Positions 1 to 64,000 of a DNA stretch of 64,000 nucleotides are shown here, piece after piece. The notes beneath the pieces are model-generated. The model searched no databases, was not told where the DNA came from, and saw only the letters and a program-made list of their open reading frames with translations. Position 1 is the stretch's first letter; each line of letters opens with the position of its first letter. The DNA comes from Chara braunii (lineage: Eukaryota > Plantae > Charophyceae), in the NCBI GenBank assembly GCA_003427395.1, contig BFEA01000042.1:2604271-2668270 (forward strand), in the 5' to 3' direction. Made by a program: the position numbers and the translations under genes.

Positions 1-124
1 TCTCTCGGATATATATTTTTGCTTTTCACTCATTGATGTACGCATGTACAGCAAACATTGGCAACCATACAAGAGACTTCTAGGATTATTATGCATTTCT
101 AAACTCAACGTAAGAATAAAGACG

Positions 125-178
125 CACACACACACACACACACACCTGTCTCTTATACACATCTAGATGTGTATAAGA

Positions 179-259
<81 letters not shown>
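125..259. repeat. (CA)n microsatellite, interrupted by a sequencing adapter
   Basis: CA dinucleotide runs on both sides of 146-183. Confidence 0.95.
146..183. other. Nextera mate-pair junction adapter (head-to-head Tn5 mosaic ends); assembly contamination
   Basis: Exact CTGTCTCTTATACACATCT + AGATGTGTATAAGAGACAG. Confidence 0.97.
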
Positions 260-261
<2 letters not shown>

Positions 262-1074
262 GGCTCGTTAGGCACTCCTTAGAGCATCATTTTTGGAAGG
301 AAATTCCCGCCGTCGTTCCACCTATCCTCAGGGTAGTCTCCCGAGAACGATTCCTTTTGGCCCCCTGCAGCCCACTTCATAATATTATAGTTGGCTGCCC
401 CAAGGTTGCATGCCTTGGTCCATTGGGTGATGTCCATCTCACGATGGTGTGGTCCCGCTGCTGAAGGCGGGAAAATTTGAAAGGCGTCGGCGATGGGGAA
501 AAAAAAAACCAGAAAAACCAATGGTCCTCCCAGTTCAAAATTCCAATTTCGAATCGGGTGCTGGACGTGACGACGGCAACATGGGACATGTGGCGTCAGT
601 ACTGGCGAAAGGTGGAAATGGGTATTTGCAGCGACGCAGTGGAGTCGAGCACAGATGGGGAACATCGTGAGGGACTCCGCGCTGAGGTTATCGTGGTTGT
701 CCTCCCGTTCGTAGGCTTTTGTAATCGGGTGTTGAGTACCTTTGCAACACGCATGGCGATTGAGTTCGGCGGTGATGACGAACGTGCAAAGTTGACGACG
801 ATCGAGAAGACGACCGTTGTGGCGGCCGTGACAGTCATGCTCTTTCGTTATCATCAGAGGGCATTGGGCAGAATGAGAGTGCAAATCCGTGCGCAGAGGA
901 GGAAGACGGCGCATGAAGTCCCTGTCGAAGGGCGACATACTGTGGCCATCACCGAGGTTGTACTCCAGGTTTGTTGCGCGATGGAGTATTCTTCCACGAG
1001 CGACGCCAAGGTGGTGGACAGAAGGTTGCGGTGTTCTTCCACGAACGACGCCAAGGTGGTGGACAGAAGAGCGA

Positions 1075-1887
1075 TACTCTTGGCTATCTGGCAGAGAAGA
1101 AACACCTATGAATGGGAGGGTGTCAGACTAGATGGCCCATAATTCACCGACAACATAAAACAGCAAATTCAAGAACTCATATGCAAGATCAATGGATCAA
1201 TCTTAAAGAAAAAAATCAGTTTAACTCATCCAAAACAGAAATCATTGAAATATTCCAAAAATTCAGCAGTAACCGGAGGGGGGGGGGAGGTGGAAGAATA
1301 GGAAGAGTGGAATGGGAGGGAGCTGAGGTCGAGGAGGAACAGGACCTTACCAGAAGCTACAAATTAAAGCTCAATTACCGGACCATGGTGGACCCAACAA
1401 TACCTCTCCGCCCAGTTCAAGAGTCTCTTTGTCTTTCCCTTTACCCCATAATGCAATGGTGTCACTGTCATGGTATGGAAGGGATACCCTTGAAGAGGAA
1501 AGGGTAATGGATAATTAATCACCCAGGTCATCATTCTCAGTAAATTGTTGTAAGGGCTAGTTAGGAAATGTCACTACTGGCGCCCCAAGATGGGTGAAGA
1601 GGCATAAATTCAGCAAGGGAGAAAATGTCCAAAAGGGCCAAGTAAACACTTGGCGCCTTTAGTAGGATGATGAGGTATCTTCAACAGTCGACATTGCAGT
1701 CACAGATAGTCTACTGGCAACACTATCAGATACTGCTCTTACTCAAAAATTTCAAGATTCTGAATGTGAAGGACGTTGGACCCGTTTTCCAACAGGTGTT
1801 GCTCCCCACCAATAGATGGAGCTTTCCAGGGAATGCTGGGGTAGCCTGCTCTTATCAGCTCCCCTAGCATCAACCCAGGGTGTTTCT
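1075..1887 (+). mobile_element. Degenerate LINE 3' fragment (ORF2 C-terminus and 3' UTR)
   Basis: Translates to LLAIWQRRNTYEWEGVRLDGP...GGRIGRVEWEG...IPLRP, homologous to the LINE at 6940-7360; ends in the shared tail motif at 1765-1887 next to an N gap. Confidence 0.75.
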
Positions 1888-2638
1888 NNNNNNNNNNNNN
1901 NNNNNNNNNNNNNNNNNNNNNNNNNNNNNNNNNNNNNNNNNNNNNNNNNNNNNNNNNNNAAAAAGTCTGACAGAGTTATCCTCGAAACAACTTTCTAGTA
2001 CCCCATGCAGACAGAATAAAAGCAATAGCAGCATCACATATGTACATAATTATACCAAATTATGAAATCGTTCCTTTTCAAGTCCACAAATAGAGAGCTC
2101 TTGAAAAACCAGCATCAAAAAAACTACGCAAGTGATTCTCACTAACTGTGCCCTTAACTACCTGTAACTTTCCCCGCATGAAAATCAAATACGTGCCGTT
2201 ATATTCGGAAGCTAAGCGGGGTTTGGTAGTACCGAACAGAAATGAGTGGTGGGGAAAGCCAAAATGAGGTCCGCGACTCGTCAATTTTTTTGGCCCGCAG
2301 GGCGATTTTAGGCCCGACATCGATAGCTGAGAAAGGTACTGGTGGTTTAATTCCTCAAATCACCCAACAGAAGATCTCGGGGGCCAGGCGAGCAATTCGG
2401 GGAGAAAATATTATTCAAATTGATCCATTGCGGTTGAAGGGCTTGTCCTTCGGTAAGGTTGTTTATGATCCCCACCCCCCCCCTCGCATTGGGTTCTGTC
2501 AGCGAGTCCCACACCACTTGGTTAAGGAAAGTTGAGAGTCTTTGGAGTCTCGCTGTCCCCTCGCCATTCTTGAGATGGACTGCATTCTGGACCACTGAGT
2601 CTGACTACGAGAACAACGGTATGAAACGTGGAATCCAT

Positions 2639-3315
2639 GTGTGAAGACCTTGATTGGGGCTCGAATACTGGTTTGGTCCTCTGGGGGTGTCGGCCCTGGT
2701 TCTTGGTTTTTGGTGCCGACGGTAGGCTGGCCTCGTTTTTGGTCGACTGTTTGAGCTCAGACAGTGTCGAGCAGCATGACTTATTTTGGTAGCGTCTTTT
2801 GATTGGCTACTTGTTTTTTACCACCGTTTTCGAATCTGGACGAGTTTGTAGGTCAGATCCGGTATCTTTCCTTTGACGCTGTAGGACCTTTTGGACGTGG
2901 ACTTGCCGTAGGAGCTTCTTCTACAGATTCTCGTAGCCTCTGCTTGTTTCTCTTGACCTATTGATATGCAGGTTACGAATAATCGTTGCACTTGTGACGA
3001 TGACCTAAAGACCCCTGAGGAGGGCTGGTTGGAGGGCCAACAGATACTAGTCGGGTCCACGCCGCTGTTCTATACTATTATATTTTCCGATAATTCGTCA
3101 CGTCCGGGTTATTTTTGTATCTGCGCACTTCTCTTCTCTCTTCTCTTCTCGTCTTCTTCTTCTTCTTCTTGTTCTTCTCCTCCTTCTTCTTCTTCCTTCC
3201 AGTGCTTGCTTCTTTGCTTTGTCTATCATGTTTGGCAAAGTTTGCAGTTCGTCGGGGTTGTCTCCTTTGATGCTTATTGTTACTGAAGTTAGCAATTCGA
3301 CTTCGGTATACTTCA
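2639..3315 (+). repeat. PLE pseudo-LTR, 5' copy
   Basis: Near-identical to 9557-10297, from GTGTGAAG(A/G)CCTTGATTGGG to GACTTCGGT(A/C)TACTTC. Confidence 0.9.
3010..3057 (+). ncRNA. Minimal type I hammerhead ribozyme, mutated copy
   Basis: GACCC-CTGAGGA-stem II-GATA-CTAG-TC-GGGTC; the GAAA core is changed to GATA and stem II is mismatched relative to 9928-9975. Confidence 0.7.
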
Positions 3316-3411
3316 ACTACTTCATTTCGCGAAGTAACCGCCGTAGAGATAGTACTACGTGACCGTGTGGCTTCGACTTTGGGTTATTTGGCTTCCATCA
3401 TTGTTGCCCCC

Positions 3412-4583
3412 GATGGTTTCTAATATATCTTCCTCGTCTATCGTATGTACATGTTATAACTGTGGGGATCCGGGGCATTTTGTCCGGTGGTGTCCTCATC
3501 CCAAACCGTCCAACCCTCAGTCTGCTCTCGTTCCATCTAATGGCCCTCTTCTTACTCTTCCGTCTAATGTTAATTCGGGTGGGTCCTATTCTGCTAATAA
3601 CTCTTTTGGTCAGTTTGGCCGTGGTGTAGGCTGGAGTCAGTCGAAGCAGAGATTGGATATGTTGGAGCACACTGTTGTCGAGATGAAGATTCAGTACGAC
3701 TCTGAGGTCGAAAGGGAAAAGAATCAGAAGGAGGAGGAAGATAAGAAGAAGAAGGAGAAGGACGAGGAATATCGTCGCGCGTTGGAGAAGAAAGATCGAG
3801 GGGAATTTCGTAGGCAGCTAACGGAGCCGAGCAATAGAGGATGAGGGTGCAATTGGAGGATGCTCTGGCGGCTAAGCGTCGTCTGGAGAATGTCGAGACT
3901 CGAGAAGGAAATGAGGGAGGTGATTAGAGCGAGTGATGAGGCTCGTGATGATGCTGAGAAGTGGCAGGAGGAGGCCTTGCGCCCCGATAAGTAGGGCTGC
4001 ATTTCTTTGACTACTCCGACAGCCAAAACGATTTTTCGCCCTCCTAGGTCATCTCCGCTGAGGTCACCTGCAGCCTCCGTCGATCTTAGAAGGGTTGCGA
4101 AAATGCAACGTATGGAGGTTGAGGCTATACAAGACATGCGTACTCGGGAGTTCAATGCACGTAGACAAGCGGAACAAGAGATGGATAAAGCTAAGGAGAA
4201 GATTGCACAATTGGAGAAGGAACGTCGAGATAAGGTATCCCAGACTCCACGTTCGAACTTGCATGTTCGGATGGAAGAAGCAGTTGGTACCAAAGGGAAG
4301 GAGAAGATGGCCTTCGACAGGCAGGGTTCTCTTGAGCTTGAGAGAAAGGCCAATTTTATCAAGGATGCTAGGAAAAATTTGAGAGGATTGACTAAGGATG
4401 CTCTGACCGTGATTTGCGAAAAAAGAAGGGGTGAAGTACGCTGGCGTTAAGCAAACTGTCGAGGATATTATCGCACATCGGGTAAATGAGGTGTTTCCTT
4501 CCAATGATGATGTGGTGGAAGTGTCCGAGGATCTTGCTAACGGTAATGGTAAGGAAGCTGGGGGAGACTCTGCCGTTTCCTAG
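3412..4583 (+). pseudogene. PLE ORF1: gag-like CCHC zinc knuckle plus long charged coiled coil, with stops and a frameshift
   Basis: CYNCGDPGHFVRWC near the N-terminus; E/K/R-rich helices across ORFs 3359-3844 and 4007-4450, which are in the same frame. Confidence 0.7.
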
Positions 4584-4799
4584 GGTGTCTCCCGGATGTG
4601 ACGTGTTTTTGAGGGGGGGGTTTCTCGATGTTTTCAGCTTCGCTCAAGTTCGCCCTCTTTTCTTCGTTGTCGAATTCTCAATTCGTTTCTTTCCATCATC
4701 GTCATTGGCCTCATTCTCGGTGGCGTGATTCCTTGGGCCAGCAAATTCGTTGGACATATTTCTTATTGTTGGCGATCTCGTCGTGAAAACCGGGATAAG

Positions 4800-6245
4800 G
4801 GGCCTCTTGTTTATCTATTGGTCTCACCCTAGTATAAACACTGTTATGTTGGATGCACCTATGTTGCATAGAGTACACGTACGGGAGATTCCCGTACAAA
4901 ACATAAAGGTTATTTCTGTACGGGATCTGTACGGGAACCTGTACGTCTTGTACGCCCCCGTACGGAAAAAAAAAAAAAAAAAAGTCATCCAAAAAAACCG
5001 AAAAAAAACTATGTGATGCAACAACACAAAACAAGCAACATTTGGCTGAGCATCATCTTCAGATTCTGATTAGAATTTTAGAAAACAAATAAAAACAATA
5101 CCAGATTAAAAAAAAAAAAAACTCGTACGGGGCCCCTAGCGTACGAGTACAAGAGTACGAGTCCGTACTCGTACGAGGGTGCGTACAAGTGGCAACGTAG
5201 AGATGCACTAGTAGAGACTTGCATTCAAGGTGTGGAGAGCATGTGTACCGGGCTCAGAGTGATTTTCTTATTGGGAATAGTCTTCGCAACGAAAGGCTAT
5301 ATTAACCTATATGGGTGGTTTCGACGATGTGGCGTGGAAAGTTACGTCGCTATTCCACTGTGTTATTGTTCGTCTGAGGATGTGGCTGTGGTTGAAAAAT
5401 TCTTTATTCAGACTTATTCTCCGGCTTTGAACTCTAGGGACCGTCCTCGTCGATGTCGTAGGCAGTGGATTGGGAAGAGGGAGACGCGCAAACTGCGAGA
5501 TCGGATTTCGTCCTCACATTCTCTTCGGTTGAACTCTCGTGTTGCTGCTAGGAATCCATTGACTTTCTGCTCATTTGTGGGGTTCTCTTCGTTCAACTTG
5601 GTTCGCATTCTGAAATTTTGCGTTGATTCTCACATCGACAGGGTAACGGTTGTTTGTAGGGGAGGTGCGCTTTTGTCTGACCACTGGAAAGTCCTAAAAC
5701 GCTCTTTTGGATCTTCGGTTGTTTGTTGTGAGTTCGGGTGCGATTTGCTTCGTGCTTCGAAGGACTGGTTGGTCAACGGTGTTGTGTTATCATTCTCTTC
5801 TATTGTACCTTTTTGTGGCAAATTCCTTGCATTCAAGCCATCTTTGACTTATTTTCTTAGTGATCCTTCTAGTAGGCGCTCGTTGGTGATGTGGGATCTT
5901 CCTTCTCTCATTTCGACGTTTTCTGTTGTCCGAAGCTTCTCCGAGAAACGGTCTCGTTTTCGACTTCGTGTGATTCTTTCGAAGCATATCTCTTCTCATT
6001 TTGGACTACGATAACCGGTGAGGAAAAGGCTGGTCGCTCGTGTCACTTATGATGATGCATTTTGCAAGGCAGAATTCGGCGCCTGTGTGCGCTCGTTATT
6101 TGCAATCTGGATATTGATGATGCATGGAAGTCTCTCTTGGTTCGGCGTATGCGGATCGTTTGGAAGAGGAACCGTTCGATTGGGGATGTCATCTATAACT
6201 TTAGAAAAATTTCTAAACTGCCTTCTTTGGAGTGTGCTTGCTCGG
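4800..6245 (+). pseudogene. PLE ORF2 N-terminal part: GIY-YIG endonuclease and linker
   Basis: Removing the MITE at 4859-5200 gives PLVYLLVSP*YKHCYVGCTSRDLHSRCGEH; downstream LYGWFRRCG...VEKFFIQTYSPALN supplies the conserved E and N. Confidence 0.8.
4859..5200. mobile_element. hAT-like MITE inserted in the GIY-YIG motif
   Basis: TIR CTATGTTGC / GCAACGTAG; 8-bp TSD GGATGCAC (4851-4858) / AGATGCAC (5201-5208); internal GTACG repeats. Confidence 0.85.
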
Positions 6246-7364
6246 CAACACAGACGAAAAAACGTCACTACATCCAAGGGCAGAACTTTTCCGTATCAGG
6301 GTGCTCCAAGAAGATCAGCAATGGATAGCCTCCGGTCATCCACCTTGATCCAGCAACTACCCTTGGATCCATCGGAGTGGTCATTGACAACCCAAAGATG
6401 GAAAGGTAAGAATAGCACTAAAACACTCTACGGATTAACAGTGAAATCAACATACAGATTACTCAGACCAACAATCAACCTAGCCGACCAAGTGAAAGAG
6501 CGATGGAAAACTCACCTAAACATCAGACAAGAGGAGTAACTGTTACGACCAGTAAAATGGTTTCGGTTGGCAAAAGAAAAACCTGCTGGGATTGCGTTGT
6601 TCCAATGGCAGATAGAGCATCGCTGCCTGCCAACCAATGACTGGTTAATAGATAGAACAATGTTGGAGCGAAGGGGGCTGGCCCTCCCCTGGTGCAAACT
6701 ATGTATAAACGCCTTCCCGGCTCGAAAACACCCAGAAACAATAGAGCATATATTTCTACAATGCCCAGGAGCACTATGGCTGTGGAGATGGTGGGACAGA
6801 ATCTGGAACCAGCTAAACACAGACACACCCTGGCCCTGGGATTGGAAGGCGTTGCTCTGTGAAACCTGGCCCAGGGGACTGATGGAACACCTTGAGGAGT
6901 TTACTACCAATATGCTCAAACTGGGACGAAGAGCGGTCCTTTGGGCACTTTGGAGACGGCGCTGCACCTATGCAATGGAAGGGGTGAGACTAGAAGGCCC
7001 TGACTTTACCGAGAGTGTGATACAGCAGATTCAAACTGAAATAATAGCCAAATGGGATGTGGTCAAAACTAACATTCAAGTACTGGAAACGCCAAAAGAC
7101 GTCAAACAAAAAATACAGGAATTCTGTTCAAGCTGGCTGGGAGGGCCCGATGGAGGAAGAATTGGGAGAGTGGAATGGAAAGGAGAGCCAAAAGAGACAG
7201 GTGAGGGTCAACAGGGAGCAGCAATAGAAAGGGACTACCGCCTGATTTTCAATGACTGGGCCAAAGCAGATGCAGTGATCCCTCTCAGACCCCCCGATGA
7301 ATTCCCCGACCCCTTCCCCTCCCCTTCCAACTGCCTAGTAGGGATGCAGTGGTACGGCAGGTAG
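6246..7364 (+). pseudogene. LINE ORF2 C-terminus with zf-RVT-like zinc-binding motif
   Basis: LTVKSTY...LPTNDWL...CKLC...PETIEHIFLQCP...LWALWRRRC in ORFs 6018-6539 and 6567-7364; one internal stop. Confidence 0.8.
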
Positions 7365-7701
7365 AGGGGCAATGAGAAAACAAGGCCAGGTAGAGTGCCT
7401 CAGTCCACTCTAGCATAGCACTTTGATCCGACAGCTATACAGCTGAGAGGGGCCGGACTGCGGTCAAGAAGACCAGGGCTAATTTAGGCAGGGGTGAGGG
7501 GAGGTACATCCTTCCGTAAGGAAGTAATCAATGCCGCCCACTCGGACCTCCCAGCCATAATGGGGAGCGTGAGTGGGTTTCCAATGTACTTCGTAATGAC
7601 TTGCCGGGGGAATAGGAACCGGACTGTCGCTCCCCAGAATGGCAGGAGCCAGAGCCGCGAGGTTCTGATTTTTCCCAAAAAAAAAAAAAAGAAAAAAAAA
7701 A
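6246..7701 (+). mobile_element. 5'-truncated LINE inserted in the PLE
   Basis: 17-bp TSD GGAGTGT(G/A)CTTGCTCGG at 6229-6245 and 7702-7718; poly(A) tail at 7677-7701. Confidence 0.9.
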
Positions 7702-7718
7702 GGAGTGTACTTGCTCGG

Positions 7719-9373
7719 GGAGTGATGCTTCGTTGAATAGGGTGAATGGTCACGTCTCTTTCCGACTGAGTTTGGATGCTTCGTTTCCTAGCTGGATGCG
7801 TAATTCCAAGAACATTTTGCATCCGTGTTCTGATAATCCCTCCCGTGACTTTAAGAAGCAAATCTGCTCAATCTTCCTATCTTTTCCGGAGCTTAATCCC
7901 GTTTCTGCCTTGGCTTGCTTCACCCCTTCGTTGATTGATCGCTGTCTTACTTCTGTTCCACCGTGGGATGATTCGGTCTGTTCCGTACCTGCGCTGACTA
8001 AGCACCGTTCGAGGTTTGATGGTTTGGTATGCTGCCCCATCGACCATAATCCTGGGGACACTTTGGTGTGCTGTCCAGTGGTGTACGAATTAGGATTGAA
8101 GAGGCTGTTTACTGAGAATGATCCCTCCTTTCTTCGGGAACCACAGTGTGAGGAGGAGGTGCTTCGTGAGTGTCGATCTTCTTATTTTTTTGAAGGTCTT
8201 GATAAGATTTGTAGATGGAACAAGGATGGCAGTTTCGGTAACGCCTTTTGCCTACCCAAGCACAAGGATGTTGAGAGATGGCATCCCATTTGCCCCTCCT
8301 TTTCTGAATGTGATGCATTGGGTGGCAAGCGAATTACATAATATGCTATCAATGAATTGTTGTGGAGACTCTCTGACTCTCTTCATTTTAATCTTCGGAG
8401 CACTTTCGATTTGATGAGTGGATTGTCGTCTCTCAGCAGTAGTGTTAGGTCTAATGACCGACTGCTGGGTGCTTCTTTTGATGTCAAGGAGATGTTCTCC
8501 AACTTGCCACATCATTCTATTTTGGTTGCGCTTCGGTGGGTAGTGGACTACTGGGTCGCGGAGGGCTTCAAGGGTGTTGTAGTAAGGAAACATGGGAAGA
8601 AGGCCCGGTTGACTAAAGGGCGTGCGGAAGATGGGTGGGTTTTGATTAAGTTCGTCACTATTTTTCGTTTCGTCTGTTTTGATTTGAAGAACACCTTTAT
8701 TCATTGCTCCAAGGTTCTGCTGAGGCAAATTCTGGGCATTCCTATGGGGAAGTCCACCAGTCCTGCTTTGGCATGTCTTTTGGGTGCTTACAACGAGTTC
8801 AGCTTCTTATCTTCTCTTGGTGTTGACCGCAGGCTGGTTGCGGGCTTTCGGGTGGTAGATGATGTCTCCTTTTTCGTTCGCTTTTCTGAACCGTCTCACT
8901 CTTCCTTTCTTAAGGTGCAGATGCTGGTTGAGTGGTTTCGCGGGTGTTATGATTCTAATTTGACTCTTGAGCAGACCAATGAGGGACCCGACTGGGATTT
9001 TATCGGTTGTGCCGTCAAGGTTTTCGATGATCCCTGTCGTGTTTGCTGCGTGGCTACACATAGGAACCAACGTGTGATTTCTGAAAGTGGTTTGGTCTTT
9101 CACAGTCTTCAAGACTTTGTTTCTTTCTCTAGTCGGCAGCAAAAATTGGCTGTTATTCTTTCTTTTTTCCATTGTCTGAGGGCCTCTACCAATGTTCCGG
9201 GTTTGGAGGTGGCTTTCCCACTTACGTTGAAGCACGAGTTGTGGCTGAGGGGGTATCCTGATTACTACTTCGACTTTGCTCTTGAAAGGTTTTCTCGAAA
9301 GTTTTCCGGTTGTTGGGATCATTGGTTAGGCATTCTTACGAAGTGGAATCGTCTTCTACCTTCGCATCGATAA
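7719..9373 (+). pseudogene. PLE ORF2 reverse transcriptase domain
   Basis: PIDHN, LPKHKDVERWHPIC, FDVKEMFSNL, QILGIPMGKSTSP, RVVDD, WDFIG; one stop at 8339-8341; no endonuclease after the RT. Confidence 0.88.
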
Positions 9374-9556
9374 GTTGCAGGTGCTTTTGCCTTTTTAGGT
9401 ATCATGATGGGCCCGCTGGTAGGGCTGTTCTGTTAGTCTTCTTTCTTTTTTTCAGTTTTTTCTTTCAGTTTTGTCTTTTTCTTTGCTTTTCTTTGTTTTG
9501 GCCTCGATCACCTGTTCTGGGCTCGTTTGTTTGAGAATGTTAGCGGACCTTTGGCT

Positions 9557-10132
9557 GTGTGAAGGCCTTGATTGGGACTTGAATACTGGTTTGGCCCCCT
9601 GGGGGTGTCGGCCCTGGTGCTTGGTTTTTGGTGCCGACGGTAGGCTGGCCTCGTTTTTGGTCGACTGTTTGAGCTCAGACAGTGCCGAGCAGCGTGGCTT
9701 ATTTTGGTAGTGTCTTTTAATTGGCTGCTTGTTTTTTACCGCCGTTTTCGAATCTGGACGAGTTTGTATGTCGGATCCGGTATCTTTCCTTTGACGTTGT
9801 AGGACCTTTTGGACGTGGACTTGTCGTAGGAGCTTCTTCTACAGATTCTCGTAGCCTCTGTTTGTTTCTCTTGACCTATTAATAAGCAGGTTACGAATAA
9901 TCGTTGCACTTGCAACGATGACCTAAAGACCCCTGAGGAGGGCTGGTTGGCGGGCCAGCCGAAACTAGTCGGGTCCACGCCGCTGTTCTATACTGTTATA
10001 TTTTTCGATAATTCGTCACGTCCGGGTTATTTTTGTATCTGCATACTTCTCTTCTCTCTTCTCTTCTCGTCTTCTTCTTCTTCTTCCTCTTCTCCTCCTC
10101 CTCCTCCTCCTCCTCCTCCTCCTCCTTATTCT

Positions 10133-10164
<32 letters not shown>

Positions 10165-10297
10165 TTCTTCTTCTTCTTCTTCTTCTTCCTTCCTTTGGTT
10201 GCTTCTTTGCTTTGTCTATCCTGTTTGCAGTTCGTCGGGGTTGTCTCCTTTGATGCTTATTGTTACTGAAGTTAGCAATTCGACTTCGGTCTACTTC
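9557..10297 (+). repeat. PLE pseudo-LTR, 3' copy, with expanded (TCC)n/(TTC)n tract
   Basis: Direct repeat of 2639-3315. Confidence 0.9.
9928..9975 (+). ncRNA. Minimal type I hammerhead ribozyme with intact core
   Basis: Stem I GACCC/GGGTC; CTGAGGA core; stem II GGCTGG/CCAGCC; GAAA; palindromic stem III ACTAGT; GTC cleavage triplet. Confidence 0.85.
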
Positions 10298-11048
10298 TGC
10301 TACCTGGACAGACATGCATACAGAGGTCCTTATGCAATTCCCAGTTGCAATGAATATCAGATGCTGGGAGTGAGCATCACCCACTAGTGGAGAATGAGAT
10401 GCTATACTGAGTACTTGGATGACATGCCATCACAAGCTAAACCCTGAGCCCCACTTACTAGCAGGTTATGGCATGCTTTAGGCCTCAGTCGGTGTGGTTC
10501 AGTCCTTGGTCCAGTCAATGGGCTGGGCCAGGTATGATCCGAGGTTCAAGATGCCGATAAGTCGCACTGGCCAGCCTGGACAGGAAAACTCCATGATGGA
10601 GGGTCACCTTCATATGATAAATTTTCATCTCATACATGGGAGAGTAGAAAAATGTGGCAGCTGTTCAGAGCTTCAGTATGAAAGCTCGTGTCATCTGCCA
10701 TGGATGATATCTGATTCATCTCTTCATCATGAGATGCCCACTGCAGGTGTACACTAGGCCATTGTTCTCCAATTGAGGAAACGGGACCTTTGAGTTGAAG
10801 GAGCAGGCTTGCTTGTGAGGATGGACCACAGGTTGAATCACTGACAGGGCACTACAGGCCTCCAACAGCTCCATTTGAAGTTTCTTTCTTTCTTTTGCTC
10901 TTTTTCTCCAGCTGAGGGCCTGCCAACTTATCTTGCTGCAGGCTTTCTGGTGCTGTTCTGTGATGGTGCTTTCAGGGTAGGGCTAGTCATTGCACATAAA
11001 TGCCTACTTTGCACTTATTAGCATAAGTAAAAGAAAGAGGCAGCACAG

Positions 11049-11138
<90 letters not shown>

Positions 11139-11348
11139 NNNNNNNNNNNNNNNNNNNNNNNNNNNNNNNNNNNNNNNNNNNNNNNNNNNNNNNNNNNNNN
11201 NNNNNNNNNNNNNNNNNNNNNNNNNNNNNNNNNNNNNNNNNNNNNNNNNNNNNNNNNNNNNNNNNNNNNNNNNNNNNNNNNNNNNNNNNNNNNNNNNNNN
11301 NNNNNNNNNNNNNNNNNNNNNNNNNNNNNNNNNNNNNNNNNNNNNNNN

Positions 11349-11810
11349 AAAACAAAACCAAAAGGAGCCCCACTTACTACCCCTATTCTCCCTCTCTGTC
11401 CATTGGTCCCTGCTATCTGCAGTCCAAAATAAAGGGGGTTGCAGATACCTAGGATTGAGCGTCAGCCAGGAAGCTGCAGGGAAAAGATTAGATATAAAAA
11501 GTTGGCTGACAGCATCCCCCATGGGGCTTGGCCAGCCGGAAGTAGGAACTCTACAATTGGCAAGGGAGACATCTGCAGCCCCGTGGAAAAAAGACGATGC
11601 TCCGGACCAGGAGGAGGAACTCCGATAGCCACACCGGACAATCATTGTGCTGGAAAGCTGTTACAGTATCCAAGGGATGCTGGACCTATTTTCCAGGAGG
11701 TGCTGCTCCCCACCAATAGATGGAGCCTTCCCGGCAGTGATAGAGGTGTCTGCTCATATCAGCACTCCTAGCATCTGCTCCGGTTGTTTTAATTAAAAAA
11801 AAGAAAGAAA
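11349..11810 (+). mobile_element. LINE 3' UTR fragment with shared tail motif
   Basis: AGGGATGCTGGACCTATTTTCCAGGAGGTGCTGCTCCCCACCAATAGATGGAGC at 11673, followed by an A-rich tail. Confidence 0.6.
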
Positions 11811-12574
11811 GTCCAGGAGTGAGATCCCACAAGCAAAGAGAATGGGATTCCATGCCCGAATCTGGACTTGCTCGTTGGACAGGTGCAGAAAATTGTGATT
11901 GATCTGCTTTCTACATCTCTGCCAAAAACACAATGACATTGTCATCCAGATTCATCTGCTTCATCCAATCTACTTTGCTGGTGGGACTTAGCCCCAGGTG
12001 AGAAGGACCTGACCAAAAAAAAAAAAAAAAAAAAAGAACCCTGAAAATAATTATCAGATTCTGCAACAATCATGCATGCATTCTATGCAGGACAACAGGG
12101 GCAAGGTCCCACTAGCCAAGAGGGTTGGATTGAACGCCTGAATCTGAACCTGTTTGTGGAGAGGTACAGAAAATGGCTATTGATCTGCTATAATCCTGCA
12201 CCTCTGCATCCCACACTTCCAGATTCAGGAGTTTCCCATATATCGGCCGCGGGCAGAAAATAAGGCCCCAAACGGAAAACAGGCCGCGGATGAAATTTAT
12301 CAACAGTGGGCCAGATCCCGCTTGCGTTCCACGCACCACAGCGCAGCATTGATTTTCAAGCGGGGAAAGGTGCTGGTGGCCTAATCCAATCCTCATATCA
12401 AGTCAGACCTGGCCCCTGGTGTAAAAGGTGTAGCCTGAATAGTGGGTGTTTCTCAGGTTTTGGATACCAAGAGGCTGAATCAGATCCGACTACTCTTCTT
12501 TTTGGCAGAAGTGGCATTTTCTGGGATCCCTCTTCTTCCCGCTTTGTCAGGACTCCCCGTCGGTCTTGGAGGGG

Positions 12575-13062
12575 AGACTGTGGAAACAAATGTCCATGTC
12601 ACAGTTCGTCCAGGAGGGGAGTGGAAACAAATGTCCATGTCGCAGTTCGTCCACGACACACGACTCATTTTCTGGTTCTACCGGAAACCGAGAGAAGCCA
12701 ACGGCCGTCGCTGCTCCTAAGACGAAGGCAAACTTTTTGTTTTTTTTCCAATGTCTGGTGGGCTGCATCATCCTTTCCCCTGTGTGACAGCATGTTGCCA
12801 TGTTCCTTTCCCCAAGTTGGGCGGCCGCCAAAATAATACAAGTCCTGCCGTTGTTGGCCAAGCCGGATCCGAAATCGCTTTTCCGTTCCTCAGGGGCGCG
12901 CCTTCCGAAATCGCTTTTCCGCTCCTCAGGGGGCGCACCCACCCAACTGGCAAGGCGTTTCTTTTTCGTTCTCCCCAAGAAGAAGAGAAGTCAGATCAGC
13001 CTCTAACACATGTTGTTTCACATGCAGAGAAGTCAGATCAGCCTCTAACACATGTTGTTTCA
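12575..13062. repeat. Three short two-copy tandem duplications (about 37-43 bp units)
   Basis: GTGGAAACAAATGTCCATGTC x2; TCCGAAATCGCTTTTCCG x2; AGAGAAGTCAGATCAGCCTCTAACACATGTTGTTTCA x2. Confidence 0.8.
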
Positions 13063-13494
13063 AATGCTTGTGTGCACGCACACACATGGAAAAAAAGAGA
13101 AAAAGAGAAAAAGAGAAATTTAAACAGAGAACCTGCCTAGAAAGGGGATGTGAATTCAAATTTGATGAAAAGGTCACACTGGAGCCCAGTGACTGTCACT
13201 CTTTTTTCCTTTTTGTCTTTCATACTGAATCTCACTTTCAAAGTGCAGGTTATGATTCATCACCATAATAATGGAATAATTCCTTGCCACAGTCTATCCA
13301 TATAACACTCTACTATCCTTGTGGCGTCAAAGGACACTTTTTTTTCTTTTCTTTTCTTTTTTCCAGAGACAAAATGTATACTCCAATATGCCTTGCCCAG
13401 CCCCGTATGGCCGCGGGAAATATGTGAGAGACGCGGGGCCCGTTTCCCAGATTATAAAAGACAAACTTTTTGCCCTCCCCTTTTCCAGTTTCTG

Positions 13495-13531
<37 letters not shown>

Positions 13532-13573
13532 NNNNNNNNNNNNNNNNNNNNNNNNNNNNNNNNNNNNNNNNNN

Positions 13574-13615
<42 letters not shown>

Positions 13616-13692
13616 GAAAAGGAGCAATCTTTATTACACAATTGGGAACCTGGCCCAGCATCCCTCACAAAATTTGCCGCTTTCAGAGTATA

Positions 13693-13815
13693 CTCACACT
13701 AGGCCCTCAAAATCGCAAAGTAGCAAAATCAGCGGCTGGATCGAATCCTCACTTTACAAGGACTCCATCTGGCCGCTGATTTTGCTATTTGCCAATTTTC
13801 AGGGCCTAGTGTGAG
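13693..13815. mobile_element. Short palindromic MITE, Tc1/mariner (Stowaway)-like
   Basis: TIR CTCACACTAGGCCCT / AGGGCCTAGTGTGAG flanked by TA on both sides; almost entirely self-complementary. Confidence 0.75.
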
Positions 13816-14980
13816 TATTCTCTCAGTGGTTGCCTTCCCCAGAACCTGCCCTGATGAGCTTTCAAGTCTCCATTTTGCAGCATTTCACTCCCTCACAGCC
13901 TGTCACATTCCCTGGGACCTGGGCCTTCTGCTTCTTGGCAAGGACCAGCACCTGCTGGCACAATGGTCGCCTTTTGCAACCAATCTTTTCTCCTACATGA
14001 GGCTACAAAGTCTGATGTTATCCTGGAGAGCCAGATGCTCTTTCGAGAGGAGAGATCACCAATTTGGGCTGCAACAGGCACAACGCGCAGCAGAAGAAAC
14101 CATCAGGAGTAGAACGCAAAAAGCCTGGAAAAGCTTCAAACAGGACTACCACAGCGAAAAGGACCCGGTTCTCAATATAACCATCTGCAAAAACTATTGG
14201 CAACTGTGGCAGGATCCTCAGGAAGTCTTTTTGGAATTGGACACCAACCTCGATATCCAATGGAAACCATGGAGGGCCTCTGAACCCACCTGGGAAAGGA
14301 GGCCCCTCAACTGCTTCGCCGTCCCCTAGCGCCAAACTAACTTTGTGCTATTGACTGACAGTCCACCGGCCCCCTCCCCGCTTCACGACTGACAGCCAGG
14401 GCAGGCACCCCCGTCCCCTTTTCCACCTCCCCCCCTGCTCCCCTACCAAATGCCTCCCCTCCCCCCTTCCCCACCCCACAACCCTCCCCCTCCTCCTCCC
14501 GACCGCCTTTAAAGTCAAGGTGCAGATGCTGCAGTGGACAGGAAGAGATGCAAAGCCCCCTGACGTGAAGTCGGAGGCCGAATGGATCCACGAACAGAAC
14601 ACGGCACACGACCAGGAGATTGGACACCAATTGCTAAGGCGGAAGGAGATCCGGCCGGCACGGGCTATCAGCAGCAACATACAGAGGATACTGCCTACTA
14701 AATCAAACACTGGATAAAAGCTCAATAATAGAACCCATGGGATTGGCTGTGGGCAGAGACATGATACTGGGTCGTACAAATTGAACAATGGTGACTGATT
14801 CAATAATGCTGGTTCCTGGATTTCGATGTGAAGGGACGCTGGACCCGGTTTCCAGCAGGTGCAGCTCCCCACGAATGGAACGGAGCCATCTAATATCGAG
14901 CGTGTAGAGGGGATGACTTCTCTTACCAGCACCCCCCCACATCCTCGCCGATGTTTCAAAAAAAAAAAAAAAAAAAAAAG
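13816..14980 (+). mobile_element. LINE 3' fragment (ORF2 C-terminus, C-rich 3' UTR, tail motif, poly(A))
   Basis: ORF 13811-14329 with LSWRARC motif; tail motif at 14827; poly(A) at 14957-14979. Confidence 0.6.
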
Positions 14981-16037
14981 GAACTAAAAAAAAATCAATT
15001 CTTTTTTCTTTTCTGTTTTTCTGAACATGCAGGGTTGCAAACATAATAAGATGAGAAGAAGGATCTGTGCCCTTGAAACAGTAGTGGCATGAGCTCTGCC
15101 TGGCCGGAGAGCCTCACTCAGCTCAGAGCTGCGGCGACTTTTGTAAGGGACGTCGGGCCCGCTTCCCGGCTTCAATATTAATAAAGATTGAAAGGGAAAA
15201 GGGTTGCAAACATAATGATGATTTCAGCAGGTAGCCTGCAGCTTTTGGGGCCTGGTCAGGTTGACCAGGACAACCTGGAGCCAAGTCCCACTAGCAGCCT
15301 TGAGTTTTCCCAATGGCATTGCCGGAATCTGGATGTGTTTGTGGAAATGTGGGGTTGAGGAGGAAATTCAAAGCGATTTTCTGCACGTCTCCACAAAAAC
15401 ACGTCCAGATTCAGCCGCCGAGGGAACTCAATGCTGCTAGTGGGTGCCGGCTAGTACACAAAAGCTTCTGCCAGCCTTGGCACTCCACACTAAACCCCAG
15501 ATACTCCAAGTGGTGCTAGCGCTCACTACGTGTATCTACTTCGGCATTCCAGTGCAGGCCCTGGGCATTGGTGCACAAATGTTGTGCTGGTCCCTTCCCT
15601 CTTCGGTCTCTCGCGTTTTTAGGGACAGCTGATGTGCGCTCCCAATTCGATTTTCTGAAGTGACTTGAGTGGGCATAAATACAGAACGAGTCAGAGACGG
15701 CGACACCTGTTACTGTGGGGTGTACACCCCGAGGGAATGCTCCCACTACTGTTTTCCTGCAAACACAACGCACCCTCATTATGGTTGTACTGGACCAGAA
15801 AGATAACTTGTATACATTCATTATCAGGGTGCGTTATGTTTGGTGGAAGGTATTATGATCACAGAATTCAATTGTTATTGCCACCATACACATAAGAAAG
15901 TCCTCATGCGAGATTGCATTTAATTTATTATCTTTCGGATGCTTACAAAAAACGTCAAAAACATTGAATTCGTGAAAATCTAACAAAACCACAAAACCTA
16001 ACATTTTTTATAAAATGAAAAAGTAAAGAGAAAACTA

Positions 16038-16201
16038 CGGCGCAGTCAAGGATTGAGTTTGTAATTGCACTTGAGGCAAAAGGGCCGGTAATGCTGAATG
16101 TATGTGACCTACGTTTCGGGTCTGGTGGGGTCGCGTGGGGGTGTGTTGTATTCGCGGGATTGCCTGAAGTGCAATTACAAACTGTTTTCGTGACTGCGCC
16201 G
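16038..16201. mobile_element. Small palindromic MITE-like insert in E1
   Basis: CGGCGCAGTCA...GTTTGTAATTGCACTT / AAGTGCAATTACAAAC...TGACTGCGCCG; absent from the paralogous E2 segment; no clear TSD. Confidence 0.6.
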
Positions 16202-16727
16202 AAGTTACCCCAAAAGTAAAAGTCAAATTGTTATTTTTGACACAGAAAAGAGAGCGTTTTTAACTGTTTCCCGAGAAAGGGGGCAAAAAAAATGAGCAAA
16301 AAGTCTAACGATTCTCAAAATGTGCAAGAAAATGCTCTCCAGCAAAGAGCATGTTATAAGACTATAAGTCGTTTTAACGTCTTAGTACATTGGCAAAAAG
16401 CATAGCTTAAACAAGACAATCTTTAAGGCAAGGCGAACTCGAAAGATGTTAAAAAAAACAGTTTCAGTGAATACTCATTTATAAAACTATAAGTCGTTTT
16501 CAACAGTTTGCTAAAAATCAGACTTTGTGAAAACTAGTTTATAAAACGGTAAATTTATATAACTCCATTTTTAAGTTAACTGTAAAACCCATGTCAAAAA
16601 ATATATGTTATGTAAAAGAAGAATTCAAACAAATTTTACGTGGGAGACATCTTCAAATTCTTAGCCAACCACGATTTAAAATAAAAAAATAGAAATTTAT
16701 TTCAATAAAAAATACTAAAAACACTGA

Positions 16728-18134
16728 AAACACAGGATTCGTGAAAACCTAACAAAACAAATTGTTAGGTTTGCATGAAATGTATTCAAGATTATGAGAG
16801 TACGTTTTTCATGCCTCCCCCAGGAACAAAATTTTACGTGAAGCAAAACAACCGCAAAAAAAATAATAGAAAATTACTTTTTGAAAACCACAGAAAGTGG
16901 CGAGGAGAAAGCAGGTTTTTCCACATAAAATCACTACCTGGTGAAGCAACTTATGTTCAAGAACTGGAATATCTCATTTTTTTGTTCTAAAAAAATCATC
17001 TTTATAGTTCTATGAGATGTATAGCACGATGAACATATTCGAAGGTTTTTCGAACGCGCAAACATGTTCTTAAACATGTTCTTAAACATATTCTCCCATA
17101 CCTGAGCGAATATATTTTTTTTTACTATTTTTTTTTTCCCTTTTTTTAAAATTTTAAACTCGTGTTTGACTAAGAATTTGCAGATATTTCCCAGGTAAAA
17201 GTTATTTGTATTCTTATTTTAAATAACATAGATTTTTTGCTAAGGGTTATATTGTTAACGTCAAAATTGATTTATAGTTCTATAAATTAGTTTTCGCAGA
17301 TCTTGGTTTTTACCTAACTCTTGAAAATGACTTATAGTCTAGGGTGTTGGATCGGACGTCCGCGACCCCCCTAACTATCCGGGATGTCCGACCGGACGTC
17401 TGATCAGGCGTCGGACAAAACAGGGTATGTCCGACCTAGCGCAAAAAAAATAATACTAATAATAATACTAATAATAATAAAATCATGTGACTTCCACCTT
17501 GCATTAGGTGTATGCCACCAAATTTTTGAATCATTTGGGCCAGTAGAATAAATAATAAAAATGTTCAAAGATTCTAATCCCCACCTATAACCCTCCTATC
17601 CCCACCAAAACCCATCGTAACCCCCCCCCCCCCACACCGCAAATACCGCCCTATCACCGAATGCTCAAAAAAATATGAAAATGTTTGTGGGGGGTCTCTA
17701 GGGCATGCGTAACACTGTGATTTTTCTTTAGTGCCAAAAAAACGTCGTTCGAAAATCCGGACGACGACGGTACCTGACGCCTGGTCTCCGGACCATTGGT
17801 AACCTAGTTTATAGCTCTATGAATGAGTATTCACAAAAATCCGTTTTTTTTTACATCTTTCAAGTTTTCCTTGTAGACCTGAAAAATTGTCCTATTTGAG
17901 CTTTGTTTTTTGCAAATCTAATGAGAATGACTTATAACCTTATAAGAGGATGTTGCAAAAAAAAGTTTTCTCACACATTTTGAGGAACAGTTGATTTTTC
18001 ATCTCGTTTTTTGCCTCTTTTATCAAAAAACAGTTAAGAACGCTTTATTTTTGTGTAGTTTCACTTTTACTTTTTCATTCTATAAAAAATGTGCGGTTTT
18101 GTCGTTTTGTTAGGTTTTTACGAATCCAGTGTTT
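16728..18134. mobile_element. TIR element E2, inverted copy nested in E1
   Basis: TIR AAACACAGGATTCGTGAAAACCTAACAAAAC / GTTTTGTTAGGTTTTTACGAATCCAGTGTTT. Confidence 0.75.
17339..17807. mobile_element. hAT-like MITE nested in E2
   Basis: CTAGG / CCTAG termini; imperfect 8-bp TSD CTTATAGT / TTTATAGC; subterminal CGGAC repeats. Confidence 0.6.
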
Positions 18135-18974
18135 AAAACATAATATATTCATTCATGTATGAGAGAACATATCCAAGCAAATTTATTCGTGAACAATATA
18201 ACATGTGTGCGTGTTTGGGAAACCCCCGAATAAGTTCGTCGTGCTACATACCTTATAGAACTATAAATATGATTTTTTTCGCTAAAAAAAAAAAATTGGA
18301 TATTTCGGTTCCTGAACAAACGGTGCTTTGCAAGGCCGTTATTTTTTGAAAAAAAACTTGCTTCTCTGCTCACCACTTCCAGTGGTTCAAAAAAACCTCC
18401 TTTTTATTCCTTTTTTGCAGGTAATTTACTTCACATAAAATTTTGTTGATGTAGGAAGCCAGAAAAATGTAGTAATATAATCTTTAAAAACATTTGTGCA
18501 AACCTAACAATGTTTTTTGTTAGGTTTTCACGAATCCTATGTTTAAACTTTTGTCGTCTCACTCTATCAAGTCATGAGCCTAGTACTGTCTTCACCCGAA
18601 TAGAACACTTGGTTATTACAGCTGTATTTGGTGCAACTTTCAGTCTATGTATGTCGATAATTACAGGGTGTTCTATTCGGGTGATCGAGGGTGAATGCAG
18701 CGCACTGCCGTACCCTGACTCAAAATGCGTACAAGATATCTTTCGAATGGAATACGGTCATGACGAGAAGGAATATGTCAGGGTCACACAAATCACTCCA
18801 TATCTGCGAGTAAGTCCTCAGTTTGCGACAGTCGCCATCTATGGGCGCCTCTTAGGTGTGGCTCAGTTTGAGGGCATACTCACACTGCGACAAATAATCC
18901 CAATCTCACAAAAAAGGGTAGAGTGTCGGTCACACACTGTTCCCAAACCCTAAAATATATTATTCGCGTAAGGG

Positions 18975-19144
18975 GCTAGAATAAGAAATGTGGAATGAAA
19001 TGGGGAAGAAAGGGGACAAGCGAGGATGAAGGCCAACAAGGGGACAACCAGATACTACCGACTCATCTTCCATGACTGGACCAAGCTAGATGGCTCAATT
19101 CCAATGCGACCATATGACGAATTCTTGGACTACTCCCCCTTCCC

Positions 19145-19180
<36 letters not shown>

Positions 19181-19745
19181 TACTAACAACCTAGTTGGAA
19201 TAGAATGTACGGGGGAGAGAGATGGAAAGGAAGGGACAAGGAATAGAGGACAGGCGCCTACCCTTGGGGGTTAATCTGGGACAGGAAGACTGACGTACAC
19301 GTGGGAAAGGTCAAAGCAGATACAAATCGGGAGGAAGGGTTTAGGGTTTAAGTGGCAGAAGAATGCTTAGACTGTGCTCAGACTGTATATAAGACAGAAT
19401 GGAAGGAAGACAGCAGATGGTAGCTAGACTGCTACTGAACACAGATAAAATCTGGTGGCCCCAAAAATGGCTGAAAAGGCAGGTCTAGCCTACCAACACA
19501 TACATCAACACCCGCACATTAATCCCCCAGAAACCAGGGGAAATCAATGCTGCAGGTAACGGCATAATGATCTAGATAATGGTCTTCCTCTGATTGTAAA
19601 AGGGACGCTGGACCCGTTTTCCAGCAGGTGCAGCTCCCCACCAATTGGACGGAGTAGCCGGTGGCTACTACTAGTGGATGTTGCTCATATCACTCCTAGT
19701 AAACAGCTGGGGCTTAAAAAAAAATATAATAATAATAAAAGAAAA
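18975..19745 (+). mobile_element. LINE 3' fragment
   Basis: YRLIFHDWTKLDGSIPMRPYDEF is homologous to YRLIFNDWAKADAVIPLRPPDEF at about 7240; tail motif at 19595; A-rich end. Confidence 0.75.
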
Positions 19746-20291
19746 CTAGGGTGCGGTCAGGGTTACAGTTTAAAAATATATTTCAAACTGCCGTTTTGGA
19801 GTCCACTCCCCTCTGAAGTTTACACTGCAGGCCAAACTCCGCCATCACGTGGCTGTCGCAGGGCAGAGTTTGTAACTGCAGTCTAGTCATCCACATCAGA
19901 GGGCCAGACCGTTGTAAAAAAAAAAAAAAAAAAAAAAACAAGAAGAAAAAGAGAAAAGTTCATGTCGCTGTATCTTTCTATGTTCTACCGAAAGATTCAG
20001 GGGTTGATCCCACTTCTACCAATTTTCGTAAGAACCTTAAAGTGCCACTTTTAGCGGACCCGGTCCGAGCGGTTCGTAAAAGCAAAATGGGATCCGAATT
20101 CTCCTACGTTCTCGGGGCTTTTTCGAGTAAACCGGCAGGTAGTTGTGGGCGGGTGTGTAGGGTCGGATTTCAGGGTGTCTGTTCGGACAACGCGTGGTGC
20201 CTGCTTACCTTTGGGGGCCCCGGGGCGGCACCGTGCCGACCGTCACACACTGGACACCGAAGGCGGACATTCCAGGACTACCGTTAGGACC

Positions 20292-20323
<32 letters not shown>

Positions 20324-23300
20324 TGCCTTCTTTTTCACTACGAAAGACGGCGTTGGCCTCTTTTTAAAATCGGTAGAACTACCGACCTTACAATTACGTG
20401 CGTGCGTCCACGTAAGAAACCGTTTCCACTTCCACGACTTTCCTAGACGGGATCGTGCTTTCCTGGAAAGAAGTGGGATCCCAAATTTTGCCTAAAAGTG
20501 CCCTTCCTATAAGAATTGCGATCTGACCCTCACTCTCGGTTTCCACCACTGATCTCGAAATGTGAAAAACGAGAGTGAATCTTCGCCAGAACATGGAAAC
20601 ATACAACTCCATGATTTTTTTATTTTTTTTTAAGGTTTGCATTTATTACCATTGAACACTCGGAGGCCGGGAATCCTCCACAAACAACACGGAAGACTCT
20701 GGGGCTGTGGAACGGGAATACAGGGGCCAAGTGGGATAAAGGGGCTGACAATAACGCAGAGACCCTAGGGGAGACACGTGCTGACAACAACCCAGTTTCT
20801 TTTTTTTTTCCTCTTTTTTTTCCCTTGAAGTTATCAGATTTCCCGACCTATGCGTGTCATCCTTGGGGCCTCGTGGCGGTGCATCTTTCCATGTTGTAGC
20901 AGAAGGCTCACTCTCGTTTTGCCTGGCTCCATTGCTCTCGAAATGTGCAAAACGAGAGTTAATCTTCCTGTAGAACAAGGAAAGATAGAGCGCCGTGATT
21001 TGTGTCTTTTGTGCATGTCAAGAATATTGGAGGAAGGCCCTCTGTTTTTTATTTTTGTTTTGTTTTGTTTTTTGCTTTTATTTTTTTTGTTTAATAAATC
21101 TAGGCCTTGTCGCATGGCTGGCCACGACCGCGATGCCTTGGCCACATCCGAGGTAAAAAAAAAAAAAAAAAAAAGCATCTCGTCGCGTGGCTGGGGTTGT
21201 TACCTGGAGATTGGGGATATACAACCTTATTTGGGTTGTTTTCAAAGAGTGCAAAATGAGTTGGACCTGGCACTAGGGTTGGAACTGACGATCAAAGAAG
21301 GCCAGGACTTTATGTCTTGGTCCAATCGAAGCCAGAAGCCTGCCGCAATTGCCGGTTCACTGCACAGGATTGACGCGAATTCGTCCCTACGGTATAAAAT
21401 ACCAGGTCAAGTGATGCTTCGCAAAATATTTTATCAAAGGAAGGCCTACCCTATGGAATTGTTCCTAAGGGTGCTGGAAAATTTTGCAGTCAAAAGAGGC
21501 CCGGTCTTGAAACAGACCGCGGACCTTTTGAAAAACTTCCCGTGACTTCGACGTTTGACGAAGAAGGGTAGTAGTATTAGTAGTATATATTTAGTATCGG
21601 CCATATCCTCTCACAACAGCTAGACTTCAGTGGTCGTCGCTATTCTAGCACGACCATCGCTCAATTTTGTCGGGATCGATGGTATGGTCGGCGGATCATA
21701 GGGTTTGATGGTGTGAAGGTGGGAGAAGACGGGATGCGACGTCCGTAATGCTACTTTATTCAATTTGACATCCCGCTTCGCGGGGCATTGCTGTTAAACT
21801 GTCTTTGTGAGACTGTGTACATGAGTTGTGGTTTGTGTGCACTGTTGTTTTTGCCCCTACGCAAGCGCTTGATCATAACCGTTGAAGGATCGCTGCTCTG
21901 ATTGGTGGTCAAGATTTCGTCGATGTGTGAGAAGAAGACCGAGTACGATTGTCCTCGGGGATTGACTCACAAATCTGAAGACTCTCCTATTCATTGCTAC
22001 CTTCTCCGACAACATGGCCTCTCAACTTCTCAGATAAAAGGGAGGGGAAACCAAACCCTTTTTCTTTTCTTTGGCCAGGGAACTTCAGATGAGTAGTTGT
22101 ATACCTGCAAAACAACAAGTCCCTCAGACAATAACTATGCCTAGTAAGCAGACCCTCTGACAACCAGTAGTCAAGCATTACCAATAAAATAAAACTCATA
22201 AATTAAATAATAAATAACAAATAATAAAATACATAACAACTCTTCACTCCCAAGATTTATTGATTGCCTTGTTTTTGGCCCACCACTGGCCAGGAATACC
22301 GGACGTCCCGTCAGTCTGATATACCTCATTCGGCCCGCCTCAGGCCAGGACTAGCCAGACCATTTGTCTTGACATCCCCTTTGACCTGCCTCCAGGTCAG
22401 GACCAACATACCCACTACTCGAGTATGACAGCCCTTTGGCACTCTTGCCAGGACGCCCAGACTATAGCGGGTCTGGCCACCCTATGACAGTAGACGTCCC
22501 GTCAGTCAAACTGTCCCGAACCCGGATTTGAACACTGCGGTCAAAGACCGACTCACCTACCAGTTTTTGGCCAAGGGCGCTGGCTGCCCCGCCCAGATTT
22601 TTGAACGTGGGACCCGGTCTAACCACAGTTCCAGGCTCTGGCGAACCTCACTGGATTGCATCCTCTGACTGCGGTAGGGTTCCAGCCGACGCCTTTCAAC
22701 CTCATAGGCCAGACTCTCGGAGTCTTAGCCTCAGCTGACTACGGAATTCGACACTCGCGTCGGGGACCTGCTGACCCCACCAGATTGCAACCTATTGCGG
22801 TAAGGCTCTGGCTGGCCCCGACAATCAACGCATCCTTAGGTTAGAGAAGAAAACCCCCAAGTACAAAACAAACAGGCAAGCATATCACGACCCACACAAA
22901 AGCAGACTGACCTCGCCCCATAACAGGACAAACATTTCTCAAGAGAGACGTCCCATCAGTCTCAAGAGCACTGAACAGCAACATGATAACCAGCACCAAG
23001 CCCTTACAGGAGACCTCCCTTTAGTCTCAAGAAGGAGGCTTAGTGCTGGTCCCATAAAGGTCCCTTCCCTTAACTGGGAATTTTTTTTTTTTTTTTCCAG
23101 GAGACGTCCCGTCAGTCCCAAGGAAGTACTGAAATGTTGATCTCGTAAAGGTCCCTTCCCTCATCCGAGCGAAGAACGGCCCTTAGCCAAAGGCACGAAG
23201 TTCCTTTACTAACCACTCTCGGTCAAGTAAAGCTGAACTTCTTTATGCCTGCCCTCATCTGAATCTCTTGGATGAACATTTTACTCAGAGACTCGAAGTC

Positions 23301-23559
23301 CTTCTGCTGATAACTCTTAGTCAGACAGAACTGAACTTCCTCATGCCCACCATGCTCTTCTCTTAATCTAAGGATAGTACTGATCATATCTTTTGATGTG
23401 CCACAGCCATGAGCTTCTGAAATCTTTGACACTGTGTCAATACTTACGAAACTGATTTTACAGTTATTTCCCCACTCTCAGGGACTTCCACTCATGGAAC
23501 GACTGTAGCACTGCATCAAAGACTTGACTTAGTCGTTTGCTGAAATACCGAATGAAAGA

Positions 23560-23700
23560 ACTTGCTGAAAACTGAGATACTGAAACTGAGATGTCGGAAC
23601 TGAAAGCTGAAATTAAATCACCGAGATTGAAACGATGAAACTGAAGTTCTGAAACTGAAATTCTGAAACTGAAATACTGAACCCGAAATGCTGAATTGGC
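23560..23700. repeat. Degenerate CTGAAACTGA short tandem repeats in the gypsy 3' region
   Basis: Repeated CTGAAA / CTGAGA units. Confidence 0.65.
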
Positions 23701-23829
23701 TATGCAGGAATGATCACATCCTCTTGAAAGTTTAGTCTTTCTGTCTTATTGTCTCACTGTACCTTTTTCTCTTAGTTCCCTGGAATTGTTCTCTTACTTA
23801 GATAATTGACCCCTCTTCCTTCTCCTTGA

Positions 23830-25010
23830 GTTTATTGTAGGAATGAGATCTGGGTCTCTGAATATAAACTTACGAAGTCTAGAGCCTGATACCATGTCAT
23901 GAACCCTGGATCCGTCCATTTATGAAATCTCATAAACCTTGTCTTCCGCCTCTCCTGTGATTCTGTAAGGACCAAACCATCTAGGCTCCAACCTTTTAGT
24001 TCATTGTGTCTCAAGAGAATTGTCAAACAGAAGGACAACATCTCCAATCTTCAATTTCTCTTTTCTTATACATTTTCTTTTTCCATCTTTCTTGGTCTAA
24101 CAGCCTGCTGGATGTCATCCTCTCTGCAGCATCCATCACTGCCTGATCAACTTCTGATATTTGTCTCATTCTAATCTGAAGAAGCTCTGAGATAGAATAG
24201 TCTCTGTCACTTTCTTCACTTGACCACGTCTTAACAATACTCTCAATAGGTCATGTAGCATATCGGCCGTACCACAGAGTAAATGGTGCATAACCAGTAG
24301 TTCTCTTGACCGTGACGTTATCAGCGTACACAGCAACTCTTAAAACTTTCGGCCAGTTACTGAGAGTTCCCTTACACGACTTGGCCAGTGAATTTTTCAA
24401 AGTTTTGTGGCCTCTTTCAACAGGTGCATTAGCTTGAGAGTGGTAAGTAGTCACATACCGAATTCCGACACCCAGTCTGAGTGTGGTTTTTCTGACAATT
24501 TCATTTCTGAACTTTGATCCTCTGTCTGAAACAAATTCTCTGATGAAAGGATATCTAAGATAGACTTCTTCTATCCAGTCAGCCACCTGTTCGACTGTCT
24601 TCCTTTTCAGAGTTTTTACCTCAACATATCCAGAGAAATTATCTCTAATGTTTAATATGTATCTCATCCCACCCTTGCCTAGTGGCATAGTAATGAGATC
24701 CAAATGCACTCTGCTACCTGGCTCTACCAGGATAGTAGGGAATAGGGGTTCGATCATTCTTGTGGTAGACCTCTTCTGACATAACACACATGATTTACAA
24801 TATCCGAAAATCATGTCTCTCATGCCAGTCCAGAAGTAGAGTTTGACAGTCTTGGAGTAGGTTTCCTCAGCAGCCCTGTGGCCTCAGCAACCCCCTCATG
24901 CAGAGCAACAATTATCTCTAACTGCCTTTCTTTACCACAGACCACCCTTAGTGGAGGTAGGCCTCCCTTACTATCCACAAAGAGATGTCATCTCTGTAGT
25001 CTGAATTTCT
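23830..25010 (-). pseudogene. Gypsy integrase
   Basis: CKSCVLC, VHLDLI, DNFSGY, VSDRGSKF, YHSQANAPVERGH. Confidence 0.92.
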
Positions 25011-25230
25011 TCTTTGAATTCTTACAATAATATTCTTTTAGCTGCTCCTTTTCCATCTTTCTGCCAATCTCTTGATAATTTTCATCATATTCTTCAAAGA
25101 AGAAAAATATTTATTCCTCCTTCTTTTCACTCTCTTCTTCTTCCTTTGAACCTGAACCTTCCCCAATCTAATGAGCAGCCACTTCTGCTACATTAACTCT
25201 AGCATACCAATCGTTTGGTTCATCTTCTTC

Positions 25231-26952
25231 TTATTTTCCCAGAATCGACTCATAAACGTGTGCGCTTGGGATTTCTCCCCAGCTGTCTCTCTCTTCTGGC
25301 CACAGACTCCACCGGTAGGAGTATGGTATTTCATAATCCTCGTCATCTTTTTCATAAAGGAAATTATCAACATAGGCAGATTTTTCAATTGTTTCATTCA
25401 CATCTTCTTCTTTTTCTCGCCACTCAATCCGGCTTAAGCCATCCGCTCTGTTTTTCTCAGTGGGGATCTTTTCCAGTTTAAAATCATATGTCCAGATGAA
25501 AGCGATCCACCTGCTGACTGTTGGATCTACCTGTTGGTGTTTTTTAATTGCACCTATCACAGCAGATGCATCAGTCCTCAAGATGAATCTCCTTCCTAAA
25601 ACGTAGTGTCTGAAGCACCTGAGGCTATGGATGATTGACAACAACTCTTTCCTGAATTGGGTGTAGTCTCTTTCTGTGGAGTTGAGGGTTCTGCTTTCAA
25701 ATCTCAGAGGTTTTTCTCTCTCATTTTCATCTTTCTGAATAAGCACTCCTCCCAGAGCAACTGGTTCTCCATCCACCTCAATGATGAAAGGTTTTGTCTC
25801 TTCATCATCATAAAATGACACTCCCAGCACTACACCACCATCTCTTAATTTTTCCTGTAATGTCTCTGCTGCAGCTTGTCTTTTATCATTCCATGCTAAG
25901 TTAGCTCCTTGCCTTACCATCTCCCTCAGAGGCTCTGCACGGGTTGCAAAATGAGGAATAAAAATCCTCCTCAATCCGCAGACTCCCAAGAAGCTCCTAA
26001 CATCTGTGACTCTTTTGAGAGGCAGAGGCCAGTTCAAGATCTTGTCTATCTTCTTGGGATCTGGGCTCCTACCCTTGGAAAAACATATGAAACCCAAGAT
26101 TACCACTTCTGGTTGGAAGAGAAGGGACTTTGGTTCACTGACAGGCATATTATATTTCTGAAGTCTCTCTAGGACCATCTTAACTCCTTCAGCATGTTCT
26201 CAGACAAACTTTCTGACTCCCCCTGCGACCAAAGTCTCATCTCTCACCAGAGGTCCTTTTACATGATTGTCATTAATATACGGACTGGTTATTTCAGGAG
26301 AAATATCTTGCATGACTTTGATCATATCCCTTTGAACCACCGCCACACCGTTAGTCCTACCCTGAGGTACCACACACATCTAGACTAGTCCCCTTGGCGT
26401 GTCCATGGCAGTCATTGGTCGGCTAGTGGGATCAACAGGGAACTAATCATAGCCAGAATACAGATCAACTAAAGAATAAATACATCGACCAGCAAAGGAT
26501 TCAGAGAGGAGATCAACATTGAGAAAACTATCTGCATCACGTACTGTCACAGAATTGAGCTCCTGAAGATTTTGTATCCATCTTAGCCCGCCCCCTGATT
26601 TCCAAAAACAAAACCAGTGGTAAGCATAAGGTCCATCAGCAGGTTCAACAATATTAGATGCAATATTTTTGTCAAGATATTTCACAACTTCTGCCTCTTC
26701 CTTCAAGGCGTACTTGGTTGGCCTATCATTCCATGGAACGTAATCAACTGTCCAAATCTTGACCGTCTTGATCATGTCCACGTCCAATCGCCCTCTCTCT
26801 TCATCATTAAAGGAGAAAGCACCAGAAAATTTCTGACACATCCTGAAGATATATTCTTTCTCTTTAGGCATGATAAACTGATCCGAGCCTATTTTCATTG
26901 TGTCAAACCTCTCTTTGGTGACCTTATTCTCCAGTTTTGTTGATTTCCTCAA
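25231..26952 (-). pseudogene. Gypsy reverse transcriptase and RNase H
   Basis: DLYSGYD; mutated YIND(N) in place of the catalytic YxDD; VRSFLG; PLRFESRTLNSTERDY; LRTD; NRADGLSR. Confidence 0.92.
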
Positions 26953-27415
26953 TGATCTTATAATTTTTTTTGTTTTTTTTCAATGCTTCATCATAATCTT
27001 TTTCTATTAAGACAGCTACTGGGTTTTTTTCACCCCCTTAGGCTTGTATTTTCTTTTTGACCGAGTGACTATTTTCCTAAAAAATGGTGAGTCGATGCAA
27101 ATCTCAATTCCATCTTTCCTCCCTTAACAATCTCTATAACTTTATTGAAGGCTTCAATTTGTCCTAATCTTCGAGTTTAGCAAGGACTTTTATCATTTTC
27201 GAAACCTAATTGATTCCCACCGAAATTTCTTCTTTTGTTTCTTGTTTTCCTACTTCCTTTAGTCTCCTAACCCTTTCAGCAGATTCTTCCCTTCTGATCG
27301 AATTAGCAGATAATTGATGTTTGAAATCATTTTTTGTACAGACCATAAAGGTCTGCTCTTGGGCGGTCTCAGGATCCTGTAAACCGATCCAAGACGACCC
27401 CTCATGACTGAAAAA

Positions 27416-28165
27416 TTAGACGGCCTCCATCCTATGCAAGAATGAAGTTCCCAAGATATAGTCATGGTCCAGATCTGACACTACAAAACCCAGTAATTCC
27501 ACAGTCATTGTTCGAACTCGGATAGGCAAATTGTCTATAAACCCTGCCACAAACAATTCCTCTGCAATATTGCACAACACGTTTTTGGCAGGCCTATTAA
27601 TAGTCAAATTACATGCCTTCATCGTTCTTTCTGAAAGAAGTACCATCTCTGCCCCAGAATCCACTAGGGCTAAAATCTTCACTTGATTAATGTGAATTGT
27701 AAGGTGCTCACATCCCATGGTTGTAAATTTCATCTTGCAACCAGGTAGTGATCTATTCACTTGGTTGGGAAAGACTGACCCCAAATAATTAACTTCCAAT
27801 TTTTTCTTCTCAATTAACTTCTTCAACTTTTTTTTCAGTTTGGGCGCTAGCGTCATTGCTTCCTTGAAAGACAGTGTCACTTCCGTTTCTTCCAGCATTT
27901 TAGTAATTACATCAGAAATCACAGTCCCATCATCCAAGTCACTCTTGAGAATAAATTTTATCTTTCTCCCCTGTTCATTTTTTTCTTGTGGGCGTTCCTG
28001 TTCAGGGTCATCAAGGATGTTAATAAGTGACTCCTTAGCCTTCTTCCTTTTCTTTTCTTCTATCATCTGCGACGTCATACGAGTTTGGTGGTTTCTCACT
28101 TCTCCAATCCTAACATTAGGTTCCATTATGAGTTCTGGGGGTAAATCGCCATGAAACGACACCAT
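27416..28165 (-). pseudogene. Gypsy aspartic protease region
   Basis: ALVDSGAE and YILGTSFL motifs. Confidence 0.88.
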
Positions 28166-28253
28166 GTTGTCCAGAAAACGAACTATCGCATTGGGAGAAG
28201 ACTCTACTGATTCAGAAAAATTCTTAAAAGTAGGATTTTCTTCTAGTGAAGGC

Positions 28254-29858
28254 TCACTTTCTCTTTTTCTTAATCTTCATCTTTTCATCATGTTTAAGAG
28301 CAAGAATCCTCATACCTCCTGGATGTCTGGGGTCCAATTTATTCCACAAATTATCACAGACATGGCCCATTGCATCTTTCTTTGCCACCCTACTCCTTAC
28401 ATCCTCCTCAAGAGGCTTGCAATAAGTAGTAGTATGACCCCCTTCGCCACAATAGTAGCAAGTAAAACTCTTCTTAGGACGTTCGTCATATTTTATTCTC
28501 TCTCTGTTTGCTCCATCACCATTCTTCCTATTCCTTTTGGATCTAGACGAATCCCCCTTCTTACCATAATTTTCGTTGTCATCATTATCGTCGTCATCTT
28601 CCTCACTTTCAACCTTTTTCTTTCCCCTGTCATCCACAGCATGCGTTGCAGGCCTTGCAGGCATAAAGTTAGCCATTACCTTTTGAAGAATATTCTCGGC
28701 AGTCAGATTGCTTCCTCTATTCATTTCATTCGCAGTCTCCCAGTCCTTGGCCAGAGTGCTAATCTGATCCAATGACCATTTATTATGAGAGACAGTAGGT
28801 AGAGATCTTATGATTGCAACCATTTCATCCCATCTGAGAGGATAGTGTTAAACTTGATTAAGAACTGTTTGTCTTTCAGTGTCCGTAAAGTTCGTCAAAA
28901 ATATATGGCATCTCTGAGCTTCATCCAAATAAGAAATTTTTCTTGCTGCTCGGATAAAAGTATGAAAAAAAACATTAAAAGTGTCAGATTTAGCTCTTCT
29001 GATGTTGAGTAAGTCCTTAGTTGTGGTTGGAACTAAATCTTTCTCAAATTCTTTTTTCAGTCTCTCCTTGACCTCTTCTCATGTAGTGGCACCTTCCATT
29101 AGTTCCTGAACGGCCAGTCTTGAGTTAGTATCACAATAAGATAGAAGATGCTTTAGCCGTTGTTTATCTGTTCAGCCATAACATAATCCAAATAACTCAT
29201 ACTCGTCCAGGAAGTCATTACACCACAGGTCCTCCTCACGAAAAAAACCTCGGGGTATCGGTAGCGCCGTTTCACGACGGCTACCGATAGCACAGCGTGG
29301 AAAACCGGGCGGGCCTCCGTACGAAATTTCGTGAAAAAAAATTAAAATAAATCGAATCGGCACGGCAATTATTTCACCGTCAAATTGATTTTTTTTTTTC
29401 TGATATTTTTTCCTGAAAAATCACGACCTTATCTACAGACCCTCAAATTTTCAGACATTTTGGTGTATTACTCTGAGCACGAAAAATCGGCAAAGTTGCC
29501 GCTTGAAAAATGGCGGGATTCGGACCCGTCGGCCTCCGCACAACCCGGCGCCTCAGTACGGTCGCCGCCCCTCTGTACAACCCGGCCCTAACTCACCGGT
29601 ATCAGGGGTTTTCGGTGGCGGGGGGACCTGTGGTTTAACTTGGGGTCCTCTGAAGTAGGAAATTCTCTCATCTGGTCTTTTTGCTCTTGCAATGTCTAAC
29701 CCTCCTTTTATAGTATCAACCCTTTCAACCAACTCCCGTATAACTCCAACCAAGACCTCTTCATTGGTCCCTGCTGATATACTCGATTTTCCTCGCCCTG
29801 CCATCTTGACCATAAATCTTTCCCGGATATTCTCTTCTCTTTCTGTCACTCTTATCAT
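28254..29858 (-). pseudogene. Gypsy gag, interrupted by a MITE
   Basis: Removing 29221-29635 restores SYFRGPQVNDFLDEYELFG; zinc knuckle-like CYYCGEGGHTTTYC. Confidence 0.85.
29221..29635. mobile_element. Tc1/mariner-like MITE in gag
   Basis: TIR CACCACAGGTCC / GGACCTGTGGTT; TA TSD; excision restores the gag frame. Confidence 0.88.
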
Positions 29859-29873
29859 TTTCTTCTCTGCCCT

Positions 29874-30425
29874 TCAATCTCTCACTTTTCTCGCAAAAGA
29901 TACAGGCTCGTTTCTTTCTTTTCTCGTCTGCTCTGCCCCTTGAGAGTTCTGTACATATAGGGTATAAGCAATAATGGATTGGGTAGTGATCAAGGGCAGT
30001 GCAATCCTTCTTAGCCTTCCAATGTAATCTTTAATCAACTCTCCCTCAGCATCCCTGCTCAGTCTTCTGTCATACCCCTTTATAGTACCCCGAATCATAA
30101 AATATTGAGTCAGGTCTATAATCTCATAATCAAATTGCATCGTTTACAGCCCACTATTGATCCTTCTTGCAAGAGAGACCCGTTCCCGAGAAATGTGGTA
30201 TGATACTCTCTCAGTAGTCCCTACTTTCACCACCTTTAATAGATAGCTTATCTCAGTCAGGTCAGTGATAATTCTCAAGGCAGAATCTCTCATGCGATCA
30301 AAGAAAGGCTGCAAGAACTCAAGCTCGTCTAGGGTAGAAAGATTTATGTAAGAGATCCGAAGAGTCCCTTCTACCTTAACTACTTTACCTTCCAACACAA
30401 CTCCTAGTGTCAGCTGTTCAGTCAA
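29874..30425 (-). pseudogene. Additional unknown ORF remnants between the paralog array and gag
   Basis: Adjacent ORFs 30144-30425 and 29874-30140 on the element's sense strand; no recognisable motif. Confidence 0.35.
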
Positions 30426-30436
30426 ACTGGGTATTG

Positions 30437-30943
30437 CTAATCATCATAAGCAACATCTGAAAGGTAGATCTCAGGTTGGACATAATCAGGGATTTCGAAT
30501 CTGTGTTCAAAGGTACTCAAAAGTATGAATTTTATCATCACAGTGGAATCTTTTTCTCTTGCTCTACCAATCTCGGCAATGACTTCCAGCAGAGACATCT
30601 AATCTCTCCTGACTTCAAATCCCTTAGCAATCGAGAACTCAGGAAGCCTCTCATATTGTCTTACTTCTTTCCCCCATGTTACTTTTCTCTTTAACTTTTC
30701 AAGCCACTCCTTGGTTCTTGTGAGGCTGATATAAGAAAGTAGTCGTGACTTCAAGTAGTCGTCTTCCTCTTCTAGTCCTACTGGTACATAAATCCGTACA
30801 TCCAGGCTGCCAGTACTCAGGAATTTGACCACTAGGATGTGAAATACTATGGGCCCCCTTACACAAGTCTCATATCTCAGGATCACAAAAGGATTATCAC
30901 ACCCTATCACCTCATAGAGTTTATCCCTCACAGCAGTTATCAT
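30437..30943 (-). pseudogene. Accessory paralog ORF-E (unknown domain)
   Basis: NPFVILRYE...KFLSTGSLDVRIYVP...LPEFSI...RD*MSLL; one stop at a Trp position conserved in paralogs. Confidence 0.6.
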
Positions 30944-30948
30944 GACTA

Positions 30949-31440
30949 CTAAGAGTATTCTTCTTGGGCTCTCTTCACTTTCCATGCAAACTTTATCATG
31001 GTGTATCAATTGTATCTTGGGAATGTGAGTCCCCTAACAGGTGGGGACGGTATCCCAACAAAAGGTCTGACATAGGTGCTAAAGGAGAAGTTTATTCCAT
31101 TTCGCTCTAATTTTCTCTTCTCATCATGCACAAGATTCGACGCTCGTTGCCAACACGCACCTTTTCGGCTTTCGTCAAATCTCTGCTTCGGCACATAAAT
31201 CCCAATATCATATTCATCAAGATCAATAAAATAACATGTAAGAACATACAGACTGTCCTGTTCTTGTCCTGATCTCTTTATGGCTTCATACCTCACGATT
31301 TCATAAGGAATTACAACCCTACTCGGTATAGAATTCAGGGAATTCAGCAGCTTGTCTGATTCAGCCTTACTCAACCCTTCATGGCCTCTTATCAGTCTAA
31401 GCTTAGATCTCTCTCTCAAGGGTACATAGCGTCGACGCAT
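30949..31440 (-). pseudogene. Accessory paralog ORF-D (unknown domain)
   Basis: LNSLNSIPSRVVIPYEIV...FIDLDEYDIGIYVPK...CW...PSPPV...N*YTMIKFAWKVKR. Confidence 0.7.
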
Positions 31441-31925
31441 CAGACTCTTTGACCTCTTTTCACTTTCTAGGCAAACTCAATCACCGCAAACCAATCATCT
31501 TTGGATAAATTTTTATCAGGCAAGGGAGGAGTTGAAAATCCCTCGAAGACAGTAAATCGAGTAGATCCAGTGAAACACTTGTTCTCTTTCTCAAGCCTCT
31601 CTCTCTCTTTCAATACAACTTCTTCAGCAAATTCTCAACATCTTCCATATAATGCTTCAGCACTTCTCTCCTTTGGGACATAAATTCTTACATCATACAC
31701 GTCTTGTTCCGTAAAATAGAATGTCAGTACATATAATTGTTCCTGCTCCCATCCGCTCTCGACCATCTCATATCTGACAACTTCATATGGGAACACCTCT
31801 CTCTTACTTAAAGTGTTCAGTGACTTTAGGAGACGCCCTACTTCCTCTTGACTTGGGCCTGAACCTCTGCCGAATTTCTGCCTTCTCTGTCTGATTTCTT
31901 CTGGTGAAACCTCTTTAGTTCTCAT
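31440..31925 (-). pseudogene. Accessory paralog ORF-C (unknown domain)
   Basis: LKSLNTLSKREVFPYEVV...FTEQDVYDVRIYVPK...C*...TPPLP...DWFAVIEFA*KVKR; stop overlaps the ORF-D start (TGATG). Confidence 0.7.
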
Positions 31926-32328
31926 GATCACCGTTTATTTTCTCCCTTGTCAATACCATGTTGATTATCGGCAGCCAGTTAGTCTCATCACAATAGCTGT
32001 CAGGTATAGGAGGAGTCGGAACAGTCTCATATGTCACTTGCATTAAACCTCATTCCACTTTCTTCTTCTTCTTAATTAATTCTGCCTTTTCATCATAAAG
32101 AGACTGGATTGCAATTTCCCATAACCAGTTGAAGGTCTCACCGTCGTCACAGTCTCCCTTCTTGACATAGGGACGGATATCATAAATATCTCCCTCCAAG
32201 AAGCGAGCCAGCACTACGCTGATGGTCAAATTGCCACAACGGTAGACCCAACAATACTCATATTGATAGGGAAATATTCCTTTGATAGTTACTCTTGAGA
32301 ACTCTCTCAATGCATCAGAAGTAAGCAT
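31915..32328 (-). pseudogene. Accessory paralog ORF-B (unknown domain)
   Basis: GIFPYQY...FLEGDIYDIRPYVKKG...WLW...PTPPIP...NWLPII; 11-nt overlap with the ORF-C start. Confidence 0.65.
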
Positions 32329-33264
32329 CCTTGATGAAATCCTCGAGCTCTCGATTCTTCCTTTCTCTTCTCAGTGTTCAAAAGACATCATAGATTCATG
32401 AGGCATACCTGAATTCAAGCCTGATTCTCTCCAGTCAATAATATCAGTCTCCTTCTCCAGTCAAGTGTGGTACCTCACACAAGAAGGAAATAAGACACAG
32501 TTAGCAGCAGTGACTCTCAAGAGAATCGAGACTCAATAAGAATAATAAGATCAATAGGAAGCTCACAACGTTGTCAACAGTTCTCACGCCATAATCAAAG
32601 CTCAAAGATGATGATGACCAGGTTCGTTCCGAAGACGAAAAATTTTTCATGTCCCCGACAATGGCGCATTTTTCTCGCACTTTTTCCAGCCGGGCCTCTT
32701 CGGGCAACCGGAAAGCCAATTGACTGTCACGCAGGATTTTGCTTGTTGTTGCATATAAATGAAATAAATTAAATAATGCAAATCCCTTCCTGTTGTGTGC
32801 GTCTGGCTTCGAGCGAGACCCTTCAATTGCGGTCTTCGCCGGTCCCCGGTCTTAGGAATCTTTTATTTTGATTCGGAACAGCAGAGAGTTATCCAAATAA
32901 TAACCATAAAATTATGGGGTGTTATGCATGCATCAATTATGTCAATCTGACTTTGAGAACTGTGACAGAATCATCCAAGGAGACAATCATCAGGCAGAAC
33001 AATGCAAGAAGCAAGACTGACTGACTCGAGCAACGACAGGAGCAATTGAATGAGGGAAGAATGATGACTCATAAAAGTCTCAGGGAGTACATATGAAGGA
33101 GAACATGACCAGCACCAATCAAGAGTCCTCATTCAACCCTCTGAACTTCTCTCTGTCTCTCACTTCGCTATTCGTAGTTTGGGCTTCTTACCATGTCTCC
33201 GTACTCTCTGAGGTTGTGACTTCTGAAGGTACAGCCACCTGAAGCCCACACATTCCAGACACTT

Positions 33265-33828
33265 TCAGCCAAGTCCCATGATACGGAAGTCAAGCATGAC
33301 ACAAAATTCCTCCCATAGTGTGGGGAGATAGGGCTGAAAGAAAATACCGAACTCAGAGGGTTCGGACACCGCCTCATAATCAATCACTGCATGTGATCTG
33401 TATCTCTTGACCAAGTCCACCAGACCGCCCCAATAAGAGCCATCAGTAAGATAGTAGGGGATAGGAGGTTTGGGGTAGTCTGTTAACAGCTTAGGACCAA
33501 AGTTATAGACTAACTTTGTTTTCCCCTGGAGTCTCTCCGCTTTCCACTGCACATACCCTACCGCTGCGGCCCACACTGCGTCAAAATGAGGGTGTGTCTC
33601 ATTCCCTTTCTTCAGAAAGATCCGCAGATCATTGACTGTGCCCTCAGCGAACTCAGTATGGGCGATGAAGATAGGCAGATCTTCGCGCTTGAACCCATCA
33701 ATACTGACATACCTGTAGGGGAAGCTCTCCCTAGCAGCAATCAGGTTGAGGCTGTCAAGGACTGACTGGTCTACTGAGATGGGGTTGATCTCTCTCATAT
33801 GATTGATTGAATAATCACTTTCTGGCAA
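33265..33828 (-). CDS. Accessory paralog ORF-A (unknown domain)
   Basis: LDSLNLIAARESFPYRYV...FAEGTVNDLRIFLKKG...VW...PKPPIP...YWGGLV; open for 187 codons. Confidence 0.65.
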   Translation of the reverse strand: MPESDYSINHMREINPISVDQSVLDSLNLIAARESFPYRYVSIDGFKREDLPIFIAHTEFAEGTVNDLRIFLKKGNETHPHFDAVWAAAVGYVQWKAERLQGKTKLVYNFGPKLLTDYPKPPIPYYLTDGSYWGGLVDLVKRYRSHAVIDYEAVSEPSEFGIFFQPYLPTLWEEFCVMLDFRIMGLG

Positions 33829-35520
33829 AGGAAGAGAAAACTATGTTTGATTGATTGATGTCCGCTGCTTGAGTGTCTTTTGAACTCAGTTTTGAATGCT
33901 GCTTCAGGTTACCGTTTTCTGGCTGCTGGCTTCTAAAGGTTGTTTCCTGACTGCAGTTCTCTGATAAGAATGTTGATGAGACTACACTATAAACCAGATG
34001 CTTGAAATAGATGTTGGTCAGCTGCTAGTTAACTGTTGCTCAAGGACTGAAAGGTTGTTGGTTAATTGTTGCTTGACTGAGAGAACATGATACCGTTGAG
34101 ATTATTGACTGGAGAACTGAATGCTGCCGAGATTACTGACCCTGCACGGAGCTCACTAAGTCTTCTTTAAGTCCACTGAGTCTGTTCTGAGCTCACTGAT
34201 CTTGTATAGAATTCACTGGTTTTTATTCTGAGCCATGATTATTGTTCTACGTACAGACTACCGCTCTGAGCGTTGAAAACCGCACCGAGTACTGGAAAAC
34301 TGCTCTCTAATTTACAGTTTCCGGTTGCTGCCTTGATTGCTGATTAGATTGTTGTCTGTTTATCGATCTGATTACTGCTTGATTGCCAATTTGGATGTCG
34401 TCTGGACACTGTCTGAATACTGTCTGAGTGTTGTTTGAACGCTACCTGGATGTTGATTGACTCCGGAGAATTGTTGAACGAAAACTGATTAGGATACCAT
34501 TGAGCATCAACCAAGTAAAAGCTGAATTACAGTTAAATACTTATTATGCAACAACTGAGTAGCACTCAAATATTGTTCTAGGTATTGTTCTGAGTATTGC
34601 CTTGAATAATGAATACTGCTCAGGGTACTTGATACTGCCCTGAGTACTGTTTCCGAGCTCTAAATACAAAACACTGCTCCAGGTCTCGTCTGAATATTTG
34701 TCTGAGTATTGCGAGTTACTGTGTCCAGAATAATTAACTGAAAATCGAGAGCACCCGTTGCGGGAGGAGGGCTCAGTGTTGTCGTTCAAGGTTGATAAAG
34801 TTCCGCAGATGGTGGCTAGAGCACTACTGATCTCACGCAATCTTTGCCCTGGCCTGTTCCACCGTCTCCAGGGATGAACTGGTACTGTGCATCCGACCAT
34901 TAATGCCGTAGAAGTAAATCACGTACTCAATATACCTTTTACCTTTGGCCATCTCTACTGCATACCCTCTCTGAATCAGTTTATGAGTCTCCATGTCTGA
35001 GAAGGCCTCTTTCTCCCACTTTTCCCCTTTGTCCCTTACTAAACTGCACTTCACTACTAGGACCTCGTTTTCTCTCCTCTTTCCTATAATTTACCAGGGT
35101 CCGAACATCAAATAGGATAGCGAACTTGATTGACTGCACACGGCTCAGTAAGCCTTATGTGTAGAGAACGAGACTGTCCTTGGGCTCGGGGTCATAGGGA
35201 CTTAATCAGCACACTCTGGTAATGTTGAGTACTCAGACCACTAAGTATGAGTCACTCTCGTTTCGAATGAGAAAGCATGCTCTGCAACACTTTACTTGAA
35301 AGATAATCACGTTTCTCCCTCAGGACAGGGTTCAAAAAACCATGGCATATTTGTCAAATCGGCACTCTGTCACTCGCTGACTAACCCACCTGCTGAGTAA
35401 CATTTGTACTCACTGGAACCAATCATAAGTGAGCTGAAGGCGAGCTAAGTCCTTTGACTATACACCGAGCTTTTCGACCCTAAACTGAGATATCTGAGTC
35501 TATATGAAGCTGCTTAGGTT

Positions 35521-35734
35521 TATTTGGAGTTTGTCTAATTCTGGCTTGAGTTGTCTGAATCTGGTTCGAGTGATCTGATTCTGGTATGAGCTGTATGAGT
35601 CTGGATCCAGTTGTCTTAGTTTTGTTAGAGTGATCCGAATCTGGTCTGAGTTGTATGAGTCTGGCTCCAGTTGTCTGAGTTTTGTTCGAGTGATCCGAAT
35701 CTGGTTTGAGTTGTATGAGTCTGGCTCCAGTTGT
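35521..35734. repeat. 60-bp tandem repeat (about 3.5 copies) with 10/20-bp sub-periodicity
   Basis: Unit CTGGTCTGAGTTGTATGAGTCTGGCTCCAGTTGTCTGAGTTTTGTTCGAGTGATCCGAAT. Confidence 0.88.
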
Positions 35735-37530
35735 AAAGAGTGCACTTTCAACAATTTTCCGTTAGCTCTCCGCCTGCAGGGCTCGCCTCGTCACACCTCA
35801 GGTGAGTGCGAGTGTTTGATGCAACGCTCCCTTCTCAATCTTCTGCCTCTCCCCAATTTAACGCGCAATTCGCTTTAAATACGCTCTCGACATCCTCATC
35901 TCTGCACTGGCACATGTCACTAAGTTTGGGAGTGACAACTCAGAGTTTTCACCAGGATGCCCTTGGACGATTGAGCTCCCGGTGAGGTCACTTCATGCGA
36001 ATCTACTACTGAAGAGTAGGTTACTACTAGACACAAGCGTACAATCCTCAGGGGCATGTCCACAGTCTAAAATTTTCACATCAGCCCAGCTAACATGACT
36101 AACAGTTTAAAATATGATCAAACAGATTCGGGCATTCCCCCCTTCCCTTTTCTTCCTAGACTTATTTTCAGTAGACACGCTTCCTCCTCTCAATCAGAAG
36201 ACGGTGTTGTTGTTGCAAATCATATCCAGTTAGTGCCTAAGCCATCACCGAATACAGTTCCTACTTGACTAGTAACAATACAGTCCTAGCGTCAGGTACT
36301 GTTCATCCCGTATTGGATGTCGCTGATAGCGTTCCGACAAAAGGATAGCCTTGATCTCGTAACTCAGAGCCCAAGCTACCCGGAGACCTCAGTCCGGACC
36401 ACCTAACGATACGGGTGAAAACTTGATGACTAAATCAACTAGGCATGCTTTGCGAATCAGGCGGGGAGGACACGCAAGTAAAGCACGTTCTGGTTCACCG
36501 TTTCTGAGTTGCTCACTCTATCTGGCACAACTTTTGTAATAGCCCCCTTCTCTCTTAATTAAGCAACGTTGACTAGAGGAGCAATATGATGAGAGCTAGT
36601 TAATCGCCATCAAGCAGAAACTTAGCAAGAATGTAGGAAACTTTTCTAAGTGCTAACTTCCCTCTTCCCATTTGTTTCAAGGCGGATAAAATTATGACAC
36701 AATTAGTGATTCATCCCCACAATTCACTTAGCAGAACAAATCCGTTTAGTCCGTTCAAGTGCTAATTTGCTTACTCATGTTGCCATGAGCTTGCACATTT
36801 GTCACTTCAGCAAGTGCATGTCCTCGGATGTCTGCCCGCCCACACATGTTCATGCAAGATTGTACGACGATGTATACTAAAAACTAGGGTCCAGGTTACA
36901 CTCGTGAACTCATGCGGTGGAAGAAGAAGGGGAACATGTACCACCAAAATCACTCGTCAGACTCAGAAACACGATACAAGTTAGAACCTTGATTTTTCTC
37001 ATTTCTCTCAGCAAATGTCAACACCTCTTATGATTTCAGAGCACACAGACACAAAACCTCTTACCCTCTTTGTATCTCGTTGTCATGAATCGGTCTGACT
37101 ACCTTCGAATACTGTCACGTCCAGCCGTTGAACCTAAGCTGAGAGTTTACCACTCGCCTAACTCCCTTATTTTCCCTGAGTGTCTAGCGCCAATTATTGT
37201 CCGATCTTAAGATTCTCCATCCATCCATAACTTACTCATGTCATATCTTTACCGTTTTGATCTCTCATAAAAAACGGTTTTGCTCAAAGAAGTCATTCGC
37301 GCTAGCGGAATACATGATTCCCACTTATTACTAACATATGCAGCTAAGGCTTCGTTCTGCACAGTTACTCTGGAACTAAACAAAAGTCAGCTCGCTTTGC
37401 CATCACTCACGAGAGTTTTTCAACTGAAGGAGGAACGCATTTACCATGCGCAGAGCACGTCAGTATGCACGACTAGCATCGGTATGAACAACGATGTCAC
37501 TCGTGCTTCGTATAAGCAGCAATTGATCCG

Positions 37531-37593
37531 TGCTACATATGAGCGGTAATGTTACTCGTGCTACGTATGAGCGGCAATGTTACTCGTGCTACG
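37531..37593. repeat. 28-bp tandem duplication
   Basis: TGCTAC(A/G)TATGAGCGG(T/C)AATGTTACTCG x2. Confidence 0.75.
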
Positions 37594-40500
37594 TGTCGTC
37601 CTGTGCCCGCATGTAACCACCTCGTGAAGATGTGGAGTCAGCAGCTTGTGCACACCATATTTCGCTATTTCACGCCCCTCTCTTTTGAGACCTCACCCCT
37701 TCGTCAGTGACAACGTCATCAAAGGCAATGCTTGTAATCCACGCTTGCCCAGCAAGCTGGCCCACTATTCTTCTCAGCAAGTGCGATAGATGACGCGCGT
37801 CCCGCGAAAAACTGTAGTGACGTCAACCGTACTCAGCGAGTTCGTACCTTTCCCACTCGCCCTGTCTCTTCTTTCATTGACTCTCTTCTAGCTCCCCCTG
37901 GCTGCCACGTATGGCCCGTGTACCGCGCGCGTCCCGATCACTCACTTCCCTCGTGCACTCGCACCGTGATTACTTAGCGAGTGAGCGAGAAGCTCTCCGA
38001 AACAGGTCACTCTGGCGAAAAACGCAAGAAGATACGGTACCTAATCACTTGCCGAGTGACAAAAAGGAAACTCCTGAGGCAGGTCACTCTGGCGCGGCAT
38101 TGAAACTCACCATGGCTTAACAGACACTAGATGCCTTGAGCGAGAGGAGGCAGCGACTGACGTCAACCATCTCTAACAAGGTCGTGCGCTGCTCATCCTT
38201 ACCGCTTCTCTCTCTCGTTGACCTCTGTTTTCTTCTCCGAGAGGTGCCACACCCTTGAGCACTACTGTCGTAACCGCCTCCCCGCATTGCCCCCTCTTGG
38301 CTACTCTCTCGCACTCCCTCTTCACCAAGGTGCGCCGCTTTGGCTTGCACACGTGCTGACTTCTGAGACCCTCCTTGTCGACCCCACCGTTTCTTCACAC
38401 CTTTACGCATGTCCCTTTCCCCTGTTTTGCTTCTCACCCGTCCCACGGCCTCTGGGCGTCAGCTGTCGTGAGTTGGCCTCGGGTCCCTCTTCCACCGGCT
38501 TCGCGGCTCGGTGATGCCTCCAGATCTTGCCTGGTCTATTCCAGGACCTGAGGTTTGTCTCCCGGTCTGCGTCACTCATCTCACTCTCCCCTCCTGAGTC
38601 TCTGTCCTGGTGGACCTGTTCTAGGTCCGCTGTGTCCATTGAGGTCTCGGTTTCGTGGTAAGCCACCGTTATCCTTGTCGTCACTCCGTCCCGTCTACAG
38701 CGTCGCTCCTCTCGGTCTCTCGCCTCCGAAATCGAGTCCTGCAGATTCGGGTTAGTCCGCATCTCCCCTTCTCTTGCTCCCTCCACGTTGATCTTCAGTA
38801 GCAGTTCATCTCCACCGTCATAGTTGAGTATAACCATGATCCAGGGCCCTTCCTCGGACACGGGCTTCCAACCGGCCTGGTGATACCAGTACCCACCCTA
38901 TAGCCATGCAGTGTCATAGTCGGGTTCTCCTCAGTAGCCAACACCAACGCTCAACCCGTACTATCCTACACGTGGGACTACCAAACAGACTAAGCCCCGA
39001 CTATCGAGAAATCTAGGCTTCAACGTGTATCACTGCTTGCATATGCAGAGCAGCGGCACCCCCTTCACTCGGGAGCCAAAACCATCCATCACAGAATAGC
39101 CACACTCCAACACTCTGAGCGGTAGTAGATAACTATCGCCCTTTTCCCTCGTCACTCCCCTTTTTCTTTTATAGGATTGTCCCCTGCTGCAATCCCTGCG
39201 CTCTAGTTGATGGACTCGAATTAGTCATTTTCAACTCTTTTTAGATCCTGAAACTTTAAAAGGTCCACGATAATAAAATAAATTGAGACTAAACAATTTA
39301 AGAGGTGCCCGAGTTCAGGACTCAACAGTCACAGCATCGACTTCCGTTTCCAGCCACCGAAAACCCTTCTCTAGCCAAAAAAAAAAAAAATAATCCACAG
39401 ACCTGACGCGACGGTCCCATAACGGGATATCGACGGATCTTCGACCCTCTTCAAATTGTATCATCGGCCTACCTCTATCAGGTGCTCGTGTCCGATGGCA
39501 AGGAGGGGGCTTATAACCCTCCTCAGGGGTGATAAGCCTCCAACCAATGCGGTCGCGGGTCGGCCCTCTTTTGGGGTTCTACCTCGAAGCGCCCGATCGG
39601 GTCTCCCGACCGTCGGCACAAAAATAACAGGCTCGATCAGTCAGGGCCGCAGACTGTAGCCACACTCGAAACTCTAACCGTTGAGCTTCCCACGAAGTAA
39701 CCAGAACGAAAGGAAAAACTGCAATTGAATCGGTCTGTTAATAAAGGTAATAATAATTATAATAATAATAATAATAACAACTACAAAAGGAAAAAGGTGG
39801 CGATTCCAATTTCCTTCGCGCCGCAGCTCTGTCTGAATAGTAGTAAAAAGTCCAAGCAGGTCCCGCTATATCAAGCCTCTAATACGGCCACAGATCCTAC
39901 TACGCGGAGCTTAGACGAGCAGACCTGGCACAAGGGATATTCAAAAGGCTAGGCCTGCCTAGGCCGCAATACCACCGTCTGAACTCGAAACCAGAGCCGT
40001 TGATCTGCCTACGACGTGCTGGGACCCAAAGAAAAAGGGAAATCCCCGCCTAAAAAACTGGTAAATCGGCAATAATATTTATAAATAACAATAATAATAA
40101 TAAAAGAGAAGGAGAAAACCCAGTCGATTCAGCAAACAACCGTCGCTGGATTATTCCGGATTAGAACAACGGTCGTCATCCTCGTGCTGACCAGGCATTC
40201 CGCCTTCTTTTCTTTTGTTTTATTTTCTTATTCTACCCCTACCCCTCTTATTCAAGTTTTTCCCGTGTACTTGACCCATAACTCTGTACAGGGATGTTCT
40301 ACTCGCAGTTGAAAAGACTGGGTCAGTCTTCCCACTTCCGCGTCCCAGGGTGAACCCGACGGCTACCACGGCCACAGGCCGGTTGTGCTCTGCTGTACAG
40401 CAGGGCGCCGAGCCTGCGTGGACCAATGGAAGTCCTTTGGCGCACCCCTTTTGCTGAGGGCTACGCCACCGGGACCTGTCCACGCCGAGAAACGATCCAG

Positions 40501-41736
40501 GTACCAGAGCAGGAAACTGGTACTATGAAGGGACTTGGCCAATAGGAGGGCCGGGACACCGTGCCCTCCGACAACGTGCGTGTCATTGCACGCGCCCAGA
40601 TCCCGATTGCGCACTGATGCGCGCAGGTCCTCCGCTTAAGCGCGTATTTAAACACTTACCTACGCCTGGCTATGGTGGCGAGTGTGTCCTTTCGCTCCTC
40701 CAGGTTTCCCTAATCTCCAGCCGCCCCTCCCGTGGTCCACCCAATTTGCGTTCCATAGGCTCCCTCGCTCCTCAACTTTCTCTACCGAGCTCCTCTCGTG
40801 CGCCTGCACGCGCGCAAGTGGGAACTCCTCCCTTGTGCGCCCGTTGTACGCCTGTCCAAAGTCCCCCCCCTTGAGCCCGGTTGGGCTTATATACTTTGGT
40901 GCCCTTCTTTCTTGGGGTGCCACAACCCTCGTCACGGTGTGCCCCGGGGCTGCCGACAAGTTCCTGTGCCCTGGCACCATGGCTTCCCCGAGCCTGTACC
41001 CGGGCCTGTTTGGGCCCCCGAAGGGTTTTCAGTGAAGGGGGCCTTTTTGTCAGGTACCGGGCCTTTTGGAGTGCCCTGGTACCAAGGCTCATTCCAAACC
41101 TAGTTCCCAAGCCTGCCCAAGCTCTCGTGGTCCCCACACAGAAAAGTACCGGGGCCTTGCCAATTTGCGTAGGGCCCAGACACGGATTTAATAATTCTAT
41201 GGCCCAAGGCCCTTTTTCCCAGCCTTAGGTCCGCAGATCCCCTTCAGCTTTTTACTCACGGCCCGAATGTCGAGGCCCCTAGAGCGCCCAAGCAACGTTT
41301 TCTCCTCTCTATTGATCCCATGATGAACTCCGGTGTCGACCGCTGCTTAGTTCGCCCGAGGGCTCGCCTTAGAGCTTAGCGCCCCCTTTTGACTGGTCCA
41401 TTGCCTGACATTTTTTCTATAAGTCACGGTCTGGCCTGTCCGTTCTTATCCTTGTCCCGGGTCTCTGGTGTTCTCTTCTACAATCGTCATGCTTTTATAC
41501 TTTGAGCGTGAATGTCCTTTCTCGTGTCCATAAAAGAATGCTCACTCATCCTTTGTGGTTCACTTTCTTCCTGACGCGTCGTCCCGGATACCCGCGACAT
41601 GAACCTGACATCACAATCCCTTGATGTCGGTCAGACCCCATCTGGTAAATTTGGTAAATTTGGTAAATCTGGCACCCTGCAACTGTTATCTTCAAGGGAG
41701 TGAAGGGCGGTGTAAGGCTGGAGCCGCCCGACAACA

Positions 41737-41755
41737 GGCCCCCCCCCCATTTTCG
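41737..41755 (-). promoter_or_regulatory. Putative polypurine tract of gypsy element 2, next to a candidate 3' LTR starting TGTTGT at 41736
   Basis: Minus strand reads AAAATGGGGGGGGGGCC-TGTTGTC just downstream of the integrase end. Confidence 0.55.
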
Positions 41756-41948
41756 ACGTCCCCGGCGAGCCATCTCGGTATATGAAGGAAAATAGAGAAG
41801 AAAGAAATGTTGACTCCTACCAATCAACCTAAGATTATGCTCACTACTTCCGTCAAGTTTTTTTCTCTCGTTTCTTTTTCTCGCTTCACTTTTTCTTAAT
41901 CATCTTCCTTTTGACCCCTAATCGTTTCTTGGCTTTTCGTCGCCTCTT

Positions 41949-43869
41949 CTAGCGGTAGTGTTTATCCTCGCCTGTGTTTATGACCATCGCACCTTTAATG
42001 ACCTCCATAACTTTAAGTTTCCTCTCTCGCCTCAGCGTGGCTGACTTTAAGGCCTTTGGTCTCGTTTCCTTTACGACTTTCCTCCAGCTGTTTCTGACGC
42101 CTAAGATTTTCTCTCGCCTCCTTTTCGTAGGTCTTTTGGAGGTTTTGCCTCTTTCGAAAGTGAATGACTTAGGCCCCTTTGTGTCTTCCATCGAGAGTTC
42201 TTTAGAACGTTCTTTAGTTTTCCTTCAACCTTCTCTTTCCCCTTGTCCTTCTTTAAGATAAAGTGGAACTTGTATCGCCTCTCCCCCGATTCCCTAAACA
42301 CCTTCAAGCGTGCACCAGACACGGGCTTTTTCCACACAGCTCCGTCTAGTTCCTCGAGCAAGTAAGCGCCCCATTCTAATCTCTTGGTTACGAGGTAGGG
42401 ATCCATCCACCGGTTCGCCAGTTTTCCTCACCACGTCCTTTCTAGAGCAGAATCGTAGAGTAAGACTAGGCTTCCAGTAGGTATACCCTCTCGTTTAACT
42501 CATAGGTTTTTATCCCATCTTTCCTTGTGCTTTCCCCTCTAGACTGTCAAATTTTCAATGCCTTCCAGGGTGCTATCCTCCAATTTTTCAGCTACTTGCC
42601 TAATTCTGGCTCATAGGAACTGCTCCCTAGTCGATACCCCTTCCACGTTAATCCTTATCCACGAGTCCATATGAAATTCTGTGGGTAAGGGACGTTGCCT
42701 CCTGAACCATAAGGTATAGGGGGGTTACCCAGTGGTTGCTCGGACAATAACGTTATCCGCTGACACCATGAATCTCAAATACTTTGACCACTTCTTATTT
42801 TTCCCCACACACCATTTGGCAAACACGTTTACTAGGGATTGATGTCCCCTTTCTACAGGGGCGTTAGTCTGAGGATGGTATGTTGTGGACAAGGATACTC
42901 GAATCCCTGCTTTTTGGAGCAAGGTTTCGACTTCCTTAGCCATGAACTCCGACCCCCTGTCCATGACGATCTTCCCGACATATCCATATCGAGTGATATA
43001 TTCTGTCAGATACTCGTTGACTACTTTCCCCAAATTCTAACGCAACGCCCACGCTTCTACGAAACCAGTTAGGTCGTCTCTGATATCCATGATATAATTC
43101 ATTCCTCCCTCACCCTTGGTCATCTTGACTAAGTCCCCGTGAGCTTTCTGTCTTACCGCGGTCGGGTAAGAAGGAAACAACGGTTCCTTGTATTTCACTA
43201 CCACTTTTTTTTTTACATTTCACGCATGTCTAGCCGTAAGACTCTACATCTCTATAGAAGTCATCCCACCAGTAGAGATTCCTAACCTTCTCAAAGGTCC
43301 CTTTTACTCTATGTCATCCAACGATCCCATCGTGAAGCTAAAAAATTATCTCCTTCTGTTCTTCCTCATCGCACACTACCCTCATCGGCATACCACTCTT
43401 AGGTGGTCTTTTAAAAAGGTGGTCTGCCTTAAGACAATACTGCTAAACCTTTTTTCTGAGTTTATCATCGACCTCATCTCTCCTAAGAGATATCGCCCTA
43501 TTTGGTGGTGCTTACCGGTATAGAGGTTCTCTAGGAACCGAGTGGCACCACTAGTACTAGGCTCTATCTTTACCGAGCCTATTTCCATCTGTAAAATTTT
43601 ATCGACCCCTCCAGATGATCTCAAGTCCCCTTCTTCTAGGGTGATCCGCGACAGTCCATCTGCCACTGCGTTCTTGGCCCCAGATATGCGCTCAACCACA
43701 TAGTCGAACATCCATATGTGCATAAGCCACCTGGTTATCGTAGGGTCTGTCAAAAAGAAATCATTTTATAATACAGCAACTACTATCGTAGGATGAACCC
43801 GCAAAACGAACCTTTGTTCGTAAATATAATGTCTGAAAACGTTCAAGCAATACAACACCCCAAGAACTT
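41949..43869 (-). pseudogene. Gypsy 2 RNase H C-terminal part and integrase
   Basis: TRWLMHIWMFDY...NAVADGLSR; VMDRGSEF; YHPQTNAPVERGH; GAYLLEELDG...VSGARLK. Confidence 0.9.
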
Positions 43870-44391
43870 TAACGGGAAAAATTCCCAGAATTAAATAATC
43901 ATTCTAGAGTGAAATTATAATCTAAATTTTAAATTTTCATTCCATCCTTAAAAATGTCATTTCAATTTGAAAAATTTTCATCTTACTTGCAAACTTTCAT
44001 TCCGAGAATACGGTATCCCTTCTTATTTGGACTGCATGCTAGAGATGGAATGAAAGTCTGGATGAGTTCATGAAATATTTTAATTGGACTGTCATTCTAA
44101 GTAAGGATTTTCAGTCATAAATAGGTTCATCCAATCTAAATTAGAAGATATTTGTTGTAGTAGAATGAAAATTTAATTAAAACATTTCATAAATTCGTCC
44201 TGACTTTCATTCCATCTTGAACAAATAGATGTAGTTGGAAAGGAAAACTCATATTTAGATGGAAACTTATCAAATAAAACTGGAAATTTTAGAATTGGAC
44301 TAGCATTGGAATTATAATTTATAAATATGAAGGATTTTTTTTTTATGGAATGTTTTTTCAACTTTCATTTCTCGTGGGAATTTTTCTGTTG
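43870..44391. mobile_element. 522-bp non-autonomous TIR element, copy 1 (2-bp TSD)
   Basis: TIR (T)AACGGGAAAAATTCCCA / TGGGAATTTTTCTGTTG; TSD TT; excision restores RH QFKKEVLG; paralog at 49047-49568. Confidence 0.88.
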
Positions 44392-45905
44392 TTCTTTCTT
44401 AAACTGTGAATAGTTTCTTTCGGTGGTGTTCAACGTTTTACTTTCGAATCTGAGGGGTCTCTCCTTTCCGCTAGAAACAAGGAATTCATGAAAAGTGGAC
44501 TGTTTTCGAAAAATCGACTTTACTGCTTTTTGCATGCAAAACTAGAAAAATATTACCTTTTTTGGAGACGAAAAGAAATCAGAAAAATAGTTAGACGAAA
44601 AAATAAAATAACTCAAACCGTAATAACATCCTTTCAACATTGTCAAATGCAAAGCAAATAAAATGTTTATTTTATAAAATGTTGGACACAATGTCATTTG
44701 TCATTTTAACATTTACAAAGCAGTTGAAGTGTGGCACTGTAGGTGTGTTGCACAGACAAGTCTTTTGTGCATTATTCGGTACTGACCCGTACTAAGCTAG
44801 AAAGGACTTCTTGAAAGGCCCCGTGCCAGTACTGTAGGTGGGGTGCATGGACAAACCTTCCCCACTCGTAGATTAGCTGCTTGAAAGGGCTTCTTAAATG
44901 AGGGGGCCAAAGGCGGAAGGGAGAGGGTCAATGGCGGACCTTCACAGTGAGGGGAAAAGCGAGGCCGAAGGGGGACAGTGGAGCCGGCAGAAGGAGAGTG
45001 GCCTGGACGAGGCGGAGGACGACGTTTTTTTTCCATCATTTTTGCGAAGTGAAAAATTTAAAAATAGAAAGATGTCTGTCGGTCCGCTTAGGTCACCTTG
45101 TTTGTCGGGCCAGCCTGGCTGTGCAAGGACCAAAGAAGGTCCCAAAAAAAAAAAAAAAAAAAAAAAACTTTGGAGAAAAAGTATATTATGCAAAAAAATC
45201 AACTAAACAACTTTTACCGCATAGTCACATCAAAATCCATTACCAAATTTAAAATATTAAATCAATTTATTTATTTATGTTTTCGGCCAGGCAAGTGGCC
45301 CTAGGCCTCTCTAATAATCTGACCGATAATATTATCGACCATATTTTCGCTACATTTGAAAACTACCACCTTCCCGCATACAATTCCGCCTTTCCCACTT
45401 CCCCCAAAAAACAAAAACAATTTAAAAACTCAAACAAAATGTACATTATGCAGCAAAATAAATTGAACAACTTTTGCCTCAAGTTCATATAAAAAATCTT
45501 TACCAAATTTAAAATTAAAAATAAAATTAAAAAATAAATTATTATTATTATTGTTCTGATTATTTTTGGCCCAGTCGGGCAAGTGGTTTCAGGCCACTCT
45601 GATAATATGACCGATAATATATATTTTTTTCTTTTTTTTTTAGTCAAAAAGCTGCCTTCTTCTCATCGGGGGACATCCATATATTTTTCTCTCAACTCAC
45701 ATATCTTTCTTTTTATCGTTCATATTTTTGTTATACACAAAAACAATTATTTTTCCACCTATAATTCCCTCGGTTCCCGCCCTCGTCCCATCCAAAACAA
45801 AAGTCCAAATAATCTGAGAAAAGTATTTTATGCAGAAAAATAAACTTAATAAAATTTTTCCATGAAGTCATATCAAAATTCTTTACCGAATTATATATGT
45901 ATATA

Positions 45906-46665
45906 CAGGGTTACCTGACGGAACGTTCGGGGGCCCCCGGGCTGACCCTCGTACGTTGGGGCGTTTGGGGTCCCGTTCGGGGGCCGAACACCTCCAGGTT
46001 TGGCCCCCGCCAAAAAATGTTTCGGGACCTAAAAATAAGTTTGTTTCTCTTAATTTTCTTTTGTGACTTCTCTATGATGTAACGTACACGTCTATAAATT
46101 TTGAAGCCATTCTGCTAAGCCAAAAAAACATTAAAAATCGTCAAGGATGGCGGGTTCAAAACGTGGTCGCCCACTCACTATGTTGTTTTTTTTCACTTTA
46201 TACTTTTTGTTTTCACTTTATTTCGGGGCCTACAAAAATTATTATTTTTTGAATTTTTTTTAATGAGTTATTGATTATGCAAACTACATATCTGTAAATT
46301 TTCATGGCATTTGTCAATGCCAAAAGATAATTAAAAATCGGCAAAGATGGCGGTGTCGAAAAGGTGCTGGCACACTCACTCATTTTAATTCTCTTTTTAT
46401 TTTTTCTTATTTTTATCATAGTGTTTATTTTCTGTATTTGATTTTTAATTCAAATTTGGTAATGAATTTGGATGTAGCGCCCAGACAAATGTTGTTAAGT
46501 TTATTTTTCTCCATAACATAGTTTTTTTCGGAATTTTATGAAACTTTTTTTTTTTTTTTTTTTGTCCGTGTTCGGCCCGAACGGCCGAACGCCTTCCGAA
46601 GGGGTCCCGTACGTTCGGACGTTCGGCTTCGGGCGTTCGGCCCGTCCCGAACGCCGGTAACCCTG
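45906..46665. mobile_element. hAT-like MITE
   Basis: TIR CAGGGTTACC / GGTAACCCTG; 8-bp TSD TGTATATA / CGTATATA; subterminal GTTCGG repeats. Confidence 0.85.
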
Positions 46666-48061
46666 CGTATATATATATATTTTAATTACTTTTGGTCCAG
46701 CCCGACAAGTGGTTCCGGGCCACTCTGATAATAAGACCGATAATATTATCAGTCGTTGTTTCGCTATATGTGAAAATAACCACCTTCCCGCCTACATTTC
46801 TCCCGTCACACTTCTTTTCCCCCACCAACACCTCATTTGCCCTTCCCCCCCGCCTTTCCCCTCAGCTAGAAGGAACAACCCTCGCCCGCCTCCATGCCCC
46901 GCCACCTCGTCCTGCCCTCTCTGCCTTTTCACCTCTCGCCTTGCATCCTTCCCTGCTCGTCTCCTCCCTTGTTCTCGCCACTTTCCCCATCCAGCTCCGC
47001 CTCCCGATCAATCGTACCCCCGCTTTCCACCCCGTTAACCTTTGAGTCGAGGATGGCGCAACATGACTCTCAGTAATAGAGGAAGGCTCACAAAAGCTGC
47101 AAGACGAGAAAGGCGGAGAGCTCTGGCCAAGATGCGTGGCAAAGGGGGAAGGCAGGGTGGACCTGGGGAAAGCGGGAGGCCGATGAAAGTGGGCGGCCAC
47201 ATATGGCAAAATTAAAATCAATAATATTCTCGATTTTATTCTTGCAATAGGCGAAAACGTAGCCAAGAACCCTTCCTCGTTTCTCCTCCTTCGTTCCCGC
47301 TGCTCTCCCTATCCGACTCAACTCCCCATCAACCAGGAAGTTACGGGCAATCGCACGGAAGCTTCGAGGTGTGACAGGCGGAGAGATCTCGACAGGATGC
47401 ATGGCGAACGGGGATCAGGGGGTGAACCTGGGGAAAGCGGGGGACAATGAAAGTGGGTTTTTTACGCATACTGCAAAAGTAAAATCGATAATATTATCAG
47501 TTTTAGTTTTGAAGTAGGAGAAAACGCAGCTTAGAACCTGTCCTTGTTTCTCCTCCCTCGCCTCTCTCCACATCTGGCTCTGCCTACACATCAACCAAGA
47601 AGTTATCGAAAGGCGCACGGAAGCAGTGAGGCGGGAAAGGCGGAGAGGTCTGAGCAAGACGTGTGGCAAAGGGGGAAGGTGTGGTGGACGTGCGGAAAGA
47701 GGGAGGATGATGAAAGTGAGTCGTTTACTCATACTGCAAAAATAAAATCAATAACATTATCGGTTGTATTTTTGCAGTAGGTGAAAACGCAACCAAGAAC
47801 CCGTCCTTGTTTCTCCTCCCTCGTTCCCACCACTCTCCCTATCTGGCGCCGCCTCCCCATCAACAAGGAAGTTACCGACAGACGTACGAAAGGCGGAGAG
47901 GCAGGAAAGGCGGAGAGGTCTGGGCAGGATGGATGGCGAAGGGGGAAGGCAGTGTGGACGTGGGGAATGTCGTTTACACATAGTATAAAAATAAACTGAT
48001 AATATTATCGTTTTATTTTTGCAGTAGGTGAAAACGCAACCGAGAACCCGTTTCGGATCAC

Positions 48062-48205
48062 CTTTGTTTTCTTCTTTTTTTCAAGCCAGTTGCTCAGCTA
48101 GGAGAGGTGATAAGAGCACCCCCTCCTAGCTGGCTTCCTGGTTGCTCCAGTCTATTGGCGGGGAGCTACACCTGCAGGAAAGCGGGTCCAAGAATACCCT
48201 CCATA
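48062..48205 (-). mobile_element. Short retroposed LINE/SINE tail fragment
   Basis: Minus strand GGACCCGCTTTCCTGCAGGTGTAGCTCCCGCCAATAGACTGGAGC...GCTCTTATCACCTCTCCTAGC plus an A-rich end. Confidence 0.7.
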
Positions 48206-49046
48206 CCTAATGCTCCTCTCTAATATATTCCCCCCACCGACGCTGCGTTTCCGCTTCACCCCCACCTTTGCCCTTAGCCGGAAGGAACCCCCCTTGCCCG
48301 CCTCCACGCCCCATCACCTCGCCCTGCCCTCTCTTCCTTTCCCCCAGCTCGCCTTGCAACCTTCCCCACTCATAGATTGGCTACTTGAAAGGGTTTCTTG
48401 ATTGAGGGGGGGGAAGGCAGAAAGGGGGGAATCGAAGGCAAACATTCATGGTGAGGGGAGAGGTGGGGTGAAGGGGGACAGCGAAGCTAATGGGGGGAGA
48501 GCGGCAGGGACGGGGCGATAGGAGGGTGCACGTCTTTTTTCCCTTCATTTTTGCAAAATGTGAAAATAAGATCAATAATATTATTGGTATATATGAAAAT
48601 GATGGCCTTCCCGCCTACATTTCCCTCATCCCCCGCTCTTTCCGAACCGACGCCGCCTCCCCCATTCACCACGTGTCCTGCGCAAACCTCTTCGCCTTTC
48701 CTGCCTAGCAGCTCCCAATGGCATGTGCCTTTTTGTAACTTCCTGGGTGATAGGGACGTGGAGCCAGATCGGAAGAGCGACGGGAAAGCGAGAGGAGAAG
48801 CGCGGAAGGGTTTTGTGTTGTGCTTTCGCCTTCTCCAAAAATAAAACTGATAATATTATCGGTTTTATTTTTGCGCAACGCAAAAACAGACCACAGAACC
48901 CGTTTTCGCTTTTCCTCCCTCTTTCTAGCCTTCCCCCTTTGTCCTGCCTAGACCTCTCCGCCTTTCCCGCCTAACAGCTTCCGTGCGCCTTCGTGTAATT
49001 TCTTTGTCCTGCCTGTTTCCACCTGTGTGCCAACGGAAAAGTACCA

Positions 49047-49568
49047 CAACGGAAAAATTTCCTAGAATTAAATAATAATTCTATAGTAAAATTACAATCT
49101 AAATTTTAAATTTTCATTCCATCTTAAAAAATGACATTCCAATTTTGAAATTTTTCATCTTACTTCCAAACTTTCATTCCAAGAATAGGGTATCTCTTCT
49201 TATTTGAACTGCATGCTAGAGATGGAATGGAAGTCTGGATGAATTCATGAAATATTTTAATTGGATTGTCATTCTAAGTAAGGATTTTCAATCATAAATA
49301 GGTTAATCCAATATAAATAAGAAGATATTTGTTGTAGCAGAATGAAAATTTAATTAAAACATTCCATAAACCCATCCACACTTTCATTCCATCTTGAACA
49401 AATAGATGTGGTTGGAAGGGAAAACTCATATTTAGATGGGAAGTTATCAAATAAAACTGAAAATTCTACAATTAGACGAACATTGGAATGATAATTGATA
49501 AATATGAAGGATTTTTTTTTTATGGAATGTTTTTTCAACTTTCATTTATCGTGGGAATTTTTCTGTTG
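49047..49568. mobile_element. 522-bp non-autonomous TIR element, copy 2
   Basis: CAACGGAAAAATTTCC...GGAATTTTTCTGTTG; TSD CA; colinear with 43870-44391. Confidence 0.88.
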
Positions 49569-50574
49569 CACGCCCCCAACTGATCGACGACTGCTGCCAT
49601 TGGACTTGTTCGTTGCTGGTTAGAAACTCGAACCGATAATGTTATCGGTCCGGTTTTGTACGTTTGGCAAAACCAGACAGATAAAGTTATTGGTCCGGTT
49701 TTGCCTACAGACAAAACCAGACCAAAAATTTTATCGGTCCAGTTCTACTAAACTTACTAAACCGGACCAATAAAATTATCGGTCCTGTTTGGAACAACAG
49801 GCAGGGGGCCGCCGACCGACAAGCAACCAGCGGGTCAAGCCACATAATTTATAAGCATCAACTTTGGCGATTTTTCAGGCCCTGAATACGTCACAGAAAA
49901 AAAATAAAAATTTAGAATATGATAGATTTGGTCGTGATCTTTCCACGAAAAATATCAAAAAATAAATAAAAATAAAAAAAATTATGAAATAATCGATGCG
50001 CTGAATCGGCGCATTCTCCATTTTTGCAATTGCGCCACCTATAGGTAAGGGAAAGTGCCCTAACTTTCAGTGAATTCTTGCTTTCAGACCAATGCAAAAC
50101 CAAATCTGAAAATTGATGCCCTGCTATATTAGACCGTTATCATTTTAGAAAAAAATATAAAAAAATGAAAAAAAAACTTTTGATTGCCGCGCCGATTCGG
50201 CCTATTTTTCATTTTTTCCATGATGCTGCCTGCATGCCAACCGAAAATTCCCCCCCTCAAAACAAAAAAAACATAAGTACCCCAACTGCATCAATTTTTC
50301 ATGTTTAAAATAATGCAAAGAAAAATCTGAAACGTTTTGTCCCCATCGACTAGGTTGTGATCTTCTCAGGAAAAATATCAAAAAAATAAAAATAATAAAA
50401 CTGACCGCAAAATAAATCATTGCACTTTTGCTGCTAAGCCGGCTCTCCACCCAGTTCTACTGGTAGCCCACAGCATCGTGTGCTACGTGCTCCCCCGATT
50501 TTTCAACGTCGGGGGGATTGGTAACCAGACCGATAATTTTATCGGTCCGATTTTCAAACTAACTGCTATTCAGT

Positions 50575-51425
50575 CTCCCTTCCTGCTCGCCTGCCTGCCA
50601 GCCTGCCCACTGGCCCGCCCGTCTGCCCACCTGCCTGCCTGTCACCTGCCTGCCTGCTTGCCCACCGGCCCGCCCGCCTGCTTGCCCGCGTGCTCAATGA
50701 CCTGCTTGCCTGCCGGTCTGCCCGCCTGCTTGCCCATCTGCCTGCCGACCGGCATAATTGGTAGAAAGAGCCCACGCCAAAATCTTTTTAGTTTTTGCCT
50801 CCCAAAGTTCAGTCGTTTGGTACTACCGGCCCAAATGTCTTCAGCCCGGGTGAAAGGCGCCTTCGCTTCGTTGCCATAGCTCCCTTGGCCTGTATTTACC
50901 TGTTGATTAATTTTGCTCTGTTTTTGCGTCAGATTCATGAATCGGTAGGGCCCTTCTTTTTCAAAATACGGTACGTGGGCCTCATTCTATCCTTCAGCGG
51001 TACCACCCTCGGCCTCTTCTACATCAAAATGAATCTGGTGCTGTTTATGCGTCAGATTCATGATTTCGTAGGACCCTTGGAGCGAAGCATGGGCCTGTAG
51101 TACCCCAGATGGAAGACATTGGGCCGGTAGTACCAAGCAGCTGAACTTTGGGCGGGCAAATCAGAAAAGGACGCCTTCTACCAATTATCCCCTGCCAGCC
51201 GCCCCAGCAGCCTTCCTGGCTGACACCTGTCTGTCAGTCAGTCTGCCTTCCCACCTGCCTGCCCACCCGCCTGCCTGCCTGCTTTGCCTGCCTACCTTGC
51301 CTACGTGCTTGCCTAACTGCATGCCTGCCCACCTGCCTTCCCACCCGCCTGCCTGCCTGCTTTTCCTGTCTGCCTTGCCTGTGTGCCTGCCTAACTGCAT
51401 GCGTGCCTACCGGCCTACCTTCATG
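50575..51425. repeat. (CCTG)n-like degenerate satellite interrupted by a MITE
   Basis: GCCTGCCTGCC runs at 50575-50750 and 51190-51425. Confidence 0.8.
50754..51188. mobile_element. MITE with long imperfect TIRs
   Basis: ATAATTGGTAGAA...CCCAAAGTTCAG..TTGGTACTACCGGCCCAA / TTGGGCCGGTAGTACCAA..CTGAACTTTGGG...TTCTACCAATTAT. Confidence 0.75.
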
Positions 51426-53049
51426 TCTGTTTGTCTAATAGTATCTGTCTGTTTGTCTATTCGTACGATAAGTTTCATTTCTTACCTTTAAACAACTAGT
51501 ACTTGGCACAGGCAAAAAAAAAAAATGATTCTCGAATACGAGCACATTTTCCGGGGCTCGGGGGAGGCGTGGTGGAGCAACGGGGGAGGAAGCCAGTGGG
51601 CCCAAGAAAAATGGTCAAATGGATTGCAATGTGTCATGTTGGTTCCTGCTGTGCATGTTTCCACATGCATGGGCTCTGAGGCAATGATGTGAGGAGAAAA
51701 TAAAGACATCAGGGCATTTTCATCCGAGCACTTTCTTTAGGTTTCCAATTACAAGTCGAGAGGATTCCCTAGAGAAGCTGCAATGATGGTGTCACCGAAT
51801 GAAACGACATGAAAAAGAGACAGGTGGGTGGGTCGTGCATCGTGCAGCAAGGACATACTCACACAAGGACTCTGGCTGAGCTGAGGTCATAATACTGGTC
51901 AAATGCATCCTAGAAAGGTCCTCGTGCAAGTATACCTTGAGGCCGTTGCAACAGTTTCTCATTTTTATGTTTTCTTTGAAAGAAAAAAAAAAAAATGCAA
52001 ACAACAAACTTACGTGATTTGGGCACACGTGACAGATAGTGCATCATGAAGGCCGGAGAGAGATATTACGAATCCCTCTGCCAGAAGGCAGAGGGACTGG
52101 AAAGTGCAGAGCCAACACTGCCACAACTTCTGGAGCGATGTATGTGGTGCAGATTCTGGGTTAGATGCATCTAGCCCACACAACTTGAAAATTAGACCAT
52201 CCTTTTCCCTTTTTCAAGAGTGAAAACGAATCCTTTTGTATCGCGCATGCTGGCACGAGGTCCAGCACTCATATATCACACAGGGCGGTACCGATACCTC
52301 CCCCTTTCCTCCACTGGTGCCTCTTGTTTTCAGGCTCGGCACAATGTGACGCGTAGGGTGGTTTTAGGCTCGGTATCAATAGCTGAGCCAAATACTGGTC
52401 GTTTCTGTGGATTGCCTAATAATGTAGAAGTTAGAAAGGCACCAGTGAGTTTTATATTTTGAAGTTTGAAAGGGGCCCGTGGGTTCTAAATTTGAAAACA
52501 GAAAGAAATCATATGGTGTACGTATTTTATATCTTAAAGTTGAGAAGTTTCTGTCTCTCTATCTATCTGTCTTTGTTTGTCTGTCTATCTGTTTGTGAGT
52601 ATTTTTTTGTCATTCCGTCTATTTGTCTGTCTCCATCCGTTTGCCGTAGGTCTGGGACGAAATGAGCGAGGTTCAGCACTGGACATAGTAAGATAAGCAC
52701 CTCCGTATAGTAGCTCCTCCTCTAGCTGCTCCTGTCCATAGTTGGGAGTTATACGTATTGTGCCAAAATATCCTATAGTCTGATTTAAGATTTTGCATAC
52801 CTACAGTAAGACAAGCAAAAATGTCAAGTGAAAAGTTGAAAACAAAGTGGACTTGGAAAAAATATTTTTTCTTGGGAATCTTTACCGCATGGCCTTTTCA
52901 AAATTTAAAATAACAATTATTTTAAAAAGAAAAACCATCAAATTATTTAAGATATATTGGTCAATGGAAAACTATTTTTTCCCAAAACATCATTGCATAT
53001 TTGCAAACTGGACAATTTTTCAATTCCAGTTTTCACGAATACCTTGTTT

Positions 53050-55060
53050 AGAGTCCTTTTGAGCCAAGAACCCACCAACAGACGTCGGTCCAACGTCAGT
53101 GCATACTACGAATGATATTTTATCTTCATCCTCGAAATATGGAACCCCAAGGATCTAAACACCTTCTTTAAACTCGTTTTTCAAAATATTTACCGCATTT
53201 TTTTGCTCACTTGCCCAATTCCACTTTATCCCTTTACGCAGTAGCCTTCTTAAGGGCTCAGCCTTTTCCGCGTACCCTTTTATGAAATTCTTTCAGAACC
53301 CGACCACTGTTAAAACTGACATATATCGGTAATATGTCCCAGGGGCGTAGGCCAGTTCATAAGTTTTTCTAGCTTTGCCGGGTTCGGCCGTCTATTGTTT
53401 TTGTCACAAATATAACCGAGTATCTTAATGGAGGGTACGACCCACCTACTGTTCGTCCTACTCACCATGAGATTCGTGTCTTATAGCTTCACTAAGACCC
53501 TTTTGATATCCTCGGCGTTGGTTGCAACGAACTTCCTCACTCCGGGCCTCACCTCAGTCTCATCCTTCTCGTACGACCCTTTGATCGGAAAGTCGTCTAT
53601 AAAAACTTCCACCAAATTTGGTATAAGGTCTCCCAACACCGAGACCATCGCTATTGAAAGACTGCTACGCCATTAGTCCACTCCATCGGCACCACCATCA
53701 CCTGGATTAATCATAGTGGCGTGTGCATCAAAGTTAGGTGTCGGTCCCTATAATCCAGCGGGATCTCATCGTAACCCGAGAAAAGATCGCAGACGGAATA
53801 AATCGAACGCTCGGCTGATCCTTCGAACAAGAGATCTGAATTTGGAATGAACCCAACATCCCTAACCGTGACTTTATTCGTTTTTTGCAGATCTTTTATC
53901 CACTGTAACTTCCCATTTGACTTTCGTATGAAGAACCACATGTTCGCATAGGGGCTCTCACATGGTTCAACCACAAATGTCCTGATTTTTTCCTTCAGGA
54001 AATCTACTATCACCTCTTTTTTATTCTAAGCACATTTTCATCTTGCATTGTTCCACGACACTTGTGGAACCGTATAGATCCTTGCTGGTTTAGCATATCG
54101 CGGATTTATTCATCCCCTCTCCGCATGACAGAAGGCTGCCGCCTTATCACAGACCCGTAGTGTCTCAATTATTAGTTCTCTCTCCCCCTCGGTTATATTC
54201 TCATCGCCTACATCCATCCCTTTCAACCTTTCTTCAGTAATTTTTTGCTCTTCGGTGGTCTTACGTTCCCTGATCATCTGAGTTATTTACTCCTTTATGA
54301 TCCCTATTTCCCCGGTCCTATCACAGCTAACTGCAGTCGGTTTAACCTTTTGGGCTACAATTTTATATCTTTTCTCCCCGCCGTGTGGGGGAATTCCTCC
54401 AAACAAGACAGGTTTATGCGCCCTCCGAACTCATCATTGTCGCTTTCTTTTGGGTAAACAGTCCCGTCTACCATATATTTGTCGTCTAAATCTTCGACTT
54501 TCATCCCCTTTCCTCTCACTTTATGAGGCCCTAAGGTGAGTTTTTCAGGGGTCATCTGACAACTCCGTGTCATGAGCTGGCCTTTACTCTGCAGGGAAAC
54601 TTTGTGATGTTTTTCAAACTCATTCACAGTCTTTAGCGTAAGCCTACTGCCCTCAGGTCCATCTATGATAACTGTTTGACCTCCATCCCGCTTATTCTCG
54701 GTAGTAGCGTTGACATGTGTCAGCCAAGTCATCCCAAGGATTAACTCCGATAAACAATGCTCCACCGTAAAAATTGGCACAGTGGCCCCGACTCCAGCCA
54801 CCACTACCCTGGCCTTATGACATACCCCAAGCGTCGTTTGCCTCAACTTATTAGCCGTAACCATAGTCATGGCGACGTGCTAATCCACTTCTAGCCCAAG
54901 CTTCTGCCCTACCTTATCCTCGAAGAAAGTAGATTCTGACCCATGATCCATAGTAGCCTTCATTCTAACTCCGTTCACGGTGACGTTTAGTTTTCCACTA
55001 TCAAGGACGTAGAAGTAACTGCCCTCTCCCTCAACGGTCTCTGCATCTTTCTTTCCTCCT
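53050..55060 (-). pseudogene. Gypsy 2 protease, RT and RNase H N-terminus
   Basis: ATMDHGSE, LILGMTWL, DLFSGYDEIPL, EVFIDDFPIKG, VCTDVGPTSVGGFLAQ. Confidence 0.9.
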
Positions 55061-55070
55061 TTTTCAGATG

Positions 55071-56842
55071 TTAATAAGAAGTCTTCGCCTCCACTCTATG
55101 ATCTCCGGTGGCCGTCGCCTCTAATAGTGACACCTTTGCTATCTTCATTATAGTACCTATCAATTCATCCCTTGCCAGCCCACAGTTGGCTTTGAATTTC
55201 TTGAGAGTAATAGAGATAAGCATATCCATTGCTCTTCTCAAGGGTTCTCTTAGGTCGACTCCGTCCAGCGTGCTCGTCAACTGGAACTTCTTGGGCCCCT
55301 TTTTCCTTGGGAATATGAGCGACTTGGGCGACTCCAACTGTTCATTCGTCATTGGTTTATCCGTATTCTCTTTCTTCTTATGACTCGATTCTCCAACTCT
55401 TTGGGTACATAGGAAAGCCTCGTTATCATTCATTGATTCCTCAAACTTAATAGAGGAGATCCCTATTCTCGGGCTCTCAGGTGCCTCATCAACCTCATCT
55501 TCGAAGGTCACTCTAGAGATCCTGGCCGCCAAGGGCGCCTGTGCCTATTTAGCCTTCACCTCATTCATTCTCCTTCTTCGGATATCAATGTTAATTTTCA
55601 TCAAAGGCAAGAAGGGCACAGACTTTTCTTCATCCGCCAACATCACATATTTTCTATTATCTAATTCAATGATCCCTTCCTTTAAGGCATCTAACATCGG
55701 ATGACAGTCCCTCTTCCTGTGGTCCTCAACGCCATAGTACATGCAAGCCTTATCATTCCATGTCCATCTTGAGCTAGGGTTTCCTTTCTCTCGACCTTCT
55801 GGTCGCGGAGTGACCTTGACAGACGGCTCTTCTTTTCTTTGACTGTTGTTCAGTAACTTCTCAATGGTTGCCTTCAGCACCTCTATTTCTTTTGTCATTT
55901 CTTCCTCATGTCATTTCGGTATTCTAGACTCTGTTTTATCCCTGGACTTCCGCCGGCTGTCTTTCTTATTGGACCATCTAGAGGTCCCCCATTCCTCATT
56001 GTTTCTTTTTCAATCTCCTCGGTTCTCTTTCCTCTATTCACCATCACTTCTACTAGGCTCTCCCATTTTGGGTGAACTCGAATTTGTATCTCTCCCTTTC
56101 AGTTTTGTTTTCCTATCCTCAGTTTGAAGCCTTCTTCCTCCTCTTCCCGAAGTTGCTCATTTTCCTAGGTTATCCATGACTTTCCGCATATGTGCCTTGA
56201 CGCTCTGCCCTTCCGTATCGTGAGCTAAGGCCTTAACTTGCGCAGACGTCACGCTTCTGGAGGGGAGTTCCCTCACAACCATCTTACACCTCTCTCACGG
56301 TAGAGACCCTAAGAATATTCCACATCTTTTTATTTCTCTCATAAATCCTCCTTCCACTAGCGGGTTCGAGGTCTTCTCGTATCTCCTCGCAAGCGCTATT
56401 AAACTTTCATTCTCATCCTTCTTCATCTCTTTAAGATCCTCCACAGAGTATGAGATTTCATCACAAGCAAAGACCTTAGTAACCTTCTCCCTGAATGTCA
56501 GCCAACGACTATCGTCGGGAATGACGCTCCTCACTTCTCGACCTATCTTTGGTGGAGTATGGTGGAGGAAGTTTGCAATCATCTCTTGATCAATCCATTC
56601 CCCTCTCATCCCAATAACCTCTCAGTCATCCAGAAACTCGGAGACGTTTTGTCCGGTGAAGATTTTTTGAGTTCCGACCAACGTCGGTGGTTGGTATACC
56701 GGGGCCAAAAGAAAGGCGACACATAGGAGTTTGACACATACGTCATCGAATAAGGACTCCTTCTGTAAGGTTCAGTAGGGACTTCTCTCCACATTTCCTC
56801 AACTTCTGAATCGGTAAACCTCGACACTCTGGGCCTAGTCAA
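55071..56842 (-). pseudogene. Gypsy 2 gag
   Basis: IFTGQNVSEFLDD*E motif at about 56625-56665; degenerate knuckle CMYYGVEDHRKRDC. Confidence 0.8.
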
Positions 56843-59270
56843 AACCTCTCTCCTTCAACCTTCTCCTTTTGCGCTACGCCCTTCTAGCTCCTTAGCCAAA
56901 ATCTTTAATTCTCGTAAGGTCTTATCTTTAATTCTCGTAAGGTCTTTCTTAGTTTCTCCGCGTCGTTTATATACTTCACATCCTTTCAGGGTTGCTAGTC
57001 CTTGACTCTTGTGTTTTCACGTCCACCCCTATTGAAGTCAAATAAGCTCCCTAAGCATCCATTTTTCCGACCAATCCTCGGATACTCGACCCAGGGCGGC
57101 TAAAATTCTCTCCGCCTACCCTTCCAGAATCTCTTGTAGCGCTTCGAAGACGGCGCCCTCTCCCTCAGCCCTAGTAACCAAGGCAGTGGTCAATACGACC
57201 CTCGTAAAACGAGAATTAGCCTCAAGCGTTCTTAGTGAAACTCCATCAACCACAATCTTAGAAAATTCTCCGGACTTTCTCGCCCTTTCTTTCCGTCTAA
57301 CTCTCGTTTCTGTTATCGACTCTCTTCACGTACGAACAGTGGTCTCTCCTTCGAAAGGTGTTGTGTGAATCTCAATTATCACCAATCGAAGCTCAAAAGG
57401 GGCGCACACAATGGGTGGGCAGGGCCTCAATAGGGTTTCTAACCTTGCCGCAAGTCGTTTAACCCACAGGCAGGCGATTTCGTTAACAAAATAGCACGGG
57501 TGCGTGTTCTTCATAAATCGTGGGAAAATTCGTAAATCCAATGGGAGACACAAGACGAACACACAAGGGCGACGAAATGTAGACGCTTGAGCTATTGGAC
57601 CGACCATCTAAAAAAGCTTGAAAACATATCACAAGAGGAGAGTGGTACGGTGCCTTCTGGCTAGCACGCATGCCTGATAAACAAGACCTCCCATCAGTTG
57701 CACCGCATGTTCTCGACTCTCCACCGAGGAAACCTTGCTTCATCGGGTGAAAGAGAGACGCTCCCAAACCGGAGTTCAAGCCGCATGAGTCTGTCGACAT
57801 CAACAACTTCGTCGTGTTCCTCGCACCCGACGGGTATGTTGCAAAGGGCTACACATTCAAGATCGGATGCGTTATGGAGCGAGATGATAATCGCATCCGC
57901 GTGAAGTACTGGATACATTGTGGAAGGGATCGCGACTTAGCGAAGTTGTATGCAGACGCATGGGCAAAGACATGAAATGTCTAAACTGAGTCTAACGACG
58001 GCTGGCAAAACCTCGATGTCGTTGTGTGGGCATGGACCAACAATAAACGCTCTGAGACCGGTATTCAGATACCTAAGCGAGTGACTCTCAATGCATAGTT
58101 GTCGCTGACCGTCCCTGGCAAGATACCTGCATGAACGCAAGATATGAGATCGGCTTCAGACACATCTTTATAGATGTGATGAGGAAAGGAGTATGAGTGA
58201 GGATCGTATGTTCAATATTACGAACAACATAGAACACATTGCTAGTTGTTCGATTAGATTGCATTTTCTCATTTTTTCGTTGTGTTTAGAATATCTACAT
58301 CGTCGGAGTGGAAGCGTAATGAGAAATGGAGGACGGCTGTGAAATGGGAGGACCTGCTATCATGAAAAACAAGAACGCAAATGAGGGTTGTCGGCGTGGA
58401 GGCAGTCGACTGGTCGGCATTGGAGCCCTCGATTGAGATGTGGTACGAGGATGAGCGCCTACAAGTTTACAACCTCGCCAAGACGGTTGAGCCTGATGCA
58501 AACAACGAAAGGCAAGACAGTGGCAAATGAACCAAAGTGTTTTACGGGTTGGGGTTAGTTCACATGCGGGGGGAGAATGGGCGTAAAGGATCAGTGACAT
58601 GCATGACGTTTTGTTCAAACGGTGGCTTGACACGGTGCGCGACACGGATTGAACGATCGAAGGTGTCGTCGATGGAGCAAAACACCAACATGCAAAGGGC
58701 GACATTGAAATATGTCAAACATCTATGCAACGAAATCGGAGACGCAATGTTGCGCTTCATCAATGAAAGGTCGAGGATCATCATTCACGTGGCGACGACT
58801 TTAATCACATGCCACAACGAAGACGGAAAAAAAAAAAAAAAACTGAAAAAAACTAACACAATAACAAAGTTCAATATTGTCGATTATATTCGACGACGTG
58901 AAAGTGGCAAACGGAACAGCCTGCAGTCCGTCTTGCGTCATTGTCTGCATTAATCGCCGTTTCGCAACCACACTAATCATTCTCTAATGACCCGCATGTG
59001 CATGCGGGGAATGACAATGACTCTCTGGTGTTATCCGCGGTGCGTTCTGTTCCATACTAGCTTGCTGGAGTATTTCGTGCATTGAAGTTGAAGTAAACGT
59101 TTTTATTTTTTTCATTAACCCATTTCGTTTGTTTTCCTTCTTGACAAGGCGGATTTCCTTCAGCTAGCTACATGTTCACCATCATTTTTCAAGTGCACGA
59201 TTTCGTTTTTTTTTAGTATAGACCATGTATGATATGTCTCAAACTTTTGTAGACATTCATATAGAGAGCT

Positions 59271-59271
<1 letters not shown>

Positions 59272-59350
<79 letters not shown>
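59272..59350. repeat. (AG)n microsatellite at a gap edge
   Basis: Pure AG run. Confidence 0.95.
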
Positions 59351-59838
59351 NNNNNNNNNNNNNNNNNNNNNNNNNNNNNNNNNNNNNNNNNNNNNNNNNN
59401 NNNNNNNNNNNNNNNNNNNNNNNNNNNNNNNNNNNNNNNNNNNNNNNNNNNNNNNNNNNNNNNNNNNNNNNNNNNNNNNNNNNNNNNNNNNNNNNNNNNN
59501 NNAATATATTTGGGGGGGGGGGAACAAAACAGGGGGTTCAATATGTTTCCAAGGGAGGGCAGGAGGGCAGGGGGGCAAAGGGGAGGGTATTTGCGAGGAC
59601 AATACAAAACTTCGATAGTAATTAAATACATGTAAACAAACATACAAATAGTAAACTAACCAATGCAATAATGAAACAACCCACATATATATATTGCCAA
59701 TCATAAGTGTTTTTTGGTATGATACTCAATATGTTTCTGTAATCTTCATGCATTAGCCGGAAAAGAACAGAAAATTTCATGATTTTATACTGTGAAAGAT
59801 AATAAATGTTAATCGATATGCTTGAAAAGTAATAAAAC

Positions 59839-60108
59839 CTAGGCTACCAGAGCGGGCTGGGGTCGCGTGCTCGACCAGGCCAAAAAAAAAAAAAAAAAAA
59901 AAGTTAAAAATAATATTTTTAAATTTTATTTTTTGTTTTAATTCGGTGAAAAATTTCGATATGTTCCTAAAACAAAAGTTGTTTGATTTTTTTTTCTGCA
60001 TAACATAGTTTTTTTTTTTGTTTTTTTTTGTTTTTTTTGGCTTGGACCTGCATTGGTCCTTGCACGGGCTGGCCACCCGAGACCCGGGCGGCCCGTCTGG
60101 TAGCCTAA
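59839..60108. mobile_element. hAT-like MITE
   Basis: TIR CTAGGCTACCAG / CTGGTAGCCTAA; perfect 8-bp TSD AATAAAAC. Confidence 0.85.
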
Positions 60109-60409
60109 AATAAAACTCATCATAAAGACCCTTATAACTTCCCATAATGGCAATGAAATTGTAACACCCCCCAAATTTTGTAAGAAAGCGATGTAAAATT
60201 TGCGGTAAACAGGACCACAAAATACAAACAAAAGTGGGGTACCTCCCAAAAAGTGACTTAACAAAACATCAAAAGTCACCAAAATCACAGTGAAAATGAT
60301 AAATCCAATTTCGTTCAAAAAATATAAAATGTCCGTTTGGACGAAATCGCTATTAGTAGATCGAGGGTGTGAACACCACCAATAGATCCGAGTCGAGCCT
60401 CCAACGCGA

Positions 60410-61800
60410 GGGACCACTTTAACCACCACTGCAGGACTTCGTAAAGTCGCGGCGGTTAACAAGCCGTGACAATGATGAACGAACGGCCCACTACTGGAGC
60501 TGCGCCCAAATTCATCCGTCAAGTCGGACTAGAAACGTTTCCACTCTATTGTTTTCCGCGGCCGACGTATGAACCAAGTGCTGGTGGTTTAAGGAGGATG
60601 TGCATATCTCTTTGTTGAGTGGAAGCCCCTTGACTCGAAGCTTAAAGCACCATGGACCAAAAAAGAAGGCCATCAACCCGATTAGGCATGATCATTGTGA
60701 TTGGGCCATCATCGGTTGTCGGTTAGACTATATCTGATATTAAGAACTCAACCAGCAGACTTCTTACTAGGTATGTCCTGCCTGAGGCTGCCTCCAACCG
60801 GCTGGCATCCTGAGTGGTGCTTGAACCCACCAACTCGAGCGCCACAGCCGTTGCCGTTGTCTGGTCAAGTACTGCTTCAGGCGAGCGAGCTTCTCTCTAC
60901 CAGGCACCACACTGCCACAAACTACAGCAACTGTCCGGTGATAGGGTGGTGCAACGCCCCAGCGACTGGAACGCCGTAATTCTGGCGGGAACCCAGTACC
61001 TATCCTATCCGGTGGAACTCAAGGATGCAACTGCAGGAGCTAGGCGGTAGGGACTGCCGGTTCTATTCCCGGCAGGCGCTTAAACCACCAGTACTTCCTA
61101 AAGTCATGCCCCGATTTTAGGAAACGTTATGGGCCACTAGAGGAGAGCCCAAATTCATCAGGCTAGAAACATTTCTAGGGTATTGTTTTTCCCACGGAGG
61201 ATAGCTGGGCCATGTACTCGTGGTTTAAACCATTAGTACTTCCAACTTCCAAGCCACTTTTACCCCCCGGGGGCTAGAAACGCCCTGCATGCCAAAAAAG
61301 ATGAACCGGCGGGGGGCTCCTTTTGGCTGGCGCCACCAGCCATTTTGCTCCGGCAGCGGGCCTCCGAAAGTTGCGGCGTGCATACAGCCGCACCAGAGAA
61401 CAATGGCTGGGAAATATACTCAGTCTGAGGCCTTAAACCACCAGTTAGTGTACTTCCCAGAAGTGCACCAGTAAAAGCGCTAGGATGTACGGGCCTGTTG
61501 CGCAAGCCTTAGGACAAAAAATTTCATGATGACCCTAATGTCAGAAAGTCCGCATAGTTGGGAAAGGTACCGGTGGTTTAAACCACCCGTACTTGGCCCA
61601 GCTATCAATGCCGAGGCTCCGAGCACCCTGCGTGCCAAGTCTGAACGAACTGCCAGCGCGACGGTTTGTTCTCGTCCTGGCTGGCGCCTCCAACCACTGT
61701 GGTCTAGTAGCCGAAGCCCTAAGGGCGCGGCGCGTTAACGAGGAAGCGCCGCGGCCTATGTACGGGCCAAGTACTCGTGGTTTAAACCAACAGTACCCCC
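60410..61800. repeat. Dispersed array of palindromic GTAC-N-GTGGTTTAAACCAC-N-GTAC motifs
   Basis: Full copies at 61214, 61567 and 61770; partial copies near 60413, 60578, 61080 and 61432. Confidence 0.65.
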
Positions 61801-61954
61801 ACACCTCACTTTCCAAATGCAGATTTCCACTGTGCTGCAGGCACCCCCAGCTATTTCATTCAGGCAGGCCGGGCTCCGAAGGAGGAGGCGCGTTTACAGC
61901 AGTGTTGGAACACAATGGATGGGAAGATACTGCTGCTTTAAGTAAAACCTACAG

Positions 61955-62427
61955 GCTGCTGCCATTTCGTTAAAACTGACATATTTTAAGTTTTAACAGA
62001 GTAATTGTTTGTGGTTGAAAATGGTGCCACTGGATTTTTCAATGTGATTTTGAATTTTTTACGACTTACTTTGTGTTTCTGTTTACTAGGGTTGTGTATA
62101 GGGAGGGCGGTGTCTACGGTGCACATCACCCTAAACCCAAGACACAAAGAAAGTCGCGAAGAACGCAGCACAAATCATTCATTTTCAACAACAAACAATT
62201 CCTTTTACTCAACTTTAATGCAACCAAAAAAACAAAAACAAAAAAGACAGTTCTAATGAAATGGTAGTTATTGACATTATGATGGTGGAATTTTTAACTG
62301 CTTTATGCCACTGTATGGTGTTTCACAATCATGATCTTTCCTGATTAAAACACCCGACGCATTCAATTCATAGCTATTGCACTGACTGAATTTTAAGGTT
62401 GTGAATATGATCAAACAAACACACAGA

Positions 62428-62483
<56 letters not shown>

Positions 62484-62773
62484 NNNNNNNNNNNNNNNNN
62501 NNNNNNNNNNNNNNNNNNNNNNNNNNNNNNNNNNNNNNNNNNNNNNNNNNNNNNNNNNNNNNNNNNNNNNNNNNNNNNNNNNNNNNNNNNNNNNNNNNNN
62601 NNNNNNNNNNNNNNNNNNNNNNNNNNNNNNNNNNNNNNNNNNNNNNNNNNNNNNNNNNNNNNNNNNNNNNNNNNNNNNNNNNNNNNNNNNNNNNNNNNNN
62701 NNNNNNNNNNNNNNNNNNNNNNNNNNNNNNNNNNNNNNNNNNNNNNNNNNNNNNNNNNNNNNNNNNNNNNNNN

Positions 62774-62824
<51 letters not shown>

Positions 62825-63475
62825 GAAAAGCAATTGATTCCTGGAGAGATGGATTACGAAGAGGTGATTGGTCAAACTTGGGATGGGAGATCTGTCGGGA
62901 CATAAAGATGCTTTTGGATGTGAAGGCACATCAGAAGAAAGGGATAAGAGTCTAGTTAAGTGTTTTGCTGTTGTTTTGCAAAAAGGCAGCGGCCTTGGGG
63001 TACTGGTGGCCTGCCCAGTCTAGGTGCACTGTCTGATATGATCTTCGGTGGAGAAGGGGAGGAATAGAGGGGAGGGGTGAGCTCGAAGTTCCCTAGTGGA
63101 CAGGATTTCTCATGCCAAAAGGAATCAGATTCCTTTCTGAAAGGAGTGTTTTGGCAATGAACTGCCATTTCGTTAAAACTGACATTCTTTGTAGTTGAGA
63201 ATGAATGTTTTGGCAATGAACTGCCATTTCGTTAAAACTGATTGTAGTTGAGAATGAATGATTTTTTGCTGTGTTCTACACGACGTTCTTTGTGTTCTGG
63301 GAGGGCGTTGTCTACAGTAGACAGTACTACACAGTGTAGACACCACCCTACCAAAACAAAAAAAAATAAAGCAAGTCATGAAAATCACATTTAAAAAAAA
63401 ACACCATTTTCAACCACAAACAATTTCGTTAAACGAAACCAAATGGCAGTTTTTACAAAATGGCAGTTTTTTCTA
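61955..63475. repeat. Two diverged copies (about 61955-62270 and 63150-63475) of a MITE-like unit
   Basis: Both start CTGCCATTTCGTTAAAACTGA, contain GGGAGGGCG.TGTCTAC...CACCCTA, and end with the inverted AAATGG(C/T)AGTT. Confidence 0.55.
62431..62820. repeat. (AG)n microsatellite spanning an N gap
   Basis: AG runs on both sides of gap 62484-62773. Confidence 0.9.
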
Positions 63476-64000
63476 GGGACAAAAAGACCTGCTCGAACTT
63501 TCAATGACTTGTTCTTCTTATAATTTTTTTTTTTTAAATGTCATTTGCCATCAGGAAAAGGAGTCTGGCTTCTCAGCCCATACTTGCAGTAGCAACTGTA
63601 AATTCTGTAATTGCATCAAGTGCCATCCACTGGAAGTCCTAGGACTTATCCAGGAAAAAGGTGTACGATTGTACGCTATGCAATCGCCATACGGGCACGC
63701 AGAAACCGTACTACGGGTACCCCTACGTTCTACGTGCGCGTACATAGGGGGTGCGTCACCGACTAGCAGGGTCAGACCCCCTTACTTAACCAAGGCATAT
63801 AAAGCCCTGTAACCCCCTTTAAAGCTTCCTATACCCCCACCTTGCCCCCTTGTACACCCCTTACGCCCCCCTGAGCTCCCCCATTTTAGCTTTTAACCCC
63901 TTACACCTCACCTTATACCACACTCAGGGGCCTTACACCCTTCTTAAACCCCACATCCCACGTTATAACCGCCTTAAACAATCCCTTGTACCCCCCGTGC

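Follow-up and report, generated by a model that had tools for sequence, protein, structure and literature searches.

Positions 30437–33828 of a 64,000-nucleotide stretch of Chara braunii DNA (hereafter referred to as the window) contain, on the minus strand, five small genes (~135–190 codons) that are ancient paralogues of one another, and probably represent the main part of a 5′ polycistronic accessory cassette of a Ty3/gypsy family, acting in replication of the element itself. In the textbook view, an LTR retrotransposon encodes gag and pol and, at most, a single unusual additional open reading frame (ORF). Here we describe an element with seven or more extra cistrons, including the five ancient paralogues, that are selected as strongly as the polymerase. 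Selection equal to that on the polymerase implies that the extra genes were needed, each one separately. The cassette also contributes at least two families of proteins that lack known relatives and whose cores are predicted with confidence.

A degraded Ty3/gypsy copy and its collinear relative

The window contains a degraded, 3′-truncated Ty3/gypsy copy, arranged on the minus strand as LTR-A-B-C-D-E-F-G-gag-pol. The preliminary description of this DNA, made from the letters alone, had assigned the element to Ty3/gypsy, and the minus-strand order PR, RT, RNase H and IN, with Pfam support, verifies this identity. The pol remnants (24251–28165), which share 58–74% amino acid identity with a second copy, comprise PR (27416–28165; Pfam gag-asp_proteas, 2e-9), RT (26443–26952), RT/RNase H (25231–26178; Pfam RT_RNaseH, 7e-25) and IN (24251–24823; Pfam rve, 1e-7). 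The gag gene (28254–29858) begins with an ATG at 29858, contains several stops and carries a 417-bp insertion at 29220–29636. It was assigned from its position and a C-x2-C-x4-H-x4-C knuckle (ORF 28254–28823), for which Pfam zf-CCHC reaches only E = 0.38, and its capsid part gave no Pfam or PDB sequence match above threshold.

The second C. braunii copy (L002, on scaffold BFEA01000053.1) has ~72% DNA identity to the window copy and reads, in order, 5′ LTR, A, B, C, D, E, F, G, gag, PR, RT, RH and 3′ LTR, with 52–74% amino acid identity. The LTR pair of L002 (41770–45266 and 85818–89137) is 85–91% identical and begins with TG. A direct-repeat search of the window revealed no LTRs of the element, and the 5′ LTR (36520–40590, ~4 kb, minus strand, ends approximate) was located solely through tblastx and blastn collinearity with that of L002, in which L002 41767 corresponds to window 40576 and L002 45198 to window 36585. 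LTRs in this Chara family measure 3.5–4 kb. A matching 3′ LTR is absent from the 64-kb window; family similarity stops in a conserved 3′ internal region on the minus strand (22021–22983; 79% nucleotide identity to L002 83723–84624), whose L002 counterpart lies ~1.2 kb ahead of the L002 3′ LTR. The window copy is dead, given its nonsense mutations at Trp codons, the lost start codon of cistron F, the gag insertion and the missing 3′ LTR, and all copies seen at full length are degraded. Scanning the window for Rfam families and tRNAs returned nothing.

Five paralogous units under purifying selection

The preliminary description had reported five minus-strand ORFs, and all five were found where it had placed them; however, A is the sole intact ORF, and B to E each contain one or two in-frame stops, every one at a Trp codon. 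Unit A (33265–33828; 187 codons) consists of the shared domain and a 40-residue C-terminal extension, and its orthologue (L002 46360–46908) is 54% identical at the amino acid level. Unit B (31915–32328) has a TGA at 32050–32052 that is Trp in its orthologue (L002 47838–48249; 60–67%), and an intact relative of 139 codons is P0005 (L004 22–441). Unit C (31440–31925) has a TGA at 31635–31637 and a TAG at 31467–31469, an orthologue at L002 48236–48693 (69%) and an intact relative of 161 codons, P0001 (L003); the last 11 nt of B are shared with the start of C, whose ATG lies at 31925. Unit D (30949–31440) has a TGA at 31006–31008 and an orthologue at L002 48726–49204 (52%). Unit E (30437–30985) has a TAG at 30599–30601, and its orthologue (L002 49141–49710; 62%) is open, as a 189-codon ORF. 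Its start is probably the conserved ATG at 30985, which sits 37 nt within D, rather than 30943. The A–B spacer (32329–33264) is conserved as DNA and carries no coding signal: its pN/pS is 0.65–0.73 in all three frames, and it has equal length in L002 (46908–47838).

Homology among the five units is supported by three lines of evidence. Pairwise BLASTP of the stop-free pieces aligned C1 and D at 53% identity (79 bits), and gave 36 bits for A–B1, 33 for A–C1, 31 for A–D, 28 for B1–D and 25 for C1–E1. An independent profile, which drew exclusively on non-window sequences, contained no rows of E type and was run on 1616 six-frame window segments, recovered A (E-value of 1.6e-36), D (3e-34), B1 (3e-27), C1 (3e-23), C2 (3e-14), B2 (5e-11) and E1 (1.4e-10), with the next best segment at 0.1. 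This profile found no further domain copies in the 64 kb beyond A–E. Profile searches for hidden A–E-type units gave no hit in the A–B spacer, in cistrons F and G, in ORF Z or in the LTR ORF. Moreover, two alignments (A1 and A2) display the pattern of an L..L helix, FPY, a D-[LIV]-R-I-Y-V strand, W, P-x-P-P-x-P and W. The common domain and pattern first noticed in the letters are therefore confirmed by pairwise BLASTP, the independent profile and the alignments, and BLASTP and the tree agree that C and D are close, A is far from B–E and E is the most divergent.

The tree pairs the units with their L002 counterparts (A-type, 100/99; E-type, 100/100; B-type, 89/83) and places C within a C/D-type clade (99/99), with L002 D left out of the tree. 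Since each unit groups with its L002 counterpart, the duplications predate the split of the two copies, in keeping with the serial duplication suggested earlier. The paralogues have diverged to ~20–30% identity.

The comparison between copies covered two full collinear copies (the window and L002), plus fragments. The dN/dS is 0.14 for A–E (757 codons) and 0.136 for gag-pol (874 codons), indicating purifying selection, although dS is saturated and the ratios are therefore rough. In a protein-blind nucleotide alignment, the pN/pS of A–E is 0.28 in the true frame versus 1.01 and 0.98 in the off-frames; individual units have values of 0.20–0.38 in their own frame, and unit A 0.24–0.32. An in-frame constraint equal to that on gag-pol shows that A–E are real genes. 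The earlier reading of a retrotransposon-borne multigene cassette is thus borne out by the identical order between 5′ LTR and gag in L002 and by purifying selection on each unit, and fixed position with gag-pol-like conservation, the mark of an additional ORF, was found in the two full copies of a sample that otherwise comprised fragments.

Cistrons F and G, the LTR ORF and ORF Z

The array does not lie directly upstream of gag, as had been proposed: two further minus-strand cistrons, F (30144–30425) and G (29874–30140), intervene before the gag ATG at 29858. F represents a second domain type, with 69% amino acid identity to L002 49725–49994 and a pN/pS of 0.20, and its start codon is lost in the window (ATA at 30432–30434). 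G is a paralogue of F (26–27% identity), with 74% amino acid identity to L002 50004–50267 and a pN/pS of 0.16. The F/G type is unrelated to the A–E domain (hhalign probability 0.1%) and matched nothing significant among PDB sequence profiles, and a word-indexed search among proteins of 0.55–1.75 times the query length returned no homologues of G.

A conserved ORF of 152 codons (38403–38861, minus strand) lies inside the LTR. It is homologous to exon 1 of the Chara protein P0007 (L001 10001–10522) and to L002 43191–43520, and its pN/pS is 0.28 in frame versus 1.49 and 0.96 off frame in a nucleotide alignment. This ORF has no Pfam match, and its hhalign probability against the A–E domain is 0.3%. 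A possible small leader of uncertain status, ORF Z (34833–35054, minus strand; 73 codons), shares 46% amino acid identity over 83 residues with L002 45854–46102, in one frame pair alone; it has no conserved ATG at its start and no Pfam match.

Organization of the junctions

Every unit forms a separate cistron, delimited by a start and a stop codon of its own. Unit stops and ATGs occupy the same positions in both copies, and the frame shifts are alike (+1 from B to C, and −1 at each of the three following junctions, through to E/F). At the C/D junction, TGATG (31442–31438) in the window and TAATG in L002, the ATG of D overlaps the stop of C by 1 nt; the E/F junction in L002 is likewise TAATG, with the F ATG overlapping the E stop. 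In both copies, the F stop (TAA) is followed by 3 nt and the ATG of G, and 12–15 nt separate the G stop from the gag ATG. Spacing thus ranges from a 37-nt overlap to a 15-nt gap. In the metagenome (L004 and L003), an intact B-like ORF is followed by a 29-nt non-coding spacer and a C-like ATG.

Polycistronic translation in plant pararetroviruses is characterized by fused stop–start codons and short overlaps (PMC5902531), and termination–reinitiation at UAAUG is known from the non-LTR retrotransposon SART1 and the hypovirus CHV1 (PMC5902531; PMC2699510), whereas reinitiation is not a known mode of LTR retrotransposons (PMC5902531). The 11-nt B/C and 37-nt D/E overlaps are awkward for simple reinitiation. 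In polycistrons read by leaky scanning, such as RTBV ORFs I–III and green-algal bicistrons, the upstream cistrons are cleared of internal AUGs (PMC5902531; PMC11291117). ATGs are not depleted in the cassette (61 in window B–G versus 52 ± 7 expected; 58 versus 51 in L002), making RTBV-style leaky scanning unlikely.

Fold and distribution of the domain

The core of the A–E domain spans ~100 residues and is predicted to comprise a helix, three long strands, a helix and a strand, followed by a linker of the form P-x-P-P-x-P and a C-terminal helix that includes Trp. Two AlphaFold models, built from different units and different alignments, converge on one topology with core pLDDT values of 80–98 (80–90 for unit A). 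Pfam searches with A, B1 and D found no family at E ≤ 1, and those with all 23 aligned members gave four isolated single-member matches, each far under the gathering score; for no unit of the cassette, of either type, was a Pfam threshold reached. The best E-value of A–E in a PDB sequence profile search was 0.77. Foldseek searches with both models reached at best E = 0.01–0.03 with a TM score of about 0.3 against the PDB, and E = 3e-3 with a TM score of 0.36 against BFVD. The top Foldseek entries, GNAT acetyltransferases, RavZ, EEP nucleases and adenain, do not indicate homology (E ≥ 3e-3, TM ≤ 0.43). The initial impression that the domain belongs to no assignable family thus withstood searches of Pfam, PDB sequences and, with both models, the PDB and BFVD.

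Among 1.84 billion representative proteins, HMMER retrieved nine relatives: five from Chara and four, all short ORFs, from one metagenome. No land-plant protein in this set matched the profile. A word-indexed search with A (proteins of 0.55–1.75 times the query length) returned nothing, and JGI metagenome and IMG/VR viral contigs contained no relatives of the C/D-type alignment. The five Chara proteins (P0004, P0006, P0007, P0008 and P0009) join the domain to RT (four of the five) or to other sequence. They are chimeric models whose exons are scattered over tens of kb of nested transposons, and we rejected them as evidence for fusion proteins. Other Chara gypsy families also carry the A–E domain, in varying number: the L005/L007 family and L002 1298–2248 have two units each, and L001 and L006 the A-type alone.

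Function and alternative explanations

The arrangement suggests how the cassette may operate. The cistrons would be read serially off the full-length element RNA by coupled termination–reinitiation, to which the tight packing and two UGAUG/UAAUG junctions point; spliced subgenomic RNAs would be an alternative route. Because the paralogues are individually retained, their proteins are likely to be non-redundant parts of one set, not spares. The products would most likely act in the element cycle, in particle or RNA handling, or in host-factor recruitment through the proline-rich motif.

The units might instead encode counter-defence or host-manipulation factors, such as RNA silencing suppressors, diversified by duplication against several host targets. 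The high divergence of the paralogues (~20–30% identity) and the differing unit number among families (L005/L007, L002 1298–2248, L001 and L006) would fit such a role, as would a proline-rich motif apparently suited to binding a host adaptor, and the pararetrovirus accessory proteins RTBV P4 and CaMV TAV do suppress silencing (PMC5902531). We nevertheless consider this role unlikely: orthologous units are conserved like gag-pol, whole-gene dN/dS is raised in none of them, and Pfam and BFVD revealed no similarity to known suppressor or defence families. It is less probable still that the element represents an infectious virus-like retroelement or the descendant of one, with extra cistrons that mediate viral spread from cell to cell or host to host; it would then be a Metaviridae counterpart of the multi-ORF Caulimoviridae. 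At least eight accessory ORFs, one of them within the LTR, and consecutive packing with fused stop–start codons in the manner of caulimovirids (PMC5902531) are compatible with this scenario and with the earlier suggestion of movement factors. However, Pfam and BFVD gave no env-like, transmembrane, 30K movement-protein or TAV-like match, IMG/VR viral contigs held no relatives of the C/D-type alignment, and the element has integrase and LTRs, with copies nested in the genome among other transposons like ordinary ones.

Two further explanations are less likely again. The same-strand tandem units with nearly no spacing, in two long copies that are both visibly degraded, could suggest a decayed single ORF0 polyprotein of five tandem domains, in which the separate ORFs are artefacts of stops and frameshifts. 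Yet the frame changes are identical in the two copies despite differences at 28% of DNA sites, the unit-end stops and unit-start ATGs are conserved, and metagenome contigs hold intact, discrete B-like and C-like ORFs with a 29-nt non-coding spacer between them, which makes a polyprotein highly improbable. LTR retrotransposons are able to transduce host genes (PMC7264820), but it is scarcely credible that the array was captured as a cluster of host genes, or that it is inserted foreign DNA with no connection to the element: none of the nine relatives is host-type (five chimeric Chara models and four short metagenome ORFs), the cassette occupies the same place in the divergent family copy L002, and the domain is present in other Chara gypsy families too. 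We therefore favour an accessory cassette that serves the element's own replication.

Relationship to other multi-ORF elements

A broader and distinctly tentative proposal is that the cassette defines a charophyte 'complex' Ty3/gypsy lineage, in which the full-length RNA would be a true polycistron with at least eight accessory cistrons, three orphan families (the LTR ORF, A–E and F/G) and a stop–start relay ahead of gag-pol, and which could mark the ancestor type of the multi-ORF Caulimoviridae. Such a polycistron layout is otherwise known from plant pararetroviruses alone. The system opens three questions to testing: which functions besides gag-pol a retroelement requires in a giant-celled streptophyte alga, how a eukaryotic ribosome would read at least eight serial cistrons, and whether the pararetrovirus multi-ORF layout has an integrating-element counterpart or forerunner.

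Caulimoviridae resemble the Chara element in their consecutive long ORFs, with short overlaps, fused stop–start codons or spacers, and in accessory ORFs upstream of capsid and polymerase (PMC5902531). They lack integrase and LTRs and encode a 30K-type movement protein, whereas the Chara element has integrase and an LTR, and Pfam and BFVD searches revealed no movement protein or TAV homologue. SART1 and CHV1 share with it the same pentanucleotide and 1-nt stop–start overlap (PMC2699510; PMC5902531), which both Chara copies have at C/D and L002 also has at E/F. Termination–reinitiation at UAAUG/AUGA overlaps extends to caliciviruses, whose UGGGA (TURBS-type) motif is absent within 100 nt upstream of the Chara overlaps, and the other Chara junctions are longer overlaps or short gaps.

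Among LTR retrotransposons, Ogre ORF1 and rice Retrosat2 ORF0 are sense ORFs of unknown function between 5′ LTR and gag (PMC3485330; PMC7264820), and these elements resemble that of Chara in the position of the sense 5′ ORF, in LTRs of more than 3 kb and in the lack of relatives outside the element family (PMC3485330; PMC7264820). They have a single extra ORF, whereas the Chara element has seven cistrons of two paralogous families plus the LTR ORF; Retrosat2 ORF0 is reported to be divergent, whereas the Chara units are conserved like gag-pol. The profile search of representative proteins, with matches only in Chara and one metagenome, suggests that the units are not homologous to Ogre ORF1 or Retrosat2 ORF0. 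Bdelloid rotifer LTR retrotransposons also include families in which ORFs additional to gag and pol have become fixed (PMC5408684). The rotifer ORFs are located 3′ of pol and are mostly recognisable as env-like, GDSL esterase, DEDDy exonuclease or dUTPase (PMC5408684), whereas the Chara extra ORFs have no recognisable domain, form paralogous arrays and lie 5′ of gag.

Structure of the element and its cassette

The window contains a decayed Ty3/gypsy element on its minus strand, which retains integrase (24251–24823), RT/RNase H (25231–26178), RT (26443–26952), protease (27416–28165) and a gag segment, assigned by its position and a CCHC knuckle (28254–28823). Its best reverse-transcriptase matches are all from C. 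braunii, with one fragment reaching 90% identity. The family has a second, collinear copy (L002, on BFEA01000053.1), which comprises a 5′ LTR (41770–45266), units A (46360–46908), B (47838–48249), C (48236–48693), D (48726–49204) and E (49141–49710), two further small cistrons, F (49725–49994) and G (50004–50267), gag from 50283 followed by protease and RT, a nested insertion, RNase H and a 3′ LTR (85818–89137). The two copies share 71–75% identity in DNA and 52–74% in protein. Similarity to L002 places the 5′ LTR of the window element at ~40590 to ~36520; no 3′ LTR of this element was found within the window, and the window copy is thus truncated. A 417-bp stretch (29220–29636) breaks its gag relative to that of L002.

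The preliminary description had placed five ORFs of one shared domain upstream of the gag region, and their position on the minus strand is confirmed. All five units are real, although only A is intact, as B–E together hold five in-frame stops. Nor does the array directly adjoin gag, since F (30144–30425, minus strand) and G (29874–30140, minus strand) intervene as two extra cistrons.

Pairwise BLASTP bears out the closeness of C and D (53% identity, 79 bits), with the remaining pairs among A–E scoring 21–36 bits. A profile from which all window sequences and E-type rows were excluded matched A, D, B, C and E among 1616 six-frame segments of the window (E-values 1.6e-36 to 1.4e-10), and no other segment scored better than 0.1. 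The five-fold paralogy is therefore real and, within the window, confined to the array. Two further LTR pairs (2638–10303 and 43871–49568; 93.5% and 91% identical, ~6.9 kb and ~5.2 kb apart) belong to other retrotransposons, both of which lack the A–E domain.

Coding potential and selection

The preliminary description had proposed a dN/dS comparison across element copies, which we carried out on the window and L002; dS is saturated, so that absolute values are rough, but in a protein-guided codon alignment dN/dS was 0.14 for A–E (757 codons), close to the 0.136 of gag-pol (874 codons). Because protein guidance can bias such figures, we counted again on an alignment of the nucleotides alone, in which pN/pS was 0.28 pooled (0.20–0.38 per unit) in the true frame versus 1.01 and 0.98 in the two shifted frames. 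This difference between frames indicates that each unit has been maintained as a coding gene, with purifying selection matching in strength that acting on the polymerase. F and G have the lowest pN/pS of all (0.16–0.20) and show the strongest conservation within the cassette.

The 940-bp spacer between A and B (32329–33264, minus strand) is conserved in both length and DNA sequence between the copies, and includes a ~130-bp block (32755–32886) with up to ~80% translated identity (tblastx). Its pN/pS is alike in all frames (0.65–0.73), indicating conserved, non-coding DNA, and the spacer may act in cis, for example as a promoter, splice site or packaging signal.

Separate cistrons and their possible translation

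The unit boundaries favour separate cistrons over one polyprotein. The two copies agree in their unit-end stops, unit-start ATGs and reading-frame shifts from unit to unit. The B/C overlap is 11 nt long and the D/E overlap 37 nt, the latter with the ATG at 30985 conserved. The C stop and D start overlap by one base (TGATG at 31442–31438 in the window, TAATG in L002); E and F are likewise joined by TAATG in L002, an ATG that the window copy has lost. Metagenome contigs show a B-like ORF of 139 codons and, after a 29-nt spacer, a C-like ORF of 161 codons, both intact. We also considered F and G as the start of gag, a reading rejected by the stops and ATGs at their boundaries in both copies: the F/G junction reads TAA, three bases, ATG, and the gag ATG lies 12–15 nt past the stop of G. 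F and G are paralogous (26–27% identity), unrelated to the A–E domain (hhalign probability 0.1%) and without detectable homologues anywhere.

The sense strand 5′ of gag thus carries a set of discrete cistrons conserved in their order, very probably a genuine accessory cassette. Its cistrons would be translated from the genomic RNA of the element. Leaky scanning, known from RTBV (PMC5902531) and green algae (PMC11291117), is disfavoured because ATGs are not depleted inside the cassette (61 observed versus 52 expected). Fused stop–start codons are the signature of coupled termination–reinitiation in non-LTR retrotransposons, the hypovirus CHV1 and caliciviruses, and also mark relay translation in Caulimoviridae (PMC5902531, PMC2699510). 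Given such codons in the cassette, we favour coupled termination–reinitiation, at roughly even odds; the cistrons might instead be expressed from spliced subgenomic RNAs, and a calicivirus-type UGGGA element was not found for the cassette junctions. As each paralogue is conserved individually and in a fixed order, the proteins would form a non-redundant set, working, we tentatively suggest, for the element's own cycle; the main rival to this role in the element's cycle is counter-defence.

The leader between the LTR and unit A (33829–36500, minus strand) is depleted of ATGs (28 observed versus 46 ± 6 expected from shuffling), a depletion not seen in the cassette or gag-pol. It contains a tandem array of 20-nt period (35531–35734) and a possible small ORF, Z (34833–35054, minus strand; L002 45866–46096), with 46% amino acid identity in one frame pair only and no conserved ATG at its start.

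Relatives and duplication history

Searched against 1.84 billion representative proteins, a profile of the domain gave nine matches: five C. braunii gene models and four short ORFs of one metagenome assembly (ERZ27272674). All species-named relatives are thus from C. braunii; its models are chimeras with exons tens of kb apart, but their loci are still informative. In a maximum-likelihood tree, the A units of the window and L002 form a clade with two further Chara A-type copies (100/99), and the E units of the window and L002 pair with each other (100/100); the C/D types (99/99) and the B types (89/83) also each form a group. The serial duplication suggested earlier is accordingly dated before the split of the window and L002 element lineages, and the tree indicates that every paralogue was retained afterwards.

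Fewer units are present in other Chara families: two occur in a distant family as a tandem array (L005 16746–17758, L007 16919–17929), two lie upstream of another protease–RT gene at L002 1298–2248, and an A-type unit stands alone at L001 and L006. In one gene model (P0008), a unit of the distant family is joined to sequence that weakly matches a Mutator-like transposase (E = 0.0016), probably a chimeric annotation.

Predicted fold and comparison with known elements

The A–E domain could be assigned to no family, as the preliminary description had stated: it has no Pfam family and no match among PDB sequences. Two AlphaFold runs (unit A with 7 sequences; P0001, an intact C-type relative, with 23) predicted one common core at pLDDT 80–98, in which an N-terminal helix precedes three long antiparallel strands, a long helix and then a fourth strand; beyond the core come a proline-rich linker, predicted with low confidence, and a C-terminal helix. 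Foldseek searches of the PDB and the viral BFVD gave nothing significant (best E = 3e-3, TM ≤ 0.43). Judging from sequence, the P-x-P-P-x-P motif and a Trp in the last helix, both conserved, the basic tails and Arg/Gly-rich N-terminal extensions of C and D, and the varying net charge of the units (pI 4.8 to 9.8) may be important.

Most extra ORFs of LTR retrotransposons occur singly, downstream of pol and before the 3′ LTR (PMC7264820). Rice Retrosat2 and Ogre have very long LTRs and a 5′ ORF of unknown function (PMC3485330), but a single one, in contrast to the multi-cistron paralogous array of the Chara element; bdelloid rotifer elements carry varied captured ORFs (PMC5408684), at the 3′ end rather than 5′ of gag. 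In the part of the literature that our search covered, we found no description of such an array 5′ of gag or of the A–E domain.

An ORF in the LTR and stops at tryptophan codons

The LTR contains a conserved ORF of 152 codons (38403–38861, minus strand), with counterparts at L001 10001–10522 and L002 43191–43520, and a pN/pS against L001 of 0.28 in frame versus 1.49 and 0.96 off frame. Pfam gave no match to this ORF; in a visual comparison and in hhalign it lines up with strands 2–4 of the A–E domain, an alignment that is statistically unsupported (probability 0.3%).

The premature stops in window B–E (32050–32052, 31635–31637, 31467–31469, 31006–31008 and 30599–30601) all fall at Trp positions of the other copy or a paralogue, and L002 unit B has two more Trp-replacing stops at about 48040–48050. 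Each is a G-to-A change in the sense strand (TGG to TGA or TAG), which would fit cytosine deamination on the antisense strand or in minus-strand cDNA.
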